Notes: generated by a model not told the origin, from the sequence alone. A stretch of 64,000 nucleotides of DNA from Armatimonadia bacterium (GCA_039683575.1 JBDKRC010000245.1:20909-84908); one strand, 5' to 3'. Shown: positions 1-64,000, counted from the stretch's first letter. Made by a program: numbers and translations.

Positions 1-867
1 GCGGGCAAAGCCTCCGGTATCCCCATTCACGCGCGCATGCTCAATCTCACCACGCTCTACGCTCCACCCGAAGTCAGGCAGAAGCTAGCGGTGGAGGGGC
101 GTCTCGCCATCACGTCAAAAGGGAAGACCACAGAGTGGCTGTGCCCGAGTAACACAGCGAACCGCAAACAACAGGTTGCGGCGGCCCTTGAGATGCTGGC
201 CTACGGCGTCGCAGGGATTCAGTTTGACTACCTCCGCTACCCCGGGAACACTTCCTGCTTCTGTGCTACTTGCCGCCGAGCCTTCGAACGCGATCTGCAT
301 GTCAGCGTGAAGAACTGGCCCCTTGATTGTCAAAGTGGGTGCTACCGCGGGCGATTCGCGGATTGGCGTCGTGAGCAACTGACGAACCTGGTCTCCGAAC
401 TCTCACATGCCATTCGCGCGGCGAACCCGCGTGCCATGGTCTCAGCCGCGGTTTTTCTCAACTGGGAGGACCATCGGGACACCTTCGGTCAGGATTGGAA
501 GACGTGGGTTGACCGGGGGCTAGTGGACTTCGTGTGCCCGATGGACTACACAACAGAGAATGAGAAGTTCCGTCTGTACGTCTCGCGCCAGCAGGAGTGG
601 ATTGCGGGGAAAGTGCCGTTCGCGGCGGGGATCGGCATCAACTCAGATGGGCACCAGTTCCCTGGACCGAGACTGGCCCTGGAGCAGGTGCGGATCGCGC
701 GCGAGTATGGGGCTCAGGGGTTTGTGATCTTCAACTACTGCGACAAGCTGGTCAATGATTATCTGCCGGCCTTCGTGGGAACGGTCACACGAGACCCCAC
801 GACCTTTGGGTTGGGGCCGCAGGCCAGTCAACAAAGCGGGCTCGAGCCAGTAAGTCGGTACGATTGA
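1..867 (+). CDS. Glycosyl hydrolase-like family 10 (DUF187/YddW-like) protein, 5'-truncated by window edge
   Basis: Frame open from base 1; motifs WLCP, GIQFDYLRYP, GQDWKTWV..G.VDFVCPMDY, GFVIF typical of GHL10 TIM barrels. Confidence 0.85.
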   Translation, partial: AGKASGIPIHARMLNLTTLYAPPEVRQKLAVEGRLAITSKGKTTEWLCPSNTANRKQQVAAALEMLAYGVAGIQFDYLRYPGNTSCFCATCRRAFERDLHVSVKNWPLDCQSGCYRGRFADWRREQLTNLVSELSHAIRAANPRAMVSAAVFLNWEDHRDTFGQDWKTWVDRGLVDFVCPMDYTTENEKFRLYVSRQQEWIAGKVPFAAGIGINSDGHQFPGPRLALEQVRIAREYGAQGFVIFNYCDKLVNDYLPAFVGTVTRDPTTFGLGPQASQQSGLEPVSRYD

Positions 868-874
868 CGGAACG

Positions 875-1165
875 CTATTGTTCCTGCGAGGCCTGTTGCA
901 TCCACTGGCGCAGCCTGATGCGCAGGGCCTTCGCTGCATAGTCCCACGGGCGCAACTGGTTTGCGTCCACGTTCTTCAGCTCTGCCTGGTTCTCGATGAG
1001 ATCAAGCATCCCCACCGGCGCAAGCCAGATCTCCCGCGGCTCTTCCTCCCCCTGACTATAGCGTAGAGCAAGCTGACGCTCGCCTGGATAGTAGTACAGG
1101 TAGAAGAAGTTGTATCCGTCGGAGTTGGCGGGATGAGCATAGATAATGTGGCTGCGTCGGGCCAT
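875..1165 (-). CDS. Hypothetical protein (96 aa)
   Basis: ATG ORF with GAGGGG upstream, fills the gap between neighbouring genes, globular-looking composition. Confidence 0.65.
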   Translation of the reverse strand: MARRSHIIYAHPANSDGYNFFYLYYYPGERQLALRYSQGEEEPREIWLAPVGMLDLIENQAELKNVDANQLRPWDYAAKALRIRLRQWMQQASQEQ

Positions 1166-1332
1166 TGGAGCGAAATCCCCTCAGTGCTGCGACCTGGACG
1201 TCTCGTCGAGTTTACCACAAGTGAATCCTGTGACAAAGACGATTTTTCACCACACCGCATCGGAGGATTGCTCTCACGCTTAGGCGAAACAAGCTGCAAC
1301 GCTATTGCTGAGACACCAGCAGGAGGATCCGC

Positions 1333-2130
1333 ATGAAAGTCGGGTTGAGCACCATAATCACGCCGCCGGAGTGGTCGTTTGACGAGATCATCAGCCAGAG
1401 CCTGAAGACCGGCTACGAAGCCGTGGAGTTGTGCATTCGTGACCAGGGGGACCTTGCCTACGACACCTCGGCGCAGGCTCTCGCGGATATGGCAGGGAGA
1501 GCACGAGAGGCTGGAGTTGAAATCTCCTCCCTTTGCGCGTCGGTTCGCAACCAGCCCAAGGATATCATGACCAACGACCGTCAGGTCTGGGAAGCCAGCC
1601 TCGACACCATCCGCCGCTGTCTTGACATTACCGCCGGCATCGGCGCAGACACGATGCTCCTGACCATGGGTGCTCTTAGCGATGACCTGTATTACAACGA
1701 AGCATATGCTAACGGCCTGAAGGCTATGCAACTGCTGGCGCCCCACGCTGAGGGCCTGGGCGTCAACATCGCTATCGAGTACGTGTGGAACAAGTTCCTG
1801 CTGTCGCCAATGGAGTTTGCCCGGTTCTGCGATGAAGTCGCCAGTCCTCGCGTTGGCCTCTTCTTCGACACCGGAAACATGGTCATCTTCGGCTTCCCAC
1901 AGCATTGGGTTCGAATCTGTGGCAAGCACCTCATGAAGGTGCACTTCAAGGACTTCAAGCGGGCTGGGTTCGAGTGGAAGCCACTGCTGGAGGGTGACGT
2001 GAACTTCCCGGCAGTCATGGCCGAACTGCGGAAGATCGGATACGATGGAGCGTTGCTTTCCGAAGTGGCGCCATCGCTTGCCTCGCTGGAGGACACCGCC
2101 GCAGCCATCCGCAAGATCATGCAGATGTAG
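1333..2130 (+). CDS. Sugar phosphate isomerase/epimerase (xylose isomerase-like TIM barrel)
   Basis: AGGAGG RBS; metal-ligand motifs IAIEYVWN, FDTGN, VHFKD, GYDG..LSEV. Confidence 0.9.
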   Translation: MKVGLSTIITPPEWSFDEIISQSLKTGYEAVELCIRDQGDLAYDTSAQALADMAGRAREAGVEISSLCASVRNQPKDIMTNDRQVWEASLDTIRRCLDITAGIGADTMLLTMGALSDDLYYNEAYANGLKAMQLLAPHAEGLGVNIAIEYVWNKFLLSPMEFARFCDEVASPRVGLFFDTGNMVIFGFPQHWVRICGKHLMKVHFKDFKRAGFEWKPLLEGDVNFPAVMAELRKIGYDGALLSEVAPSLASLEDTAAAIRKIMQM

Positions 2131-2138
2131 CAGCACCT

Positions 2139-2168
2139 GGGGGGCATCGCCAGCAGGCGATGCCCCCC
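2139..2168. terminator. Perfect 13-bp hairpin between convergent genes
   Basis: GGGGGGCATCGCC-AGCA-GGCGATGCCCCCC; no U-tract. Confidence 0.6.
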
Positions 2169-2182
2169 GATCCCACGCCACA

Positions 2183-2950
2183 CTACTGCACATCGATGGT
2201 ATCGCTTACCCACTCATGCCACATGTCCTGCCAAGCCTTCAACTCGCTTCCTGCGCCACGTCGGGCTTTCGGCAGTTGCGCCAGCTCTTTGTCGCAGGTC
2301 AACTGCTCGTAGATCCGCATCACGATCTCGGATGATTCCGCCTTACTGTGAGCGCCGAGGCCTACGAGCGTTGGCGTACGCACACCTTGCGCGAGCCTGG
2401 TGGGATCGAAGCAGGCCGGACCTGGCAGTGCTCTGGGCTGGTACGCGCAGATGAACCTGCACTGGTTGGGGACCATCATGCCCAGTGCCAGAGCTGCCGT
2501 TGCCCCGGCGCCTTCCCCGACTACGCCAGCGCCCGTTGTTGAGGTGCGGGCCAGTAGCAACTGGAGCGACCGTTCGGCTATCATCGTTATCCGATACATC
2601 GGATGGCGTACGGGATCGCCGCAGGCACTACCTCTTCCGAGTTCGCGTGTGTCGAGAGCAACCCATGCGTGCGTCCCTTCAGGCTGAAACCCCTCGGGTT
2701 TGTCGCGGTCCAACAGATACACTACGGGAGATAGCGAGCTCTCCTGTGGCAGGAATAACCTGACGCGGCAAGGCACGAAACCTGGGCCCTGGAAACTCAG
2801 AGACCGGTTGTTCCATTCAGGTTCGGGCGGTATCGCCGCGAGTTGGACAGTTGCTTTCTGCCAAAATGCCAGGGGTTCACTACTGGCTCCAAAGGAAGCC
2901 TCGGGGCATAGTGTTAGTGCCAGCGTCAGCAAGACCATTATCCTGTGCAT
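2183..2950 (-). CDS. Secreted alpha/beta-hydrolase-fold (acetylxylan esterase-like) protein, probably lacking catalytic residues
   Basis: Signal peptide MHRIMVLLTLALTL; GVVGEGAGA elbow; FDPTRLAQGVRTPTLVGLG and IYEQLTCDKEL resemble the AXE1 C-terminus. Confidence 0.55.
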   Translation of the reverse strand: MHRIMVLLTLALTLCPEASFGASSEPLAFWQKATVQLAAIPPEPEWNNRSLSFQGPGFVPCRVRLFLPQESSLSPVVYLLDRDKPEGFQPEGTHAWVALDTRELGRGSACGDPVRHPMYRITMIAERSLQLLLARTSTTGAGVVGEGAGATAALALGMMVPNQCRFICAYQPRALPGPACFDPTRLAQGVRTPTLVGLGAHSKAESSEIVMRIYEQLTCDKELAQLPKARRGAGSELKAWQDMWHEWVSDTIDVQ

Positions 2951-3064
2951 GTGGACCCGCCTGCCTATTGTTGCTAAGGCTTGACTCGGGAAGTCTTGTG
3001 TGGCCGGTACGACAGGCTTGTAAAGGGAAAGCAAAGATGCACACCAGGACAGGAGGCTGAGAGA

Positions 3065-4309
3065 GTGAGAACGAAGGCTACAGCGGTACTTGTACTGGCG
3101 GCCCTTGCGTTAGGCTGCTTCGCTGCTCCTGCTCCTGTCTACGTTCGTGGTAATGACGGCAAGTGGCGCCAGCTGACCCCCAAGCAAGACGGGCGCAACA
3201 TAACTGTTAACCTGGCTGTGGAGCAGATCGGGAGTGGCTATGCGGACCTGGTGGTGGATAAGCCAGCCTGGATGGTTCTGGACGACGGCGAAGCACCAAA
3301 ACTGGCCTGGATGAAGCTTAACGGCAAAGAGGTGGGCGTGGCTCCGTCGATTGATCTTGGCGCACTGACTGCTCTGCCAGCTACCCTAAGCTTCGGCCTG
3401 AAAGATAACGCTAATCCCCTCGATCCCGCCTCGGCGGCTTTCGTGATCCCCAACGCGCCGAGCACGCCCAAGGTGGATGTGGCGGAGTTGGGGCCGCCAA
3501 AGATTAACGGGCGAATGTCGGTGGTGTTGCCGACTCTGCCGGCGGGGCGCTACCATGCTCTCCTGCGAGTGGCAGATGCCTCCCCCGCCGCAAATGCGCT
3601 TGAAGTCCCGGTGGCCTTCAGCATCGTGGGCTTCCATGTCTCCCCTGATCAGCAGACCGTCGTCGCCGGAACGCCCGGCGGTAGCTTTACACTCAAGGCA
3701 GTGCCGCACGAGACTCTTCGCACCGGAACCGGTGCCGCCGCGTACCTCACCGCCAATGTACAGGGCCAGCATATGTACCTGGCGAAGATCATCGAGGTCC
3801 AGACGCTTTGTGACACCCCGCAGCTGAAGTCAGTCAGGGTCATTGGAGTGCCCGGGGAGACCGACAAAGGGCAGGATGGGAGCAAGCTCTGCCGGCTGGA
3901 GTACGACCTGAGCATCAGGCCGGATCTGCCGTGTCTGCTCGTCACCAGCCGGATTGTCAATCTCGGACCTGAAGGCGGGCTGTATTGCTGGTGGGGATGG
4001 TTGCCGGGATTGGGTTTCGTGGACTCGACCGGAGAGCATCAGTGGGCGATGGAGTATAAGGGGGTGGGGAAGGTTGGCTGGGTGTATCTTCCTTCCGGCA
4101 AGCCGGAACTGGACAGCATCGGCTGGATCTCTCCGTTGGCCTTTGGCGAGAGCAGGTCTGGTACGATGCTACTCTACACTGAGCCTCAAACCATCAGCAA
4201 CGTCAAGACTGGAGCGGCCGTCGAACTGCCATTTGCGCTGATGGCGGCGAACTCGGCCGAAGAGGTGCGGGCGGTGGCCGAGAAGCTGAACTCACTCAAA
4301 GTCTGGTAG
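3065..4309 (+). CDS. Secreted hypothetical protein (beta-rich)
   Basis: GTG start after AGGAGG; signal peptide ..VLVLAALALGCFAA; long clean ORF. Confidence 0.75.
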   Translation: MRTKATAVLVLAALALGCFAAPAPVYVRGNDGKWRQLTPKQDGRNITVNLAVEQIGSGYADLVVDKPAWMVLDDGEAPKLAWMKLNGKEVGVAPSIDLGALTALPATLSFGLKDNANPLDPASAAFVIPNAPSTPKVDVAELGPPKINGRMSVVLPTLPAGRYHALLRVADASPAANALEVPVAFSIVGFHVSPDQQTVVAGTPGGSFTLKAVPHETLRTGTGAAAYLTANVQGQHMYLAKIIEVQTLCDTPQLKSVRVIGVPGETDKGQDGSKLCRLEYDLSIRPDLPCLLVTSRIVNLGPEGGLYCWWGWLPGLGFVDSTGEHQWAMEYKGVGKVGWVYLPSGKPELDSIGWISPLAFGESRSGTMLLYTEPQTISNVKTGAAVELPFALMAANSAEEVRAVAEKLNSLKVW

Positions 4310-4328
4310 GACCGGGAAAGGCTGCACA

Positions 4329-5420
4329 ATGGCCCTCTCGCGCAAGTCTCTCGTGCTCATTGTCCTGCTTCTGGGCATGCTCAAGGCAGGCCTGTGCGCT
4401 CCGTCTTTGGCTCCCAGTGGTCTTGCCTATCCTTTGGAGCCTCTCAAGCCGCAAGACCTGCCTGGATGCATCATGAGAGGTGGCCAGTGGCTTAACGGGC
4501 TGCCGGGCCGCCCTTCCTACAATGGCACCCATGTCCACGCGGGAATTGACCTCCCGGCTCAGCTTGGCGAGGTGGTCTACGCAATGGCTGAGGGAGTTGT
4601 GGACCCGGCCAGCGACTGTCCACACAATGGCTACGGGCCTGGCTGGACGCCGGGGGGCGTCATGATCATCCGGTCTCTCCTGGCTGGCAAGATCCCGTAT
4701 CTGATTGTCTATGGTCACACTCAGAACCATTTGGTCAGGGGCGGTGTCCGGGTGGTGCCCGGGCAGCCAATCGCCGAGATTGGTCCGTGGCTGGCTGAAG
4801 AAGGGGGGCCTCACCTGCACGTAACGGTCCGACTGGGGGAACTACCGCGGCGTGGGTGGGGGACGCCTACGCTTCTCGGGGTGCCTCTCAAAGACGGCGC
4901 CGAGACCGCAGGTACATCCGATGACGTGCTGGCGCTGGGGTACCGCGACCCTCTGTCCCTGCTCAGCGGGCAGTTGGAGGGGGAGACGGCCTTTGGCCTG
5001 GATGCTAACGGCGCACGAGACCAGGCCTTTGTGCAGGCTGCGCTCAGGCGGCAGGAAGCTCTGAACCCTGGAGAGCGGGACTTGCAGCGATTGCCCCTTA
5101 TATCCCTACCCATCACTCCTGAGAAGCTTCTGCAGCGGCGCGGACAGGGTTACATGCAGTACCTTCTTCTCGAGCCTTCCCCCGAAGCCATGGTGCTGCA
5201 GGATGGCGATGATCGAGCTTACTTGGTCTCCTCAAACCTACTGCGTGCCTATGAACGGGCTGGAGGGCCGGAGGTGCTCGGCTATCCGATAGGGGAACAG
5301 CAGGATTGGGGCAGCGCCCTGGTGCAGGGCTTTGAGCATGCCCTCATCGTCTGGGAGAAGGACGCGAGGCAAGCGAAGGTGATTCTGCGGGAGATGCGCT
5401 CCCGTCAGCAGACAAAATGA
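4329..5420 (+). CDS. M23 family metallopeptidase with C-terminal LGFP-like repeat
   Basis: Signal peptide; HAGID (HxxxD), YGH, GPHLH (HxH); C-terminal GGPEVLGYPIGEQ..VQGFE. Confidence 0.85.
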   Translation: MALSRKSLVLIVLLLGMLKAGLCAPSLAPSGLAYPLEPLKPQDLPGCIMRGGQWLNGLPGRPSYNGTHVHAGIDLPAQLGEVVYAMAEGVVDPASDCPHNGYGPGWTPGGVMIIRSLLAGKIPYLIVYGHTQNHLVRGGVRVVPGQPIAEIGPWLAEEGGPHLHVTVRLGELPRRGWGTPTLLGVPLKDGAETAGTSDDVLALGYRDPLSLLSGQLEGETAFGLDANGARDQAFVQAALRRQEALNPGERDLQRLPLISLPITPEKLLQRRGQGYMQYLLLEPSPEAMVLQDGDDRAYLVSSNLLRAYERAGGPEVLGYPIGEQQDWGSALVQGFEHALIVWEKDARQAKVILREMRSRQQTK

Positions 5421-5447
5421 GAGCCGGAGGCGAAATGCCTCCGGCTC
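5421..5447. terminator. Hairpin between convergent genes
   Basis: GAGCCGGAGGC-GAAAT-GCCTCCGGCTC directly after the stop codon. Confidence 0.6.
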
Positions 5448-5465
5448 ATGCTGATTGAAGTGTTA

Positions 5466-7151
5466 CTATTCCTCGGCTACAAGCTGTACCCCGAAATCGA
5501 AATCCAGGTCCACCTCAAAGAGCCTGCGCCAAGGCAGCTTCACCCGCGTCTCCTCCAGATCCGCCAGCACCAGACCGTTACGTGCCTCGTCCGGGCCGAC
5601 ACACACCGACCGACGCCCGAGGAACTGCTCTATCCACAGGTCCGCTGCCGCGTGCGTCAGTTCCTCGCGGACGATAGCCTCTGCCTGCGGATAGCTGTTT
5701 GCCAGATCAAATACCGACGCCTGGAGCAGACTGACAACGGTCTTTGTCACCTTGGGCCGAATCCGCGACATGTACAGCCAGTCGTCAACGAGGTGGTAGA
5801 ACAGCAGGCCCACATGCGCCCGTTCACTTGCTATCAAAGAGTTCAGCAGTTCGAGATACCGCATGGGCGTCAGACTGACGACCACGTTCGCCAGGTCGAA
5901 CGCACCTTTGTCCTGCAGGGCGATGAGCCGCAGGGTGCCCTGGGCCAGCGCAGACCCTACAGAGTTGCCAGCGGTGTTCCATCCAGCGAAGCTGAGCAGG
6001 CTCAGAGGCTCAACCCCCGCCTGAATGAGACTTGTCACGAAAGCATCCTCAGCCCCATTGGCGAAGGCCGCGTCACAGATTGCCAGCCCTGGATGATCAA
6101 GTTCCGCGATTTTCTGCGCGAACTGCTGGCACTTCTCTACGCGACCGCTCTTGCGTTCATCATCTTCATAGTAGTAGGCCCGTTCGCGGCGCAGAGGTGC
6201 ATTTACGGCCAACACCAAATCGGCGCTCTGCGGGCTATCGGTCAGCTCGCCGCCGATTACCTTGACGTTGGCGGCCAGCGTCTCCTGGAAGGGGCGGTCC
6301 TCAAAGGTCGCTATGTTCTTCATGTGCCCGGCATGTGACGGCATCACATATACCTGCGGCACCTTCCCCATGTGACCGTGCACAAAGCGCGCGAAAAGCG
6401 TGGCGCCCGTTTCATCAGCACCGGGGTACAGCATCACTTTGTCTTCAAGGTTCAAAGCCTGAACCCGCGACAGCAGCTCGGCTTGTTCGGGACGATGCAA
6501 CCCATGTTCGGCAGCGTCTTCCTGCGTCAAGGCCAGGAAATCCACCGATCCCTGTGCGACATGCTCAACTGCACTCAGGTTGACTGCATGATTGCGCTCA
6601 CGGCATGCCAGGTATTGTCCCAGCAGGTCTGCAGGAAGCCGCCGCGTGATCTGGTCCAGTTCGCGCTGGTTCGCCTCTTTGCCGAACTCATCCACGAGCC
6701 CGCGCAATTCCGAGTATCGGCGTAACAGGCCCCAGTACGGCGCCAGGTGATCATTGGCGGCGGTGATCGAGAGCCGCATAATGACGTTGCTGGCCAGGAT
6801 TTGCATCTCCGGCGCGCGCTCACGCATGAGCTTGAGCGCTTCCAGACGCTGTAGAGCGAGCTGGGTGCGGACGTTAGGGCCACGTGAAGCTACGAGCCCG
6901 CCGTATGCCAGCATATCCAGCGAGATGATCGCTGCATCGGCTCCGGTCTGTGCCTCCGCAAGCAGCCAGTCTGTGAGGCCCTCAGGCTGGCCGGGCGTCA
7001 TGAATTGCCCCAGAAGCTCAAGCGGCGGCAGGGCCAGCTCGTAGTCCACCATCTCGGCCAGCATGCGCACATGCTTGACGGAGTACGGGCGGTCATCCAA
7101 AGGAAGATATACGACCTTGTGGAGGCGATGTCGAAGAGTCAAACCTTTCAC
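5466..7151 (-). CDS. DUF4127 family protein
   Basis: YLPLDDRP, SLDMLAYGGLVASR, YPGADE, FAGWNTAGNSVG, LPWRRLFEV motifs. Confidence 0.85.
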   Translation of the reverse strand: MKGLTLRHRLHKVVYLPLDDRPYSVKHVRMLAEMVDYELALPPLELLGQFMTPGQPEGLTDWLLAEAQTGADAAIISLDMLAYGGLVASRGPNVRTQLALQRLEALKLMRERAPEMQILASNVIMRLSITAANDHLAPYWGLLRRYSELRGLVDEFGKEANQRELDQITRRLPADLLGQYLACRERNHAVNLSAVEHVAQGSVDFLALTQEDAAEHGLHRPEQAELLSRVQALNLEDKVMLYPGADETGATLFARFVHGHMGKVPQVYVMPSHAGHMKNIATFEDRPFQETLAANVKVIGGELTDSPQSADLVLAVNAPLRRERAYYYEDDERKSGRVEKCQQFAQKIAELDHPGLAICDAAFANGAEDAFVTSLIQAGVEPLSLLSFAGWNTAGNSVGSALAQGTLRLIALQDKGAFDLANVVVSLTPMRYLELLNSLIASERAHVGLLFYHLVDDWLYMSRIRPKVTKTVVSLLQASVFDLANSYPQAEAIVREELTHAAADLWIEQFLGRRSVCVGPDEARNGLVLADLEETRVKLPWRRLFEVDLDFDFGVQLVAEE

Positions 7152-7177
7152 CTCTCAGTTGGTGCGGGCAATGATGC

Positions 7178-7894
7178 CTACAACTGATCCAGTGCTTCTC
7201 GATAGACGCGCGTCGCTGCGCTGATGTCTGCTGCGGTTCGTCCTGTGACGATGGCACCTATCAGCAGTGCCCGGATCCCCGTCGACGCCAGAGCCGCCAG
7301 ATCATCAGGGACGATATGGCGCTGAGTTGGCACCATCACCGGCCTGTCGGCCTGCCCCAGGATACGCGTGACTGTAGTATAGTCTGCAAGGTCGCCGGCT
7401 GACAAGGGATTGCCATACTCGGTGTGAGGGATGATTGAGGCCTCGATCATCCCGATGGATGTCAGGGTCGCAACCGAGGCCAAACGGTCCGGCCTGGACA
7501 TGTCTTCGTGCCCCAGCGCAGCCATTAGTGGGAGAGGCAGTGCGCTCAGGAGCCATGCTGGCATGGCCCCAAGGTAGAGATCGGCAAAGTCCAGGCCGAG
7601 TTCATGCAGCCTGCGGAAATCATCCGGCGACGCCATCCGGGAGGCATCTCCCGGCACAATCCCCACCGGTAGCCCCAGGGACGCAATTTCCTCAATTCGC
7701 GTGGCCTCATCGTCCAGGGAGCCAAAACGAACCTTCGCCGCGGCGTGCTCGATGTTGATATGAACCTTCAGGCCCTGAGCCCCGCCATCGCGAGCGGCGC
7801 GGGCCAGATCGGGGTCATTAGCCGGCAGACTCACCAGCAGCGCCGGAGGCCCGGGCTTGCGCATAAGCTTCAGCGTCTGGCACTCATTCATCAT
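7178..7894 (-). CDS. Conserved hypothetical TIM-barrel protein
   Basis: LVSLPAND..A..GGAQGLKVHIN, IEASI, PTQR, LIGAIVTG; alternating beta/alpha pattern; start overlaps the upstream stop. Confidence 0.75.
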   Translation of the reverse strand: MMNECQTLKLMRKPGPPALLVSLPANDPDLARAARDGGAQGLKVHINIEHAAAKVRFGSLDDEATRIEEIASLGLPVGIVPGDASRMASPDDFRRLHELGLDFADLYLGAMPAWLLSALPLPLMAALGHEDMSRPDRLASVATLTSIGMIEASIIPHTEYGNPLSAGDLADYTTVTRILGQADRPVMVPTQRHIVPDDLAALASTGIRALLIGAIVTGRTAADISAATRVYREALDQL

Positions 7895-9111
7895 TTACCC
7901 ACCGGGAAGTCAGCTTGCGGCAAGCCGATACGAATATGTGTCACTCCGGCGAGAGCGGCATTGGCCACCGCCGCAGTCTCTGGGCTCAAGGGCTTGAGCA
8001 CATTCAGTTCCCCTGGTATCCGCCACAGACCCCGCCTCCCGCGCCCTGATGCTTGCCCCGTGTCAGCACAGCCAGGGGAGACGAATGCAATCCGTGGCAT
8101 CGGCTCCCATGGCCCGTTGTCATACCGAACCTGCACGATGGTGCGCGACAGCGTTCGCTGCATCCAGTCCGCATAGTCGCCAAGGACGTCATCGGACCGG
8201 TAACTCGGCAGGATCAGGGACGAAAAGAATGGGAAGCGTCCGGCGAAGTCGGGCTGCGTTGGGTCAGCGGGCCCTATGACCATCCACTGGTGACCTGTCC
8301 GAACGTAAGTAAGCTCGGGGCTCGTCGCGTGGTGGCGTGGGATGATCTGAAAGCCGCCCATCATGCCCAAGGGCGAGGTTGATACGTCAATCACACCCGG
8401 ATGATTGGCGCGGATGCGTCCGGGAGCCGCATATATCGCGCCCTCAAAACGCCCGATGCCGTCTACTGTCCGATCAACCAGGCCGCAGTCAGTCACCTCG
8501 TCAGGAGACTCTACGGTGACCTTACCACCGACCCTGTTCTCGAACACGAGATACGTTGGCCGCGAGGGAGGCGCGTACCGGATGATGAGCAGGGCATCCC
8601 CGTCGGCAGGCTGATAGTCTGCCGACAAGGATGTCTGCTCTCCGTCGCGCACCACATACACTGGCGAATTGACTAACGGACTCAATCCGCCCCCGAAGAT
8701 GCTCTCGCCGCCTGGGATGTCTGTGAATATGGCGGACGAACGGAGGCGTCCCGCAGCCCCGATGGTCTTGCCTCCGGGCACAATCGAGAGTGTCATCGGC
8801 CGTCCAGTGTCCCGATTGTTGGCAACCTTGATGTGGATGGCGTTCGTGGCAGTGGCCGCGATGGCGCTATCTTGGGCCCACATGGCCGCGGTGAAGCTGG
8901 CAGGGTTAACCCTGTCTGCCGGTATGACGACGTTACCCAGAACGTGCCAGGTGGCTCCGCCGTCGGAGCTTGCTTCGACGCGGCCGCCACTGGAGTTAGT
9001 GACTCTCAACCGCAGTGTCTCCGCCGGCCCCTCTGCTGCATCCACGGCGGCTAAGGCAGCGAACAGCAGAGCCCCGAGCGCCACAGACCACGCCACCCAT
9101 CCTGATCTCAT
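7891..9111 (-). CDS. Secreted hypothetical protein
   Basis: ATG at 9111 overlaps the apgM stop (ATGA); signal peptide MRSGWVAWSVALGALLFAALAAVDA; two related beta-rich halves. Confidence 0.75.
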   Translation of the reverse strand: MRSGWVAWSVALGALLFAALAAVDAAEGPAETLRLRVTNSSGGRVEASSDGGATWHVLGNVVIPADRVNPASFTAAMWAQDSAIAATATNAIHIKVANNRDTGRPMTLSIVPGGKTIGAAGRLRSSAIFTDIPGGESIFGGGLSPLVNSPVYVVRDGEQTSLSADYQPADGDALLIIRYAPPSRPTYLVFENRVGGKVTVESPDEVTDCGLVDRTVDGIGRFEGAIYAAPGRIRANHPGVIDVSTSPLGMMGGFQIIPRHHATSPELTYVRTGHQWMVIGPADPTQPDFAGRFPFFSSLILPSYRSDDVLGDYADWMQRTLSRTIVQVRYDNGPWEPMPRIAFVSPGCADTGQASGRGRRGLWRIPGELNVLKPLSPETAAVANAALAGVTHIRIGLPQADFPVGK

Positions 9112-10361
9112 GCGCCAAACTTCTCCTGGGTACCACTGAAGTTGGTGAGCAGCGTCATGATGTCTTCTCCAACGAAGTTCCCCAGGCCGCCGCGCATGCA
9201 AGCACGCTCGCCAAAGCTCTCGACCTCGTCGGGACGTACGCCACACCCGAAGAAGACAGCCGGTATCGCATCTCCGGTGTGGTCCTTGAAGGTGACGGGT
9301 GTGCAGTGGTCTCCACTCACCATGATCACGGTGCTGCTGAAGTCCAGGTTCTCCAGCAGGTAGCCTATGGCGTTGTCCACCTTGGCAATGGCAGCCATCT
9401 TCTGGGCGGCATCGCCATCGTGTCCGCCAAGATCGGGAGCCTTGATGTTGGCGAGCACAAAGTCATGGTCCTCGAGGGCCTTGACGACGGCCCTGGCGAT
9501 AGCGATCTCGTCGGTGTCCTTGCCGCCAGTGGCTTCGGGCACGTCGACGACATCCATGGCCAGATACTGGGCCAGGCCGCGCACCAGGTCCACCTCAACG
9601 ATCATGGCACCCGAGACGCCATACTTGTCGGCAAAGGGCTCAAGCTGCACTGCGGTCCCGACCCCACGTGGTAGGGCAGCATTGGCCGGGGGAAGCCCCG
9701 CGGCAGCGCGCTGCTGATTGATTGGATGGCTCTGCAGAGCCTCTCGCGCAAGCTGTACCCACTTGTTCACTATCTTGGCGGTGCGTTGCGCGGCGGGGTC
9801 GTCCTTGGCTTCGGGCAGCGGCTCGCAGTCCGGGTACTCCACACCCTCATGGTGCGGGTCCACCTCAGTCACGCGATAGTCCAGACCTTCGCCACGCAGC
9901 ACCAGTGCCGCCCGGTGTTCGACTGATTCCTTGAAGATGCACTGCACGCCATCGATGAGACCAGCCTTCTCATTTACCGCCGCTGCGAGCTGCTCAGTAC
10001 CTTCCTTGATGCGCCCCGCGCGCCGGTCCACGAGCTTGCGCCCGTCCACTGTCGCGAAGTTGCAGCGGAAGGCGACGTCGCCCGGAAGAATGTCCAGTCC
10101 GACGCCCTTGGCCTCAAATGGTCCGCGGCCCTTGTAGTACTTGAAGGGGTCGTATCCCAGAATAGCCATGTGAGCGGTATCGCTGCCGACTCGCCGCCCC
10201 GGACTGATGGGGTTCAGCATGCCAGATAGTCCCTCTCGCGCCAGGCGGTCGAGGTTAGGCGTCGATTGCGCTTCCAGTGGCGTCTTGCCATCCAACTCGG
10301 GGACCTGCCTGTCACCAAGCCCGTCACCGAGGAATATGATCATCTTGCAGCCGTCCGACAT
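9108..10361 (-). CDS. apgM: 2,3-bisphosphoglycerate-independent phosphoglycerate mutase, archaeal type
   Basis: GDGLGDR, TPLEA, GSDTAH, GRGPFEA, FRCNFAT, DRRAGRI, PDLGGHDG, GDHCTP. Confidence 0.92.
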   Translation of the reverse strand: MSDGCKMIIFLGDGLGDRQVPELDGKTPLEAQSTPNLDRLAREGLSGMLNPISPGRRVGSDTAHMAILGYDPFKYYKGRGPFEAKGVGLDILPGDVAFRCNFATVDGRKLVDRRAGRIKEGTEQLAAAVNEKAGLIDGVQCIFKESVEHRAALVLRGEGLDYRVTEVDPHHEGVEYPDCEPLPEAKDDPAAQRTAKIVNKWVQLAREALQSHPINQQRAAAGLPPANAALPRGVGTAVQLEPFADKYGVSGAMIVEVDLVRGLAQYLAMDVVDVPEATGGKDTDEIAIARAVVKALEDHDFVLANIKAPDLGGHDGDAAQKMAAIAKVDNAIGYLLENLDFSSTVIMVSGDHCTPVTFKDHTGDAIPAVFFGCGVRPDEVESFGERACMRGGLGNFVGEDIMTLLTNFSGTQEKFGA

Positions 10362-10519
10362 GAGCAATCTCCTTTCCCATACCAAAACACAAGTCTGGGG
10401 ATTCTATAGCGAGGGCCGCGAAGTGGCAAGAGAAAGCTCAGTGAACACCATATCCCCACTGTAGACACCGCGAAGGTCCTTTGGCCGCATGTTGGGAATG
10501 TTCTGTCATCTGGAGGCAT

Positions 10520-11890
10520 ATGATGATCTCGGACATCCGCATCGTGGATCTGCAGACGTACTATACCTTTGAGGTGGCGCGCACTCCCCTCAAGTTCGGC
10601 GCCGTGGTTGTGGATGCGGTGGAGTTCTGTCGGGTGAAGGCGACCGTCGAGAATGGCCGTGGCCAGGTCGCCGAAGGCTGGGGCGGCATCTTCCTCATGG
10701 ACTTCTGGGGCTGGCCCACCACAGAGCTGCCCCACGCAGCCAAAGCCGCCGCCATGAAGGAACTGACCGAGCGCTACGTGGCTCTATTGCGCGGTTACGG
10801 CAAAGCCGGGCACCCCATCGACATCTTCCATGACGTCGAAGATGACCTGCGCCGACTCAACCACGAGCTCTGCACCGAGCGTGGCCTGCTGCCTGAGCAG
10901 CCCTTCCTGGGGGCACTGGTGTGCGCCTCTCCCGTTGATGCCGCTTTGCACGATGCCTTTGGGAACGTCAACGGGATAGACAGCTACTGCGGCTACGGGC
11001 CCGACTTCATGCATGATCTATCACGGTACCTCGGGCCGGCGTTTGCCGGGAAGTATCCGCAGGACTACATAAGGCCCCAGTACCTGCCCAAAGTGCCAGT
11101 CTTTCATCTGGTCGGTGGTCTGGACAAGCTGACGCGGGGTGAAGTCGATGAGACCGCCCCCCAGGATGGCGTGCCCAACTGCCTGGAGGATTGGGTTGCC
11201 CACGAGGGCATGTATTGCCTCAAGGTCAAACTGCGTGGAAGCGATCTGGATTGGGATGTGGACCGGACGCTGGCAGTCTACGAGATAGGGAAGAGGGAGC
11301 TTGCCCGGCGCGGCCAGACCGTGATGCATCTGACTGCCGACACGAATGAGCAGTGTGCGAGCCCAGAATACATCATAGAGTACCTGCACCGGCTGCAGGA
11401 AGCCGAGCCCCACTGCTACGACAAGATCCTGTACATCGAGCAACCGACCGAGCGGGACCTGACTGCCCATCGGCACGACATGCGTAAGCTGTCCAGTATG
11501 AAGCCTGTAATAGTGGATGAGAGCCTGACGGACCTGGAGAGTTTCGAATTGGCGATGGATCTGGGTTGGTCAGGGATCGCGCTGAAGACCTGCAAAGGCC
11601 ATTCGGCGGACATGCTGTACTGTGCGAAAGCCAAAGAGTTGGGGATCCCCTATAGCGTACAGGACCTCACCAATCCCAGTCTGGCGCTAATTCACTCAGT
11701 GGGGCTGGGGGCGCGACTGTACACCATTATGGGTGTGGAGGCCAACAGCAGGCAGTTCTTCCCTGCTTCCACGACTGCGGCCGAGAAGAGGGTCCATGGG
11801 GGCATCTTCTCGCTCGTGAACGGAGAAGCCGATACCTCCAGCCTTCGCGGAACTGGCCTCGGCTACCAGATGGAACGGATGCAGGAGTAG
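10520..11890 (+). CDS. Mandelate racemase/muconate lactonizing enzyme family (enolase superfamily) protein
   Basis: KVKL (KxK), ADTNE, IEQP, VDES ligands; GGAGG RBS. Confidence 0.85.
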   Translation: MMISDIRIVDLQTYYTFEVARTPLKFGAVVVDAVEFCRVKATVENGRGQVAEGWGGIFLMDFWGWPTTELPHAAKAAAMKELTERYVALLRGYGKAGHPIDIFHDVEDDLRRLNHELCTERGLLPEQPFLGALVCASPVDAALHDAFGNVNGIDSYCGYGPDFMHDLSRYLGPAFAGKYPQDYIRPQYLPKVPVFHLVGGLDKLTRGEVDETAPQDGVPNCLEDWVAHEGMYCLKVKLRGSDLDWDVDRTLAVYEIGKRELARRGQTVMHLTADTNEQCASPEYIIEYLHRLQEAEPHCYDKILYIEQPTERDLTAHRHDMRKLSSMKPVIVDESLTDLESFELAMDLGWSGIALKTCKGHSADMLYCAKAKELGIPYSVQDLTNPSLALIHSVGLGARLYTIMGVEANSRQFFPASTTAAEKRVHGGIFSLVNGEADTSSLRGTGLGYQMERMQE

Positions 11891-11894
11891 GAGC

Positions 11895-12620
11895 CTAATC
11901 CTCTGCCAGCGTCCACTGCTCGAGATAGGTATCGGCGAGGCGAACGAACTTAACGTGCCCATCTACGTAGCTGGCGTTGAAGGCATAGCTCGCGAAGTCG
12001 CTCTCCTTGCAGTTGGTGTGCCGGAAGCCATTGACCCGGCCACCCAGGCTTTCGAGAGTGTCTGCGGCGTTAGGAATCATACGGCCGATGGACTCGGCAT
12101 CCGCCGCATCGTCCTGACGACCGTCCTCGGCAACCATGATGGTACCGGAGGGGTCGCCGATCTCCGCTAACGAGCGGCCAGCTACTCCGAAGTCTGCCGC
12201 ACCATTCGAGGGAGATACATAGCCGTAGGAATAGGTGTGGATGTCGAAGCAGCCGCCGCCTGATAGGGTGGCGAGGCGCTGCGTCCCGCTGAGGCAGTCA
12301 AAGACCTGCTTGTTCTTGACGTACGGGAAGATCATGTCCGCCCAGCGAATGCCGTCGCCGCCTGCGTATCCCAGGCTTCCCTGGTAACCGCTGCCCTGGC
12401 TGAATGGCGGCAGGGCTTCGTCGCAATCCTGCGCGTACTGCAGCATCGCCAGGGCGATTTGCTTCTGGTTGCTCGCGCAGGAAGTCTTCCGCGCCTGTTC
12501 CCGGGCTCGAGCAAAAACAGGAAACAGGATCGAGGCAAGAATCGCGATTATCGCGATCACGACCAGCAGTTCGATCAACGTAAAACCTGACGGCGTGGCC
12601 CTGAACCTGCGGCAGTGCAT
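11895..12620 (-). CDS. Prepilin-type N-terminal cleavage/methylation, DUF1559 / H-X9-DG domain protein
   Basis: [37 protein letters not shown]-terminal RH...[10 protein letters not shown]. Confidence 0.9.
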
Positions 12621-12692
12621 AGGCACCTCCGGGCGGTCATACTGCACGTTAGACGCCTCGGATGGAGCCGGCATTCCGCCCTATTCCTTGGG

Positions 12693-13877
12693 TTAGGCGT
12701 CCTCCAGATACTTCAGGGCGATGGCTGCCAGGGCGGCCATGGCTAACGGCAGACAGCGCTCATCGGCGGCAAACTGAGGATGGTGCAGCGACATGGTTGC
12801 AGCCGCTTGCTCGTCCGGGGCACAGCCGACCCACAACAGGGCTCCCGGCACCTGCTGCAGGAGATAGGAAAAGTCCTCTCCGCCCATGGAAGGCCGCTCC
12901 TGCCGTTGCACTATGTCGCTACCCAACGCCTCCTGTATTGCTGCAACGGACAGCGCCGTTACCGCCTCATCTGTTACTGTAGCCGGAACGCCTCGCCGGT
13001 AGGTGAATTCGGCCTCACAACGGTGCGCATGCGCGATATCGGTGCACAGTTCACGCATTGCCTGCTCTATCATGTCCCGATGGTCGGTGAGCAAGGTACG
13101 GACGGTCCCCGCCAGTGTCGCCTCCATGGGGATGATGTTGTAAGCTGATCCGGCATTGAACTGACACACGCTGACGACGGCAGCTTCCAGCGGGTCCAGG
13201 CGCCGGCTTACCAGGGTCTGCAGCGCCATCACGATCTCCGCGGCCACAGGGATCGGGTCTCTCCCGCGATTGGGATTGGCTCCGTGGGCACCCGCGCCGA
13301 CGATCCGCACGGTAAAGGCATCGGCGGCTGCAAGGTTCGGCCCAGACCGCAGGGCTACCGTGCCTGCCAGGCGATCAGCCATGACATGAGCGCCAACGAT
13401 TGCATCGAGCCGCGGCTCACCTGCCAGGGCCCCCGCGGCGATCATACCTGCCGCGCCTCCCAAAGTCTCCTCGGCAGGCTGGAAGATGAACTTCACGGTG
13501 CCGCGAGGCAGACCGAGTTCCTGCAGCACCAGAGCGGCTCCTATGGTCCATGCGGTGTGGAAATCATGACCACAGGCGTGCATTACTCCCGGACTATCTG
13601 AAGCGTACTCAAGACCAGTCTCTTCGGTCACAGGCAATGCGTCCATGTCACAGCGCAAGCCGATGCAAGGGCTACCTTCGCCGATCTGGGCAATCAGCCC
13701 GTAGCCGCCAATGCCCTCCTCCACCTGAAAGCCGCATGCCCGCAGCCGCTGCGCTACAACCGCCGCTGTCCGTTGCTCCTGGCCACTTAGTTCGGGGTGG
13801 CGGTGCAGATCGCGCCGTAGCGTGATGATCTCGTCAAGATGCTTTGCGACCGCCTGCTGTAGTGAAGACGCATCCAT
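12693..13877 (-). CDS. M20D family amidohydrolase
   Basis: RRDLHRHPELS, LRCDMDALP, MHACGHDFH, FQPAEE, GGEDF, LHHP. Confidence 0.92.
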   Translation of the reverse strand: MDASSLQQAVAKHLDEIITLRRDLHRHPELSGQEQRTAAVVAQRLRACGFQVEEGIGGYGLIAQIGEGSPCIGLRCDMDALPVTEETGLEYASDSPGVMHACGHDFHTAWTIGAALVLQELGLPRGTVKFIFQPAEETLGGAAGMIAAGALAGEPRLDAIVGAHVMADRLAGTVALRSGPNLAAADAFTVRIVGAGAHGANPNRGRDPIPVAAEIVMALQTLVSRRLDPLEAAVVSVCQFNAGSAYNIIPMEATLAGTVRTLLTDHRDMIEQAMRELCTDIAHAHRCEAEFTYRRGVPATVTDEAVTALSVAAIQEALGSDIVQRQERPSMGGEDFSYLLQQVPGALLWVGCAPDEQAAATMSLHHPQFAADERCLPLAMAALAAIALKYLEDA

Positions 13878-13969
13878 TGAGTGTCTACCTCCGTCCGCAT
13901 GCTATCACCGAACACTTCGGCGAGGCAAGCTCCGAAAGAGTGCGCAGACCCTTAGGTCGGCCCGGAGTA

Positions 13970-13998
13970 TTGACAAGGCGCAGGACGCTATGGATAAT
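13970..13998 (+). promoter_or_regulatory. Sigma70-type promoter of the efflux operon
   Basis: TTGACA-17 bp-GATAAT, about 60 nt upstream of the AbrB-like gene. Confidence 0.65.
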
Positions 13999-14056
13999 TC
14001 GAACAATGCATGTAAGTCATACATATCATGCGACCTGCGCAAGGTGGTGGAACCAC

Positions 14057-14317
14057 ATGTCGGAATTCGAATTGACACCCCACTTCATGGGGGCCGCGAC
14101 TGTGGGGGAACGGGGCCAGGTGGTCATACCGGCTGAAGCCCGCGAACGACTGAACATCAAGCCGGGTGATAAGCTGCTGGTGTTCACCCATCCTGCCGGC
14201 TTTGGAGTGGCTTTCGTGAAGTTCGACAAGATGCAGGAAGCGCAAGCTGAATTGCAGCGCGTGCTGGTGGAACTGGGCGACATGGCGGATGCGCCCGCTG
14301 GCAATGAGGAGGCGTAA
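14057..14317 (+). CDS. AbrB/MazE/SpoVT family DNA-binding protein
   Basis: ATVGERGQVVIPAEARERLNIKPGDKLLVF swapped-hairpin motif. Confidence 0.88.
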   Translation: MSEFELTPHFMGAATVGERGQVVIPAEARERLNIKPGDKLLVFTHPAGFGVAFVKFDKMQEAQAELQRVLVELGDMADAPAGNEEA

Positions 14318-14319
14318 GG

Positions 14320-15705
14320 ATGAGGAAAGCATGGCTGGCGTTCTGCTTTGCAGCGGTCACGGCGGTAGCAACTGCTCAGGAACCTCAACCCCCCTCAACC
14401 CCTCCACCTGTCGCCGCTCCTGTGGCATCATCGCCAGCGCGTCTGCCTGCGGTTGCGTCGCCGTTGCGTCTGACCCCGCAGACGGCCGCGGAAGTCGCCG
14501 TGCAACGTTCCGCAGATCTGGCGATCAGCGAACAGGGCATTGCCGCGGCCAGAGCCAACGTCCGCCTGGCCGAGTCCCAGAAGGGGCTGCGAGTGGAGGC
14601 GCAGGCTTCCTATACCCGCATGGGCCCCACGCAGTCCATCACCCTCCCGGAATCCATGGGCGGTGGCCAGATATCGTTCACGGCTCCCCAGTCACACATC
14701 GAGACGCTGGCCGTGACCAAGCCACTCTACCTCGGCGAACGTGACCGCTACGCCAGGCAGGCGGCCCAGGCAGGCGTGCAAGCCGCAGAGCAGAATCTTC
14801 AGGCGGGCATCGTAAGCGTCGCAGTTGCAGCGCGGGAAGCAGTCTTCACTCTGCTCAGGCTCCAGCAACTGAGCCTGGTGGCAGAGCAGCGCCTGACAGC
14901 AATTGCAGAACATCTTCGCATCGCACGCGCCATGTTCGAGGCGGGTACCACCGCTCGTTTCGAGGTAGTCCAGGCGGAAACAGAACTCGCGCAGGCCAAG
15001 GGGGATCTGCTAACGGCACAGACGGCTGTTGCAAAACAGAAAGCCTTCATCGCACAGCTGCTGCTCGTCCCCCAGGGCACTGAGATAATCGCTGAAGAAG
15101 GCGTGCCTGCGGCAGTACCGGAAGGCGACTTGCATCGGCTGATTGCTGCAGCAATTGCGGAGCGCCCTGAACTCGATGCCCTCGAAGCCGCCGTGCGCGC
15201 GCAACAGGCCAATCTGCGGCTTGCCAGGGCCAACGACAATCCTTCGCTTGCCGTCCAGGGCAGCGTCAACCGGCAGACCGCTACGGCCGCGTCGAGTGAG
15301 ATCAACTGGAACGTGACGGTGGGGGTGACCAAGCCAATCTACCAGGGCGGAGAGACCCGCGCGCGCGTGGATACGGCCAAGGCCTCGTTGAGGACCGCCG
15401 AACTGAACGTAGAGCGCGTGGAGCAGCAGATTGCCTTACAGGTCTCCCAGGCGCTGCTTAGTCTCCAGCAGGCCACGGAGCAACTGCTGGTTGCCCAGCA
15501 GGGCGAAGTCGAGGCGCAGGAGCGTGCCCGCATAGCACTCGTGCGCTTCCAAAACGGCGTCGGCCTTGGCGTTGAGGTTATCGATGCCCAGACTGCGCTC
15601 GCGGCTGCTCAGACCAATGTTGTGAATGCTCGCTACGATCTGCAGGTCGCAGTGGCCAGCCTGCGTGCGGCCCTCGGACTGACTGATCTGCCAAAGGAGT
15701 CATAG
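14320..15705 (+). CDS. TolC family outer-membrane efflux protein
   Basis: Signal peptide; two OEP repeats (FEAG..RFEVVQAE; RPEL; PIYQGG; FQNG..VIDAQ). Confidence 0.88.
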   Translation: MRKAWLAFCFAAVTAVATAQEPQPPSTPPPVAAPVASSPARLPAVASPLRLTPQTAAEVAVQRSADLAISEQGIAAARANVRLAESQKGLRVEAQASYTRMGPTQSITLPESMGGGQISFTAPQSHIETLAVTKPLYLGERDRYARQAAQAGVQAAEQNLQAGIVSVAVAAREAVFTLLRLQQLSLVAEQRLTAIAEHLRIARAMFEAGTTARFEVVQAETELAQAKGDLLTAQTAVAKQKAFIAQLLLVPQGTEIIAEEGVPAAVPEGDLHRLIAAAIAERPELDALEAAVRAQQANLRLARANDNPSLAVQGSVNRQTATAASSEINWNVTVGVTKPIYQGGETRARVDTAKASLRTAELNVERVEQQIALQVSQALLSLQQATEQLLVAQQGEVEAQERARIALVRFQNGVGLGVEVIDAQTALAAAQTNVVNARYDLQVAVASLRAALGLTDLPKES

Positions 15706-15708
15706 TCA

Positions 15709-17409
15709 ATGAGACCGCGTTGGATGCTGTTGAGCATTCTGGCCTTCGCCATTCTGACTGTCGGCTTGCTGGTTGGCTGCCGGGGCGGCCAGGAGAAGGC
15801 TGCCGCGACCACAGCCGAGGTGCCGGTCACGTCGGTACTCGTTGTGCGTGCTGGAACTGGGGATATCTATCAGACAGAAACCCTGACGGGTACGATCGAG
15901 CCGCAGCGAGAAGTGGACGTGCAGACAGAGCTGTCCGGGAAGGTTGCCTGGGTCGGGTACGACGTGGGTGACCGTGTGAGCCGGGGACAGGCGTTGGTGC
16001 GCCTCGATACAGCCCTCGCCGCCTCGGGCGAGCGACAGAGCGAGGCTGCAGTATCTGCCGCCCAGGCTCGTTACGGGCAGACGCGCGTAGGCCTCAAGCT
16101 GACGCGTGAGCAGACTGCCAGTCAGGTTCGTCAGGCCGAAAGCTCCATGGAGGGCGCGCGAAATCGTCTGCGCCAGGCCAAGACGACGGCGGAACTTACC
16201 CGCTCCCGTGTTGAGGATGCCATTCGTCAGGCCCGGATCGGCGTGGATAGCGCGCAGGCGCAACTGGCTGATGTGAAGGCCGGCACTCGCTCCCAGGAGG
16301 TCGATCAGGCCCAGGCACGTCTTGAGCAGGCCAAGTCCAGCGCCAGACTCGCGAAGCTCAGCCTTGATCGGGCGCGTAACCTGATGCAGCAGGGCGCGGT
16401 GGCTCAGGCGCAACTCGACAGTGCTCAGGTGGAGTACGAGACAGCTCAGGCCAACGTGCGGGTCGCGGAGCAGGCCCTCGATCTGGCGAAGGAAGGCGCG
16501 CGCAGTCAGCAGATCCGTGTAGCCGAACTCCTCGTGCAGCATGCCCAACAGGTCTTGGCACAGGCAGAAGCACAGCGCGGGCAGACTGACGTGGCGGAGC
16601 GCGACGTGCGCACCGCGGAAGTTGCGCTCGAGCAAGCCGAAGAGAGTGCGCGGCTAGCGCGTGCAGAGCTGGCCCGCGTGTCGTCCACCGAGCAGGATGT
16701 CAAAGCGGCTCGCGCCGCCGTGCGGCAAGCGTCCGCGGCTAACGTCTACAGTCGAACCCAGGTCAGCAAGCACACAGTCTACGCCCCGATCAGTGGCACG
16801 ATTGCCCAGCGCAACGTTGAGCCGGGCGAAGGGGCCTCCCCGGGAGTATCTCTCGTCAGGATCGTCAATCTCAACCCCGTGCGGGTGACCTGCGAAGCCT
16901 CGGAGTTGCAGGTGCGGGACATGCAAGTGGGGCAGCAGGGCAATGTGTTGGTTGATGCTCTACCAGGACGATCCTTCGTGGGCAGGATCACGGATATCGC
17001 TCCCCAGACCCGCAATGGTGATCGCATCTTCCTGGTGCGCCTTCAGGTGCCCAATGAGGGCGCTCTGCTTCGCGCAGGAATGTTCGCCCGAGTGCAGATC
17101 GTCACAGGATTGCACCGCAATACCGTAGTCGTGCCGCGAGACGTGCTGCTTGAGCGCGGCGAAAAGCGTGTCATCTATACTGTTGTGGGCGACAAGGTAA
17201 AGGTCCGTGACGTCGAGATTGGCGCGGCTGACGATGGCCGGATTGAGGTTCTGCGAGGAGTTCGGGCTGGAGATGTGATGGTCTTTGGCGGCCAGAGCCT
17301 GTTGGCAGAGGGCCAGAAGATCAGGCCGCAACTCCGTGATGAAGCGACCGCTGCAACTCAGAAAGCCGAGACAACCGCTGAGGGCGCGTCTCCAGCCGTA
17401 ACGCAGTAG
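15709..17409 (+). CDS. RND efflux periplasmic adaptor (MFP), lipoprotein with long coiled coil
   Basis: LVGC lipobox; GDRVSRGQALVRLD and APISG lipoyl halves; LRAGMF; about 260-aa Ala/Gln-rich helical insert. Confidence 0.9.
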   Translation: MRPRWMLLSILAFAILTVGLLVGCRGGQEKAAATTAEVPVTSVLVVRAGTGDIYQTETLTGTIEPQREVDVQTELSGKVAWVGYDVGDRVSRGQALVRLDTALAASGERQSEAAVSAAQARYGQTRVGLKLTREQTASQVRQAESSMEGARNRLRQAKTTAELTRSRVEDAIRQARIGVDSAQAQLADVKAGTRSQEVDQAQARLEQAKSSARLAKLSLDRARNLMQQGAVAQAQLDSAQVEYETAQANVRVAEQALDLAKEGARSQQIRVAELLVQHAQQVLAQAEAQRGQTDVAERDVRTAEVALEQAEESARLARAELARVSSTEQDVKAARAAVRQASAANVYSRTQVSKHTVYAPISGTIAQRNVEPGEGASPGVSLVRIVNLNPVRVTCEASELQVRDMQVGQQGNVLVDALPGRSFVGRITDIAPQTRNGDRIFLVRLQVPNEGALLRAGMFARVQIVTGLHRNTVVVPRDVLLERGEKRVIYTVVGDKVKVRDVEIGAADDGRIEVLRGVRAGDVMVFGGQSLLAEGQKIRPQLRDEATAATQKAETTAEGASPAVTQ

Positions 17410-17473
17410 GGGGCTTGCTCCCCGCGCCGTTGCTGGCGGCAACCAAATTGCTGATAAGGAGCCATCTGGCTCG

Positions 17474-20400
17474 ATGCTTACCAGGTTCGCGATTAACCGC
17501 CGTGTGACCATCTCCATGTTCATCCTTGGACTGGTCATCATGGGTCTAGTTGGCCTCTCCAAGATGCCGTGGGACCTTAACCCCAAGGTTGACTTCCCGA
17601 TGGTCTCGGTGACGGTTCCATATCCCGGTGCCAGTCCCCAGGAGATCGAGCAACGGATCGTACGCACTCTGGAAGACCAGGTCAGCGTCATCAACGGCGT
17701 CGATCAGGTGACTTCCCAATGCCAGGAAAACATCGGCGTAGTCAGCATCCGATTCCGCTATGGCACCGACGTGGATGTGGCCGCAGCCGATGTGCGCGAC
17801 GCCCTGGACCGTACCAAAGCGGAGTTCCCGGATGATGTTGAGGCCGCCTCCATCTACAAACTCGACATCGGCGCGATGCCCGTCATCACCATGGGCATTA
17901 CCGGCGACAGGCCGCCTCGAGACCTGCGCAAGATGGTGGAAGACACCATAAAGCCTGTACTCGGGCAAGTGCCAGGCGTTGCGGCTGTGACGATCTCCGG
18001 CGGTGAAGAGCGCGAGATCCAGATTCTGGCCAACAGGGACCGCCTCGACGCTGTCCAGATGTCCATCTCCGACCTCGCGCGAGACCTTGCCAACCAGAAC
18101 CTGGACATCCCCAGCGGCAACATCAAAGCGGGCATCCGCGACTATGCCGTGCGTGCTCTGGGACAGTTCTCCAGCATGGACGAGATCCGGCAACTCAGGA
18201 TAGACACCCCCGTCGGCCTGATCCCCCTGCGCGACATTGCTGAGGTTCTCGATACCGTTGCGGAGCCGTCGACCCTCGCCCGCACCGACGGCGTGCCCGC
18301 GGTGGGTGTGTCGGTACTGAAGCAGTCCGAAGCAAACACTGTCAGCGTCGTCGAAGGAGTGCGGCAGCGCCTCGAGATGCTGCTGGGCACCCAGGGAAAG
18401 CCCGGCAAACTCCCGGGCGACATTAAGGCTGTTGTGTCCTACGATGCTTCTGAACGCGTTAAGGAAGCCATCTATGACGTGCGCGATGCACTCATGTGGG
18501 GCGCGCTGCTGGCGGCGGTGGTGGTGTTCCTTTTCCTGCACAACTTCCGCGGCACAATCATAGTCGCTCTGGCCATCCCGACCTGTATCATGATGACGTT
18601 CCTGCCGATTGGCCTGGGGCTGGGCTTCACCCTCAACATGATGGTCATGCTCGGCCTGGCCCTCTCGGTGGGTATTCTCGTTGACGACTCGATCGTCGTC
18701 CTCGAGAACATTGACCGCCACCTGCAGATGGGTGAGCAGCCAGCCACGGCTGCCTACAACGGACGTACCGAGATTGGGGCGGCAGCCGTCGCGCTCACAA
18801 GCGTCGATGTGGTGGTCTACGTTCCTGTAGCCATGATGGGCGGCATCGTTGGTCGCTTCTTCTATTCGTTTGGCATCACCGTTTTCATCTGCACAATCTT
18901 CTCGCTCTTTGTGGCCTTTACGCTCACCCCAATGTTGGCCTCATGGTGGTACCAGCGCACTGATCGTCGTAAGGGTCACCGCCTTGGCCTCTGGGCCCGG
19001 TTCTTTGCGGCCTTCGATAGCTCTTACGCGGCCTTGGAGCGTGCCTATGTGCGCTTGCTGAAGCCTGCTATCCGGCACCCCTACATCACGGTCGCAGTCG
19101 GCTACGCCTTCCTGATTTTCGTCTTCATAGTCATTGGACCACGCCTCGGTCAGGAGTTCTTCCCGCAGTCCGATGAGGGCCGTCTTTCGGTTGAGATCGA
19201 GACAGCCGTCGGTACGCGCCTTGAGGAAACAGACCGCCTCACACGCATCATGGAGCAACGCCTGCTGAACCGTCAGAAGTACCCGGAGGTCACCGATCTC
19301 GACGTCACTGTCGGTCAGGGCTCCGCAAGTCACTTTGGCACCGGCAACCAGGGCGGCCGCTTCGCCAGCATCTCAGTCACTATGAGCGGCCGCAAGGAGC
19401 GCCTGCACGCCCAACAGAGGTCGGATGTGGCTCTTGCCGAGCAGCTTCGAAAGGACTTCTCCGATATACCGAACGCGACTATCAAGGTGCTCCCCGCTAC
19501 CGGCAATGGCCCGGGTAGTGCAGCCTTGGAGTACAACGTTCTCAGCGAAGACGAAGAAGCACTCGATAGGGCGGCAGCGCTGCTCGTAGCCGAACTCCGC
19601 AAGAACCCGAGACTGTTCTATGTAGACATTTCCTCCAAGCCGGGCCGGCCCGAGATACATGCCCGGATCGATCGCCTGCGGTGTGCCGACATGGGGTTGA
19701 CAGTGGCAAAAGTGTCCGCTGCGCTTCGTACTGCCTTTGCTGGCGACACCAGCAGCAAGTATCGCGAAGCCGGCGATGAATACGAGATGCGAGTGGAGTT
19801 CCGGGAGTTTGACCGCTCGCGCGTTCAGGACGTCGGCAACCTCTTTGTTGGCATGTCTGATCGAGACGGCGTCGACCAACCTGTTCGTCTGCGCGACGTA
19901 GCCGATATCACAATGTCTTCAGGCCCAAGCAGAATCGAGCGTTACAACCGCCAGCGCACGGTCACAGTCAGCGCGCAGCCCGTGCCTGGCTATGCCTCGG
20001 ACAAGGCGCAGAAAGACTTCGAGGCCGCCGCGGCCAAGATCGACATCCCCGGAGTGACTTTCGCCTGGACTGGTATGGCGCAGATGATGCGTGAAAGTTT
20101 CGCCTTCATGGGGCAGGCAATGCTGCTCTCGGTCATCTTGGTCTACCTGGTAACTGCCGCACTCTACAACTCAGTACTCGAGCCGTTGAACGTCATGCTC
20201 ACGCTGCCGATGGCCCTGGCTGGCGCTTTCCTGGGTCTCTATATCTGCGGCATGAACATGAGCGTGGTGGCGATCATCGGTTTCATTATGCTAATGGGGA
20301 TCGTGGGCAAAAACGCAATTCTGGTAGTGGACTACACAAATACGCTCCGTGCGCGTGGTATGACGCGTACTGAGGCGCTTGAGACTGCTGGCCCGCACAG

Positions 20401-20689
20401 AATGCAGCCCATCCTGATGACCACCATGGCCACCATCATGGGCATGATCCCAACTGCCATAGCGCTGAGCGAAGGCTCTGAATGGCGTTCACCGATGGCC
20501 ATCGCCGTGATCTTCGGCCTTGCCCTGTCAACTCTGCTATCGCTGATCGTGGTACCAGCCTCCTACTGCATCTGGGACTCCGTGGGGACCTTTTGCACGA
20601 CGTGTGTCGGCGGCCTGATTAGGCGCTTCGGTGGCGAAACCCAGCAGGAGCAGGAGAAGCCCCGGCAAGATGATGGGCGGAAGGAGTAG
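17474..20689 (+). CDS. RND efflux permease (AcrB/HAE1 family)
   Basis: 1071 aa; YPGASP, GILVDDSIVVLENI, GIVGKNAIL, RMQPILMT. Confidence 0.95.
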   Translation: MLTRFAINRRVTISMFILGLVIMGLVGLSKMPWDLNPKVDFPMVSVTVPYPGASPQEIEQRIVRTLEDQVSVINGVDQVTSQCQENIGVVSIRFRYGTDVDVAAADVRDALDRTKAEFPDDVEAASIYKLDIGAMPVITMGITGDRPPRDLRKMVEDTIKPVLGQVPGVAAVTISGGEEREIQILANRDRLDAVQMSISDLARDLANQNLDIPSGNIKAGIRDYAVRALGQFSSMDEIRQLRIDTPVGLIPLRDIAEVLDTVAEPSTLARTDGVPAVGVSVLKQSEANTVSVVEGVRQRLEMLLGTQGKPGKLPGDIKAVVSYDASERVKEAIYDVRDALMWGALLAAVVVFLFLHNFRGTIIVALAIPTCIMMTFLPIGLGLGFTLNMMVMLGLALSVGILVDDSIVVLENIDRHLQMGEQPATAAYNGRTEIGAAAVALTSVDVVVYVPVAMMGGIVGRFFYSFGITVFICTIFSLFVAFTLTPMLASWWYQRTDRRKGHRLGLWARFFAAFDSSYAALERAYVRLLKPAIRHPYITVAVGYAFLIFVFIVIGPRLGQEFFPQSDEGRLSVEIETAVGTRLEETDRLTRIMEQRLLNRQKYPEVTDLDVTVGQGSASHFGTGNQGGRFASISVTMSGRKERLHAQQRSDVALAEQLRKDFSDIPNATIKVLPATGNGPGSAALEYNVLSEDEEALDRAAALLVAELRKNPRLFYVDISSKPGRPEIHARIDRLRCADMGLTVAKVSAALRTAFAGDTSSKYREAGDEYEMRVEFREFDRSRVQDVGNLFVGMSDRDGVDQPVRLRDVADITMSSGPSRIERYNRQRTVTVSAQPVPGYASDKAQKDFEAAAAKIDIPGVTFAWTGMAQMMRESFAFMGQAMLLSVILVYLVTAALYNSVLEPLNVMLTLPMALAGAFLGLYICGMNMSVVAIIGFIMLMGIVGKNAILVVDYTNTLRARGMTRTEALETAGPHRMQPILMTTMATIMGMIPTAIALSEGSEWRSPMAIAVIFGLALSTLLSLIVVPASYCIWDSVGTFCTTCVGGLIRRFGGETQQEQEKPRQDDGRKE

Positions 20690-20691
20690 TC

Positions 20692-21000
20692 ATGACTGAC
20701 GACGCAGCCAATACCAAACTCGTCTTCATCATCTGCGACCAGAGCGTCGAGCCGGACGTTATGGATACTCTACAGCAGCAAGGACTGGGGCATCACACTT
20801 TGTGGGGAGATTGCCAGGGGGCTGGGACTACGGGCATCCGTCAGGGCAATCCCATCTGGCCGGGGCTCAATACAGTCGTTATGGTTGTCATGGAGGAAAC
20901 GCAGATAGAGCCCCTGAGGCGGGAGCTTCACGCGCTGCGGGACACCTTCGCGATCACGCCCGGCTTGAAGATGATCATCACGGATGCGGTCATGATCTAG
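20692..21000 (+). CDS. PII-like transporter-associated protein (PG0541-type)
   Basis: 102 aa after the RND permease; QGAGTTG...IWPGLN motif, PII/ferredoxin-like pattern. Confidence 0.7.
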   Translation: MTDDAANTKLVFIICDQSVEPDVMDTLQQQGLGHHTLWGDCQGAGTTGIRQGNPIWPGLNTVVMVVMEETQIEPLRRELHALRDTFAITPGLKMIITDAVMI

Positions 21001-21973
21001 CGCCGAAGTGATTCCACCCGCCCGATTGCAGCGCCAACGGCTGGTCATCCTCCCCGGTAACCACAACCTCGCTGCCAGGGACTACCTCTCCGACCACCGT
21101 CAGAGCAATACCAGCGGCGTCCTGTAACTCCGGCATGGCCTCCGCCGGAGCCGTAAACAGCAGTTCGAAATCCTCGCCACCCGTCAGCGCCCATGTGAGC
21201 GGGTCTGACCGAAGATCCTGAGCTACCTTTCTTGTCTCCTCTGAGATGGGCACCAGGCCAGCACGTATCGCTATCCCCACGCCACTCCGCTCACAGAGAT
21301 GCCCCGCGTCCTGCACTAACCCGTCACTGACGTCCAGACAAGCCGTGATGGCTCCGAGACTGTTAAGCGCTGCTGCCTGTGCCACACGCGGCACAGGAGC
21401 CGCATATCGATGCCAGCAGGGAATCCCCTCAAGACCGGCAGACTTCGCGGCAACGGCCGCTGCTGACCCACCCAGGTCCCCGGTCACGGCCAATACGTCA
21501 CCAACGCAAGCTCCGTCGCGGCGCCAGATGTGCTCCCGGCAACGCCCCAGAAGTATGATATCCAACCCCACGTGCTCGTGGGCCGCGATGGTGTCTCCTC
21601 CCAGCAGACATGCCCCGAACCGTTCCGCCTGATCAACTACGCCACGCACCAGGTTCTCCGCCTCCTCCACTTCCATCCTCGGTGGGAGCGCCGTTGATAC
21701 AAAAGCAAAGCACGGTTCGGCTCCCATCGCGGCGACATCACTCAGGCACGCCGTCATCGCGCGGGACCCAACCTGATATGGCGTGAGCCAGTCCAGACGG
21801 AAGTGCCGCCCCTCCAGCATGGCGTCGGTAGTCACCGCGAGCCTGTCGCCGGAGGATGTCTCGATGACGGCGCAGTCATCGCCGATCGCCAGTATTACGT
21901 CGGCGCGCGAACAGTGGGTGAAGCGGCGGACGCTGTCTATGAAGCCAAACTCGCCCAGATCGTGCAGGCGCAT
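20990..21973 (-). CDS. thiL: Thiamine-monophosphate kinase
   Basis: GEFGFI, IGDDCA, LSDVAAMG, GGDT, DVSDGL, GGEDFEL. Confidence 0.93.
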   Translation of the reverse strand: MRLHDLGEFGFIDSVRRFTHCSRADVILAIGDDCAVIETSSGDRLAVTTDAMLEGRHFRLDWLTPYQVGSRAMTACLSDVAAMGAEPCFAFVSTALPPRMEVEEAENLVRGVVDQAERFGACLLGGDTIAAHEHVGLDIILLGRCREHIWRRDGACVGDVLAVTGDLGGSAAAVAAKSAGLEGIPCWHRYAAPVPRVAQAAALNSLGAITACLDVSDGLVQDAGHLCERSGVGIAIRAGLVPISEETRKVAQDLRSDPLTWALTGGEDFELLFTAPAEAMPELQDAAGIALTVVGEVVPGSEVVVTGEDDQPLALQSGGWNHFGARS

Positions 21974-21988
21974 GCGGAAGCCTCCGCT

Positions 21989-22021
21989 CAAAAACAAAAA
22001 GCCCGGACCAAGTCCGGGCTT
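21989..22021 (-). terminator. Intrinsic terminator after the response regulator
   Basis: Minus strand AAGCCCGGAC-TTG-GTCCGGGCTT followed by TTTGTTTTT. Confidence 0.8.
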
Positions 22022-22041
22022 CAGTGCAATTTCTGCTGGGG

Positions 22042-22452
22042 TTAGACCTCCCAGACGCCTTCTTCCTCAGTATGCGGCTCGTCAAGGCTCTGGAAGATAC
22101 GCTCGACGAAAACAAGCAACTCGCGGGGGTTGAAGGGCTTCGTGAGGTAAGAACTCACGCCTGAGGCCCAACCCTTGAAGATATCCGCGTCCTGCGCCTT
22201 GGCGGTCAGCATGATGACCGGGATATTCTGATAGCGCGGGTCGGCTTGGAGGTTCTTGAGTACCTCAAACCCGTCCATGCGTGGCATCATGACGTCGAGC
22301 ACCACCATGTCTGGATTTTCCGTCTTCACCTTCTCGAGGGCTTCTATACCATCATAAGCGGTCAGAATCTCATATCCGGCCCGCTCCAGGTTCACCTGGA
22401 CCAACCGGACAATGTGCCGCTCGTCGTCAACCACGAGAATTCGTCTTGCCAT
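22042..22452 (-). CDS. Stand-alone response regulator receiver protein
   Basis: ILVVDDE, VLDVMMP.MDG, MLTAK, YLTKPF; no output domain. Confidence 0.93.
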   Translation of the reverse strand: MARRILVVDDERHIVRLVQVNLERAGYEILTAYDGIEALEKVKTENPDMVVLDVMMPRMDGFEVLKNLQADPRYQNIPVIMLTAKAQDADIFKGWASGVSSYLTKPFNPRELLVFVERIFQSLDEPHTEEEGVWEV

Positions 22453-22586
22453 AGTGTGCAAGCCCTCCTTGGCTAGAGGCGCACTGGTCTGCTAAAGGTA
22501 GGCAGGCGTTCACGGATGCTCGGGGACAGTAGCGCCCGACCATCCCCCGCTACGCCTGAGTTACCATCACGATAGTAACTGCTGCA

Positions 22587-22616
22587 ATTATAGCAAAGCC
22601 TCTCGGGCCTTGTCAA
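22587..22616 (-). promoter_or_regulatory. Consensus sigma70 promoter for the response regulator
   Basis: Minus strand TTGACA-18 bp-TATAAT with TGn extension. Confidence 0.75.
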
Positions 22617-22730
22617 ACCTGTCAAGTTGCATTGCTGCAATATCTTCCGCCCGGCTCAGGCTCGGCTGTGATGCGGCCCATTCAGCCGCTGCAACCATGC
22701 AAGGCGCCTCCGTATGCTATGCCCTATGCC

Positions 22731-22759
22731 TTGCGAACCTGTGAGCGTTGTGATATACT
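22731..22759 (+). promoter_or_regulatory. Sigma70 promoter for the rpmH operon
   Basis: TTGCGA-17 bp-TATACT with TGn extension. Confidence 0.65.
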
Positions 22760-22878
22760 ATTTTCCACGCGGCCTGCGGGCAGTGCCTGTATGGGCGCGG
22801 ATTTCGTTCTTGATCACCGGCCAGGTGGTCTATCCCAAAAAAAACTACGCATGAGCGTCAGCTTCAGGGTGGCTTGAG

Positions 22879-23013
22879 ATGAAAAGGACGTTTCAACCCA
22901 AGCGGCGGCCTCGCCTCCGCAAGATGGGCTTCCTCGCAAAGATGGCAACCAAGGCCGGTCGCCGGACGATTGCTCGTCGGCGGGCCAAGGGCCGCGTGCG
23001 GTTGGCCGCGTAG
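22879..23013 (+). CDS. rpmH: 50S ribosomal protein L34 (absent from the ORF track)
   Basis: Manual translation [44 protein letters not shown]. Confidence 0.96.
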
Positions 23014-23091
23014 GTGCAGCCGGGCTGAACGTCTTTCAGCGTGGTCTGCGGGACAGTCAGCACAGTGGTTGTGAAACCAAGCGGAGCACAT

Positions 23092-23493
23092 GTGGCACCT
23101 TTGCCTGTCGCAAACGAGCGGAGCCGGGAGCTTCTGCCGGCCTCGATCAGCCGGCAGAGCGACTTCAGCCGCATCTACAAGCAGGGCAGGCGTTACCGCA
23201 CCAGCCTCTTCACTGCAGTGGTTGTACGTCACGACGACCCTTGTCGTGCTGCCTTCGTCGTAAGCCGCAAAGTGGCCAAACAGGCTGTGCGCCGCAATCG
23301 CATCCGCCGCTGGCTGAGGGAAGCTCTGCGCAGGCTGTTGGCGGGAGCCGAATGTCGAGCGGACATCGTGCTCATCGCTCATCAACCCGCATACAAGGCA
23401 GGCTACTGGGCGATATACCGCGAACTCGCCAATATGCTTGGCCGCGCCGGCCTGATAACCCGGGGAGACCCCTCTAAGCAGCAGGAGGGTTAA
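23092..23493 (+). CDS. rnpA: Ribonuclease P protein component (start uncertain)
   Basis: [31 protein letters not shown]; between rpmH and yidD. Confidence 0.92.
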
Positions 23494-23495
23494 CA

Positions 23496-23732
23496 GTGGC
23501 AAGAGTACTGGTATGGCTGATCAGGCTGTACCAGCGTTTTTCGCGCCTGCTTCCCCCTGCTTGTCGTTTTCGGCCTACCTGCTCCGAGTATGCTATTGAG
23601 GCTATTCAGATCCACGGCGTAGTGAAGGGCGTCGCCATGGCGGCCTGGCGCATTTTGCGTTGTAACCCTTTCTGCCACGGAGGGGATGACCCGGTGCCGC
23701 CGCGGCGCACGAAGTCTGGTTTTCAGCAATAG
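23496..23732 (+). CDS. yidD: Membrane protein insertion efficiency factor
   Basis: [24 protein letters not shown]. Confidence 0.95.
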
Positions 23733-23755
23733 AGAGATATAGGTCTTAACATACA

Positions 23756-25438
23756 ATGAGTCGCATTTTCACAGTGACGGTGCTGCTCCTTACCCTCGGG
23801 CTGGCATGCCTGCCCTTGGGTGCTAAGGAGCTTCCCTCCCAGCAGGGCCTGCCCTCGGAACTCACGATTGCTCCGCGGCCAGCTCTGGCCGAGCAATTGG
23901 TGACACTGCAGGCTCTCGAGAAGTACATACAGGAGAACCGGCCGCATGGTGGCGGGTTCGTAACCGCGCTGCGGGGCATGTTTGCGCCCTCAGGAGTTCG
24001 AGCCGTTCCGGTGGCACCTGAGGTCCTGCTCAAGACGCCCGCACCCTTTGTTGGCAAACCCGTGAGTGTATCCGGGGTCTATCAGGCAACCGGCCCCGAG
24101 ACCGGCAAGTTCTCTCTCGAGACACAGCCTCTGCTCATCTCGCTGCCTGCTAACCTGCCCATGGCAGGCCTCCCCAAGAGTGGCCCGAATGGGCTCTCCG
24201 TCACCGTCGAAGGTATCGTGGAGAGCGGCGCCCTTGGCGTGCAGGTGCGGGCGACCAGCATCAAGCCTTCAGACTGGTTGACGCTGCTGCGGATCGGTCG
24301 CATCTACGAGCTTATGGGGCAGAAGGAGCAGGCGGAGAAGACGTACGAAAGCGCCTTCCCTGTCGCTCAGGCAGCCCGAAGCCCGTTCGCTGCTTTCGCC
24401 AAGACCAGTGCCGGACGTATTGCCTACGAGTTGCGGAACGTCAATCGGGCTCGCAACCACTACGCCGCAGCCTGGAACCCGCTTACCGGAACGACGCCGC
24501 AGGGCGAGCCCAAGTACTATACCTGGGTTCCGCTTGAAGACGGCTCAGGCTGGGAGAAGTTGCCCGTATCAAAGGCCATCGGGCCGCCGCTTGACCGCCT
24601 CAACAAGACCGATTTCTGGTACCGGTTCATGGACTTCTTTGTCGAGCTCGCCGGCGGGAGTCGCTGGCTCGGCATAGTCCTGCTCTCGATCATGAGCCGC
24701 GTCATCATCTGGCCGCTCACCAAGAAGCAGCTAGCTTCGGCGGAGGCAATGAAGCGCCTGCAGCCCCAGATCAAGGCTCTCCAGGATCGCTACGCAGACG
24801 ATAAGGCCAAGTTCCAGCAGGAATTCTGGCAGCTATGTCAGGCCAATGGCGTCAACCCACTCGGCGGCTGTCTGCCGATGATTGTGCAGATGCCTATCCT
24901 GATCCTGCTGTGGAAGGGCATCCGTAACTACATCGTTCAGTTTGACGGGTACGGGTTTCTCTGGGTCAAGAACCTGGCAGCGCCCGATATGGGGCTGCTG
25001 GTCGCCTACACCATCAGCATGATCGCGTTCCAGAAGATGACGGCGAAGCTGCAGGCCTCGCCGACGATGACGGCGCAGCAGGCCCAGCAGCAGCAGATGA
25101 TGACCTACATGATGCCCCTGATGTTCTTCTTCTTCTTCAGGGACTTCCCCGCGGCATTCCTGCTGTACTGGTTGGCGACAAACATCGTCTACTTCATGCA
25201 GCAGTACATGTACAGCCGCAGCCTGCCAAAGACCGACGCCGCTGACGGCGAGCCGCTGAGTTCTGACAAGAGCGGCGGGTTCGCCGGCACCATGGCGAAA
25301 ATGATGTCAATGAAGAATGAGGGCGAGGAGCCCCCGGCCGTTGAGAAGAAGAGCTTTCACGAGAAGCAAGCCGCTGACCAGGGCAAGAAGATTGCGAAGA
25401 CGCCTGACAAGAGTAGCGCCAAGCGCGGGCGCAAGTAG
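23756..25438 (+). CDS. yidC: Membrane protein insertase YidC with atypical N-terminal domain
   Basis: IIWPLT, MKRLQPQIKALQ, NPLGGCLP..VQMPI, FPAAFLLYW..N; synteny. Confidence 0.92.
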   Translation: MSRIFTVTVLLLTLGLACLPLGAKELPSQQGLPSELTIAPRPALAEQLVTLQALEKYIQENRPHGGGFVTALRGMFAPSGVRAVPVAPEVLLKTPAPFVGKPVSVSGVYQATGPETGKFSLETQPLLISLPANLPMAGLPKSGPNGLSVTVEGIVESGALGVQVRATSIKPSDWLTLLRIGRIYELMGQKEQAEKTYESAFPVAQAARSPFAAFAKTSAGRIAYELRNVNRARNHYAAAWNPLTGTTPQGEPKYYTWVPLEDGSGWEKLPVSKAIGPPLDRLNKTDFWYRFMDFFVELAGGSRWLGIVLLSIMSRVIIWPLTKKQLASAEAMKRLQPQIKALQDRYADDKAKFQQEFWQLCQANGVNPLGGCLPMIVQMPILILLWKGIRNYIVQFDGYGFLWVKNLAAPDMGLLVAYTISMIAFQKMTAKLQASPTMTAQQAQQQQMMTYMMPLMFFFFFRDFPAAFLLYWLATNIVYFMQQYMYSRSLPKTDAADGEPLSSDKSGGFAGTMAKMMSMKNEGEEPPAVEKKSFHEKQAADQGKKIAKTPDKSSAKRGRK

Positions 25439-25465
25439 CCCCGCTCCAGGTTCTGAAAAGGGAGG

Positions 25466-26224
25466 TTGGCAGTGGACACTGTAGAGACCACTGGTAAAAC
25501 CATAGAAGAGGCCAGGGCAGCAGCCCTACAGCAACTCCAGGCGACCGAGGATGAGGTGGAGTTCGAGGTAATCGAAGAGCCCCGCAAGCTGCTCGGCTTC
25601 CTCGGCACGCAGGGCGACTACCATCTCAGGGCTACCCGCAAGGGCACGATGGCCACTGGCGAAGCACCGGTTGAGACCGTACCGGAAGAGCAGCCGGTGG
25701 CAGAGGCCGGTGCGCCCCAGGTGCAGCCGATCAATGACCTCGCATCCACTGGTGCCGGTGCTGTTGAGCAGGTTGTGGCCCAGCGAGCGATCGAGTTTCT
25801 CGCTGAGACAACGAGGCTCATGGGCCTGCACACTGATGTTGTCGTGGTCAACTCCGAACCTGGTGAGATCGAACTTGAGATCCGCGGTGAAGGCCTCGGT
25901 CTGTTGATCGGGCGGCACGGCGCCACACTCGACGCTCTTCAGATGCTCGCGGCAGTAGTGGGCAACACCGGCCTCAGTCAGGGAGCGCGCGTTGTGGTTG
26001 ATGCCGAGCAGTATCGGGAACGCCGACGGGAGATGCTGCGCAAGATGGCCTTGCAGCAAGCCGAGAAGGCCAAAGAGTCACAGCAGGAAGTCGTCATCCC
26101 GGATCTCAAAGCCTTCGAGCGGCGTATCGTTCATCTTACGCTTAAGGACGATCCAGACGTGGAGACCTACAGCGAGGGCGAAGGCGACGATCGCTGCATA
26201 GTCATCTCCCCTCGAAATGTATAA
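25466..26224 (+). CDS. jag: RNA-binding protein Jag/EloR (Jag_N, KH, R3H)
   Basis: TGKTIEEA, LLIGRHGATLDALQ, ERRIVH, TYSEGEG. Confidence 0.93.
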   Translation: MAVDTVETTGKTIEEARAAALQQLQATEDEVEFEVIEEPRKLLGFLGTQGDYHLRATRKGTMATGEAPVETVPEEQPVAEAGAPQVQPINDLASTGAGAVEQVVAQRAIEFLAETTRLMGLHTDVVVVNSEPGEIELEIRGEGLGLLIGRHGATLDALQMLAAVVGNTGLSQGARVVVDAEQYRERRREMLRKMALQQAEKAKESQQEVVIPDLKAFERRIVHLTLKDDPDVETYSEGEGDDRCIVISPRNV

Positions 26225-26241
26225 CATGGTTGGGGTAAATG

Positions 26242-26279
26242 AAGCGCCCGGCAGATTTCTGCCGGGCGTTTTTGTTTTT
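26242..26279 (+). terminator. Intrinsic terminator of the rpmH-jag operon
   Basis: GCGCCCGGCAGA-TT-TCTGCCGGGCGT followed by TTTTGTTTTT. Confidence 0.85.
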
Positions 26280-26372
26280 GGGGCTGCGCAAGTATAGTTT
26301 GATGGCGCTGTGTGATTGCAGAAACAAAACGATGTTATGGATCGGCAATCCAGCCTGGAACATGCACCCACG

Positions 26373-26502
26373 AAAGAAATGAAACCCCTGAGAGTGATCT
26401 CAGGGGTTTCTATGACGAAAGGAGAGCGCCGGGGGAGGGAACTGGCGATACCACTCGAGCTCGATAGGATAATACTTGCTCTCAGTATGGGCGCTCGCCT
26501 GT
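26373..26502 (-). ncRNA. Candidate structured small RNA (~130 nt)
   Basis: Minus-strand TATAAT at 26514-26509; 9/10-bp closing stem 26421-26430/26490-26499; internal hairpin; perfect 13-bp hairpin 26381-26410 followed by ATTTCTTT. Confidence 0.5.
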
Positions 26503-26544
26503 GACTCCATTATACCCCTTATTCTGAAATGTCATTACTGTTTT

Positions 26545-26560
26545 TTCGCCAAATGGCGAA
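26545..26560. promoter_or_regulatory. Palindromic operator-like site
   Basis: TTCGCCA-AA-TGGCGAA flanked by T-tracts, between divergent promoters. Confidence 0.45.
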
Positions 26561-26570
26561 TTTTTTTGAA

Positions 26571-26599
26571 TTGACAATCGAACAAACGTTTGATAGACT
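26571..26599 (+). promoter_or_regulatory. Sigma70 promoter with LexA (GAAC-N4-GTTC type) SOS box in the spacer
   Basis: TTGACA-17 bp-TAGACT; CGAACAAACGTTTG at 26579-26592. Confidence 0.8.
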
Positions 26600-26651
26600 C
26601 CGTCCCACTATCAAGCAGATCATCCGAAAGGACAAGCCTCATATAGCCGTG

Positions 26652-26909
26652 ATGCTGATGACCAAAACACTCGATGAACCCCTTGAGATCATCGAAGACC
26701 ACGCCGACCAGCCGCCGCGGCGCTTCCTGTGGCGCCAGCATGAAAGGCAGTTAACTGCCTGCGGCGCCCATTGGATCCAACGCGGACGGTGGTGGCTCGG
26801 CGAGACTCCTAAGTCGTATTTTCGCATAACCACGCTAGATAATATCACTATCGATCTTTGTCTCGACAGGGCGTCCCATACTTGGACTGTCGCTCGTATC
26901 TGGGATTAG
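26652..26909 (+). CDS. DUF6504-like small protein (ImuB-C-like); start uncertain
   Basis: P.RFLWR...HW...GRWW......YFRI...DL.......WTVARIWD pattern; directly upstream of dnaE2. Confidence 0.75.
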   Translation: MLMTKTLDEPLEIIEDHADQPPRRFLWRQHERQLTACGAHWIQRGRWWLGETPKSYFRITTLDNITIDLCLDRASHTWTVARIWD

Positions 26910-26928
26910 TAGCAAAAGCAGTACTGAC

Positions 26929-29900
26929 GTGCCATTTATACACCTCCATGTACACTCCAACTTCTCTTTACTCGACGGCGCTGCAACCGTCCATGAGTTG
27001 ACGCAGGCCGCCGCCGCGTTGGGCATGCCTGCACTTGCCCTGACCGATCACGACGGCCTCTACGGTGCCGTGAGGTTCTACCAGGCCGCCCAGGCCGCCG
27101 GAGTGAAGCCCATCATCGGCGTTGAGTTTACGCTTGAACCACTCACTTCCTCTCCATACTCCCCTCCCAATCCGCCCCCCACATCTCATCTCGTCTTGCT
27201 CGCGGAAGACAATGAGGGCTATAGCAATCTCTGTCGCCTTGTAACCGCCGCTCGTCTCGGGCAAGCACAATCCGCTGGCCCTTTTGCTCCTGAGTATGCA
27301 GCAGTTGATCGCGATCACCCGCTATTGTCTCAGGACAACCTGCGTCGACACTGTTCTCATCTTATCGCCCTGTCCGGATGCGAATGGGGGGAGGTGGCTC
27401 AGCTTCTGGAGCAGGGCCAGGTGGAGGCGGCACAGCGGGTAGCGCAGTACTACCAGGGGCTCTTCGGCCCAGGCAACTACTTCATCGAACTCCAGAACAT
27501 GCTACTGGCCCCACCGCGTCACCAACTGCGCTATGCCCTGGTGCAACTCGCCCAACGCCTGGGCTTGCCGGTAGTAGCCACTAACAACGTGCACTATGCC
27601 AATCAAGATCATGCTTGCCTGCAGGACGTGCTGGTCTGTATGCGACACAACAAGTGCGTCGATGAGAACCATCCCGAACGCAAGGCAAACTGGGAATACT
27701 CCCTAAAGTCTCCCGCCCAGATGGGAGAACTGTTCGCCGACCTGCCGCAGGCGTTGCAGGCAACCGAGGAGATTGCCGAACGCTGTCAGTGGCAATTGGA
27801 CCTCGGGCGCTATCACTTTCCCAAGTTCGATCTGAAAGCCTTGAGCGGCAACCACCGCTCCAGATATCCCTTGCCCGATCAAAGCGAAGACAGTCACTAC
27901 TACCTGCGCAAGTTGTGCTATGCCGGAGCCAAGTGGCGTTACGGTGACATAACTCCCGAGGTGGGGAAGAGGCTTGAATGCGAACTGGCGGTCATCGAAG
28001 ACAAGGGGCTCTGTGATTATTTTCTCATTGTCTGGGACATCGTCCGTTTTGCTCGTGAACGTGGCATTCGCGCGACCGGCCGAGGCTCTGCCGGCGATTC
28101 AATCGTCAGCTATGTCCTGGATTTGACCCACGCTGACCCTCTGGCCTACGATCTGCTGTTCGAACGTTTCCTCAACCCCGAGCGGCACGGCATGCCCGAC
28201 ATTGACATTGACTTCTGCGCCCGCCGCCGGGATGAAGTCACCGCCTATGTGTATGAGCGCTATGGTGCGAAGAGCGTGGCTGCTGTCTGTACCCTCAACA
28301 CCTTCCGAGCCCGCTCAGCCATTCGCGAGGTTGGCAAGGTCCTCGGCCTCGATGAAGCTGAGATGGGGCCGCTGGCGATGGCCTTCCCTTACATACGTGC
28401 TTCAAAGATTGAGGAAGCGGCATTGAAGCTTCCGGAGGTACGGGACTCCCCAGTTGATCTCTCAAACAAGGGGCTGCTAATCGAGCTCTGCCGGCAAATC
28501 AGCGGTTATCCCCGGCATCTGAGTGTCCATGTCGGTGGACTGGTAATCGGCCCCGAGCCGCTAACCAATATCATGCCCTTGGAGTTAGCGAACAAGGGCA
28601 TCGTCATCAGTGCCTTCGACAAAGATGACATTGAAGCCCTTGGAATGCTCAAGATGGACATCCTCGGGCTACGAATTCACACCGCGACGGAGGACTGTCT
28701 CGACCAGATCGAGCGGCGTACAGGGCAGCGTCTTGATATCGAGGCCTTGCCACTGGATGACGAAGCCACCTTCAAGCTCCTGCGCTCTACCAAAACCATC
28801 GGCCTCTTCCAAGTAGAAAGCCCCGGGCAGCGCAATTTGCTGGGGCGGGCGCAGCCGAAGCTGTTTGAGGAGATCATCGCCAACATCTCCCTCTTCCGAC
28901 CCGGCCCCGTGCAAGCCGAGATGATCAAGCCCTACATCGCCCGCAAGCACGGCCGCGAGCCGGTAACCTATCTTCATCCGGCGCTCGAACCAGTCCTGAA
29001 CAGCAGTTATGGGGTCATAATTTACCAGGAGCATGTGCTGCAGGTCGCGCAAGCCATCGCTGGCTTTACTCTGGGCCAGGGTGATCTGCTGCGCAGGGCA
29101 ATGACCACTGACCGCTCGTACAAGGAAATGGAGAAGCTGCGCGAGCAGTTCATTGCTGGAGCGGTTGGCCAGGGCATCGATTACTTCGTGGCTGACCGCA
29201 TCTTCGATGACATTGCGGGTTTTGCAGGCTATGGCTTTAACAAGGCCCATGGCGCCTGCTTTGCCCGCATAACCTATCAGACCGCCTATCTCAAAGCGCA
29301 TTACCCGGCCGAGTTCCTGGCCGGTATTCTCTCAGCCCAACCCATGGGCTTTTATCCCCCGCGTACCATAGCAGAGGAGGCTAAACGTCTCGGCATCGCC
29401 ATACTTCCCCCCTGCGTAAATCGCAGTGAAGCCACCTATAGTGTTGAGACTACCGACCGCTTTTCAAAGGTCGGTTCCGATACCCGTGGGGCCAGTGCTC
29501 GTACTCGCTCTGGCCTCGCCATTCGAGTCGGCCTCCGCCTGATCTATGGCATGAGTGAAGCTGCCATGCATTCAATCCTGAGCGCTCGGCAGCAGAATGG
29601 CAGCTTTCGCTCTCTCCGCGACTTCTGCCAGCGTACCTCCGTACCCCGGCCGCTTGTTGAAAACCTCATCCTCGCCCGCGCCTTCGACTTTACCGGCCTC
29701 TCGCCGTCGCAACTGATGTGGACTGTCTCTGCCTTGCCGCAAAATGCCGTCGCCGACCAACGCGGCCGGCACCGGGCGCAGGGCCTCGATTTTGCGGAGA
29801 CGGAACTGGTCGCCGAGGAGCTTCCTCCGCTGGATCCAGAAACCCCGCTGCAGCGCGTGGCCCTGGATCTGCACCTGCTGGGCTTGAGTACCACGATTCA

Positions 29901-30312
29901 TCCCTTTGATTTCTGGCGCGACGAAGTCAGACGGCGCGGCGTCATTCCCAGTACCGACCTGTACCGGCACAAAGATGGTGATCGCGTGCGCATCGCAGGT
30001 ATCGTGGTGGCACGGGCGCGACCGCCAACCAAGAGCGGGCGAACCGCAATCTTCGTCTGTCTCGAGGATGAGCGTGGCTTGGTGGATGCTGCCGTGTTCG
30101 ATGACTGCTATCAGCGCCACGGCCGCGCCATTGTCTCCTCTCCGGTACTCATGATCGAGGGTAAGCTCAGCCGCATGGGCAAACTCGACCTTTCTGTAAT
30201 CGCCGATAAGGTCGAAGCCCTCCCGCGCTGGGAAGAGCTGCGCGCCCCGATCAATAACGGAGACGAACGTGATGCCAACTACATCTTCCCTACAAAGAAT
30301 TGGGGACAATAA
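26929..30312 (+). CDS. dnaE2: DNA polymerase III alpha subunit, error-prone DnaE2 type
   Basis: HLHVHS..SLLDG and TDH PHP motifs, GRGSA, PDIDIDF, KMDILGL, FQVESPGQ, QPMGFY, OB-fold RPPTKSG..F..LED; SOS box upstream. Confidence 0.85.
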   Translation: MPFIHLHVHSNFSLLDGAATVHELTQAAAALGMPALALTDHDGLYGAVRFYQAAQAAGVKPIIGVEFTLEPLTSSPYSPPNPPPTSHLVLLAEDNEGYSNLCRLVTAARLGQAQSAGPFAPEYAAVDRDHPLLSQDNLRRHCSHLIALSGCEWGEVAQLLEQGQVEAAQRVAQYYQGLFGPGNYFIELQNMLLAPPRHQLRYALVQLAQRLGLPVVATNNVHYANQDHACLQDVLVCMRHNKCVDENHPERKANWEYSLKSPAQMGELFADLPQALQATEEIAERCQWQLDLGRYHFPKFDLKALSGNHRSRYPLPDQSEDSHYYLRKLCYAGAKWRYGDITPEVGKRLECELAVIEDKGLCDYFLIVWDIVRFARERGIRATGRGSAGDSIVSYVLDLTHADPLAYDLLFERFLNPERHGMPDIDIDFCARRRDEVTAYVYERYGAKSVAAVCTLNTFRARSAIREVGKVLGLDEAEMGPLAMAFPYIRASKIEEAALKLPEVRDSPVDLSNKGLLIELCRQISGYPRHLSVHVGGLVIGPEPLTNIMPLELANKGIVISAFDKDDIEALGMLKMDILGLRIHTATEDCLDQIERRTGQRLDIEALPLDDEATFKLLRSTKTIGLFQVESPGQRNLLGRAQPKLFEEIIANISLFRPGPVQAEMIKPYIARKHGREPVTYLHPALEPVLNSSYGVIIYQEHVLQVAQAIAGFTLGQGDLLRRAMTTDRSYKEMEKLREQFIAGAVGQGIDYFVADRIFDDIAGFAGYGFNKAHGACFARITYQTAYLKAHYPAEFLAGILSAQPMGFYPPRTIAEEAKRLGIAILPPCVNRSEATYSVETTDRFSKVGSDTRGASARTRSGLAIRVGLRLIYGMSEAAMHSILSARQQNGSFRSLRDFCQRTSVPRPLVENLILARAFDFTGLSPSQLMWTVSALPQNAVADQRGRHRAQGLDFAETELVAEELPPLDPETPLQRVALDLHLLGLSTTIHPFDFWRDEVRRRGVIPSTDLYRHKDGDRVRIAGIVVARARPPTKSGRTAIFVCLEDERGLVDAAVFDDCYQRHGRAIVSSPVLMIEGKLSRMGKLDLSVIADKVEALPRWEELRAPINNGDERDANYIFPTKNWGQ

Positions 30313-30383
30313 CAACCGGCCCACCTGCTCTCTCGCACGCCTCTACAGCAGGATTGCCATTCTTCCCTGTCGAAGTTGCCTCC

Positions 30384-30860
30384 ATGTTCCCCTGGCGGCG
30401 TCCCCGTGACAACTGGCTACAGGACCTCATTCGCTCCCTGGAAAGCCTCCTGTTCACCCCAGCACATTCTGACGCCCCCCTCGCCAACTCTCCGCGTGCG
30501 AAGGGCACTCGCGCCGAGAATCTCGCCTGTGAGCACCTACGCCGCCAGGGCTACCGGATCCTCGAACGCAACTGGACCTGTCCCCGCGGCGAACTGGACA
30601 TCATTGCCAGCCGTGATGGCCGGCTGGTCATTACTGAGGTGAAGTCAGGCAAAGCTGACGCTCATTTCCGCCCCTCAATGCACATCAACCCCGCCAAGCA
30701 GCGTCAACTATGGAAGCTCACCGAGCAGTACCTCAAGAAGCACCACCTCCTCGGCACCGCCGTGCAGCTTGATGTGATCGAAGTAATATACGAGCCAGAT
30801 GGCTCTCACCGCCTCGAACACCTGCAATCTGCAGTCCCCGACATCCGCAACTGGCGCTGA
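30384..30860 (+). CDS. YraN family protein (UPF0102)
   Basis: G.RAENLACEHL...GYRILERNW....GELDII, EVK, DVIEV. Confidence 0.88.
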   Translation: MFPWRRPRDNWLQDLIRSLESLLFTPAHSDAPLANSPRAKGTRAENLACEHLRRQGYRILERNWTCPRGELDIIASRDGRLVITEVKSGKADAHFRPSMHINPAKQRQLWKLTEQYLKKHHLLGTAVQLDVIEVIYEPDGSHRLEHLQSAVPDIRNWR

Positions 30861-30877
30861 CCAGCAAGCCCCTGCCC

Positions 30878-30906
30878 TTGACAGACTGCCACTGGAAACC
30901 TACACT
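30878..30906 (+). promoter_or_regulatory. Sigma70 promoter for leuCD
   Basis: TTGACA-17 bp-TACACT. Confidence 0.7.
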
Positions 30907-31001
30907 CACATTACAGGCTCCCGACATTCAGGGAGCCTGCACTTGTCCCTGTGCAGGCCAATACGGCTGCCGATGACCGCCGCCATTCGATGAGGTATCC
31001 C

Positions 31002-32255
31002 ATGACCATCACGGAGAAACTCCTGGCCCGCGCTGCTGGGCTGAAAAGCTGCAAACCCGGCGACTTTGTCACCTGCAAGCTCGACCTCGTGCTGGCCAAC
31101 GACATTACCGCCCCCATCGCCATCGACCAGTTCCGTGAAATCGGTGCCGCAGACGTTTTCGATAAGACCAAAGTCGCACTGGTGGCCGATCATTCGACCC
31201 CCACCAAGGACATCAAGGCGGCGCAACTGGTCAAGAAGATGCGCGACTTTGCCGCCGAGATGGGCATCACCAACTTCTATGAGGGCTGCCACGGCGGCAT
31301 CGAGCACATCATCCTGCCCGATTTTGGCCTGGTGCTGCCTGGCGACGTGGTGATCGGCGCGGACAGCCACACCTGCACATACGGCGCCCTGGGCGCTTTC
31401 TCAACCGGAGTGGGCTCGACCGACGCCGGCGCGGCCATGGCCACCGGTGAGATCTGGTTCCGGGTGCCCGAGAGCATGCGCTTCTCCTTCACCGGAAAGC
31501 CGGGCAAGTGGGTCACAGGCAAGGACCTGATCCTTTACACCATCGGCAAGATCGGCGTAGATGGCGCGCGTTACCGTGCCATGGAGTTCGTCGGAGACAC
31601 GATTGAGAACCTGCCGATGCACGAGCGCTTCACCATCTGCAACATGGCAATCGAGGCCGGCGGCAAGTCGGGGATAATTGCGCCGGATGCCACCACCGAA
31701 GCCTGGGTCAAGTCGCGGGCGAAGCGGGATTACGTCATGCTGCAGAGCGATCCGGACGCGCAGTATGCCAAGAGCTTCGACTGGAAGACCGCCGACATTG
31801 AACCGCAGGTAGCTTTCCCGCACCTGCCCGAGAACGCGAAGGGCATCTCTGAGGTGGGGGAGATCACCGTTGACCAAGCGGTTGTAGGCGCGTGCACGAA
31901 TGGCCGTCTGGAGGACCTGCGGCTGGCTGCGGAGGTCTTCAAAGGCCGCAAAGTGGACCCGAAGGTTCGCTGCATCATCATCCCCGGCAGCCAGGAAATC
32001 CATCTGCAGGCGACGCGCGAGGGCCTGGTGGAACTGTTCCTGGAAGCTGGCTGTGTCTTCAGCCCGCCGACCTGCGGACCATGCCTGGGTGGCCACATGG
32101 GCATCCTGGCCGACTACGAACGCGCCATCGCGACCACGAACCGCAATTTCGTCGGTCGCATGGGCCACGTTACGAGCGAGGTATACCTGGCAAACCCGGC
32201 AATCACGGCGGCCAGCGCCATCCTGGGGCGGATCGGCAGCCCGGACGAGTTGTAG
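31002..32255 (+). CDS. leuC: 3-isopropylmalate dehydratase large subunit (type 2/homoaconitase-like)
   Basis: MTITEK, GADSHTCTYGA, GACTNGR, CGPCLG, TTNRNFVGRMG. Confidence 0.92.
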   Translation: MTITEKLLARAAGLKSCKPGDFVTCKLDLVLANDITAPIAIDQFREIGAADVFDKTKVALVADHSTPTKDIKAAQLVKKMRDFAAEMGITNFYEGCHGGIEHIILPDFGLVLPGDVVIGADSHTCTYGALGAFSTGVGSTDAGAAMATGEIWFRVPESMRFSFTGKPGKWVTGKDLILYTIGKIGVDGARYRAMEFVGDTIENLPMHERFTICNMAIEAGGKSGIIAPDATTEAWVKSRAKRDYVMLQSDPDAQYAKSFDWKTADIEPQVAFPHLPENAKGISEVGEITVDQAVVGACTNGRLEDLRLAAEVFKGRKVDPKVRCIIIPGSQEIHLQATREGLVELFLEAGCVFSPPTCGPCLGGHMGILADYERAIATTNRNFVGRMGHVTSEVYLANPAITAASAILGRIGSPDEL

Positions 32256-32289
32256 GCCCGCAGCACGAACCTATTCAGGAGATGATTCC

Positions 32290-32787
32290 ATGTCCCTAAC
32301 GGGTACAGCACATAAATTCGGCGACCATGTCGACACCGACGTCATCATTCCGGCGCGGTATCTCGGCACAACCGACCCGCTCGAACTGGCGTCTCACTGC
32401 ATGGAAGACATCGACACGGAATTCATCAAGAAGGTCAAGCCAGGCGATGTCATCGTCGCCGGGCGGAACTTCGGCTGCGGGTCCTCACGTGAGCATGCGC
32501 CGATCTCGATCAAGGCGGCGGGCGTCTCTGTGGTAATCGCCGCGACTTTTGCCCGCATCTTCTACCGCAATGCTCTAAATATCGGCCTGCCTATCATCGA
32601 GTCTCCCGAGGCTGCGGCAGGCATCAACTCCGGCGATCAGGTCGAGGTTGACCTGGAAGCTGGCAACATCAAGAACCTGACGACAGGCGCCGAATTCAGC
32701 TTCGCGCCCCTCGTCGGCGCAGCCCAGGACCTGATCCGGGCCGGCGGCCTCGTTGAACTCACTCGGGCCAAGCTCGCCGCACGCTAG
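32290..32787 (+). CDS. leuD: 3-isopropylmalate dehydratase small subunit
   Basis: [38 protein letters not shown] after AGGAG. Confidence 0.92.
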
Positions 32788-32857
32788 GAAGCCCGTTCCG
32801 CATAGTCTGAGATCACTCCGAATTAGCCTCCAATGGGAAAGTGGAGAACTGGTTGCT

Positions 32858-34231
32858 ATGGCCTTACCTGTAGTTGCAATAGTCGGTCGTACCAATGTCG
32901 GGAAATCATCCCTGTTCAACCGCCTTGTCGGCCGTAAGCTGGCGGTGGTAGAGGACTTCCCCGGCGTCACTCGTGATCGCCTGTATGCCGAAGCGGAGCT
33001 GGACATTCGTCCGGTCCTGCTCATCGACACTGGCGGCATAGTCGGCGGCGAGGGCGACGAGCTCTTCGCCCGCGTCAAAGACCAGGCTGCGGTGGCCCTT
33101 AGCCAGGCTGATGCTATCATCATGCTTGTGGACGGCCCGGAAGGCCCCACCGCGCTCGATCACGAAGTCGCTGATATCGTTCGTCGCTCCGGCAAGCCTT
33201 ACGTGCTGGCCGCCAACAAGATGGAGAAGACCTCGATGGACTCTGAGGCCTTCGCTGACCTGCGTCTGGGCCTGCCCATCGACGTCTCGGCCATTCACGG
33301 CCGCGGGCTGCAGGAGTTGGTGGAGGAAGTAGAGGATCTCCTCCCGCCGCCGGAGCCGGAAGAGGTTGATGAGCGCAAAGAACTCGCGATAGCCATCGTT
33401 GGCCGACCGAATGTCGGCAAGTCCGCGCTGACCAACGCCATTCTGGGGGAAGAGCGCGTCATCGTCAGTGACATCCCCGGTACCACCCGCGACTCCGTCG
33501 ATAGCCTCTTTGAGCACAAGGGCGAAATGTGGCGGCTCATCGACACCGCGGGCCTTCGCCGCCGCGGCAAGCGAGTCGACACCGAGTTCTTCTCAAGCCT
33601 GCGCACGCTCAAGTCTCTCTCGCGCGCGGATGTCGCCCTGGCACTGATCGATGCCTATGAAGGCCCCAGTGCGCAGGACGCCCGCGTCGCAGGTGAAGCA
33701 CACGAAGCCGGTCGCGCTCTCGTTATCGTCGCCAACAAATGGGACCTGCTGAAGCAGTATGCGCAGCCCGACGAAGAGCATCCCGAACTCGATCCAGTCA
33801 AGGCTGAGAAGACGCTCAAGAAGGACATGGAGCGCCTGATCGAGCAGGAGATGCCCTTCGCAAGCTACGTGCCGATCATGTTCACCTCGGCAGCGTCCGG
33901 AGAAGGCATACATGAGCTACTTGGGATGGTCCGGACGGTCGCCGACAATTTCCATCGCCGCATCGAGACCGGGAAGCTCAACCGCACGATTCGCGACGCC
34001 ATGGCCCGCCATGCCCCGCCTACGCGCAAGGGCAAGCAACTGAAGATACTCTACTGCACCCAGGTGCGAACAGGGCCGCCGACTTTCGCGCTGTTTGTGA
34101 ACAACCCGCAACTCATGCACCTATCGTATGAGCGTTACCTTGTGAATGTCCTTCGCAGCGAGTATGACTTCACTGGCACGCCGATCAAGCTGCTGGTGCG
34201 AGCCCGCCGCCGGGAGGAGGATGACCGCTGA
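32858..34231 (+). CDS. der: Ribosome biogenesis GTPase Der (EngA)
   Basis: Two G-domains (GRTNVGKS, GRPNVGKS; DTGG/DTAG; NKxx) and KH-like C-terminus. Confidence 0.96.
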   Translation: MALPVVAIVGRTNVGKSSLFNRLVGRKLAVVEDFPGVTRDRLYAEAELDIRPVLLIDTGGIVGGEGDELFARVKDQAAVALSQADAIIMLVDGPEGPTALDHEVADIVRRSGKPYVLAANKMEKTSMDSEAFADLRLGLPIDVSAIHGRGLQELVEEVEDLLPPPEPEEVDERKELAIAIVGRPNVGKSALTNAILGEERVIVSDIPGTTRDSVDSLFEHKGEMWRLIDTAGLRRRGKRVDTEFFSSLRTLKSLSRADVALALIDAYEGPSAQDARVAGEAHEAGRALVIVANKWDLLKQYAQPDEEHPELDPVKAEKTLKKDMERLIEQEMPFASYVPIMFTSAASGEGIHELLGMVRTVADNFHRRIETGKLNRTIRDAMARHAPPTRKGKQLKILYCTQVRTGPPTFALFVNNPQLMHLSYERYLVNVLRSEYDFTGTPIKLLVRARRREEDDR

Positions 34232-34863
34232 GCCAACAAGCTGTCGCCATCATCGCAATCATCGGCGCCTACCTCTTTGGTGGCACTCCCATCGGCCTGC
34301 TGGTCGGTCGCGCCAAGGGCATTGACGACATCCGCAAGTACGGCAGCGGCAACATCGGTGCCAGTAACGTCCTCCGCGTCATCGGCGTCAAAGCCGGCCT
34401 CCTCGTATGGCTCACCGACGCTCTCAAGGGTTTCATTCCCGTTGCCATTGCCGCATGGGTCCTGCACCTGGGCGGTTGGTGGCTGGCCGGCGTCGCCGTG
34501 GCAGCCATCGTCGGCCACTGCTTCTCCATCTATCTTCGCTTCACGGGCGGGCGTGGTGTCTCTACGAGCCTCGGCGTCATCATCGGCCTCGACTGGCGCG
34601 TCGGTCTGATCTGTTTCGCTGCCTGGATCATCATCGTCGCCATCACCCGCTATATCTCCCTGGGGTCAATGGTCGGTTGCGCGCTCTCCGTCCCGATCAT
34701 GTGGCTGTTGGGCCGTGAAGTCTTCCTCATTGTGGCCTGTGTGGCCATCGCTCTTATCGTCATCTGGCGACACACTCCCAATATCCAGCGCCTTCTGGCC
34801 GGCACTGAGCGCAAGATCGGTCACAAGGAACAGGTTCCCCCGGCAGGCGATCAGCAATCGTGA
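34228..34863 (+). CDS. plsY: Glycerol-3-phosphate acyltransferase PlsY, probable CTG start
   Basis: Frame reads LSQQAVAIIAIIGAYLFGGTPIG..DIRKYGSGNIGASNVLR..DALKG..GHCFS..GGRGV..RHTPNIQRL; in-frame TGA at 34222; GGAGG 7 nt upstream of CTG. Confidence 0.9.
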   Translation: MSQQAVAIIAIIGAYLFGGTPIGLLVGRAKGIDDIRKYGSGNIGASNVLRVIGVKAGLLVWLTDALKGFIPVAIAAWVLHLGGWWLAGVAVAAIVGHCFSIYLRFTGGRGVSTSLGVIIGLDWRVGLICFAAWIIIVAITRYISLGSMVGCALSVPIMWLLGREVFLIVACVAIALIVIWRHTPNIQRLLAGTERKIGHKEQVPPAGDQQS

Positions 34864-35873
34864 GTAGCGAGCATCTTGACGTAGCCGTACTCGGTACAGG
34901 CGCCTGGGGCACCACCCTTGCCTGCCTTCTGGCCAGAAACGGGCATCCCGTCCGTTTGTGGGCGCGTCGGCCTGATTTTGCGCAGCAGCTCGCACGGGAC
35001 CGTGAGAACCGGCAGTATCTTCCCGGCGCCATCTTCCCTGCTGACTTGCGGGTATTCGATGACCTTGCCGCGGCCCTGGCCGGTGTCTCCACCGTCATCA
35101 TGGCAGCCCCCTCGCATGGCCTGCGTGACATCGCCGGCCAGGCCCTGCCACACCTCTGCACCCGCCCACTTCTCATCTGCGCCACCAAAGGCCTCGAGCA
35201 GCCCCACGGTACGCGCATGAGTGAGGTCCTGGTTCAAGTGCTGAGCTCCAAGCAGCCGCGCCTCGTTGCACTCTCCGGCCCCAACCTCTCCGCCGAGATC
35301 ATCGCCGGAGAACCTGCAGTCAGCGTAGCCGCTTCCGCGGACCACGAGGCTGCTTTGGAAGCCCAGAGGCTGCTGTCAAATCCCCACTTTCGTGTTTACA
35401 CCAATTCTGATATAATAGGCGTCGAATTATGTGGGGCGATGAAGAACACCATCGCCATCGGGGCTGGTATCAGCGACGGCCTCGGCTACGGTAACAATGC
35501 CAAAGCAGCGCTGATTACCCGTGGCATGGCTGAGATCAGTCGCCTGGGCCTGCAGTTGGGAGCCCGCGCTGCCACCTTCGCCGGCATCGCCGGCATCGGT
35601 GACCTTATCGCAACCTGCCACAGTCCCCATAGCCGCAATTGGACAGTGGGCTACCGGCTCGGCCAGGGCGAGAAGCCCGGCCAGATAACCGGCAGCATGC
35701 GCAGTGTCGCCGAGGGCATCTTCACCACCGCTGCCGCTCGTGACAAGGCCCGGCAGGTAGGTGTTGAGGTCCCCATCACCGAAACTGTCTATCAGGTGCT
35801 GCAGGAACGGCTCGCTCCTGCCGACGGTGTCAACTCACTCATGACGCGCAAATGGCGCGCTGAAGATGAATGA
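34860..35873 (+). CDS. gpsA: NAD(P)H-dependent glycerol-3-phosphate dehydrogenase
   Basis: GTGAWGT, TKGLE, SGPN, GAMKN, GDLIATC, SRN. Confidence 0.95.
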   Translation: MSSEHLDVAVLGTGAWGTTLACLLARNGHPVRLWARRPDFAQQLARDRENRQYLPGAIFPADLRVFDDLAAALAGVSTVIMAAPSHGLRDIAGQALPHLCTRPLLICATKGLEQPHGTRMSEVLVQVLSSKQPRLVALSGPNLSAEIIAGEPAVSVAASADHEAALEAQRLLSNPHFRVYTNSDIIGVELCGAMKNTIAIGAGISDGLGYGNNAKAALITRGMAEISRLGLQLGARAATFAGIAGIGDLIATCHSPHSRNWTVGYRLGQGEKPGQITGSMRSVAEGIFTTAAARDKARQVGVEVPITETVYQVLQERLAPADGVNSLMTRKWRAEDE

Positions 35874-35976
35874 CACGGCCGATGAAGGTGAGGATGCCGC
35901 ACGCGTCGAATGGCCGCCTCATACGAGTTGTACCAGCCGGGTGTGATGAACACCCAATCACTCGGGAGGGTCTCCG

Positions 35977-36261
35977 ATGGCGGCAATAATGGGCAAGTCC
36001 GATCTGGTAGACATGGTCGCTGAAAAGACCGGCCTCTCAAAGAAAGACTCAGCAGCAGCTTTGGACGCCGCAATCGCCGGCGTCATCTCCTCGCTCAAGC
36101 GCGGAGACAAGGTGCAGTTGACAGGCTTTGGCTCGTTCGAAGTGCGTGAGCGCAAGGCTCGCAAGGGCAAGAACCTCCGCACCAACGAGACGATTGACAT
36201 CACGGCCAGCAAGGTACCAGCCTTCAAAGCCGGCAAAGGGTTCAAGGACGCCGTCAAATAA
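35977..36261 (+). CDS. hup: DNA-binding protein HU
   Basis: [31 protein letters not shown]. Confidence 0.93.
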
Positions 36262-36357
36262 CCAATATGTAGGCTCTGGGAACAGATCCTTCCCCCGCAG
36301 CGTTTCACATGCTGTACGCTGTTCGGATCACGGTTGCCCAGTAGCCGGAACCAATGT

Positions 36358-36435
36358 CGGGGCGTGGCGCAGTTTGGTTAGCGCGTTGGTCTGGGGGACC
36401 AAAGGTCGCTGGTTCGAGTCCAGTCGCCCCGACCA
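36358..36435 (+). tRNA. tRNA-Pro (GGG)
   Basis: Acceptor CGGGGCG/CGCCCCG, anticodon arm TTGGT-CTGGGGG-ACCAA, GGTTCGAGTCC T-arm, 3' ACCA. Confidence 0.97.
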
Positions 36436-36450
36436 CAGTCTTCTCCCCTC

Positions 36451-36482
36451 GTTACGCCCAGGTCATCTGTCCTGGGCGTAAC
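36451..36482 (+). terminator. Hairpin downstream of tRNA-Pro
   Basis: GTTACGCCCAGG-N8-CCTGGGCGTAAC, weak T-tract. Confidence 0.55.
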
Positions 36483-36513
36483 GTCTTTGCGTCCAACCCC
36501 TACAGGAGCCACC

Positions 36514-37767
36514 ATGTCCTCAACTGACCTGTTCAATCTCACCTACGACCGCTACAACCGTCACGTCAATCCCGGTATCGCCACTATCGTCAAGTTCATG
36601 GGCTTTGAGACCGTCGAGTGGACTGCCGAGGGCTGCTACGTGTACGGGCCCGAGGGCGAGAAGTATCTCGATTGTCTCGGTGGCCCCGGCGTCTTCACCT
36701 TCGGCCACCGTCACCCGAAGATAGTCGCAGCCGTCAAGCACCAACTCGACGAAATGCCCCTGTCCTCTCACCTCCTCCTGGACCCGGTGCTCGCCGAGGC
36801 AGCCGAAGCAGTGGCGGAGATCACCCCCGGCGACCTCAACTACGTCTTCTTCTGCAACTCCGGCGCTGAAGCCATCGAGGGCGCCCTCAAGATCGCTCGC
36901 ATGCACACCGCCCGACCCCACTTCGTCTGTGCCCAGGGAGCGTTCCATGGCAAGACCTTCGGAGCCCTGAGCGCCTCCGGTCGCGATGTCTACAAGACCC
37001 CGTTTCAGCCTCTGCTCGAGGGCTTCAGCCATGTGCCCTTCGGCGATGCCGAGGCCATTCGGGCCGCGGTAACGGACAAGACGGCGGCTGTCCTCCTTGA
37101 GCCCGTGCAGTGCGAGGCTGGCATCATCGTTCCACCGCCTGGTTACCTGCGCGAGGTCCGTGAGATCTGCGACCAGGCCGGAGCGCTACTCATCCTGGAC
37201 GAGATTCAGACCGGCTTCGGTCGTACCGGTAAGCTCTGGGCCTGCGATCATGACGGCGTCACTCCCGACATGATGACGCTCGGAAAGGCCCTCGGCGGCG
37301 GGGTCATGCCAGTCGGTGCCTTCGTCGCGCGGCCTGAGATCTGGAAGGTGTTCCACGACAACCCCTATATCCATACCTCGACCTTCGGGGGCAATCCCCT
37401 CGCCTGCCGCGCTGCGTTGGCGGCCATCGAGGTCCTCCGTGAACAGAACACGGTGCAGCTCTGCGCTGACCGGGGGGCCGAGCTATTGGCAGGTATCACG
37501 GGCGTCGCCGCCGAATTCCCACAATTGATCCAGGAAGTCCGTGGACAGGGCCTGCTGGTCGGGGCGCAGTTTGCTGACGCCGACATTGGCAACATGGTAA
37601 TCGCGGGACTCGCTCAGCAGCATATTCTGACTGCCTTCTCGCTCAACCGGCCCGAGGTGATACGCTTGGAGCCGCCCGCAGTCATCACCTCCGACGAGAT
37701 AAGCACAGTGGTGGCGGCCTTCCGCCAAGCCGTGGCTGAGTCAGGCCAACTGCTGTCCCTACTCTAA
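36514..37767 (+). CDS. Class-III PLP aminotransferase (putrescine/acetylornithine aminotransferase-like)
   Basis: NSGAEAIEGA, FHGKT, EPVQCEAG, DEIQTGFGRTG, LGKALGGG, STFGGNP. Confidence 0.92.
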   Translation: MSSTDLFNLTYDRYNRHVNPGIATIVKFMGFETVEWTAEGCYVYGPEGEKYLDCLGGPGVFTFGHRHPKIVAAVKHQLDEMPLSSHLLLDPVLAEAAEAVAEITPGDLNYVFFCNSGAEAIEGALKIARMHTARPHFVCAQGAFHGKTFGALSASGRDVYKTPFQPLLEGFSHVPFGDAEAIRAAVTDKTAAVLLEPVQCEAGIIVPPPGYLREVREICDQAGALLILDEIQTGFGRTGKLWACDHDGVTPDMMTLGKALGGGVMPVGAFVARPEIWKVFHDNPYIHTSTFGGNPLACRAALAAIEVLREQNTVQLCADRGAELLAGITGVAAEFPQLIQEVRGQGLLVGAQFADADIGNMVIAGLAQQHILTAFSLNRPEVIRLEPPAVITSDEISTVVAAFRQAVAESGQLLSLL

Positions 37768-37788
37768 GCTCTTTCGCGAAGAAACAGC

Positions 37789-38850
37789 ATGACACGACGT
37801 CTGTACACAATCGCCGTTCTGCTTCTCGTCATTGCCGCCCTCACGGGATGCGGACGCAAGTCCCGACCGCCTGCCGCCAGCCAGGCCCCCAGACCGCTTT
37901 CCAGTCGCATTGTCCGGGTCCTGTGCTATCATGATCTCGTGACCAGTGGCGGCGGCTTCTATGACACGCCCGTTGCAGCGTTCCAGGCACAACTTAAGGC
38001 ACTCAGAGCTGGCGGCTTTCAGACCATATCCTGCCAGCAACTCTCGGATTACCTGGCCAACATTCGGGATATCCCGAGCAAATCGGTCATCATCACCTTC
38101 GACGATGGCCGTTCCAGTGTCCTGACCATGGCCAAGCCGCTGCTGGACAAGCACGGGTATACCGCCACACTCTTCCTGATCACCGGCAGCGTTGGAAAGA
38201 AGGGGAACCTGACCTGGGAGCAACTCAAGCAGCTCGCTGCTGCTGGATACGAGATGGGCTCCCACACCGTCTCACACCTCAACCTCACCAAACGCGGTAG
38301 CACCAGCCCTCAGGTACATCAGGACCGCGTGCGGGAGGAACTGGCGAACTCATTCTCAACTCTGCAGGCCAAGCTCGGCAGGCCGCCTGTCGCCCTGGCC
38401 TATCCGTTCGGAAACTACGACACCTTCACCATGCGCGCGGCCAAGGATGCCGGCTACCAACTGGCCTTCAGTATCGATCCGGGCGCCGTTGACAATCAGA
38501 GCGACGTCTGGCGCCTGCCGCGCCGGATGGTCGTCAAGGGCCTCTTGCCCGATACCTTTGAGCGTGCCCTCGCTACGGAGCCTTTGCACCTGACGGAGGT
38601 AGAGCCCGCCGTGGGCCTGCATGTTGGTGCAAAGACTGTAAAGCTCAGTGCAGCACTGCGGGATGAGACCGCCATGACGGGTCTGCAGGCGGAAGTCGGC
38701 GCCCGCTCGAAGCTGCAGCTTGACCAGAATGCCGGGCGGTTCACCATAACCGCCACCTTGCGGCCCGGCGCCAACCTCGTGCGCCTCTGGTCACCGGGGC
38801 CTCCCTGGCGTGAGACCGGCTGGATAATCGTCTCAGACCCGACCCAGTAA
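37789..38850 (+). CDS. Polysaccharide deacetylase (CE4) lipoprotein
   Basis: LTGC lipobox; LCYH, ITFDDG, GSHTVSH, AYPFG. Confidence 0.9.
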   Translation: MTRRLYTIAVLLLVIAALTGCGRKSRPPAASQAPRPLSSRIVRVLCYHDLVTSGGGFYDTPVAAFQAQLKALRAGGFQTISCQQLSDYLANIRDIPSKSVIITFDDGRSSVLTMAKPLLDKHGYTATLFLITGSVGKKGNLTWEQLKQLAAAGYEMGSHTVSHLNLTKRGSTSPQVHQDRVREELANSFSTLQAKLGRPPVALAYPFGNYDTFTMRAAKDAGYQLAFSIDPGAVDNQSDVWRLPRRMVVKGLLPDTFERALATEPLHLTEVEPAVGLHVGAKTVKLSAALRDETAMTGLQAEVGARSKLQLDQNAGRFTITATLRPGANLVRLWSPGPPWRETGWIIVSDPTQ

Positions 38851-38898
38851 CGAGACGCAAATCCTGCGCACGGGGCTACTTGCCCACACACTGCACTC

Positions 38899-41037
38899 AT
38901 GGCACACGATCCCCCACCACTCATCTCACGGGAAGCCCCCCGCAGCCGCCGGCGCCGCCGTCGGTCGCAGCAACAGTCCAGCTGTTGCTGCTGCTCCATT
39001 GTTGCTTTCTCGCTCCTCGCAGTCCTGATCGCCTGGCGGGGGCCCATCTTCTCCGTTTTCCACCGCTCACGGACGCAGGACAATGTCGCCGCCGCTTCAT
39101 TCCCGCTCGAACTGCAGACGGACGCGCCGCAGTATCTGCGCTACAACCTGGTCCACCTCGTTGCCAAAGTCGTAGACCCACAGGGTCGCCCCACGACCAT
39201 TGCGGCCCCTCCAGAAGTGGTCGTCCGGCTAGATGGGGAGATTGTCACCACCGTCGGCAATATCGAGCGCCTGAAGCTGCGTTTCGACCGCGCCACCCAA
39301 ACCTATCACGCCTATTGGCCAGTGCCCTGGAATGCGAAGCCCGGCAATTACACCGCCGAGGCTTCCATCGCCATCGCTGACGCCAACCCCTGGGTATGGG
39401 AGACCCCCGATCAGCGCAAGAAACGCGAGGAAGAGGAGAGACGGGAGCGGCGCCGCGGCCGGAAGATTGAGGAGGAAAAGCTCGCAGGTAAGACGACCTG
39501 TACCGCTCGCGCCCGCTTCACCGTCAACGCCCGCCCGCGGGCTGCGATTCCTCCAGGCACCTGCATCGCCACCTGGGAGCCGAACTTCAAGCCCGATGGG
39601 ATCCCTCGGCCTGATGGCCGCCTTGGGGATTGGCGCGCCATGTTTGACTGGTGCGAGTACATTGGTGCGGACACCTTCTGGATGCGTGGCGCGGTCACCG
39701 AGGTCCCGCGTGGGCTGAGCCTCACCGACGAGATGCCCTTCAATCCGTACCCCATCCAGCCCTTGGCACAGGTCGCCGCCGAGGCCCACCATCGCGGTCT
39801 CCGTTTTGGGACCTGGGCCGCCGCGTACGCCACATACCCACTGACCAACGAACGTAAGCCGAAGTACCGCTGGGCTCAGGACATCTCCCGTGGCACGGGC
39901 GCCACCAAAGATCTCGACTTCGTCTCGCTGCTAGAGCCCAAGCGCATCAGCGACATTGCAGGTTTCTTTAGCCAGATGCAGGCGCTCCCCAACGTAGACT
40001 ACCTCGGCCTCGATTACATGCGCAGCGACCGCGGCGGCTACGAGATGGTGGACCAGTTCACGAATGAGATGCCTCTGAAGCTACCCGAGGGTTTCCAGGG
40101 CTGGAGCCAGCGCAAGCGTTGGAGCTACGTAGCGCAAAAAGTGGAGAGCGACTGGCAGAAGGACCCTTACTTCTACGATAGTTGGAACTGGTGGCGCGCC
40201 CATCGCGGTGCAGAGAACCTGCAGAGCATCATCAACACAGGGCAGATCAAAAAGCCGATCTGGATCTTTGTCCTCAGTTGGTGGCATGGCAAGCAACACG
40301 GCCAGGATCCCATCATGTTCAATGATGGCGGCGCCAGCCTGCTCGCGCCCATGCTATACCAGGTCCCCAACCGCGCCCATTTTGACTCGATGGTCGAAGA
40401 CTGGAACGAATACGTGAACGCCGGTCAGGTCAACCTGGCCCCGGGAGATCAGGTAGACTTCAAGTGGCACCAGCGTACGCTGCAGCCGGCCGCCCCTGAG
40501 GAACTCTATGACCGCATGGTCACAGCTCACCGCAAGTACGAGCGAGGGGGCTTGACTGTCGGCTCCTTCTGGCACGACATCAGTCGCGCCGCCGAGTGGG
40601 GCAACCGCGGACCCTATCCCGGCAGTGAATGGGCCTTGGCCGGCGGGGCGGCTTTCAGCACCGTCCGCACCGATTGGCAGGTCTACCCGCTAACGGCCAC
40701 CCTCGACGGCCCCACAAACGCCGCTATCGGTGGCACGGCGCAACTGAACCTGACGCTAAACAACATCGCGCAGCGTGCAGTCAAGCGCATCGAGGTTACC
40801 ATTGAGAAGACCAGCGGTATCGAACCCGTCGGCGGCACCCGCTTCACCCGCTCAGTCGGCGCCGGTGAGACGCTCACCATCCCGATCACGGTCCGGCTCA
40901 AGGGCCGCAATCCCGCCCGCGCCAACCGCTTCATGGTAGCGGCCCGCGCCACCTGGCCCGATGAAGACTATGGGAAGAAAGTCCGCCGCGATTTGCCTCG
41001 CGTCCTTATCACGATGAAATACGTCCAGGGCCGCTGA
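38899..41037 (+). CDS. Membrane-anchored hypothetical protein with glycoside-hydrolase-like barrel and C-terminal Ig/NEW3-like domain
   Basis: Arg-rich N-terminus, CCCC, one TM helix; VDYLGLDYMR and APMLY recall GHL10-like barrels; Trp-rich. Confidence 0.6.
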   Translation: MAHDPPPLISREAPRSRRRRRRSQQQSSCCCCSIVAFSLLAVLIAWRGPIFSVFHRSRTQDNVAAASFPLELQTDAPQYLRYNLVHLVAKVVDPQGRPTTIAAPPEVVVRLDGEIVTTVGNIERLKLRFDRATQTYHAYWPVPWNAKPGNYTAEASIAIADANPWVWETPDQRKKREEEERRERRRGRKIEEEKLAGKTTCTARARFTVNARPRAAIPPGTCIATWEPNFKPDGIPRPDGRLGDWRAMFDWCEYIGADTFWMRGAVTEVPRGLSLTDEMPFNPYPIQPLAQVAAEAHHRGLRFGTWAAAYATYPLTNERKPKYRWAQDISRGTGATKDLDFVSLLEPKRISDIAGFFSQMQALPNVDYLGLDYMRSDRGGYEMVDQFTNEMPLKLPEGFQGWSQRKRWSYVAQKVESDWQKDPYFYDSWNWWRAHRGAENLQSIINTGQIKKPIWIFVLSWWHGKQHGQDPIMFNDGGASLLAPMLYQVPNRAHFDSMVEDWNEYVNAGQVNLAPGDQVDFKWHQRTLQPAAPEELYDRMVTAHRKYERGGLTVGSFWHDISRAAEWGNRGPYPGSEWALAGGAAFSTVRTDWQVYPLTATLDGPTNAAIGGTAQLNLTLNNIAQRAVKRIEVTIEKTSGIEPVGGTRFTRSVGAGETLTIPITVRLKGRNPARANRFMVAARATWPDEDYGKKVRRDLPRVLITMKYVQGR

Positions 41038-41053
41038 CACCTTCCGCAGCAAT

Positions 41054-41097
41054 GGTAGGAGCGCTCCCCGTGCGGCTGACGCAGTCGCCGCGCGATC
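41054..41097 (+). repeat. GTAG-type REP-like element
   Basis: GGTAGGAGCGCTCCCC...GCGCGA; first 16 nt identical to 50412-50427. Confidence 0.6.
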
Positions 41098-41122
41098 TTC
41101 CGGTTCCTAATCTGGAGACATC

Positions 41123-41932
41123 ATGAGACTGTCCATACTCTCCGACGAAATCTCCGTAGACCCCGTAGCCGCCTGCGAGTTGGCTGCAGACTGGGGCCTC
41201 AAATACCTCGAATTCCGCCTCTGGATGCAGTTCCGCGGACCCAACGGCATGAGCGACCAGGACATGCAACGCACCCGCAAAGCTGCCGATGACTATGGTA
41301 TCAGCTTCCCGTCGATCTCCCCCGGCCTCTTCAAGCTCAAGCTTGACGATCCCGCCTACGCCGATCACTGCGGCGCCTTCCAGGACCGCTGCTATGACCT
41401 CGCCGAGGCTCTCGGCGCCAAGATCGTCGTGCTCTTCCCTCCGCTATGCGTCAGCTACGACGAGTGGTATGACTGGCCGGTCCGGGTCGTGGATGACATC
41501 CGTGCCGCTGCCGAACGCGCCGCCGCTCGTGGGCTCACCCTGGCCCTCGAAAATGAGCCCGCCTGCTATGCTGGCAGTGGTCAGGCTCTGGCGAAGCTCG
41601 TCGCCGAGATCAACCATCCGAACCTGCGCGCCAACTGGGATCCCGGCAACCACACCAACGCGACCGGCGAAGACTTCCGCGCCGGATATGAGGCGCTCCG
41701 TCCCTACCACCTTCACACCCACCTTAAGGACTACCGCTCTGGCGAGCGCATGGCCGTTCCTCCGGGAGAGGGCGATGTAGACTGGCCGGGTCAACTCCAG
41801 GCCCTCAAAGCCGATGCCTACGACGGCCTCCTCGTTCTTGAAACCCACTTCGTCCCCAAGATCGCGGGCAGCAAGCGTTGTGTTGACGCCGTGCGCCGGA
41901 TGCTGGCGGATCTCGGCGAGGAGGCGGAGTAG
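41123..41932 (+). CDS. Sugar phosphate isomerase/epimerase
   Basis: LALENEP, WDPGN, HTHLKD, LETH. Confidence 0.9.
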   Translation: MRLSILSDEISVDPVAACELAADWGLKYLEFRLWMQFRGPNGMSDQDMQRTRKAADDYGISFPSISPGLFKLKLDDPAYADHCGAFQDRCYDLAEALGAKIVVLFPPLCVSYDEWYDWPVRVVDDIRAAAERAAARGLTLALENEPACYAGSGQALAKLVAEINHPNLRANWDPGNHTNATGEDFRAGYEALRPYHLHTHLKDYRSGERMAVPPGEGDVDWPGQLQALKADAYDGLLVLETHFVPKIAGSKRCVDAVRRMLADLGEEAE

Positions 41933-42706
41933 TTGCCCGACCAGTCCAGCCCCACCCGCCCCGGCCACGGAGAATTCGACGGCGTCGCCGCCCACTATGA
42001 CCACCTCATGCGCCTCGTTCCCTATCGGGGCTGGGTGGACTATATCGAGAGCATCCTGCAGCGCTGGAAAGTCTCTCCCCATCGTGTGCTTGACCTCGCC
42101 TGCGGCACCGGACGCATCGGCAGCGAGATGAGGCGCCGCGGCTACGACGCCTTAGGTGCGGATCTCTCGGAGCCGATGGTGCGCGAATGTCGCAGGCAGG
42201 ACCCGCCCCTTCCCGGCATAGTCTCCGACGCCCGTGCCCTGGCCTTCGCGGACGGCAGCTTCGACCTCATAGTCTGCCTCTACGACAGCCTCAACTACAT
42301 CCTTGAACTCGAAGGATTGGCCTCTGCCATTGCCGAAGCATACAGAATCCTGCGCCCCGGTGGTCTCTTCATCTTCGATCTCAACACCACCCGCGCGCTC
42401 TCCACTGACATGTTCAGTCAAAGCGACTTGAGCGGGCGCGACCCACTCCGCTATGACTGGCACGCCCACTGGGACTGCAAGTCCAAAATCTGCCGCGTCG
42501 AGATGTGGTTCGGCTACCAGGATGAGACTGGTGAGCATGAGTTCCTCGAAACGCATTACCAGCGCGCCTACACCTTCCAGGAAGTCACCGGCTCGCTCAA
42601 AAAAGTCGGCTTCCGTCGCTACAAAACCTACGACGCCTACCGCTTCAGCCCCCTGACGCCCTGGAGCGACCGCGCCTTCTACGTCGCCCAAAGGAGTGAC
42701 TCCTGA
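41933..42706 (+). CDS. Class I SAM-dependent methyltransferase
   Basis: VLDLACGTG, ADLS, DSLNY, LRPGGLFIFD. Confidence 0.9.
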   Translation: MPDQSSPTRPGHGEFDGVAAHYDHLMRLVPYRGWVDYIESILQRWKVSPHRVLDLACGTGRIGSEMRRRGYDALGADLSEPMVRECRRQDPPLPGIVSDARALAFADGSFDLIVCLYDSLNYILELEGLASAIAEAYRILRPGGLFIFDLNTTRALSTDMFSQSDLSGRDPLRYDWHAHWDCKSKICRVEMWFGYQDETGEHEFLETHYQRAYTFQEVTGSLKKVGFRRYKTYDAYRFSPLTPWSDRAFYVAQRSDS

Positions 42707-43116
42707 TGAAACGCCTCGCCCCCCTGATGATCCTCATCCTCGCCTTGTCCCTTCTCGCTGGCTGTGGCGGTGGCAAACCCAAATCCGCCCGTGCTGTAGC
42801 TGACTCCTACCTGTCCTATATGAAAAGCGGCAAGTACCTCGAGGCCGCCAAGCTCTGGGACTACGAAACCGACGCGCGCAAGCAAAACGAGGACTGGGAC
42901 AGCATAGTCGAGAGTCAGCGCACGCTCATCATCGACAAGCTTGCCGAGGAAAAAGCCGCGAGCCTGAAGATGTGGGAAGGTTACTTCCCGCCCGCAACCA
43001 AGATCACCGAGTTCAACGAAACCGGCGACTCTGCCCATGCCGCCCTCGACGGCGGCCGCGTGTCCGGTCTTGACCTCAAGCTTGTCAGCGAAGAGTGGCG
43101 CATTACCGGAATGTAA
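42706..43116 (+). CDS. Hypothetical lipoprotein
   Basis: LAGC lipobox; start overlaps the upstream stop. Confidence 0.75.
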   Translation: MKRLAPLMILILALSLLAGCGGGKPKSARAVADSYLSYMKSGKYLEAAKLWDYETDARKQNEDWDSIVESQRTLIIDKLAEEKAASLKMWEGYFPPATKITEFNETGDSAHAALDGGRVSGLDLKLVSEEWRITGM

Positions 43117-43128
43117 GGCGGGTGGCGG

Positions 43129-44478
43129 ATGCCAACCAGGCTAGACGCTGTGCTTGATTTGGTTCAATCTCAGCGGGGGGATTTCCTCAGCCGCACCAGC
43201 CCGGTACTTCTCGCTCGTGCTCCGGCTCGGCTGGACGTCATGGGCGGCATAGCTGACTATTCCGGCTCCCTCGTCCTTGAGGGCACCCTCTCCCGCGCCG
43301 CCCACGTCGCCGTCCAGCGCCGACGCGACAATCGCCTGCGTGCCATGACCGTTGGCGTGGCTGATCTACAGCAAGTCGTCGAATTCTCCCTCGAAGACTT
43401 CCGTACCGGCAACCGCCTCAAGTCATACCCCCAAATCCAGCACCTCTTCAGCACTCCCCAGACGCGCTGGGCCGGCTACGTTCTCGGTGGCCTGCATGTC
43501 CTGCAGCAACAAAAGATAGTGTCCGGTCTTCCGCACGGCCTCAACCTCCTGCTCTCCAGCGATATCGCCATGGGCGCCGGCGTCGCCTCCTCCGCCGCCA
43601 TCGAAGTCGCTGCCATGCGCGCCATCTGCGCCCTGTATGGCCTCGAACTCGACGGCCTCACGCTGGCCAGGCTCTGCCAGATGGTCGAGAACCGCATCGT
43701 CGGCGCTCCCTGCGGCATCATGGATCAGGTGACCTCGGCAGTCGGCCAGCCCCGCGAACTCCTCGCCCTTCTCTGTCGCCCCTGTGAGATCATCGGACAC
43801 TGCGCCGTTCCTCGTGGCTACCGCTTCATCGGCATCAACTCGGGCGTCAAGCACTCCGTCGGCGGCCTCGCCTATGGCCGCGTCCGTGCCGCCGCCTTCA
43901 TGGGCCTCAAAATCATCGCCGCCGCCGGTGCCGCCACCTCCGGCCATTGGTGCAATGTCTCGCCCTCAGACTTCGCTGCTGAATACGAAGCGCTGCTACC
44001 TGATGAGATGTCCGGCGCCGACTTTCTCCAGCGTTACCAAAAGACCGGCGACACCGTCACCAGCGTCCTTCCCGACCTTTCCTACCCAGTGCGACAGGCC
44101 TCCCGCCATCCGGTATACGAAAACGCCCGCGTGCATCGCTTCGCAGAGCTGCTCACCTGCGGCGATGAAGCCGCCATGATACAAGCCGGGAATCTGATGG
44201 TGCAGTCCCACGAAAGCTACAGCGCCTGCGGCCTCGGAGCCCCGGAGACCGACCTCCTGGTGCGTCTCGTACAGGAATGCGGCCCCTCTGCCGGCCTCTA
44301 CGGAGCCAAGATCACCGGCGGCGGCTCCGGCGGCACCGTTGCCATTCTGGCCGCTCAGGGGACCGCCGCCGTCATCCGCGGCATCACTGCCGAATACCGC
44401 CGCCAAACCGGCCTCAAACCAACCGTCCTCACCGGTTCAGCCGAGGGCGCAATGCACTGGGGCATCAAGTCCCTCTAA
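43129..44478 (+). CDS. GHMP kinase (galactokinase/L-arabinokinase-like)
   Basis: APARLDVMGGIADYSGS, GAGVASSAA, PCGIMDQ, GAKITGGGSGG. Confidence 0.9.
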   Translation: MPTRLDAVLDLVQSQRGDFLSRTSPVLLARAPARLDVMGGIADYSGSLVLEGTLSRAAHVAVQRRRDNRLRAMTVGVADLQQVVEFSLEDFRTGNRLKSYPQIQHLFSTPQTRWAGYVLGGLHVLQQQKIVSGLPHGLNLLLSSDIAMGAGVASSAAIEVAAMRAICALYGLELDGLTLARLCQMVENRIVGAPCGIMDQVTSAVGQPRELLALLCRPCEIIGHCAVPRGYRFIGINSGVKHSVGGLAYGRVRAAAFMGLKIIAAAGAATSGHWCNVSPSDFAAEYEALLPDEMSGADFLQRYQKTGDTVTSVLPDLSYPVRQASRHPVYENARVHRFAELLTCGDEAAMIQAGNLMVQSHESYSACGLGAPETDLLVRLVQECGPSAGLYGAKITGGGSGGTVAILAAQGTAAVIRGITAEYRRQTGLKPTVLTGSAEGAMHWGIKSL

Positions 44479-44502
44479 TCCTCCCGTGTCTGAGGTCCAT
44501 CC

Positions 44503-46296
44503 GTGTTCACCCTCCGCGCCGCCGCCGCTGCTGTCAGGCTCACAGATGACAACATGGAGCAGCTTCGCAGCAAAGAAGCTGTCTTCACCCGCCCTTACGA
44601 AGGTGAATTCCGCGCTGCCGCCCTGGTCATCGAAGGCGACCAGCGCGTTGCGCTCGTATCTGTGGATGCTCTCCTGGTGCCCGGCCACATCGTGCGCGCC
44701 GCCGTGGACCGCCTCGCCGCCGCCGAGCGCCTTCCTGCCGGGAATGTCATCGTCTGCGGCACCCATACCCATCACGCCCCCTCGACCCTCGACTACCTCG
44801 GCTGCACCTCCAACAAGGAGTACCTCCGCCGCATTGAGGAGGGCATCGTCCTGGCCGTAACAAAGGCCGTCTTGGCCCTCGAGGACCCGCAGGCCGGCCC
44901 CAATGCCACCCAGGTGGAACTACTCCTCGGTCTCGCCCAGGAAGCTACAATCGGTCGCAACAGCCGCCTTCTGCTCCGCGACGGCATGATCGGCTGGTGG
45001 GGCTACATCGAAGAGGACGCCCTCCATCCCACGGGCCCCTACGATCCCGATCTCTACGTCCTGGCCCTCCGTCGCAGCGACGGCTCCCTCGCCGGGCTCG
45101 CCTTCAACCATTCCGTCCACAACATCGGCGCCCTCGCCCCCGACGTCTTCTCACCCGCCTTCTACGGCCACGCTGCCCAGGAACTCGAACGTCGCTGCGG
45201 GGCCATCACCGCCTTCTTGCCGGGAGCCTTTGGCTCGACCCACAACATCACCTACAGCGGCAGCGGCATTTCTCCTGCCGAGTGCGCCCACCGCGTCACC
45301 GAAGCCGCCCAGGAAGCGCTCCGCGATGCCAGGCCCATTCTTATGGGGCCCGTCCGCGTGCTGCGCAAGCGCTTCAACTACCGCCTTCGAGAGTTCGACG
45401 AGGCCCGCGAGGAAGCTGCCGTGAAGGTCTACTCGGAGAAGTACTTCCCACAAGTCGCCGAGGGCCAGCAGCAGGTCTTCCGCCAGCAGCGCCTCGAGAT
45501 GCAGGCCGCCCCCGACCAGGAGCGCTCCACCTGGCTAACCGCCATCCGCCTTGGAGACGTGGCCCTCGTCGGTGTGCCCGGCGAGATGTTCGCTCGCCTC
45601 GGCCTCGATCTTCGTCATCGCTCACCCTTCCGCCACACCCTGATCGTTGGCCTCGCCAACGATGAGCTCGGCTACATCCCCGATCGGCAGGCCATCGAGG
45701 ATGGTGGCTACCAGACTTGGCCCGGCTGGCACAGCCCCTTCGCCATCGGCACCGGCGAGGCCATGGTAGACCAGGCCCTGGAGATGCTGCGGGAGCTGTA
45801 CGACGAGACCCAGCCCGCCGGCGTCGAGCCCTTCATACGCCCGCTTGGGTCCCACGAAGCTCTCCCGCTCCAGACCTTCTACAACTCCCTCAGCCACGAC
45901 GCCCGCCGCCTCTTCCGCCCCCACGGCTGGAATGTCACCTACGACGTCTGTACCGGTCTCTGCGGCACCACCGGCAAAGGCGAGCGGTTTGACCTGGTCC
46001 TCGATACCGGCCGCCAGATCGTCGGCTGGTGCTTCCTGCATCACCTTGACCTGCCCACCCCCACCCTTGGCATCGGCCTCGCTGATGCTTACTGTGGCCG
46101 CGGCTGGGGCACGCGCCTCATGGACGAAATCATCGCCCACGCCCGCAGCCTCAACAAGGAAGCCATCGAGTTGACCGTCGTGCACGACAACGACCGTGCC
46201 CGCGCCCTCTACGAGCGTTGCGGCTTCGTCAAAACCGGAAACCGGAAGGGTTCCGACGGCCTCGACTATCTGCAGATGCGACTGCGTCTGACATAG
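44503..46296 (+). CDS. Neutral ceramidase-like hydrolase fused to a GNAT acetyltransferase
   Basis: THTHHAP, VPGEMF, GYIP in the N-terminal part; CGRGWG..LM, LTV...N.RA..LY..CGF in the C-terminal part. Confidence 0.75.
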   Translation: MFTLRAAAAAVRLTDDNMEQLRSKEAVFTRPYEGEFRAAALVIEGDQRVALVSVDALLVPGHIVRAAVDRLAAAERLPAGNVIVCGTHTHHAPSTLDYLGCTSNKEYLRRIEEGIVLAVTKAVLALEDPQAGPNATQVELLLGLAQEATIGRNSRLLLRDGMIGWWGYIEEDALHPTGPYDPDLYVLALRRSDGSLAGLAFNHSVHNIGALAPDVFSPAFYGHAAQELERRCGAITAFLPGAFGSTHNITYSGSGISPAECAHRVTEAAQEALRDARPILMGPVRVLRKRFNYRLREFDEAREEAAVKVYSEKYFPQVAEGQQQVFRQQRLEMQAAPDQERSTWLTAIRLGDVALVGVPGEMFARLGLDLRHRSPFRHTLIVGLANDELGYIPDRQAIEDGGYQTWPGWHSPFAIGTGEAMVDQALEMLRELYDETQPAGVEPFIRPLGSHEALPLQTFYNSLSHDARRLFRPHGWNVTYDVCTGLCGTTGKGERFDLVLDTGRQIVGWCFLHHLDLPTPTLGIGLADAYCGRGWGTRLMDEIIAHARSLNKEAIELTVVHDNDRARALYERCGFVKTGNRKGSDGLDYLQMRLRLT

Positions 46297-46422
46297 TTCT
46301 TGCCGACAGTTCGACGTTTGCATATGATGAGGGGTGGTTATAACAGGTAGCGGACTTACGGAAGCAAAGACAGTGGCGGCGGTGAGGTCGGACCACCTCT
46401 TCTTCACCTGCCGGAGGCGCCA

Positions 46423-48348
46423 ATGGCCGCTGACTCCATCGGCGACGCTGTCCGTACCCGCCGCGCCAAAGGCCTGCAGTTTGCCTTCGCACTGACGGCT
46501 GCGGTCGTTTTGCTTCGCTCCCTGCCAGTCACCTCCGGGCTCCCTGTCTTCTCGCTCATCGAGAACTTCGCCTACGACTTCTACTTCCAGCATCGCCCCG
46601 TTCGGGACATGAGCCGCTTCGTCATCATCGCGATAGACGAGGAAAGCCTCCTACCCGAGCACCTCGGCCGCTTCCCGTGGCCTCGCTCCGCCTATGCCGC
46701 CCTCCTCCCCCGTCTGGCACAGGCCGACGCAGTGGGAGTTGACCTGCTGTTCTCCGAGCCTTCACCCGAGGACGCTGCCCTTGCCAAAGCCATGCAGCGC
46801 CACGGACGCGTGGTTCTAGCCGCCCACAAACGCCGCGTAGAGAAGGGCGCCATCGCCTGGCAGGGATATGGTCAACACGATGTCGGCAGGATCCCGGTGG
46901 CGCACTCGGAAGAGGAATTCGTGCCTCCGGTCCCACTGCTCGCCAAAGCTGCCGCAGGCATCGGCTACGTGGACATCGTCCCCGACCGCGACGGCATCTA
47001 CCGGCGCGTCAAACCCCTGGAAGTCGGCAACGGAGGCTACCTCTACCCTCACTTCTCCTGTGAGCTTGCCCGCCTTGTGACCAAGACCGCTCCGGCGCTG
47101 CTAGCCTCCTCCGCGGCTCAAGGCAATCTCACCATCGGCCCCAGGAAGGTTCCACTCTCCCAGGGCCGCATGTTGATCAACTACGCAGGGCCTGTCGAGA
47201 CCGTCACCTATCTTCCCTTCTGGAAGGTCCTCGCAGGCCAGTACGGCCCCGAAACCTTCCGCAACAAGATCGTCCTCATCGGCCCCACTGCCGCCGGCCT
47301 CTATGACATCCGCCCCGCACCCTTCGCCCGCAACAATCGTGTATTCTTCGGCGTGGAGACCAATGCCAACATCGCCGCCACTCTCCTCTCCGGCGAAGTC
47401 TTGCGCGACTTCCGCGGCTCGACGGTGTGGGCGCTCTACGCCCTGCTGGTCGGGATGCTAACCGCCTGTGCCATCTGGAACTCCCGCGACGCGCTCGCCG
47501 CCGTCCTCGGCGTGATGACTGTCGCCTTCCTGGCCCTCCCCGCCTTCTTCGTAGGCGTCGCCCTGCTTCATCAGGTGGTCCCCTACGGCGGCATCGTCCT
47601 CGCCGCGGTCCTGCCCATGGCTGTTGCCCTCTACGAGCGCCTCGGTGCCGAGAAGCGCGAAGTCACCCGCCAGTTCGCTACCTATGTCTCTCCTGACGTC
47701 CTGCACGAACTCGCCGAGAATCCGGAGTTGGTACGCGTCGGCCAACGTCGCGAAGTCACCATCCTCTTCTCTGACGTTCGTGGCTCAACGACTATCGTCG
47801 AAAACATGGAGCCTGACGTCTGGATTGCCCAGCTGAACGAGTACCTCTCTGAGATGAGCGACGCCATCTTTGCCTATGACGGGTATCTGGACAAGTTCAT
47901 GGGCGATGGCATCATGGTCCTCTGGAATGCCTTCGGCAATCAGCCTGACCACGCCCAGCTTGCCACCAAGAGCGCCCTGCAGATGCTGGAGCGTCTCCGC
48001 CACCTGAACGAGCAGTGGGAGCATGTGGAGGGCCGGGTACCCCTCCGCATCGGCATTGGCCTGCACACTGGCGAAGTTGTCGTTGGCAATGTCGGGTCCA
48101 ATCGCCGTGCCCAGTACACTGCAATTGGCGACTCCGTAAACACTGCCTCGCGCCTCGAGGCCCTTACGAAGGACTTCAGCGCCGAGGTGCTGCTGAGTGA
48201 GACGACGGCGGCGGCTGTGGAGCAGTCCCTTCAGCTTGTCGAACTCGGTGAAGCCCGCCTTAAGGGCCGCGAGAAGCCGCTCAAAGTCTACAAGCCGCAT
48301 GGCTATCAGGGAGAGACGAAGGGCTGCATCACACAGGAGCACAAATAG
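46423..48348 (+). CDS. CHASE2-domain class III adenylate/guanylate cyclase
   Basis: IAIDEES, GRFPWPR, DRDGIYRR, three TM helices; FSDVRG, DKFMGDG, YTAIGDSVNTASRLE. Confidence 0.93.
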   Translation: MAADSIGDAVRTRRAKGLQFAFALTAAVVLLRSLPVTSGLPVFSLIENFAYDFYFQHRPVRDMSRFVIIAIDEESLLPEHLGRFPWPRSAYAALLPRLAQADAVGVDLLFSEPSPEDAALAKAMQRHGRVVLAAHKRRVEKGAIAWQGYGQHDVGRIPVAHSEEEFVPPVPLLAKAAAGIGYVDIVPDRDGIYRRVKPLEVGNGGYLYPHFSCELARLVTKTAPALLASSAAQGNLTIGPRKVPLSQGRMLINYAGPVETVTYLPFWKVLAGQYGPETFRNKIVLIGPTAAGLYDIRPAPFARNNRVFFGVETNANIAATLLSGEVLRDFRGSTVWALYALLVGMLTACAIWNSRDALAAVLGVMTVAFLALPAFFVGVALLHQVVPYGGIVLAAVLPMAVALYERLGAEKREVTRQFATYVSPDVLHELAENPELVRVGQRREVTILFSDVRGSTTIVENMEPDVWIAQLNEYLSEMSDAIFAYDGYLDKFMGDGIMVLWNAFGNQPDHAQLATKSALQMLERLRHLNEQWEHVEGRVPLRIGIGLHTGEVVVGNVGSNRRAQYTAIGDSVNTASRLEALTKDFSAEVLLSETTAAAVEQSLQLVELGEARLKGREKPLKVYKPHGYQGETKGCITQEHK

Positions 48349-48368
48349 CCGCCTCGGGAGTCACCACC

Positions 48369-49541
48369 ATGTTCGGCATCTTTGGCAAGAAGAAGAAGGC
48401 CCCGCAGACCTCGCAAGCACTCCTCTCCGATGCACTCTCCGACCTGCTTCACGACCAGCAGGTGAAGGACAAGCGCAAGCGCCGTCGCCGGTTGGGCCTT
48501 CCCGGCTGGCTGGACAGACGCCTCCTCATTGGCCTCGCCATCATCTTTGTGCTGGTCATTGCCGACGCCGTCCGCCGCGAAAACCAGGAGTTCTCCGCCG
48601 TAGTTACGAACTTCGGTGGCACCGTCACCGCTCAGCCCCCCGACGGCCACGCTGCTCCCGTCAAGATCAAGCAGAAGCTGGTCGACCGCACCAACGTCGT
48701 CACCGCTGCCGGCTCCTGGGTCGACCTCGCTTTCCCCGACGGCAGCAAGGTCGCCCTCGACGGCAACACCGACTTCCAGGTCAAGCTCCTGGAGTATCAC
48801 CGTGGCGGGCAATGGCGCTCGCGCTCATTCTTCCTCAAGTCCGGGCGCATCTTTGCTCGCATCGGCCAGAACTTCGGCAAGGAATCTGAACTCCGTGTCT
48901 ACACTCCCGGCTGTGTCGCAGCCGCCCGCGGCACTCGCTTCAGCGTTCAGGCTGAAGCCAGCGGCGGCGCCCGCACCGTCTGTGGCGATGGCGTTGTCGA
49001 GGTCAAGGGTTTCAACGGAGACCGCATGTTCGTCCGCGGCTCCGGCGAATGTAGCGCCACACCCGGTACCAGCCCCACTCGGCCCGTAGTTGCCCCCTCT
49101 TCAGACCTCGCCGCCTTCCGGCACGCCTCCATGAACGAGATCATCCGCACGGATCCCTGGTACAAGCAAGCCGAACTGACCATCACCCAGACCCTCGACG
49201 CACCGCTGACCATCCTCGGCATCGGCAAGTGCAGTTGGGCCGTCGGAGCCGCCGACTTCGCCCGCCGCACCAACGCCCAGGAGGCTCTGCGCAAGATCAG
49301 GGTCAACCTCGAGGGCGACGCCAACTACCCGCTATGGGTCAACCCCGCCACGCTGGAGGAGCTACAGATCAAGGAAGAGGGCGGCGTGGAGAAAATCCTG
49401 AAGAACTTCGACGGGGCAGGGATCGAAAGCTACCGTTCCGATGGCCGCCGCTTCGTCATCACAGTCCGAGCCCGCGACCGCCATCGTACCCGCTATGAGC
49501 TGACTCAGGCTGTCATCCGCAAGTCGAAGGAACAGGACTAG
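48369..49541 (+). CDS. FecR-domain membrane protein
   Basis: One TM helix; [35 protein letters not shown]. Confidence 0.8.
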
Positions 49542-49623
49542 GGCTAACTCTCACCTATCAGAGCAGGAATATCCCGATCAGTGTCCAATACCTTGGCAAA
49601 CCAAACCCATCGGAGGGGTCATC

Positions 49624-50271
49624 ATGCGCAGAGGCTTCACTCTCATTGAGTTGTTGGTCGTCATTGCGATCATCGCGATCCTCGCTGCCATACTCTTCCC
49701 GGTCTTTGCCAAAGCCCGTGAAAAGGCCCGCCAGTCGTCCTGTCTCTCGAACCTCAAGCAAATCGGTCTCGCCGTGCTGCAATACGTTCAGGACTACGAC
49801 GAGAAGTTCCCTTATTCCGCCCAGTACACGCCCTGGCACGCCTACATCGCCGAAGGCGGCAGTGGCCGTATTCCGACCTTCCAGCAGTTTCTCCACAAGG
49901 CAGTTGCCCCGTACACCAAAAACGACCAGATCTGGACCTGTCCAAGCGGGCAGTGGTACCACGGCGGCGTCTATGCCACCGCCAACGATGAAAGCAGCTA
50001 TATGTGGAATGCCGGCGACGGCTGCAACCGCCTCGGCGGCCTTGCCCTGGCCGTCCTCAAGGAACCCTCTCGCACGCCCGTAGCCTGGGATCGCTGGGGT
50101 AACGGCACCTCCGCCATCCACAACGAGGGGATCAACCTCGTCGCCGCCGATGGCCACGCGAAGTGGTACCGCACTTGGAGCGACACCTACTCTCCCTACC
50201 AGTGGAACTATGCCAGTGGCGAAGCCGGCTCCACCGGCCTCATGGACCCCAAACCCATAAGCCGCATGTAA
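49624..50271 (+). CDS. Prepilin-type N-terminal cleavage/methylation, DUF1559 / H-X9-DG domain protein
   Basis: [51 protein letters not shown]. Confidence 0.93.
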
Positions 50272-50292
50272 CCTCACCTCCGCAGAAACACG

Positions 50293-50324
50293 AAGACGCC
50301 GGCAGTAGTCCTGCCGGCGTCTTT
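50293..50324 (+). terminator. Intrinsic terminator
   Basis: AAGACGCCGGCAG-TAGTC-CTGCCGGCGTCTTT. Confidence 0.7.
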
Positions 50325-50411
50325 AGCATGTTCCGAACCCCTCTGTACGAGCAATCACTGATCGCGACTATCCACGACTAACCCTCGCTCCCCGGCCTCG
50401 GAACCTCTCCC

Positions 50412-50456
50412 GGTAGGAGCGCTCCCCCCGCAAACGTAGACGTCCGCAGCGCGACC
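50412..50456 (+). repeat. GTAG-type REP-like element
   Basis: GGTAGGAGCGCTCCCC...GCGCGA shared with the 41054 copy. Confidence 0.6.
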
Positions 50457-50498
50457 ATCTGCGGCAAAGCCTCGATGCCCCGCCTTAGCTGAGCTTCA

Positions 50499-51194
50499 CT
50501 ACCTCCCCCTCAGCACCCTCGCTACCACCGGCAACATCGCCTCCGCCACAACCTTCTGCCCCTCCGGATTGGGATGGCACCCATCCAGCATCAGCTCATC
50601 GAGGTCCTTCCCCATCAGCGCCAACTCCGCCCACTGCGCGAAATGATCCACCACTGGCGCCGCCTCCTCCACCGCGACCCGCCGCACCGCCTGCACGTAG
50701 GGCAGCATCGCCCAATTCGGCCCCTGCTCCCGGTACGGCGACCATGCCATGTACGCAAACTTCCGCCCCAGCGGAATCGGCGTCATCAGCACCGCCGTCG
50801 CCCCCTGCTGCCGCACCATCCGCACCATCACCCTCAAGTTCTCCTCATACACTGCCAGCGGCAGCCGCGATGCCGTATGCCCCTGGTCAACCGCCGCATC
50901 GTTTGTAGCATACATAATGGTAACTAGCAGTGGCGCCCGCGTCTTCATCTCCCCCTCGAGCCGCTTCACCGCCATGTCAGTCCGCTCCCCGCCGATCCCC
51001 GCATTACTGACCTCCACCTCAAGCCCCGCCGCGACCAGCCTCGCCTGCAGCACCGCCTCGTATGTCTGCTCCTCCGTCACACCACTGCGCGCCCCCTTGG
51101 TGATCGAATCGCCCATGCACAAGACCCGCAGCGGAGCGCCCTGTGCCGCCCAGCACACTGCCAATGCCAGCACGACCGTAATCCATGCCATCAT
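50499..51194 (-). CDS. SGNH/GDSL hydrolase, secreted
   Basis: GDSIT, NAGIGG, ATND, DGCHP. Confidence 0.92.
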   Translation of the reverse strand: MMAWITVVLALAVCWAAQGAPLRVLCMGDSITKGARSGVTEEQTYEAVLQARLVAAGLEVEVSNAGIGGERTDMAVKRLEGEMKTRAPLLVTIMYATNDAAVDQGHTASRLPLAVYEENLRVMVRMVRQQGATAVLMTPIPLGRKFAYMAWSPYREQGPNWAMLPYVQAVRRVAVEEAAPVVDHFAQWAELALMGKDLDELMLDGCHPNPEGQKVVAEAMLPVVARVLRGR

Positions 51195-51209
51195 CGCGCC
51201 CTCCCTCAA

Positions 51210-52592
51210 CTACTTCCCGCACACCATCTGGGCCCGCAGCAAGGTCGCCGCAGCCGGTCCCAACGGCTTCCTGCCCACTGGCGTCTGGAGCGCCAGGTCG
51301 AAGATCTTCCGGTCCCACTGGCATAGCTCGATCCAATCGGCAGAGACCAACCCGAACTTGTCCCCACGAACCGCACACGTCGGCCCCAGCTTCGGGTCGG
51401 TCTCCGACTGATTCCACATCAGGTCCAGCACCGTCCGCGTGAACCGCTTCATATCATCATCCGTGAACACCACCCCGCGCCGCGCCGCCTCTATGGCAAA
51501 CCCAATGTCAATGTGCCCATGGCTGGTGTCCTCAAACCCCGAATGCCCCGCCTCACCTGCCTCGATCCAGTCCCAGTAGTACCAAACCCACGCCGCGTCC
51601 TGCTCCATCAAGCTCCTCCGGAAGAACTTCGCCATCTGTTCCGCGCGCTTTCCCATCAGCGGGTCCGCCCCAGGAACATCCTTGAGCACCAGAAACGCCC
51701 GCGCCAGCGCCAGGTACTGGTTGTGCGGCATCACGCGGTTTGGGAAGCGGTCCGTGATCAGGTCCGCAAACCGGTACCCTCCCGCCCCGTCCGGCAGATC
51801 CACCCAGTCCCGCTCATGCTTCTGCAGGAAATTGCGGTTCATGAACTGCAGAAACTTCTCAGCACTCGCCCCAAACCGCTCCTTCAGCTTCTCGTCCTTC
51901 GCCACCGCCTCAATGAACACCGCCACCGGATGCGCCACCATCCCCTCATGCACGACAAACTCGGTCGGTTCCGGCTGCATGGTTCGCACCATGAACTTGT
52001 CGCCAGCGCGCGGCGCCCCCTTGATCGTTACCTTGCAGCCCGGCACCGCCGTAATCTGTGCCCCGTCCTTGTACGCCTGCTTCCCCGCCACCAGTTTCCG
52101 CGTGGTCTGGTCCGTAACCGCAAACGTTGCCTCATCCGCAAACTCAACCACATACACATGCCCGGTGATCTGCTTCATCTGGTCGCCATTCGTCGTGCGC
52201 GTGAACGGCGGCTCAACAGTCCCTGTTCCCATGTTGCACAGCGGCTGGGCCCAGTACACCGCTGCCGAATAAGTCGCCGTCGTCCATCCCAGGAAGCCAT
52301 CCCCATCCGGGTCGCTGGCATTCCCGATCATCCGGTTGAAATGGTCCTCAATCTTGCTCAGCCAGTAAGTGTCCTTCGTCACCAGCCACAGGTCCGAATA
52401 CGCCCGCAGATAGGAGGCTTCTCCCCATGCCAGCGTCCCGGAGTCGGAACTCGCCGACAGGCCCTGGCCCTCGTTCTTGCTCAGGTCCCAGGCTTTGAAC
52501 TCCTCCGCCAGCTTCGCCACGTCCAGCGCCTGCGCCATCAGCGGTCCCACCGCCACCATCAGCAACACGAATGTGCTTAGCAGTTTCATCAT
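51210..52592 (-). CDS. Secreted hypothetical protein, possible alpha/alpha-toroid carbohydrate-active enzyme
   Basis: Signal peptide; LAWGEASYL, PHNQ, WYYW, EDTSHG. Confidence 0.65.
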   Translation of the reverse strand: MMKLLSTFVLLMVAVGPLMAQALDVAKLAEEFKAWDLSKNEGQGLSASSDSGTLAWGEASYLRAYSDLWLVTKDTYWLSKIEDHFNRMIGNASDPDGDGFLGWTTATYSAAVYWAQPLCNMGTGTVEPPFTRTTNGDQMKQITGHVYVVEFADEATFAVTDQTTRKLVAGKQAYKDGAQITAVPGCKVTIKGAPRAGDKFMVRTMQPEPTEFVVHEGMVAHPVAVFIEAVAKDEKLKERFGASAEKFLQFMNRNFLQKHERDWVDLPDGAGGYRFADLITDRFPNRVMPHNQYLALARAFLVLKDVPGADPLMGKRAEQMAKFFRRSLMEQDAAWVWYYWDWIEAGEAGHSGFEDTSHGHIDIGFAIEAARRGVVFTDDDMKRFTRTVLDLMWNQSETDPKLGPTCAVRGDKFGLVSADWIELCQWDRKIFDLALQTPVGRKPLGPAAATLLRAQMVCGK

Positions 52593-52629
52593 GACCTCCC
52601 GGAGCATTCGCCCTCCGCTTTCCCGCCTG

Positions 52630-54201
52630 ATGCAGGAAATCCCTGCCCTCCTGCCGAACACCCAGCCCATGCCCCGGCCGCTGTGGTATCTCATCCCCCT
52701 CGCCCTCCTCGTCTACCTGGCCTGCTTCAACTCCCTCCAAGTAGGCCAGCACGTGGACGACGCCAGCTACGTGATGCTTGCCCAGTCCCTCCTCACCGGC
52801 CACGGCTACAGCCAGGTCGCCTATCCTGACAACCCGCCAGAGAGCAAATACCCGCCCCTATTGCCCCTTCTCATCGCGCCCTTCCTTTGGCTAACCGGCG
52901 GCGCGCTATGGGCCACCCGTCTCCCGGCCCTGCTCTGCGCCCTCGCCAGCCTCCCTGTCCTCTACACCCTCCTCAGACGCCTCCTGCCGGACCAGCAGCC
53001 CTGGCTCCTGCTAACCGTCGTTGCCCTGCATCCCGTGATCGTCGGCTACGCGGGCATGGCCATGACCGAGGCCCCCAGCCTCCTCCTGTCCTGGGCGTTG
53101 CTTCTCCTGCTGTTGCCGTCACTGGGAGCGCTTCAGCGACGTCCGTGTAGCAGGGCATCCTTGCCCGCATCTGAAGCCGTTTCCGGTGCCCCAGCCCGCC
53201 TGTCCCCTAAGACCGCCGCCGCTCTCGGCTTCCTCCTCGGCCTCGGCCTACTCCTCCGCACCGACACCCTCGCCCTCGCCGCGGCCGTTCTCCTCTGCCT
53301 TCTCCTGAGCAGGCAATGGCGTGCGACCCTCCACGTCCTCATCCTCATGCTCGCCGTCTACTTCCCGTGGCACTACCACGTGTCCCACCTCGGTGCCTCG
53401 GGGGGCATGTCATACCTCGCCGAACTCAAAACCGGCTGGTGGGACCCGTCGCCCCTCCCGCTCCGCCTCTGGCACGGCCTCACCCGCTACGCTTTCGACG
53501 CCCTCCCCCAGATGGTCGGTCTGGTCTTCGGCACCACCCTGGAAGCCAAAGCCGCCGCCCTTGGCCTCGCGCCCGTCATCACCGCCCTCAAAATCACCCT
53601 CGGCTTCCTCGTAATCGCAGGCTTCGCCCGCACTTGGCGCACCTTCCCAGTGGTCATCTCCCTCTTCGTGCTAATCCGCTTCGCCATGCTCGTTCCGTGG
53701 CCGCTGCAGACCCGTTACCTCCTGCCGCTCCTGCCCTTCCTGATCCTCTACCTCCTCAGCGGCCTATCCTGGCTTGTTGACCGCATCCCTCGCCTCCGCT
53801 TCTCCCCCCGCGCCCAGCACGCCGTTCTCGCCCTCCTCCTCATCTTCGCCCTCGGCCGCGACGCGCTCCTCGTCGTCCGCCCGCCCCGCCTGCTCTACCC
53901 GGACCTCGTTCGCGGCGGTCGCATGATCCAGGAGCATGTCCCCCCGGACGCCGTCGTCGCCGCCTCTTGGTCCGCCAAATCCTTCTACCTCTACAGCGGC
54001 CATACAGCCCGCGAAGTGTCCCTGTCCGCAGGCCCGCTCAGCCCTGACGCCCTGCTGAGACAGCTCGGCGACACCCGCTATCTCCTTCTCGCTCGCGGCC
54101 CCAACGACCCGCCGCGCGACCTCGCCGCCCTGCTGCATGACCCGCGATTTGCCGTCCAAGCAGAGGAAAATGGCCTGACTCTGCTGAAAATCACCCAATA
54201 G
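52630..54201 (+). CDS. GT-C fold membrane glycosyltransferase (ArnT/PMT-like); start uncertain
   Basis: DDASY...AQSL, YPPL, MTEAP, RYLLP; many TM segments. Confidence 0.8.
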   Translation: MQEIPALLPNTQPMPRPLWYLIPLALLVYLACFNSLQVGQHVDDASYVMLAQSLLTGHGYSQVAYPDNPPESKYPPLLPLLIAPFLWLTGGALWATRLPALLCALASLPVLYTLLRRLLPDQQPWLLLTVVALHPVIVGYAGMAMTEAPSLLLSWALLLLLLPSLGALQRRPCSRASLPASEAVSGAPARLSPKTAAALGFLLGLGLLLRTDTLALAAAVLLCLLLSRQWRATLHVLILMLAVYFPWHYHVSHLGASGGMSYLAELKTGWWDPSPLPLRLWHGLTRYAFDALPQMVGLVFGTTLEAKAAALGLAPVITALKITLGFLVIAGFARTWRTFPVVISLFVLIRFAMLVPWPLQTRYLLPLLPFLILYLLSGLSWLVDRIPRLRFSPRAQHAVLALLLIFALGRDALLVVRPPRLLYPDLVRGGRMIQEHVPPDAVVAASWSAKSFYLYSGHTAREVSLSAGPLSPDALLRQLGDTRYLLLARGPNDPPRDLAALLHDPRFAVQAEENGLTLLKITQ

Positions 54202-54219
54202 AAGCTTTGACACTCTGTG

Positions 54220-54238
54220 GTAGGGCTCTCCAGAGCCC
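54220..54238 (+). repeat. GTAG-type REP-like hairpin
   Basis: GTA-GGGCTCT-CC-AGAGCCC. Confidence 0.45.
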
Positions 54239-54271
54239 GAGATCACCGACAATCCGCCCGGGAGCCCCAAC

Positions 54272-55357
54272 ATGACCTTCAACCCCCAGCCGCTCGAGTT
54301 CAAGCAGAACTTCGACGACGCCCTCCGCCGCATGGAAGCCTTCTGGGCTGGTGAGATCATCGACCGCCCCGCCTGCGGTATCACCGCGCCCCTCCCTGGC
54401 AAGCAGCCCCTTCCCGGCACCGTCTACATGGAGGGCGCCCGCGAGGAGTTCGCCCCCATCATAGACCGCGCCCTGCACAACGCCTCCTGTACCTGGTACG
54501 GCGGCGAGGCCATGCCCTTCTACACCCCCAGTTTCGGCCCCGACCAGTGGGCCGCCTGGATGGGCGCCGATCTGCAGTGGGCCAGCGACGAGGAGCAGAG
54601 CCGCACAAGCTGGGTCGTCCCCTTCGTCGAAAGCTGGGAGGACGCGTTCCCGCTCCACATTGACACGGAGGGCAAGTGGTGGCGCCGCATGCTGGACTTC
54701 GTCACCGCCCTCGGCGAGGCGATGCAGGGCAAAATGCTCGTCTCCCATCTCGACCTCCACAGCAACGCCGACGCCCTTTCTGCCATCCGCACCCCGGCCC
54801 GCCTCTGCATGGACTTCTATGACTACCCCTATCTCATCGACAAAGCCATGCGCCAGGTCCGCGGCCTGTTCCCCTTCGTCTACGAAAGCCTCTTCCAGGC
54901 CGGCCGCATGCCCACCAGCGGCACGCAGGGCTGGGTCCCGCTCTATCACCCCGGCCGCACCAACACCATCCAGTGCGACTTCCTCGCCCTTATCGGCCCC
55001 GAACAGTCCCGCCGCTACGTCATCCCCGCTCTCGACGAGGAAGCCTCCTATCTCGACTCCTGCTCGTACCACTTTGACGGCCCCGAGTGCCTCGTCCACC
55101 TCGACGACATCCTCGCCGTCGAGGGCATTCAGGTCATCCAATGGGTCTGCGGCGCCCGCAACAAGCCTAACATCGAGTGGCTCGACCTCTTCAAGCGCAT
55201 CCAGGCCGCGGGCAAGGGCCTCTGGCTCGCCACCAACCCCGAAGAACTCAAAATCTACATGAAGGAACTCCGCCCCGAGGGCATGTACTACCAAATGAGC
55301 GTCAGCACCCCCGAAGAGGGCCAGCGCGTCCTGGACTGGATGTCAGCCAACACCTGA
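54272..55357 (+). CDS. Uroporphyrinogen decarboxylase-like (MtaA/CmuA-related) protein
   Basis: D.LSAIR, QCDF, YHFDGP, IQWVCG TIM-barrel motifs. Confidence 0.75.
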   Translation: MTFNPQPLEFKQNFDDALRRMEAFWAGEIIDRPACGITAPLPGKQPLPGTVYMEGAREEFAPIIDRALHNASCTWYGGEAMPFYTPSFGPDQWAAWMGADLQWASDEEQSRTSWVVPFVESWEDAFPLHIDTEGKWWRRMLDFVTALGEAMQGKMLVSHLDLHSNADALSAIRTPARLCMDFYDYPYLIDKAMRQVRGLFPFVYESLFQAGRMPTSGTQGWVPLYHPGRTNTIQCDFLALIGPEQSRRYVIPALDEEASYLDSCSYHFDGPECLVHLDDILAVEGIQVIQWVCGARNKPNIEWLDLFKRIQAAGKGLWLATNPEELKIYMKELRPEGMYYQMSVSTPEEGQRVLDWMSANT

Positions 55358-55378
55358 GGCAGTCTCGCGAAAACGAAA

Positions 55379-55407
55379 CGGGGACAGACCATTGTGGCCT
55401 GTCCCCG
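55379..55407. repeat. GGGGACAG...CTGTCCCC hairpin between convergent genes (terminator or repeat)
   Basis: CGGGGACAGACCA-TTG-TGGCCTGTCCCCG. Confidence 0.55.
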
Positions 55408-55434
55408 GTGTCTTCTGCTCTGGATTGTTGTCTT

Positions 55435-56382
55435 CTAGTTTGTGGGCCAGACCAGATCCCAGCGGCCCATGTACGGTCGCAGGGCCTCGCCGTACTTCAG
55501 CGTCAGTAGGCCCTCGCCCGCTGTTGCTACCTTCGCGAATTCCGCTGCCGGAATAACCCAATTAGCCCGCTTCTGCGGCCACAGCAGCACGTAGAAAGCC
55601 GCCTTCTCGTCTGGCTTCACGCTCCAGCTAGCGCTCGTGCCCTCTAGCACTGGCAGCACAAAATGCAACTGCGCGCCTGCCTCAGGCATCTTGTCCGTCA
55701 ACCCCACAACCTTCTCACTCGCTACCAGCGGCGCGCCCGTAGCCGCGGCCGCCCCAGCGGTTGTAGATGCGACCACCTGCGGCGTGGGCAGCGGTGGCTG
55801 GTACTGCCCCGTCAGCTTCATCTGCTGGAGTAGACTCTTGTACCCAGGCCGCAGAATGTCTTTGCTGCCTAGTGGCGCCGCAAAGACCACCTGTATCAGG
55901 TCCGTGCCGCCCTTGTTAGCCCAGAAATTGGTGAAGAGGGCGATCTCCATGTAAGTATCGAGTTTCCCCGTCGTCCCCTCGGACAGCCCATTCAGTATCT
56001 GGCCGTTTCCCTTGCCTATGACCATCAACTTCCCCGCCGGACGCCCGGCGAGATTGAAGCCGGTCTCGATCATCGGCTCAAGCTTCCGGCCCTGCACGAA
56101 CTCGTCGAGTGCGTCGATCATATCGTCAAGCAGGAACTGCCCCTTACTTCGTGATGCGACGACATAGAGTACTGCACGCCCTGACTGCACGTCCCTGTAC
56201 CAACCACCAAGAAAAGTCCCGCCCAGCCGGTGTGGAATCTTGTTCTCCGCCGCCTGTTGCCATCCTGCAGGCGTCGTAAGAACCAGATCATAGTCTGCAG
56301 AACTGCCCGCCGTGGCAGCCAATATCTGCCCAGCCGGGGCAAGCATCGCAATACACAGCCCAAAAACCGTCGCGAATCTCAA
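55435..56382 (-). CDS. Secreted hypothetical protein (two domains, Pro/Ala/Thr linker)
   Basis: TTG start after GAGG; signal peptide; clean 315-aa ORF. Confidence 0.7.
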   Translation of the reverse strand: MRFATVFGLCIAMLAPAGQILAATAGSSADYDLVLTTPAGWQQAAENKIPHRLGGTFLGGWYRDVQSGRAVLYVVASRSKGQFLLDDMIDALDEFVQGRKLEPMIETGFNLAGRPAGKLMVIGKGNGQILNGLSEGTTGKLDTYMEIALFTNFWANKGGTDLIQVVFAAPLGSKDILRPGYKSLLQQMKLTGQYQPPLPTPQVVASTTAGAAAATGAPLVASEKVVGLTDKMPEAGAQLHFVLPVLEGTSASWSVKPDEKAAFYVLLWPQKRANWVIPAAEFAKVATAGEGLLTLKYGEALRPYMGRWDLVWPTN

Positions 56383-56471
56383 CGTGGCACCTCATAGAAT
56401 CGCCGCACGCGCAACCAGCGGTCACGCGTGCGGCAGTGGCTCTTCATCTTAGCCTTCAGACCGGCACCAGA

Positions 56472-57011
56472 TCAGGGGTCAATCCAGTTGTACATCTTGT
56501 GGGTCAGCCTGATGGTCTTCGTTACTGTCCGATGATGCTTCACCACTGGCGCGATTGCCGTGTACTGGGTGATGAAGTAGTTCTGGAACGTGTAAGGGTC
56601 GTTGACGCTACCCTTGAACCGCTCGTTGCAGTCCTGTCGCGCAGACGTCTGCGGGTTGTTGTTGGCCTTCACGCGCAGCCACACGGGCAGAGCGTCCTTG
56701 TTCATAATGTACACGCGCTTGGCGGCCGGAATCTGCACCGGCTTGTAGAGCTGCGTGTCGCCCGCTGCCGGCTCCGGCAGGGCGCCGGTCTCGCGCAACG
56801 TCGTCGGTACGGTCTGGGACATGAAATCGTCCAGTTCGCGTTCCCCGACTGCCGTCAGAACAATCACAACGTCCTTCTTGTAGGTGCCATAGTCCCGCGT
56901 GTCTACCCGGATCGGATAGTCTTTCGTCGGCACCTGTGCGGCCATTGCTGCGACCTGCAGCAGCAGACTGGCTGCCACAACAGCGATCACTGTGATACGT
57001 ACTGATCTCAT
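56472..57011 (-). CDS. Secreted hypothetical protein
   Basis: AGGAGG RBS; signal peptide ..VAAMAA. Confidence 0.7.
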   Translation of the reverse strand: MRSVRITVIAVVAASLLLQVAAMAAQVPTKDYPIRVDTRDYGTYKKDVVIVLTAVGERELDDFMSQTVPTTLRETGALPEPAAGDTQLYKPVQIPAAKRVYIMNKDALPVWLRVKANNNPQTSARQDCNERFKGSVNDPYTFQNYFITQYTAIAPVVKHHRTVTKTIRLTHKMYNWIDP

Positions 57012-57168
57012 CAGTACAATCCCCTCCTTCGGTTTCTCAACTGTTACGGATCTTGTACTGCCGTACGGCTATGCTTCCCACTTTGGAGAGCTCAATCACC
57101 CCCTTGGATGCTCTCACACGTCCCCACCTGGGATACCTTGGCCGGTACACGTCAAGAAGAACCGTCCT

Positions 57169-57197
57169 ATTATTCGCACGCCAATCTCGCATGTCAA
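57169..57197 (-). promoter_or_regulatory. Sigma70-type promoter for the two secreted genes
   Basis: Minus strand TTGACA-17 bp-AATAAT. Confidence 0.55.
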
Positions 57198-57308
57198 GGC
57201 AATGTTGCCGATTTTCTACTACACAGCATCATACTGCGTATCTGTATCGTGACAATAGCGGCAAAGAAGCGGCAATTGTGGCCAAAGCGCCACATACAGG
57301 CGGCGCCC

Positions 57309-58115
57309 TCAGTCCCCCGGCAGCATCCTAACCATGAACTGATACGCCTTCTTCAGCGCCTCCGCCCGTCCCGCCTCATCCTCTCCCGGCGCCCGCTCCA
57401 GCGTATACGCCCCCCGGTACCCCTTCTCCCACAGCATCGGCAGAATCACGTCATAGTTCGTGTCGCCCTCGCCGATCAGCGGGAAATCCGCCACGCCCTT
57501 GCCGCCCCGGCTGTCCTTCAGATGGGTATGCCCGATGTACGGCACCATTTGCTCCAGCCGGTCCTCCGGCAGCTTCCCCTCATAAAACAGGAAATTCGCC
57601 GGGTCATAAGCCAGCCGCACCCGCCCGTGGTCAATGACCTCCATCGCGTGCAAACAAGCATCCGTATCCCCAGTGAAGCCGCCATGCGTCTCCAGACAAA
57701 TCGTGATTCCAAGCTCCCCCGCCCGATCCCCCGCCACCCGCACCCGCTCCACGAACAGCTTCTCCTCCGCCGCGATCTGCTCCGGCGTCTTGTCCGCATA
57801 CCCGAAGCTCCCCATGTCCATCACCGGCGCCCCCAGCTTCGCCACATTCTCCAACCGCCCCAGCACGCCCTCAAGCCCATCGTCGGCCAGGATGTTCGAC
57901 CCGCCGGCAAATGCCGCGATCAGCTTCAGGTCATGCGCCGCAAGCTGTGCGTTGAACCAGTCCCGCTGCTCCTCAGTCAGCGTAAGCAGGTCGAGATCGA
58001 GGTACCCGCGGTAGAAACCGATGGCGACATTCTTGAAGCCCGCAGCGGCGGTATTGCGCAAGAAAGCCTGAAAGTCCTGATCGCAGAAGTTGTACGCGGC
58101 AAGTATCGGTTGCAT
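57309..58115 (-). CDS. Sugar phosphate isomerase/epimerase
   Basis: CLETHGG, YDPAN, HTHLKD, YTLE; ATG after GAGG. Confidence 0.9.
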   Translation of the reverse strand: MQPILAAYNFCDQDFQAFLRNTAAAGFKNVAIGFYRGYLDLDLLTLTEEQRDWFNAQLAAHDLKLIAAFAGGSNILADDGLEGVLGRLENVAKLGAPVMDMGSFGYADKTPEQIAAEEKLFVERVRVAGDRAGELGITICLETHGGFTGDTDACLHAMEVIDHGRVRLAYDPANFLFYEGKLPEDRLEQMVPYIGHTHLKDSRGGKGVADFPLIGEGDTNYDVILPMLWEKGYRGAYTLERAPGEDEAGRAEALKKAYQFMVRMLPGD

Positions 58116-58325
58116 GAAGACCTCACATGATATCTGGCTCGCCGAAACAAACACCGAGTTCCCTCTTCCCTTAGCGAGACCTGCAACAGAAATGGGGACT
58201 GCCCCTGATTTCGCCCCACATGCCTCATCACCGCCAAACCCCCAAGCCAAATTGGGGTCTGCACCCGTCTCTGGCTCCCATACCCCGGAGAAGGGTTTCC
58301 CCCTCTCCCCGCCGAACAATCAACC

Positions 58326-58772
58326 ATGGTCGAGCTAACTGACGCGCAGGAGCCTCTGGAACTAGCGTGGACCGTCTGGCCCGCCCGCCGTCAGCCTCTG
58401 CTCTCAGTGGTCGTCGCCGCCTTCTGCCTCGCCGTCTCCTGGTGGGCCATGGCCTATATGGGCAGCCCTTATTTTGCCTTTCTAACGCTTGTGATTTTCG
58501 CTATGGCCCTGTCGGAATTCTACTTTCCGATGCGTTGCCGCCTCAGTGCCGACGGCGTCGAGCGCCGCCACCTCGGAATCACCCACATGCAGTCGTGGTC
58601 TACCTTTCGCCTGGCCGAGGTCCTGCCGGATCGCCTCGTCTTGTACCGCTACGGCAATGTGCCCCGCTGGTACGCACGCCAGCGCGCTGTGCCTCTGCGC
58701 TTCGAAGGCAATCAGACCCAGATACTCGAGTACATCCGCCGCCATGTGCCGCTCTCATCTGACAAGGATTAG
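58326..58772 (+). CDS. Hypothetical membrane protein (two TM plus PH-like soluble domain)
   Basis: Two hydrophobic helices then ..LSADGVE....WSTF pattern. Confidence 0.7.
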   Translation: MVELTDAQEPLELAWTVWPARRQPLLSVVVAAFCLAVSWWAMAYMGSPYFAFLTLVIFAMALSEFYFPMRCRLSADGVERRHLGITHMQSWSTFRLAEVLPDRLVLYRYGNVPRWYARQRAVPLRFEGNQTQILEYIRRHVPLSSDKD

Positions 58773-58774
58773 CC

Positions 58775-59083
58775 GTGGTTGATGACCTCCCGCCGCCCGA
58801 TGACGTCTATGATGAGAAACGCCAGCGCGAGGTGCTGGTCAAAGTAGCGCGCGAGCTATCAGCCCGGCGCCTGACCGCACCCGCCATCTTCATACTCGAG
58901 TCCGCCATGCCGCTGACCTACCTGGCGTCTCAAGCCCTGGTCATGCTGCAACCCTTTGTCCAGTTCATCATCGGCACAGAAGACTATCAGGTCTTCGCCG
59001 CAGCCCTGGAGAACCGCGAGAACATAGAGTGGCTAATCCAGCAACTCGAGCAAGCCGAGGAAGCTCCGCCGGCCAACCCGTAG
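58775..59083 (+). CDS. Conserved hypothetical protein
   Basis: PAIFILES..PL.YLASQ...LENRENIE pattern; 2 nt after the previous stop. Confidence 0.7.
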   Translation: MVDDLPPPDDVYDEKRQREVLVKVARELSARRLTAPAIFILESAMPLTYLASQALVMLQPFVQFIIGTEDYQVFAAALENRENIEWLIQQLEQAEEAPPANP

Positions 59084-59088
59084 CCTCT

Positions 59089-59121
59089 GCCGTTAGCCGT
59101 TAGCCGTTAGCCGTTAGCCGT
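59089..59121. repeat. Heptamer tandem repeat (GCCGTTA)x4 plus partial copy
   Basis: Directly visible. Confidence 0.9.
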
Positions 59122-59147
59122 GTGGAGCGCGGGCATCCTTGCCCGCA
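59122..59147 (+). repeat. REP-like hairpin
   Basis: GTGGAGC-GCGGGCA-TCCT-TGCCCGC; 17-nt core identical to 53153-53169. Confidence 0.6.
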
Positions 59148-59199
59148 CGCCGTTGCCGTCCAATCTGAAACCTCAAACCTGAAACCTGGGACCTGCCCC

Positions 59200-60981
59200 A
59201 TGCCCAACGTAATCCTCGCCACCGACTGCGGCTCAACCACCACCAAGGCCATCCTCATCGAGCGCCGTGGCGATGAGTACCGCCTCGTCACGCGCGGCGA
59301 GGCCCCCACAACCGTTGAGGCCCCCTTCGAAGACGTCACGGTTGGTGTCCTCAACGCCATTGCGGAGGTCGAGGAACTCTCCGGTCGCAAGCTCCTCGAG
59401 AACGGCCGCATCATCCGCCCCGCCAAAGACAACGTCGGCACCGACCTCTACCTCTCGACCAGTTCCGCCGGCGGCGGCCTCCAGATCGTGGTCGTAGGCC
59501 TTGTGAAGCGCATCACCGCCGAAAGCGCCCAGCGTGCCGCCCTCGGCGCCGGGGCCATCGTCATGGACGCCCTCGCCCTGGACGACGGCCGCCTGCCCCA
59601 CCAGCGCATCGAGCGCCTCCGCCAGCTTCGCCCGGACATGGTCCTCATCTCCGGCGGCGTGGACGGTGGCGAGCAGCGCCGCGTCGTCGAGATGGCCGAG
59701 CTCGTCGCCGCCGCCAACCCCGAAGCCCGTCTCGGCGCCAAGTACAAGCTTCCGGTCATCTACGCCGGCAACATTGACAACCGCGAGGCCATCGAGCAGG
59801 TCCTGGGGCCTGTGACGGCCCTCTCGCAGGTTGACAACCTCCGCCCGCTCCCCGAGCGCGAGAACCTCAATCCCACTCGCGGCGAGATACAGGAACTCTT
59901 CCTCCACCACGTCATGGCCCAGGCCCCCGGCTACTCGAAGCTCGTACCGTGGACCGACGCCGACATCATGCCCACTCCCGCCGCCGTCGGCCGCATCATG
60001 CAAACCATCGCCGCCGCCGAGAACATCAACGTCGTCGGGGTAGATATTGGCGGGGCCACGACCGACGTCTTCTCGGTCTTCGGCGGCCAGTTCAACCGCA
60101 CCGTCAGCGCCAACCTGGGCATGAGCTACTCGATCTCCAACGTCTTCGCCGAGGCCGGGGCCGAGAACCTCATGCGTTGGCTCACCAGGGAAGCCGACGC
60201 CGAGGCCCTGAGCCAGAGCGTCCGCAACAAGATGATTCGCCCCACTACCATCCCTCAGGGCCTCGAGAGCCTCAAAATCGAGCAAGCCGTCGCCCGCGAG
60301 GCCCTGCGCCTCGCCTTCGAGCAACACCGCCAGCTTGCTACGGGCCTGAAGGGCGTGCAGCGCGAGCGTGACATCTCGGAGGCCTTCACCGGCGGCGTCA
60401 CCGGCGAGACCCTGATCGAGATGATGAATCTCGACCTCCTGGTCGGATCCGGTGGCGTGCTCTCCCACACCCCCCGCCGCTCCCAGGCTGCCATGATGCT
60501 GATTGACGCCTTCCTGCCCGAGGGGGTCACCCGGCTGGCCGTGGACAGCATTTTCATGATGCCGCAGCTTGGCGTTCTGGCCACAGTCAACGCCGAGGCT
60601 GCCCGCCAGGTCTTCGACAAGGACTGCCTCATCCACCTCGGCACCTGCATCGCCCCGGTCGGCTCCGGCCGTGTCGGCGCAGATTGCCTCAAGCTGACGC
60701 TTCAGGCCGGCGAGCACAGCGGCTCGCTCTCCATCCCCTGTGGTGAGATGGGTCTGCTGCCCCTGCCCGACGGGGCCGCGGGGACTTTGACCATCGAAGC
60801 GGCGCGAGGGTTTGACCTTGGGCAGGGCCGGGGGCGAAGTGCTACAATTCCGGTGCAGGGCGGGGTAGTGGGGATCATCGGCGACGCCCGGGGCCGGCCT
60901 CTGATGTGGGCGAAGGAACCCGCTCAGAGGCGGGAGCAAGTCAAGCGTTGGCAGGATGCCTTGAACGCATATCCACAATAA
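59200..60981 (+). CDS. GlmL (glutamate mutase L)-like ASKHA ATPase
   Basis: TDCGSTTTKA, SSAGGGL, VDIGGATTDVFS, RTVSANLGM, GSGGVLSH. Confidence 0.85.
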   Translation: MPNVILATDCGSTTTKAILIERRGDEYRLVTRGEAPTTVEAPFEDVTVGVLNAIAEVEELSGRKLLENGRIIRPAKDNVGTDLYLSTSSAGGGLQIVVVGLVKRITAESAQRAALGAGAIVMDALALDDGRLPHQRIERLRQLRPDMVLISGGVDGGEQRRVVEMAELVAAANPEARLGAKYKLPVIYAGNIDNREAIEQVLGPVTALSQVDNLRPLPERENLNPTRGEIQELFLHHVMAQAPGYSKLVPWTDADIMPTPAAVGRIMQTIAAAENINVVGVDIGGATTDVFSVFGGQFNRTVSANLGMSYSISNVFAEAGAENLMRWLTREADAEALSQSVRNKMIRPTTIPQGLESLKIEQAVAREALRLAFEQHRQLATGLKGVQRERDISEAFTGGVTGETLIEMMNLDLLVGSGGVLSHTPRRSQAAMMLIDAFLPEGVTRLAVDSIFMMPQLGVLATVNAEAARQVFDKDCLIHLGTCIAPVGSGRVGADCLKLTLQAGEHSGSLSIPCGEMGLLPLPDGAAGTLTIEAARGFDLGQGRGRSATIPVQGGVVGIIGDARGRPLMWAKEPAQRREQVKRWQDALNAYPQ

Positions 60982-61096
60982 CAGTGAACATGATGTTATG
61001 GGCCCAAATCGCGCCATTGGGTAAGTCCATTGCACCTTTGAGGGCCTGTTTAGAGCGGCAAAAGGCTGGAAATTGTCTGGCAAAGGGGTTGATCGC

Positions 61097-61429
61097 GTGG
61101 AGACTTTTGACTTGGACGTTGCTGAAGCCAAAGCCAGGTTGCAGGTCAAGGTAGCCCGGACAGTCATGCGCCACAAGCTTATCATGATCGGGAACATCCT
61201 GCTGGTAAGCTACCTCGTGGCAGTGGTCGTGCTGCTTATCTGGTACATCGCCTACTTCGTCTTCGGCCAGGGCATGGCGACCTGGGCCGCGGGCCTGATG
61301 TACCTTTCCGTGCCGGCGTTCGTGTCCCTGAACGCCACCGCCTACGTCTGGACCAAGATCGCCGCTACGGTCCTGTTCCTTTGCCCTGGCGTCGCCTTCA
61401 AGATCTGCGGCGAGACAATGAAGCCCTAG
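61097..61429 (+). CDS. Small membrane protein
   Basis: Hydrophobic helices; GTG after AAGGGG. Confidence 0.6.
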   Translation: METFDLDVAEAKARLQVKVARTVMRHKLIMIGNILLVSYLVAVVVLLIWYIAYFVFGQGMATWAAGLMYLSVPAFVSLNATAYVWTKIAATVLFLCPGVAFKICGETMKP

Positions 61430-61443
61430 TTCGCACAATCATA

Positions 61444-61489
61444 GTAGGGCAGGCGGCTCGCCTGCCCGCGGGTGAGCCGCCCGCTCTAC
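61444..61489. repeat. Inverted REP doublet (REPIN-like)
   Basis: GTAGGGCAGGCGGCTCGCC ... GGTGAGCCGCCCGCTCTAC; arms 16/19 identical as inverted repeats. Confidence 0.75.
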
Positions 61490-61529
61490 TGTAATTACGG
61501 TCTCCTATCTTACCGCGGAAGTTGATTAC

Positions 61530-62654
61530 ATGGCACACGCCTACACTCCGGGCCTGCGGGTCACCGGGAACACCGTCTTACGCAAGCAGCGCCGCCTGCC
61601 GTTGCCCGGCAAGGTCCACGTCAAGGTGGGCGACCTCGTCTCTGCCACCGACATCATCGCCTCCACCGAACTACCCGGCAGCGTGACCACCGTCAACGTG
61701 GCGCGCGAGATGAACTGCCAGCCCAACGAAGTCCCCGGCTACATGGTCAAAGAGATCGGCGAGCGGGTGGAAAACGGCGAGATCATGGCGGAGAGCAAAT
61801 CCTTCTGGGGGCTCTTTCACTCCTTCGTCAAAGCCCCCGTGCCCGGCGTACTGGAGTCGGTGAGCAACATCACCGGGCAGGTGCTGCTACGCGGCAAACC
61901 GACGCCGGTACAGCTCGAGGCCTACCTGGACGGGCGGGTAGTCGAGGTGCTTGGAGACGAGGCTGTGACAGTTGAGGCCCGTTGCGCTTTGCTGCAAGGA
62001 ATCTTCGGCCTCGGCGGTGAAACGTATGGTGAGATCAAGCTGTTGGTCTCCAAGCCCGATGAGCCGCTGGCGGTGGACCGGGTAGACGAGTCCTGCCGGG
62101 GCAAGGTCCTGGTAGCCGGTGCCTTCGCCTCACTGGCCGCCCTGCAGCAGGCGATACGCATGGGCGCGGCGGCTGTCGTGGTCGGCGGGGTGCGGGATCA
62201 TGACGTGGACGAACTGCTCGGCTATCACCTCGGCGTGGCCGTCACTGGCAGCGAGAAGCTTGGCCTGACGCTCGTGGTGACCGAGGGCTTCGGGAGCATC
62301 CCGATGGCCCATCGCGCCTTCGAGCTCCTGCGGTCGCGGGAGGGCAGCCGCGCTTCAGTCAGTGGCGCCACCCAGATCAGAGCCGGGGTCATCCGCCCGG
62401 AGGTCATCATCTCCGTCCCTGAGGAGACCGCGGCGCAGGTGCCGTCTGAAGAACAAGCCGGGCTCCTGAACATCGGCAGCCCGATCCGTCTTATCCGCGA
62501 ACCCTACTTCGGCCTGTTGGCCACCGTGGCTGCCTTGCCCGAAGAGCCCCAGAAGATCGAAACCGAGGCCAGCGTGCGAGTGCTGGCAGCCAAACTGGAG
62601 GATGGTCAGGTCGTGACCGTACCCCGCGCCAACGTGGAGTTGATCGAGCAGTGA
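61530..62654 (+). CDS. Conserved hypothetical protein (barrel-sandwich repeats, swivel-like domain, KOW-like end)
   Basis: VKVGDLV..., KAPVPGVLE; LQGIFG.GGE; TEGFGSIPM; IRLIREPYFG...VPRANVE. Confidence 0.8.
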   Translation: MAHAYTPGLRVTGNTVLRKQRRLPLPGKVHVKVGDLVSATDIIASTELPGSVTTVNVAREMNCQPNEVPGYMVKEIGERVENGEIMAESKSFWGLFHSFVKAPVPGVLESVSNITGQVLLRGKPTPVQLEAYLDGRVVEVLGDEAVTVEARCALLQGIFGLGGETYGEIKLLVSKPDEPLAVDRVDESCRGKVLVAGAFASLAALQQAIRMGAAAVVVGGVRDHDVDELLGYHLGVAVTGSEKLGLTLVVTEGFGSIPMAHRAFELLRSREGSRASVSGATQIRAGVIRPEVIISVPEETAAQVPSEEQAGLLNIGSPIRLIREPYFGLLATVAALPEEPQKIETEASVRVLAAKLEDGQVVTVPRANVELIEQ

Positions 62655-63865
62655 GAGCCTCCCGGGCGGCCCTCGTCGGCGTGCTGCTGCTATTGGCAGC
62701 GGCACTTGCCTGCGCGCAGAGCCTCCCTGGCCCTCTCGGCGTGACTGCCAAGGACGATCCCGAGGATGCCGTCGGCACCCAGCTACTGCTCTCATGGCAA
62801 CCGCCAAAGCCTCCGGCTCCGGCAGGCCTGCAACTCGCCGGGTACCGCGTGCACCTGCAAGCGGGCACAGCCGAGCCCACTATCGTCGAGTTGCTGCCCG
62901 ATCCCACGGCAAAGGGCACCATGGCCCCGGACCTCAAGCCCTGGGTCAAGTACCGCCTCGGCGTTACCGCCTTCTACATCCCCGCTGGGGCCAAGGTGGA
63001 CGTGGATGACCTCGCCCCGACCGGCCTCGCCACCCCCGGCTCTCGCGAGAGCCAGATCGCGTGGAGTTCCCCCGTTTCTCCGAAAGGCCGTTGGTTCAAG
63101 CCCGATCAGCGCAACGTCCTCGTCACTGCACTGCTCATCTCGCTTATCGTCATCTTGACCATCTACGTCGCCAAACGCCGCGACATGTACATCCGTCCCA
63201 TCGCCGGTTTGCAGGCGGTTGACGACGCCATCGGCCGCGCCACCGAGATGGGCCGCCCCATCCTCTACATCGCGGGCCTGACCGGCATCGGCGACATCGC
63301 GACGATTGCCGCCATGCTCATTCTCGGCCACCTCGCCAAACGCACCGCTGCCTACGAGACCCCGATCCTGGTCCCCTGCCAGGACCCGCTGGTCATGGCC
63401 GTGCAGCGTGAGATCGTCCACGAGGCCTACCTCGAAGCAGGCAAGCCGGAAGTCTACAACCCTGAGAACATCTTCTTCGTGACCGACAGCCAGTTCGGTT
63501 ACGTGGCGGCCGTGGACGGCATCATGCTCCGCCAGCGCCCCGCGGCGAACTTCTTCATGGGTTACTTCTTCGCGGAGTCCCTGATCCTGGCCGAAACCGG
63601 CAGCGCCACCGGCGCCATTCAGATTGCTGGCACCGATGCCGACACGCAACTACCTTTCTTCGTAACCAGTTGCGACTACACCCTCATGGGTGAGGAGCTT
63701 TACGCAGCAGGCGCCTACCTGTCACGCGACCCGATCCTCCTGGCCCAGCTCAAGGGCCAGGACCTCGGCAAAGTGTTGATCTTCATTGTCCTGCTCGCTG
63801 GAACCATCGCGGCAACGGTAAGCTGCGCCGCCGGCGAATGGGTGATGAAGTTCCTGGCGAGTTGA
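62651..63865 (+). CDS. FN3-domain / DUF6754 membrane protein
   Basis: Signal peptide, FN3 (LSW, Y, LKP..Y), TM, IRPIAGL, RATEMGRP, QLPFF..CDY.L.GEELYAA; GTGA overlap. Confidence 0.8.
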   Translation: MRASRAALVGVLLLLAAALACAQSLPGPLGVTAKDDPEDAVGTQLLLSWQPPKPPAPAGLQLAGYRVHLQAGTAEPTIVELLPDPTAKGTMAPDLKPWVKYRLGVTAFYIPAGAKVDVDDLAPTGLATPGSRESQIAWSSPVSPKGRWFKPDQRNVLVTALLISLIVILTIYVAKRRDMYIRPIAGLQAVDDAIGRATEMGRPILYIAGLTGIGDIATIAAMLILGHLAKRTAAYETPILVPCQDPLVMAVQREIVHEAYLEAGKPEVYNPENIFFVTDSQFGYVAAVDGIMLRQRPAANFFMGYFFAESLILAETGSATGAIQIAGTDADTQLPFFVTSCDYTLMGEELYAAGAYLSRDPILLAQLKGQDLGKVLIFIVLLAGTIAATVSCAAGEWVMKFLAS

Positions 63866-63876
63866 GGGCCACCCCA

Positions 63877-63895
63877 GTAGCGCGGGCGGCTCGCC
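63877..63895 (+). repeat. Truncated REP copy
   Basis: GTAGCGCGGGCGGCTCGCC matches the 61444 arms, then stops abruptly. Confidence 0.65.
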
Positions 63896-64000
63896 AGTAG
63901 TGTCTCATAAAAACTTGGGGGAGAAAGAGGGGTGGGAGAGCTCCGGCAAGAAGTGATTGTTACCAGACAACCTTCTGTGGAGGCTCTCCCGATGGCTCAT
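63895..64000 (+). mobile_element. Probable left end of an insertion sequence (truncated by window edge)
   Basis: Abrupt switch to CAGTAGTGTCTCATAAAA; GGAGG RBS and ATG at 63992; long hairpin GGGAGAGCTCC...GGAGGCTCTCCC masks the RBS. Confidence 0.5.

Follow-up and report, generated by a model that had tools for sequence, protein, structure and literature searches.

The window analysed here, a stretch of 64,000 nucleotides from an Armatimonadia bacterium (GCA_039683575.1, JBDKRC010000245.1), carries near its 3′ end a set of genes referred to here as A to F (Table 1). Five of these (A, B, C, E and F) had been placed at 58326–63865 in an earlier, sequence-only reading, and all five were found there, co-oriented on the plus strand. 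A is separated from B by 2 nt, and the start of F overlaps the stop of E by 4 nt. The reading frame of C opens at a GTG at 59122, and the ATG at 59200 agrees with the N-termini of its homologues. The hydropathy of A displayed a hydrophobic hairpin at residues 23–69, in line with its description as a protein with two transmembrane (TM) segments. The gap between C and E amounts to 549 nt in the window and contains ORF D, an item absent from the earlier gene list.

Table 1. Features of the gene cluster, with coordinates counted from the first nucleotide of the window.
Feature	Position	Strand	Description
A	58326..58772	+	148 aa; N-terminal 2-TM hairpin followed by a soluble domain of ~80 aa; no Pfam family
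B	58775..59083	+	102-aa helical protein; hydrophobic core conserved; no Pfam family
C	59200..60981	+	593-aa ASKHA (actin-fold) ATPase; Pfam MutL/GlmL family, PF13941
D	61073..61429	+	118-aa ORF with TM segments; doubtful, lineage-specific
E	61530..62654	+	374-aa soluble multidomain protein
F	62651..63865	+	404 aa; signal peptide, periplasmic FN3, TM, cytoplasmic alpha/beta DUF6754, TM
FN3 ectodomain of F	62735..62983	+	residues ~29–111; beta strands in AlphaFold model, Foldseek
DUF6754 core of F	63083..63829	+	residues 145–393; PF20539, 380 bits

C matches the Pfam MutL family with 417.3 bits (gathering cut-off 27) over model positions 1–450 of 450. Both actin-fold phosphate motifs and the adenosine motif previously ascribed to it were located, with phosphate-1 (DCGSTTTK) at residues 9–16, phosphate-2 (DIGGATTD) at 282–289 and the adenosine motif (GSGG) at 416–419. 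All three are invariant in the homologue alignment and strongly conserved in the best 150 family representatives, nearly all of which retain D9, G11, K16, D282, G284, G418 and D449. With these motifs of the ASKHA ATPases, C is predicted to bind and hydrolyse ATP. At E ≤ 1e-3 the family comprises 3045 representative clusters, of which 745 remain at E ≤ 1e-30, and relatives of C at 59–70% identity occur in no fewer than 14 named phylum-level groups.

C shares PF13941 and the three ASKHA motifs with GlmL/MutL and with Or-4, and its relatives carry public names such as ‘glutamate mutase L’ or ‘methylaspartate mutase’. GlmL is presented as a reactivating chaperone in the legend of Fig. 4 of PMC4682846, which cites a diol dehydratase reactivase paper. 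The E. coli O157 glmS–glmL–glmE locus, in which GlmL is encoded between glmS and glmE, served as positive control. C is 29% identical to this GlmL and alignable with it over residues 5–432 only; it is also longer (593 versus 462 aa), its residues 433–593 being without GlmL counterpart, and a C-terminal extension of ~95–160 aa past the GlmL-aligned region is conserved. Conversely, E. coli O157 GlmL matches 147 of the best 150 family representatives, at 20–33% identity. Against the curated models, C scored 223.5 bits for the GlmL equivalog NF040745 (cut-off 475), 215.7 bits for Or-4, NF040744 (cut-off 600), and 170.2 bits for the GlmL subfamily model TIGR01319 (cut-off 204.05). The best of 47 sampled family representatives reached 235.5, 221 and 180.6 bits, respectively, so that none of the 47 attained any of the three cut-offs. 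C was accordingly rejected as GlmL proper, given these three sub-cut-off scores, the low identity and the lack of glmS or glmE beside it, and, falling so far short of the required score, as the Or-4 of ornithine degradation. Assignment to the hydantoinase A family (PF01968) was likewise dismissed: the match comprises ~43 residues round phosphate-2, scores 22.6 bits against a cut-off of 22.9, and the hydantoinase B partner is absent, even though many relatives bear a precomputed Hydantoinase_A Pfam label. C and its relatives are a clade apart from GlmL, and C is very probably not a B12-mutase accessory protein. The earlier suspicion that the ‘glutamate mutase L’ label misleads for C is thus upheld by the sub-cut-off scores and the distance from genuine GlmL.

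As the sequence-only reading had stated, the window holds no mutase subunit or B12-binding gene: no match to the B12-binding, Met_asp_mut_E or MM_CoA_mutase families was obtained among the 54 window ORFs scanned (6 + 48, with 16 of the 48 lacking any family match). The analysis was extended to 80 related loci, which are the best-scoring 80 of 576 rather than a random sample of the family, and many of which end short of full flanks. Co-occurrence of the C clade with a B12 mutase was not found there either, as none of the 69 neighbour clusters recurring in at least three of the 80 loci, each scanned through representatives and with 428 clusters of one or two loci left out, belonged to a B12 mutase or B12-binding family.

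In the related loci the gene order A-B-C-E-F-c5-c3-c4 is conserved. Profile searches of the 80 loci recovered C in 79, E in 58, B in 51, F in 44 (56 copies in total), c5 in 43, c3 in 42, c4 in 40 and A in 32, the A homologues lying directly upstream of B-C. Full flanks, with a minimum of 5 kb upstream of C and 9 kb downstream, were available for 50 loci; E was present in 38 of these, F in 33 and the complete set of E, F, c5, c3 and c4 in 32, so the neighbours proposed from the window do travel together in other genomes. Neither of the two outcomes that the sequence-only reading had named as refuting it was thus observed in the loci covered, and its interpretation is supported. Spacing was 50 nt or less for F-c5 in 39 of 43 cases, for c5-c3 in 39 of 40 and for c3-c4 in 34 of 39. 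The operon therefore comprises approximately eight genes, of which the window holds the first five; three further membrane genes, c5, c3 and c4, follow past the 3′ end of the window. Twelve full-flank loci lack E, F, c5, c3 and c4 inside 10 kb of C. They include all eight full-flank Poribacteria loci, and when incomplete loci are counted the five genes are absent near C in 12/12 Poribacteria, so that a C gene need not have the membrane genes beside it.

D has no homologue in any of the 80 loci, C and E abut in other Armatimonadota loci, and GC-rich hairpins lie 3′ of D (61447–61497); D probably falls outside the conserved system. Opp-type peptide ABC genes, interleaved with the cluster in 12/80 loci, are optional neighbours, and 16/80 loci have genes for glycine cleavage or lipoate ligase next to it; most instances of the Opp and glycine-cleavage links come from Latescibacterota and a small number of other groups. 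Genes of the Tol-Pal type (MotA_ExbB, ExbD, TonB_C, TolB and OmpA) follow E in loci from Ignavibacteria and their like.

F had been described as a membrane protein combining FN3 and DUF6754. Both domains and two TM helices were recovered. The match to PF20539 far exceeds its cut-off of 27 bits, and the fn3 sequence match is weak (19 bits against a cut-off of 25), with the AlphaFold model (pLDDT 82.9) matching solved FN3 structures (Foldseek E ~1e-5, probability 1.00, TM by target 0.7–0.8). The model places an alpha/beta domain (residues 185–358) between TM helices at 151–176 and 361–390, so that a cytoplasmic domain flanked by two helices, rather than a polytopic membrane domain, is predicted for the DUF6754 core. 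FN3 is optional and variable rather than a defining feature, being absent in 5 of 28 aligned homologues; the DUF6754 core has motifs that are invariant in the alignment. Among 120 long relatives, DUF6754 is always C-terminal and is preceded by PQQ-type beta-propellers in 21, by fn3 in 5 and by unannotated sequence only in 93; three long F proteins have c3-like domains fused into their ectodomain. As to the genes beyond the window, c5 and c4 are predicted to be polytopic with around six TM helices each, and c3 to be a periplasmic alpha/beta domain with one TM anchor at each end. Eight loci carry two to three tandem F-c5-c3-c4 sets beside one C-E, the paralogues being 30–57% identical.

The model of E (pLDDT 86.5) agrees with its description as a soluble multidomain protein and displays four parts: an N-terminal barrel-sandwich hybrid, a beta-rich part, an alpha/beta domain and a C-terminal KOW/SH3-like domain. 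At lenient thresholds, members of the E family matched Biotin_lipoyl (25/30), RnfC_N (21/30), NQRA_N (10/30) and KOW (6/30). A biotinyl or lipoyl carrier function was rejected, as no Lys is invariant and the 30 homologues have K, R or S at candidate residue 90; in the same set no His or Cys was invariant either, and many polar residues were. E is fused to C in 41 of the best 150 family representatives, and a tree built from 133 C domains requires a minimum of 9–11 changes between the fused and the separate state, which means that the fusion arose at least nine independent times. A cluster of 995-aa MutL-bearing proteins in the Atlas matches the E structure at TM 0.85, and in one representative (P0155; 1/150) B is fused to the N-terminus of C. 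E is an obligate partner of C.

Comparison with known systems yielded partial likenesses. The N-terminal barrel-sandwich hybrid is shared by the E family with NqrA and RnfC, which are peripheral cytoplasmic subunits docking on membrane subunits, and by analogy we propose that E docks on membrane partners in a similar role. This is, however, one domain in common, E being without Fe-S, flavin or NADH-binding parts; a Foldseek search with the whole fold gave no RnfC or NqrA match of note (NqrA: E 0.014, probability 0.15). A system of the RnfC/NqrA type was rejected on account of this weak N-domain match and because the membrane partners match no Rnf/Nqr family. Whereas GlmL sits with its mutase genes, C lies beside or is fused with E, adjoins membrane genes and is never found beside glmS or glmE in the loci examined. 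In MacB, LolCDE and FtsEX, a cytoplasmic ATPase is coupled to membrane proteins whose periplasmic domains are large, and in ECF transporters one ATPase module energises several membrane modules; the arrangement here is analogous, with an actin-fold instead of a P-loop ABC ATPase. No ABC_tran domain was detected in any of the eight core proteins, and c3, c4 and c5 matched no ABC permease family, for which reasons an ABC transporter was rejected. PilM-PilN and FtsA exemplify ASKHA proteins bound to bitopic membrane proteins, and the genes beside that of the actin-fold, cytoplasmic C likewise encode small partners anchored in the membrane (A, B and F), although C belongs to another ASKHA subfamily and no pilus or divisome genes are conserved near it. 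PADLOC anti-phage models gave no matches to the eight core proteins at E ≤ 0.01.

Taken together, we judge it rather probable that the conserved operon of about eight genes encodes a shared ASKHA ATPase module that drives interchangeable membrane modules. A cytoplasmic module (C, E and the small B) would act on an inner-membrane module (F, c5, c3 and c4), with E relaying ATP binding and hydrolysis by C to DUF6754 on the cytoplasmic side of F, and with the TM helices on either side of this domain passing it on to the portions in the membrane and the periplasm. The output would be substrate transport or mechanical work in the envelope. In loci with tandem sets, one ATPase module would serve two to three paralogous membrane modules, the variable outer domains setting specificity. 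Physical docking, ATP-driven coupling and the type of work done are what we infer from gene context and fusions. The mechanism rests on analogy, since no solved structure or known family resembling E as a whole, the DUF6754 domain, c3, c4 or c5 was found.

A different possibility, to which we assign a minor chance, is that C-E constitutes a membrane-tethered, ATP-dependent enzyme, either a kinase or a hydantoinase/oxoprolinase-like enzyme cleaving amides or carboxylating. F-c5-c3-c4 would then import a small molecule, probably peptide- or amino-acid-derived, its uptake being coupled to trapping or conversion. Many ASKHA members are indeed small-molecule kinases, and the weak Hydantoinase_A matches in C and many relatives, the invariant polar residues of E, one Peptidase_M1+C fusion representative and the Opp, glycine-cleavage and lipoate-ligase neighbours are compatible with such a function. 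Conversely, a hydantoinase B-type or other catalytic partner is absent, E lacks an invariant His, Lys or Cys, and ectodomains of the protein-binding FN3 or beta-propeller type suit macromolecular ligands better than small solutes. Since the Opp and glycine-cleavage links are so restricted in lineage, they may be inherited synteny, which further counts against an enzyme.

A role as transmembrane sensor or regulator, in which the outer domains of F would sense periplasmic cues and DUF6754 would recruit or release C-E as a nucleotide switch, is quite improbable. A variable ectodomain on a conserved membrane and cytoplasmic core does resemble a receptor, and ASKHA-fold repressors of the ROK/Mlc type are sequestered by membrane transporters. 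Some relatives moreover carry DNA-binding domains (GntR+C and HTH_3+C+E), and these point to sensing over transport. Such fusions nevertheless make up 2 of the 12 odd-length proteins scanned, and the core encodes no output domain. Two polytopic proteins and one bitopic periplasmic protein per module exceed the needs of a sensor, and 59–70% identity across phyla is unusual for signalling proteins.

We regard it as very unlikely that C, anchored to the membrane by A, B and F, forms an actin-like scaffold or filament that organises envelope machinery, comparable to FtsA or PilM. Its actin fold, a very high conservation typical of polymer-forming proteins and the Tol-Pal-type genes would fit, but the nearest families of C are the enzyme- or chaperone-like MutL and hydantoinase A and not FtsA, MreB or ParM, and only one lineage shows the Tol-Pal adjacency. 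Finally, that C simply serves a B12 mutase encoded elsewhere in the genome as its GlmL-type reactivase or chaperone, beside incidental membrane neighbours, is hardly credible: its PF13941 membership and names, a scan covering recurrent neighbour clusters rather than rare ones or the rest of the genome, and the Poribacteria loci without E or F nearby would allow it, yet the curated scores, the 29% identity, the extra C-terminal residues, the mutase-free recurrent clusters, the gene order shared with E and the membrane set across phyla and the recurring C-E fusions all contradict it.

Six of the eight families are without a Pfam entry or recognisable solved relative, and a text search of the literature found no paper on the gene cluster. 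What carries the name ‘glutamate mutase L’ here is part of a gene cluster, both widespread and highly conserved, that combines an actin-fold ATPase with membrane proteins. Going beyond the shared-ATPase reading favoured above, we tentatively suggest that the cluster may represent an ancient, new class of primary-active membrane machine, in which an ASKHA motor (B-C-E) powers swappable four-protein modules docked via DUF6754. Such a machine would carry out transport or mechanical work in the periplasm, its specificity depending on exchangeable outer domains of the FN3, beta-propeller or c3-like kind. If this is true, many mostly uncultured phyla would possess a membrane machine whose motor has an actin fold, unlike the P-loop, P-type or rotary ATPases.

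All five co-oriented genes that the sequence-only reading had placed at 58326–63865 were recovered on the + strand by ORF calling (A, B, C, E and F in the table), the stop codon of E, a soluble protein, overlapping the start of F, a membrane protein, by 4 nt. The nearest relatives of C, the MutL/GlmL-like ASKHA ATPase, are named as proteins of Armatimonadia MAGs. By Pfam, the window is an ordinary segment of a bacterial chromosome (DnaE, YidC/Jag, Der, an RND efflux operon and similar genes), 16 of the 48 further ORFs spanning its whole length having no match. GC skew is negative throughout 30000–60000, where the genes lie mostly on the + strand, and reaches −0.30 at 50–54 kb. Apart from the tRNA gene, no riboswitch or other RNA element reached the gathering score in the window and three related loci; at E ≤ 1, 57800–64000 gave nothing but one chance match to a miRNA model, and a promoter and terminator scan yielded no signal above shuffled expectation. 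No homologue of D, the membrane ORF between C and E, was found in 80 related loci (the best of 576), and it is treated as lineage-specific. The 11-nt core of the hairpins that follow it, GGCGGCTCGCC, occurs again at 63885, just past F (2 matches; 2 of 100 shuffles reach 2), and this may be a small repeated extragenic element.

Features of the window and of the conserved locus, with occurrence in the best 80 of 576 loci and in the 50 with full flanks
Feature	Positions	Strand	Description	Loci (of 80)	Full-flank loci (of 50)
RND efflux operon (OEP, HlyD-type adaptor, AcrB-type pump) and YidC-Jag pair	14320–20689 and 23756–26224		Ordinary housekeeping context
tRNA gene	36358–36432		Sole Rfam match in the window, 63.5 bits
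CHASE2-domain adenylate/guanylate cyclase, then FecR-domain protein	46423–49541
AP_endonuc_2 gene	57309–58319	−	Xylose-isomerase-like TIM barrel; divergent, upstream of A
A	58326–58772	+	148 aa; hydrophobic hairpin, residues 23–69; no Pfam match	32	24
B	58775–59083	+	102 aa; no Pfam match	51	36
C	59200–60981	+	593 aa; Pfam MutL PF13941, 417 bits	79	50 (by selection)
C–E gap	60982–61529		549 nt; insertion, C and E abutting in other Armatimonadota loci
D	61073–61429		118-aa membrane ORF, 2–3 TM; likelier start an ATG near 61167
Two GC-rich hairpins	61447–61497		3' of D
E	61530–62654	+	374 aa; no Pfam match	58	38
F	62651–63865	+	404 aa; DUF6754, 380 bits; fn3 match below threshold	44 (56 copies)	33
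c5			~218 aa; about six TM segments	43	33
c3			~279 aa; TM segment at either end of a ~210-aa domain	42	33
c4			~243 aa; about six TM segments	40	32

The phosphate and adenosine motifs of the actin fold quoted for C are real: DCGSTTTK (9–16), DIGGATTD (282–289) and GSGG (416–419) are invariant in 14 aligned homologues, and all three are conserved over the 150 best family representatives. C belongs to a distinct and very conserved clade of MutL-family ASKHA proteins, relatives from other phyla being 59–70% identical to it. The family is large: in an exhaustive HMMER search 3045 representative clusters fall within E ≤ 1e-3, and 745 within E ≤ 1e-30; a word-indexed search gave at least 8000 candidates, all 8000 of which scored as significant. 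Against the curated NCBIfam models, C reached 223.5 bits for GlmL (cut-off 475), 215.7 for Or-4 (600) and 170.2 for TIGR01319 (204), and none of 47 relatives sampled from the 150 best HMMER representatives (every second one of 440–640 aa, plus five short ones) attained any of these cut-offs. The glmS-glmL-glmE cluster annotated in E. coli O157:H7 Sakai served as a positive control; its GlmL, 462 aa long, shares 29% identity with C over C residues 5–432 and leaves 433–593 unmatched. This GlmL matched 147 of the 150 representatives at 20–33% identity and scored 125.5 bits on the C-family HMM. The C-terminal extension carries the motif D562-x-R-G-R-P in 94 of the 95 representatives possessing the region. 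A metal or Fe-S site in C was rejected, since its four cysteines are invariant in close relatives but not over the 150 representatives. Judged by sequence, C is not GlmL proper, and the suspicion that the label "glutamate mutase L" misleads has held up.

The absence of a B12-binding or mutase gene from the window, noted earlier from the sequence alone, was confirmed by Pfam over its whole length, including the 48 further ORFs. Likewise, no B12-binding, glutamate mutase, methylmalonyl-CoA-mutase-type or aminomutase domain was found by Pfam on representatives of the 69 non-core neighbour clusters seen in at least three of the 80 loci (best of 576), 428 further clusters being confined to one or two loci. 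That C is an ordinary mutase reactivase is now unlikely.

One genome per species was scanned, giving 576 loci that encode relatives of C, of which the best 80, all of them from MAGs, were analysed. Going by record titles, these span Armatimonadota, Planctomycetota (mostly anammox), Zixibacteria, Ignavibacteria, Eisenbacteria, Poribacteria, Marinimicrobia, Latescibacterota, Bdellovibrionales, Nitrospinae, Nitrospirota, Edwardsbacteria, WOR-3 and Dormibacterota, together with one "FCB group" record and nine unclassified records. All-against-all ORF clustering revealed the recurrent order A-B-C-E-F followed by three membrane-protein families, c5-c3-c4. Loci were counted with family HMMs, and because many of the 80 end short, the 50 with full flanks (≥5 kb on the 5' side of C and ≥9 kb on its 3' side) are tabulated separately. 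The neighbours proved to be conserved in other genomes, E in 38 of these 50 and E, F, c5, c3 and c4 all together in 32, so that synteny between the C clade and a membrane module of four proteins extends across phyla. None of the five was present in 12 of the 50, eight of which are Poribacteria, and all 12 Poribacteria loci lack them near C. Most neighbouring genes are separated by 50 nt or less (F-c5 in 39 of 43 pairs, c5-c3 in 39 of 40, c3-c4 in 34 of 39, A-B in 30 of 31 and B-C in 35 of 46). The window ends 135 nt after F, and the expected c5-c3-c4 would therefore fall outside it; they lie downstream of F in the Armatimonadota loci L001, L002, L005 and L008.

C is tied to E and B not only genomically but, through fusions, physically. 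C-E fusions of ~900–1050 aa make up 41 of the 150 best representatives, B-C being fused in one, and a structure search of the ESM Atlas using E recovered a cluster of MutL-bearing proteins, 995 aa long, in which all of E aligned (TM 0.85 by query). On a FastTree phylogeny of 133 C domains (18 rows less than 75% filled were dropped), the fused and unfused states change 11 times, at least nine of the changes being forced by well-supported branches, a count that is approximate because the tree is quick and unrooted; shuffled states gave a mean of 35 changes, and none of 500 shuffles was as low as 11. Eight loci (Zixibacteria, Ignavibacteria, one FCB-group record and two unclassified records) have a single C-E accompanied by F-c5-c3-c4 sets in two or three tandem copies, the paralogues being 30–57% identical in all four proteins. 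It thus appears that several membrane modules, old and diverged, share one soluble module.

The model of E (pLDDT 86.5) bears out its description as a multidomain soluble protein. Its N-terminal barrel-sandwich hybrid domain matched Biotin_lipoyl in 25, RnfC_N in 21 and NQRA_N in 10 of 30 homologues under lenient Pfam settings; the middle comprises a beta-rich part and an alpha/beta domain for which fold search gave weak matches to RraA, PA-domain and MccF-like proteins, and the C-terminal domain is KOW/SH3-like by the same search. Matches in the PDB were at the level of domains, with no global structural relative. E has no invariant Lys, His or Cys, and was therefore rejected as a biotin or lipoyl carrier and as a phospho-His protein. 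For F, the description as an FN3 plus DUF6754 protein stood by Pfam for DUF6754, whereas the fn3 part, below threshold by sequence, was recovered as an FN3 fold by fold search. Its model (pLDDT 82.9) consists of a signal helix, FN3 strands (29–111), a TM helix (151–176), an alpha/beta domain (185–358) and a second TM helix (361–390). This layout predicts for the DUF6754 core a cytoplasmic alpha/beta domain held between the two TM helices, with FN3 outside, rather than a polytopic transporter-like domain; residues 287–320, hydrophobic and modelled with low confidence, possibly form a membrane-dipping loop. Conservation of the DUF6754 part is strong, many of its residues being invariant, and FN3 is missing in 5 of 28 aligned homologues. 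In 120 longer relatives (708–2020 aa), DUF6754 is always C-terminal, and the N-terminal region holds a PQQ-type beta-propeller in 21, fn3 in five, another family in one and nothing annotated in 93. Domains like c3 occur in the N-terminal ectodomain of three long DUF6754 proteins, which places the soluble domain of c3 on the outer side, as the F ectodomain is; F and c3 were rejected as homologues (hhalign probability 0.5). Families c3, c4 and c5 showed no consistent Pfam family even at E ≤ 1. Fold search found solved relatives of F for FN3 only, an Atlas search with F returned same-family clusters only, and sequence and profile searches of the PDB with C, E, F and c3 matched nothing but FN3 for F, the c3 profile included. 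A defence-system reading was discarded, PADLOC giving 0 matches.

The mechanism proposed is that the soluble module would dock on the cytoplasmic DUF6754 domain and, by using ATP, drive the membrane module, specificity coming from the variable ectodomains and repeated modules. By analogy, the design is reminiscent of ABC mechanotransmission systems, and the soluble module resembles the peripheral subunits NqrA and RnfC, although the system qualified as a member of neither; C-E serving several membrane modules would likewise resemble the shared energising module of ECF transporters. It is also plausible that C-E is a membrane-tethered enzyme or kinase trapping an imported substrate. As a further rival, the system could be a sensor or regulator. 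Odd fusions were seen in four representatives (Peptidase_M1+C, GntR+C, HTH_3+C+E and Zn_ribbon+C+E in P0131, P0165, P0222 and P0212); some may be gene-calling artefacts, and those bearing an HTH suggest that some relatives are ligand-sensing regulators. Finally, C might act as an actin-like scaffold.

Looser gene associations are restricted to lineages, and their gene order may have been inherited from a common ancestor. Of the 80 loci, 12 contain peptide ABC genes of the Opp/Dpp type (SBP_bac_5, BPD_transp_1); in Latescibacterota loci L025, L026, L027, L037 and L078 (~11.9–16.2 kb), C and E are separated by an inserted Opp-type set (SBP_bac_5 and two permeases), with Opp-type ATPases downstream of c4. 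This arrangement gives the closest clue to a class of substrate. Sixteen of the 80 (e.g. L019, L047, L049, L063, L066, L073, L057 and L060), from Eisenbacteria, WOR-3, Dormibacterota, Latescibacterota and unclassified MAGs, have genes for glycine cleavage (GcvT, GcvH, GcvP) or a lipoate-protein ligase immediately 5' of A-B-C. Ignavibacteria-type loci (L030, L050, L068, L072 and L079; ~14–19 kb) carry a Tol-Pal-type set (MotA_ExbB, ExbD, TonB_C, TolB-like, OmpA, TPR/YfiO) 3' of E and, between C and E, an unannotated 268-aa protein with a TM anchor at both ends, c24; it was rejected as a divergent core member, as were c25 and c85 (probability <17). Together with the odd fusions, these links point tentatively to the metabolism of peptides or amino acids, to the envelope or to sensing. 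In Poribacteria, AP_endonuc_2 genes, as found divergent to A in the window, and a GFO_IDH_MocA oxidoreductase flank C in 11–12 loci without E and F (L034, L040, L042, L046, L051, L052, L054, L055, L067, L074 and L080), an arrangement that is perhaps a second context for C, of sugar or inositol type, or else coincidence.

Thousands of public genes are labelled "glutamate mutase L" or "methylaspartate mutase", and for the C clade this label is not supported; it can steer metabolic reconstructions of uncultured phyla towards B12-dependent glutamate fermentation, possibly absent there. Instead, the clade serves as a marker for a gene cluster of roughly eight members; six of the families in it have neither a Pfam entry nor a recognisable solved relative. 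Full-text searches of open-access papers and bioRxiv found no paper on those six families, nor on DUF6754, PF13941, TIGR01319 or ASKHA proteins in connection with glutamate mutase. Being 60–70% identical over at least 14 phylum-level groups, the ATPase is conserved at a level suggesting an important housekeeping role. The mechanism proposed here predicts a C-E-B complex, its docking on DUF6754, and paralogous modules sharing one motor. To our knowledge, no membrane machine driven by an actin-fold ATPase has been described, and the present system would be the first should C energise its membrane modules.
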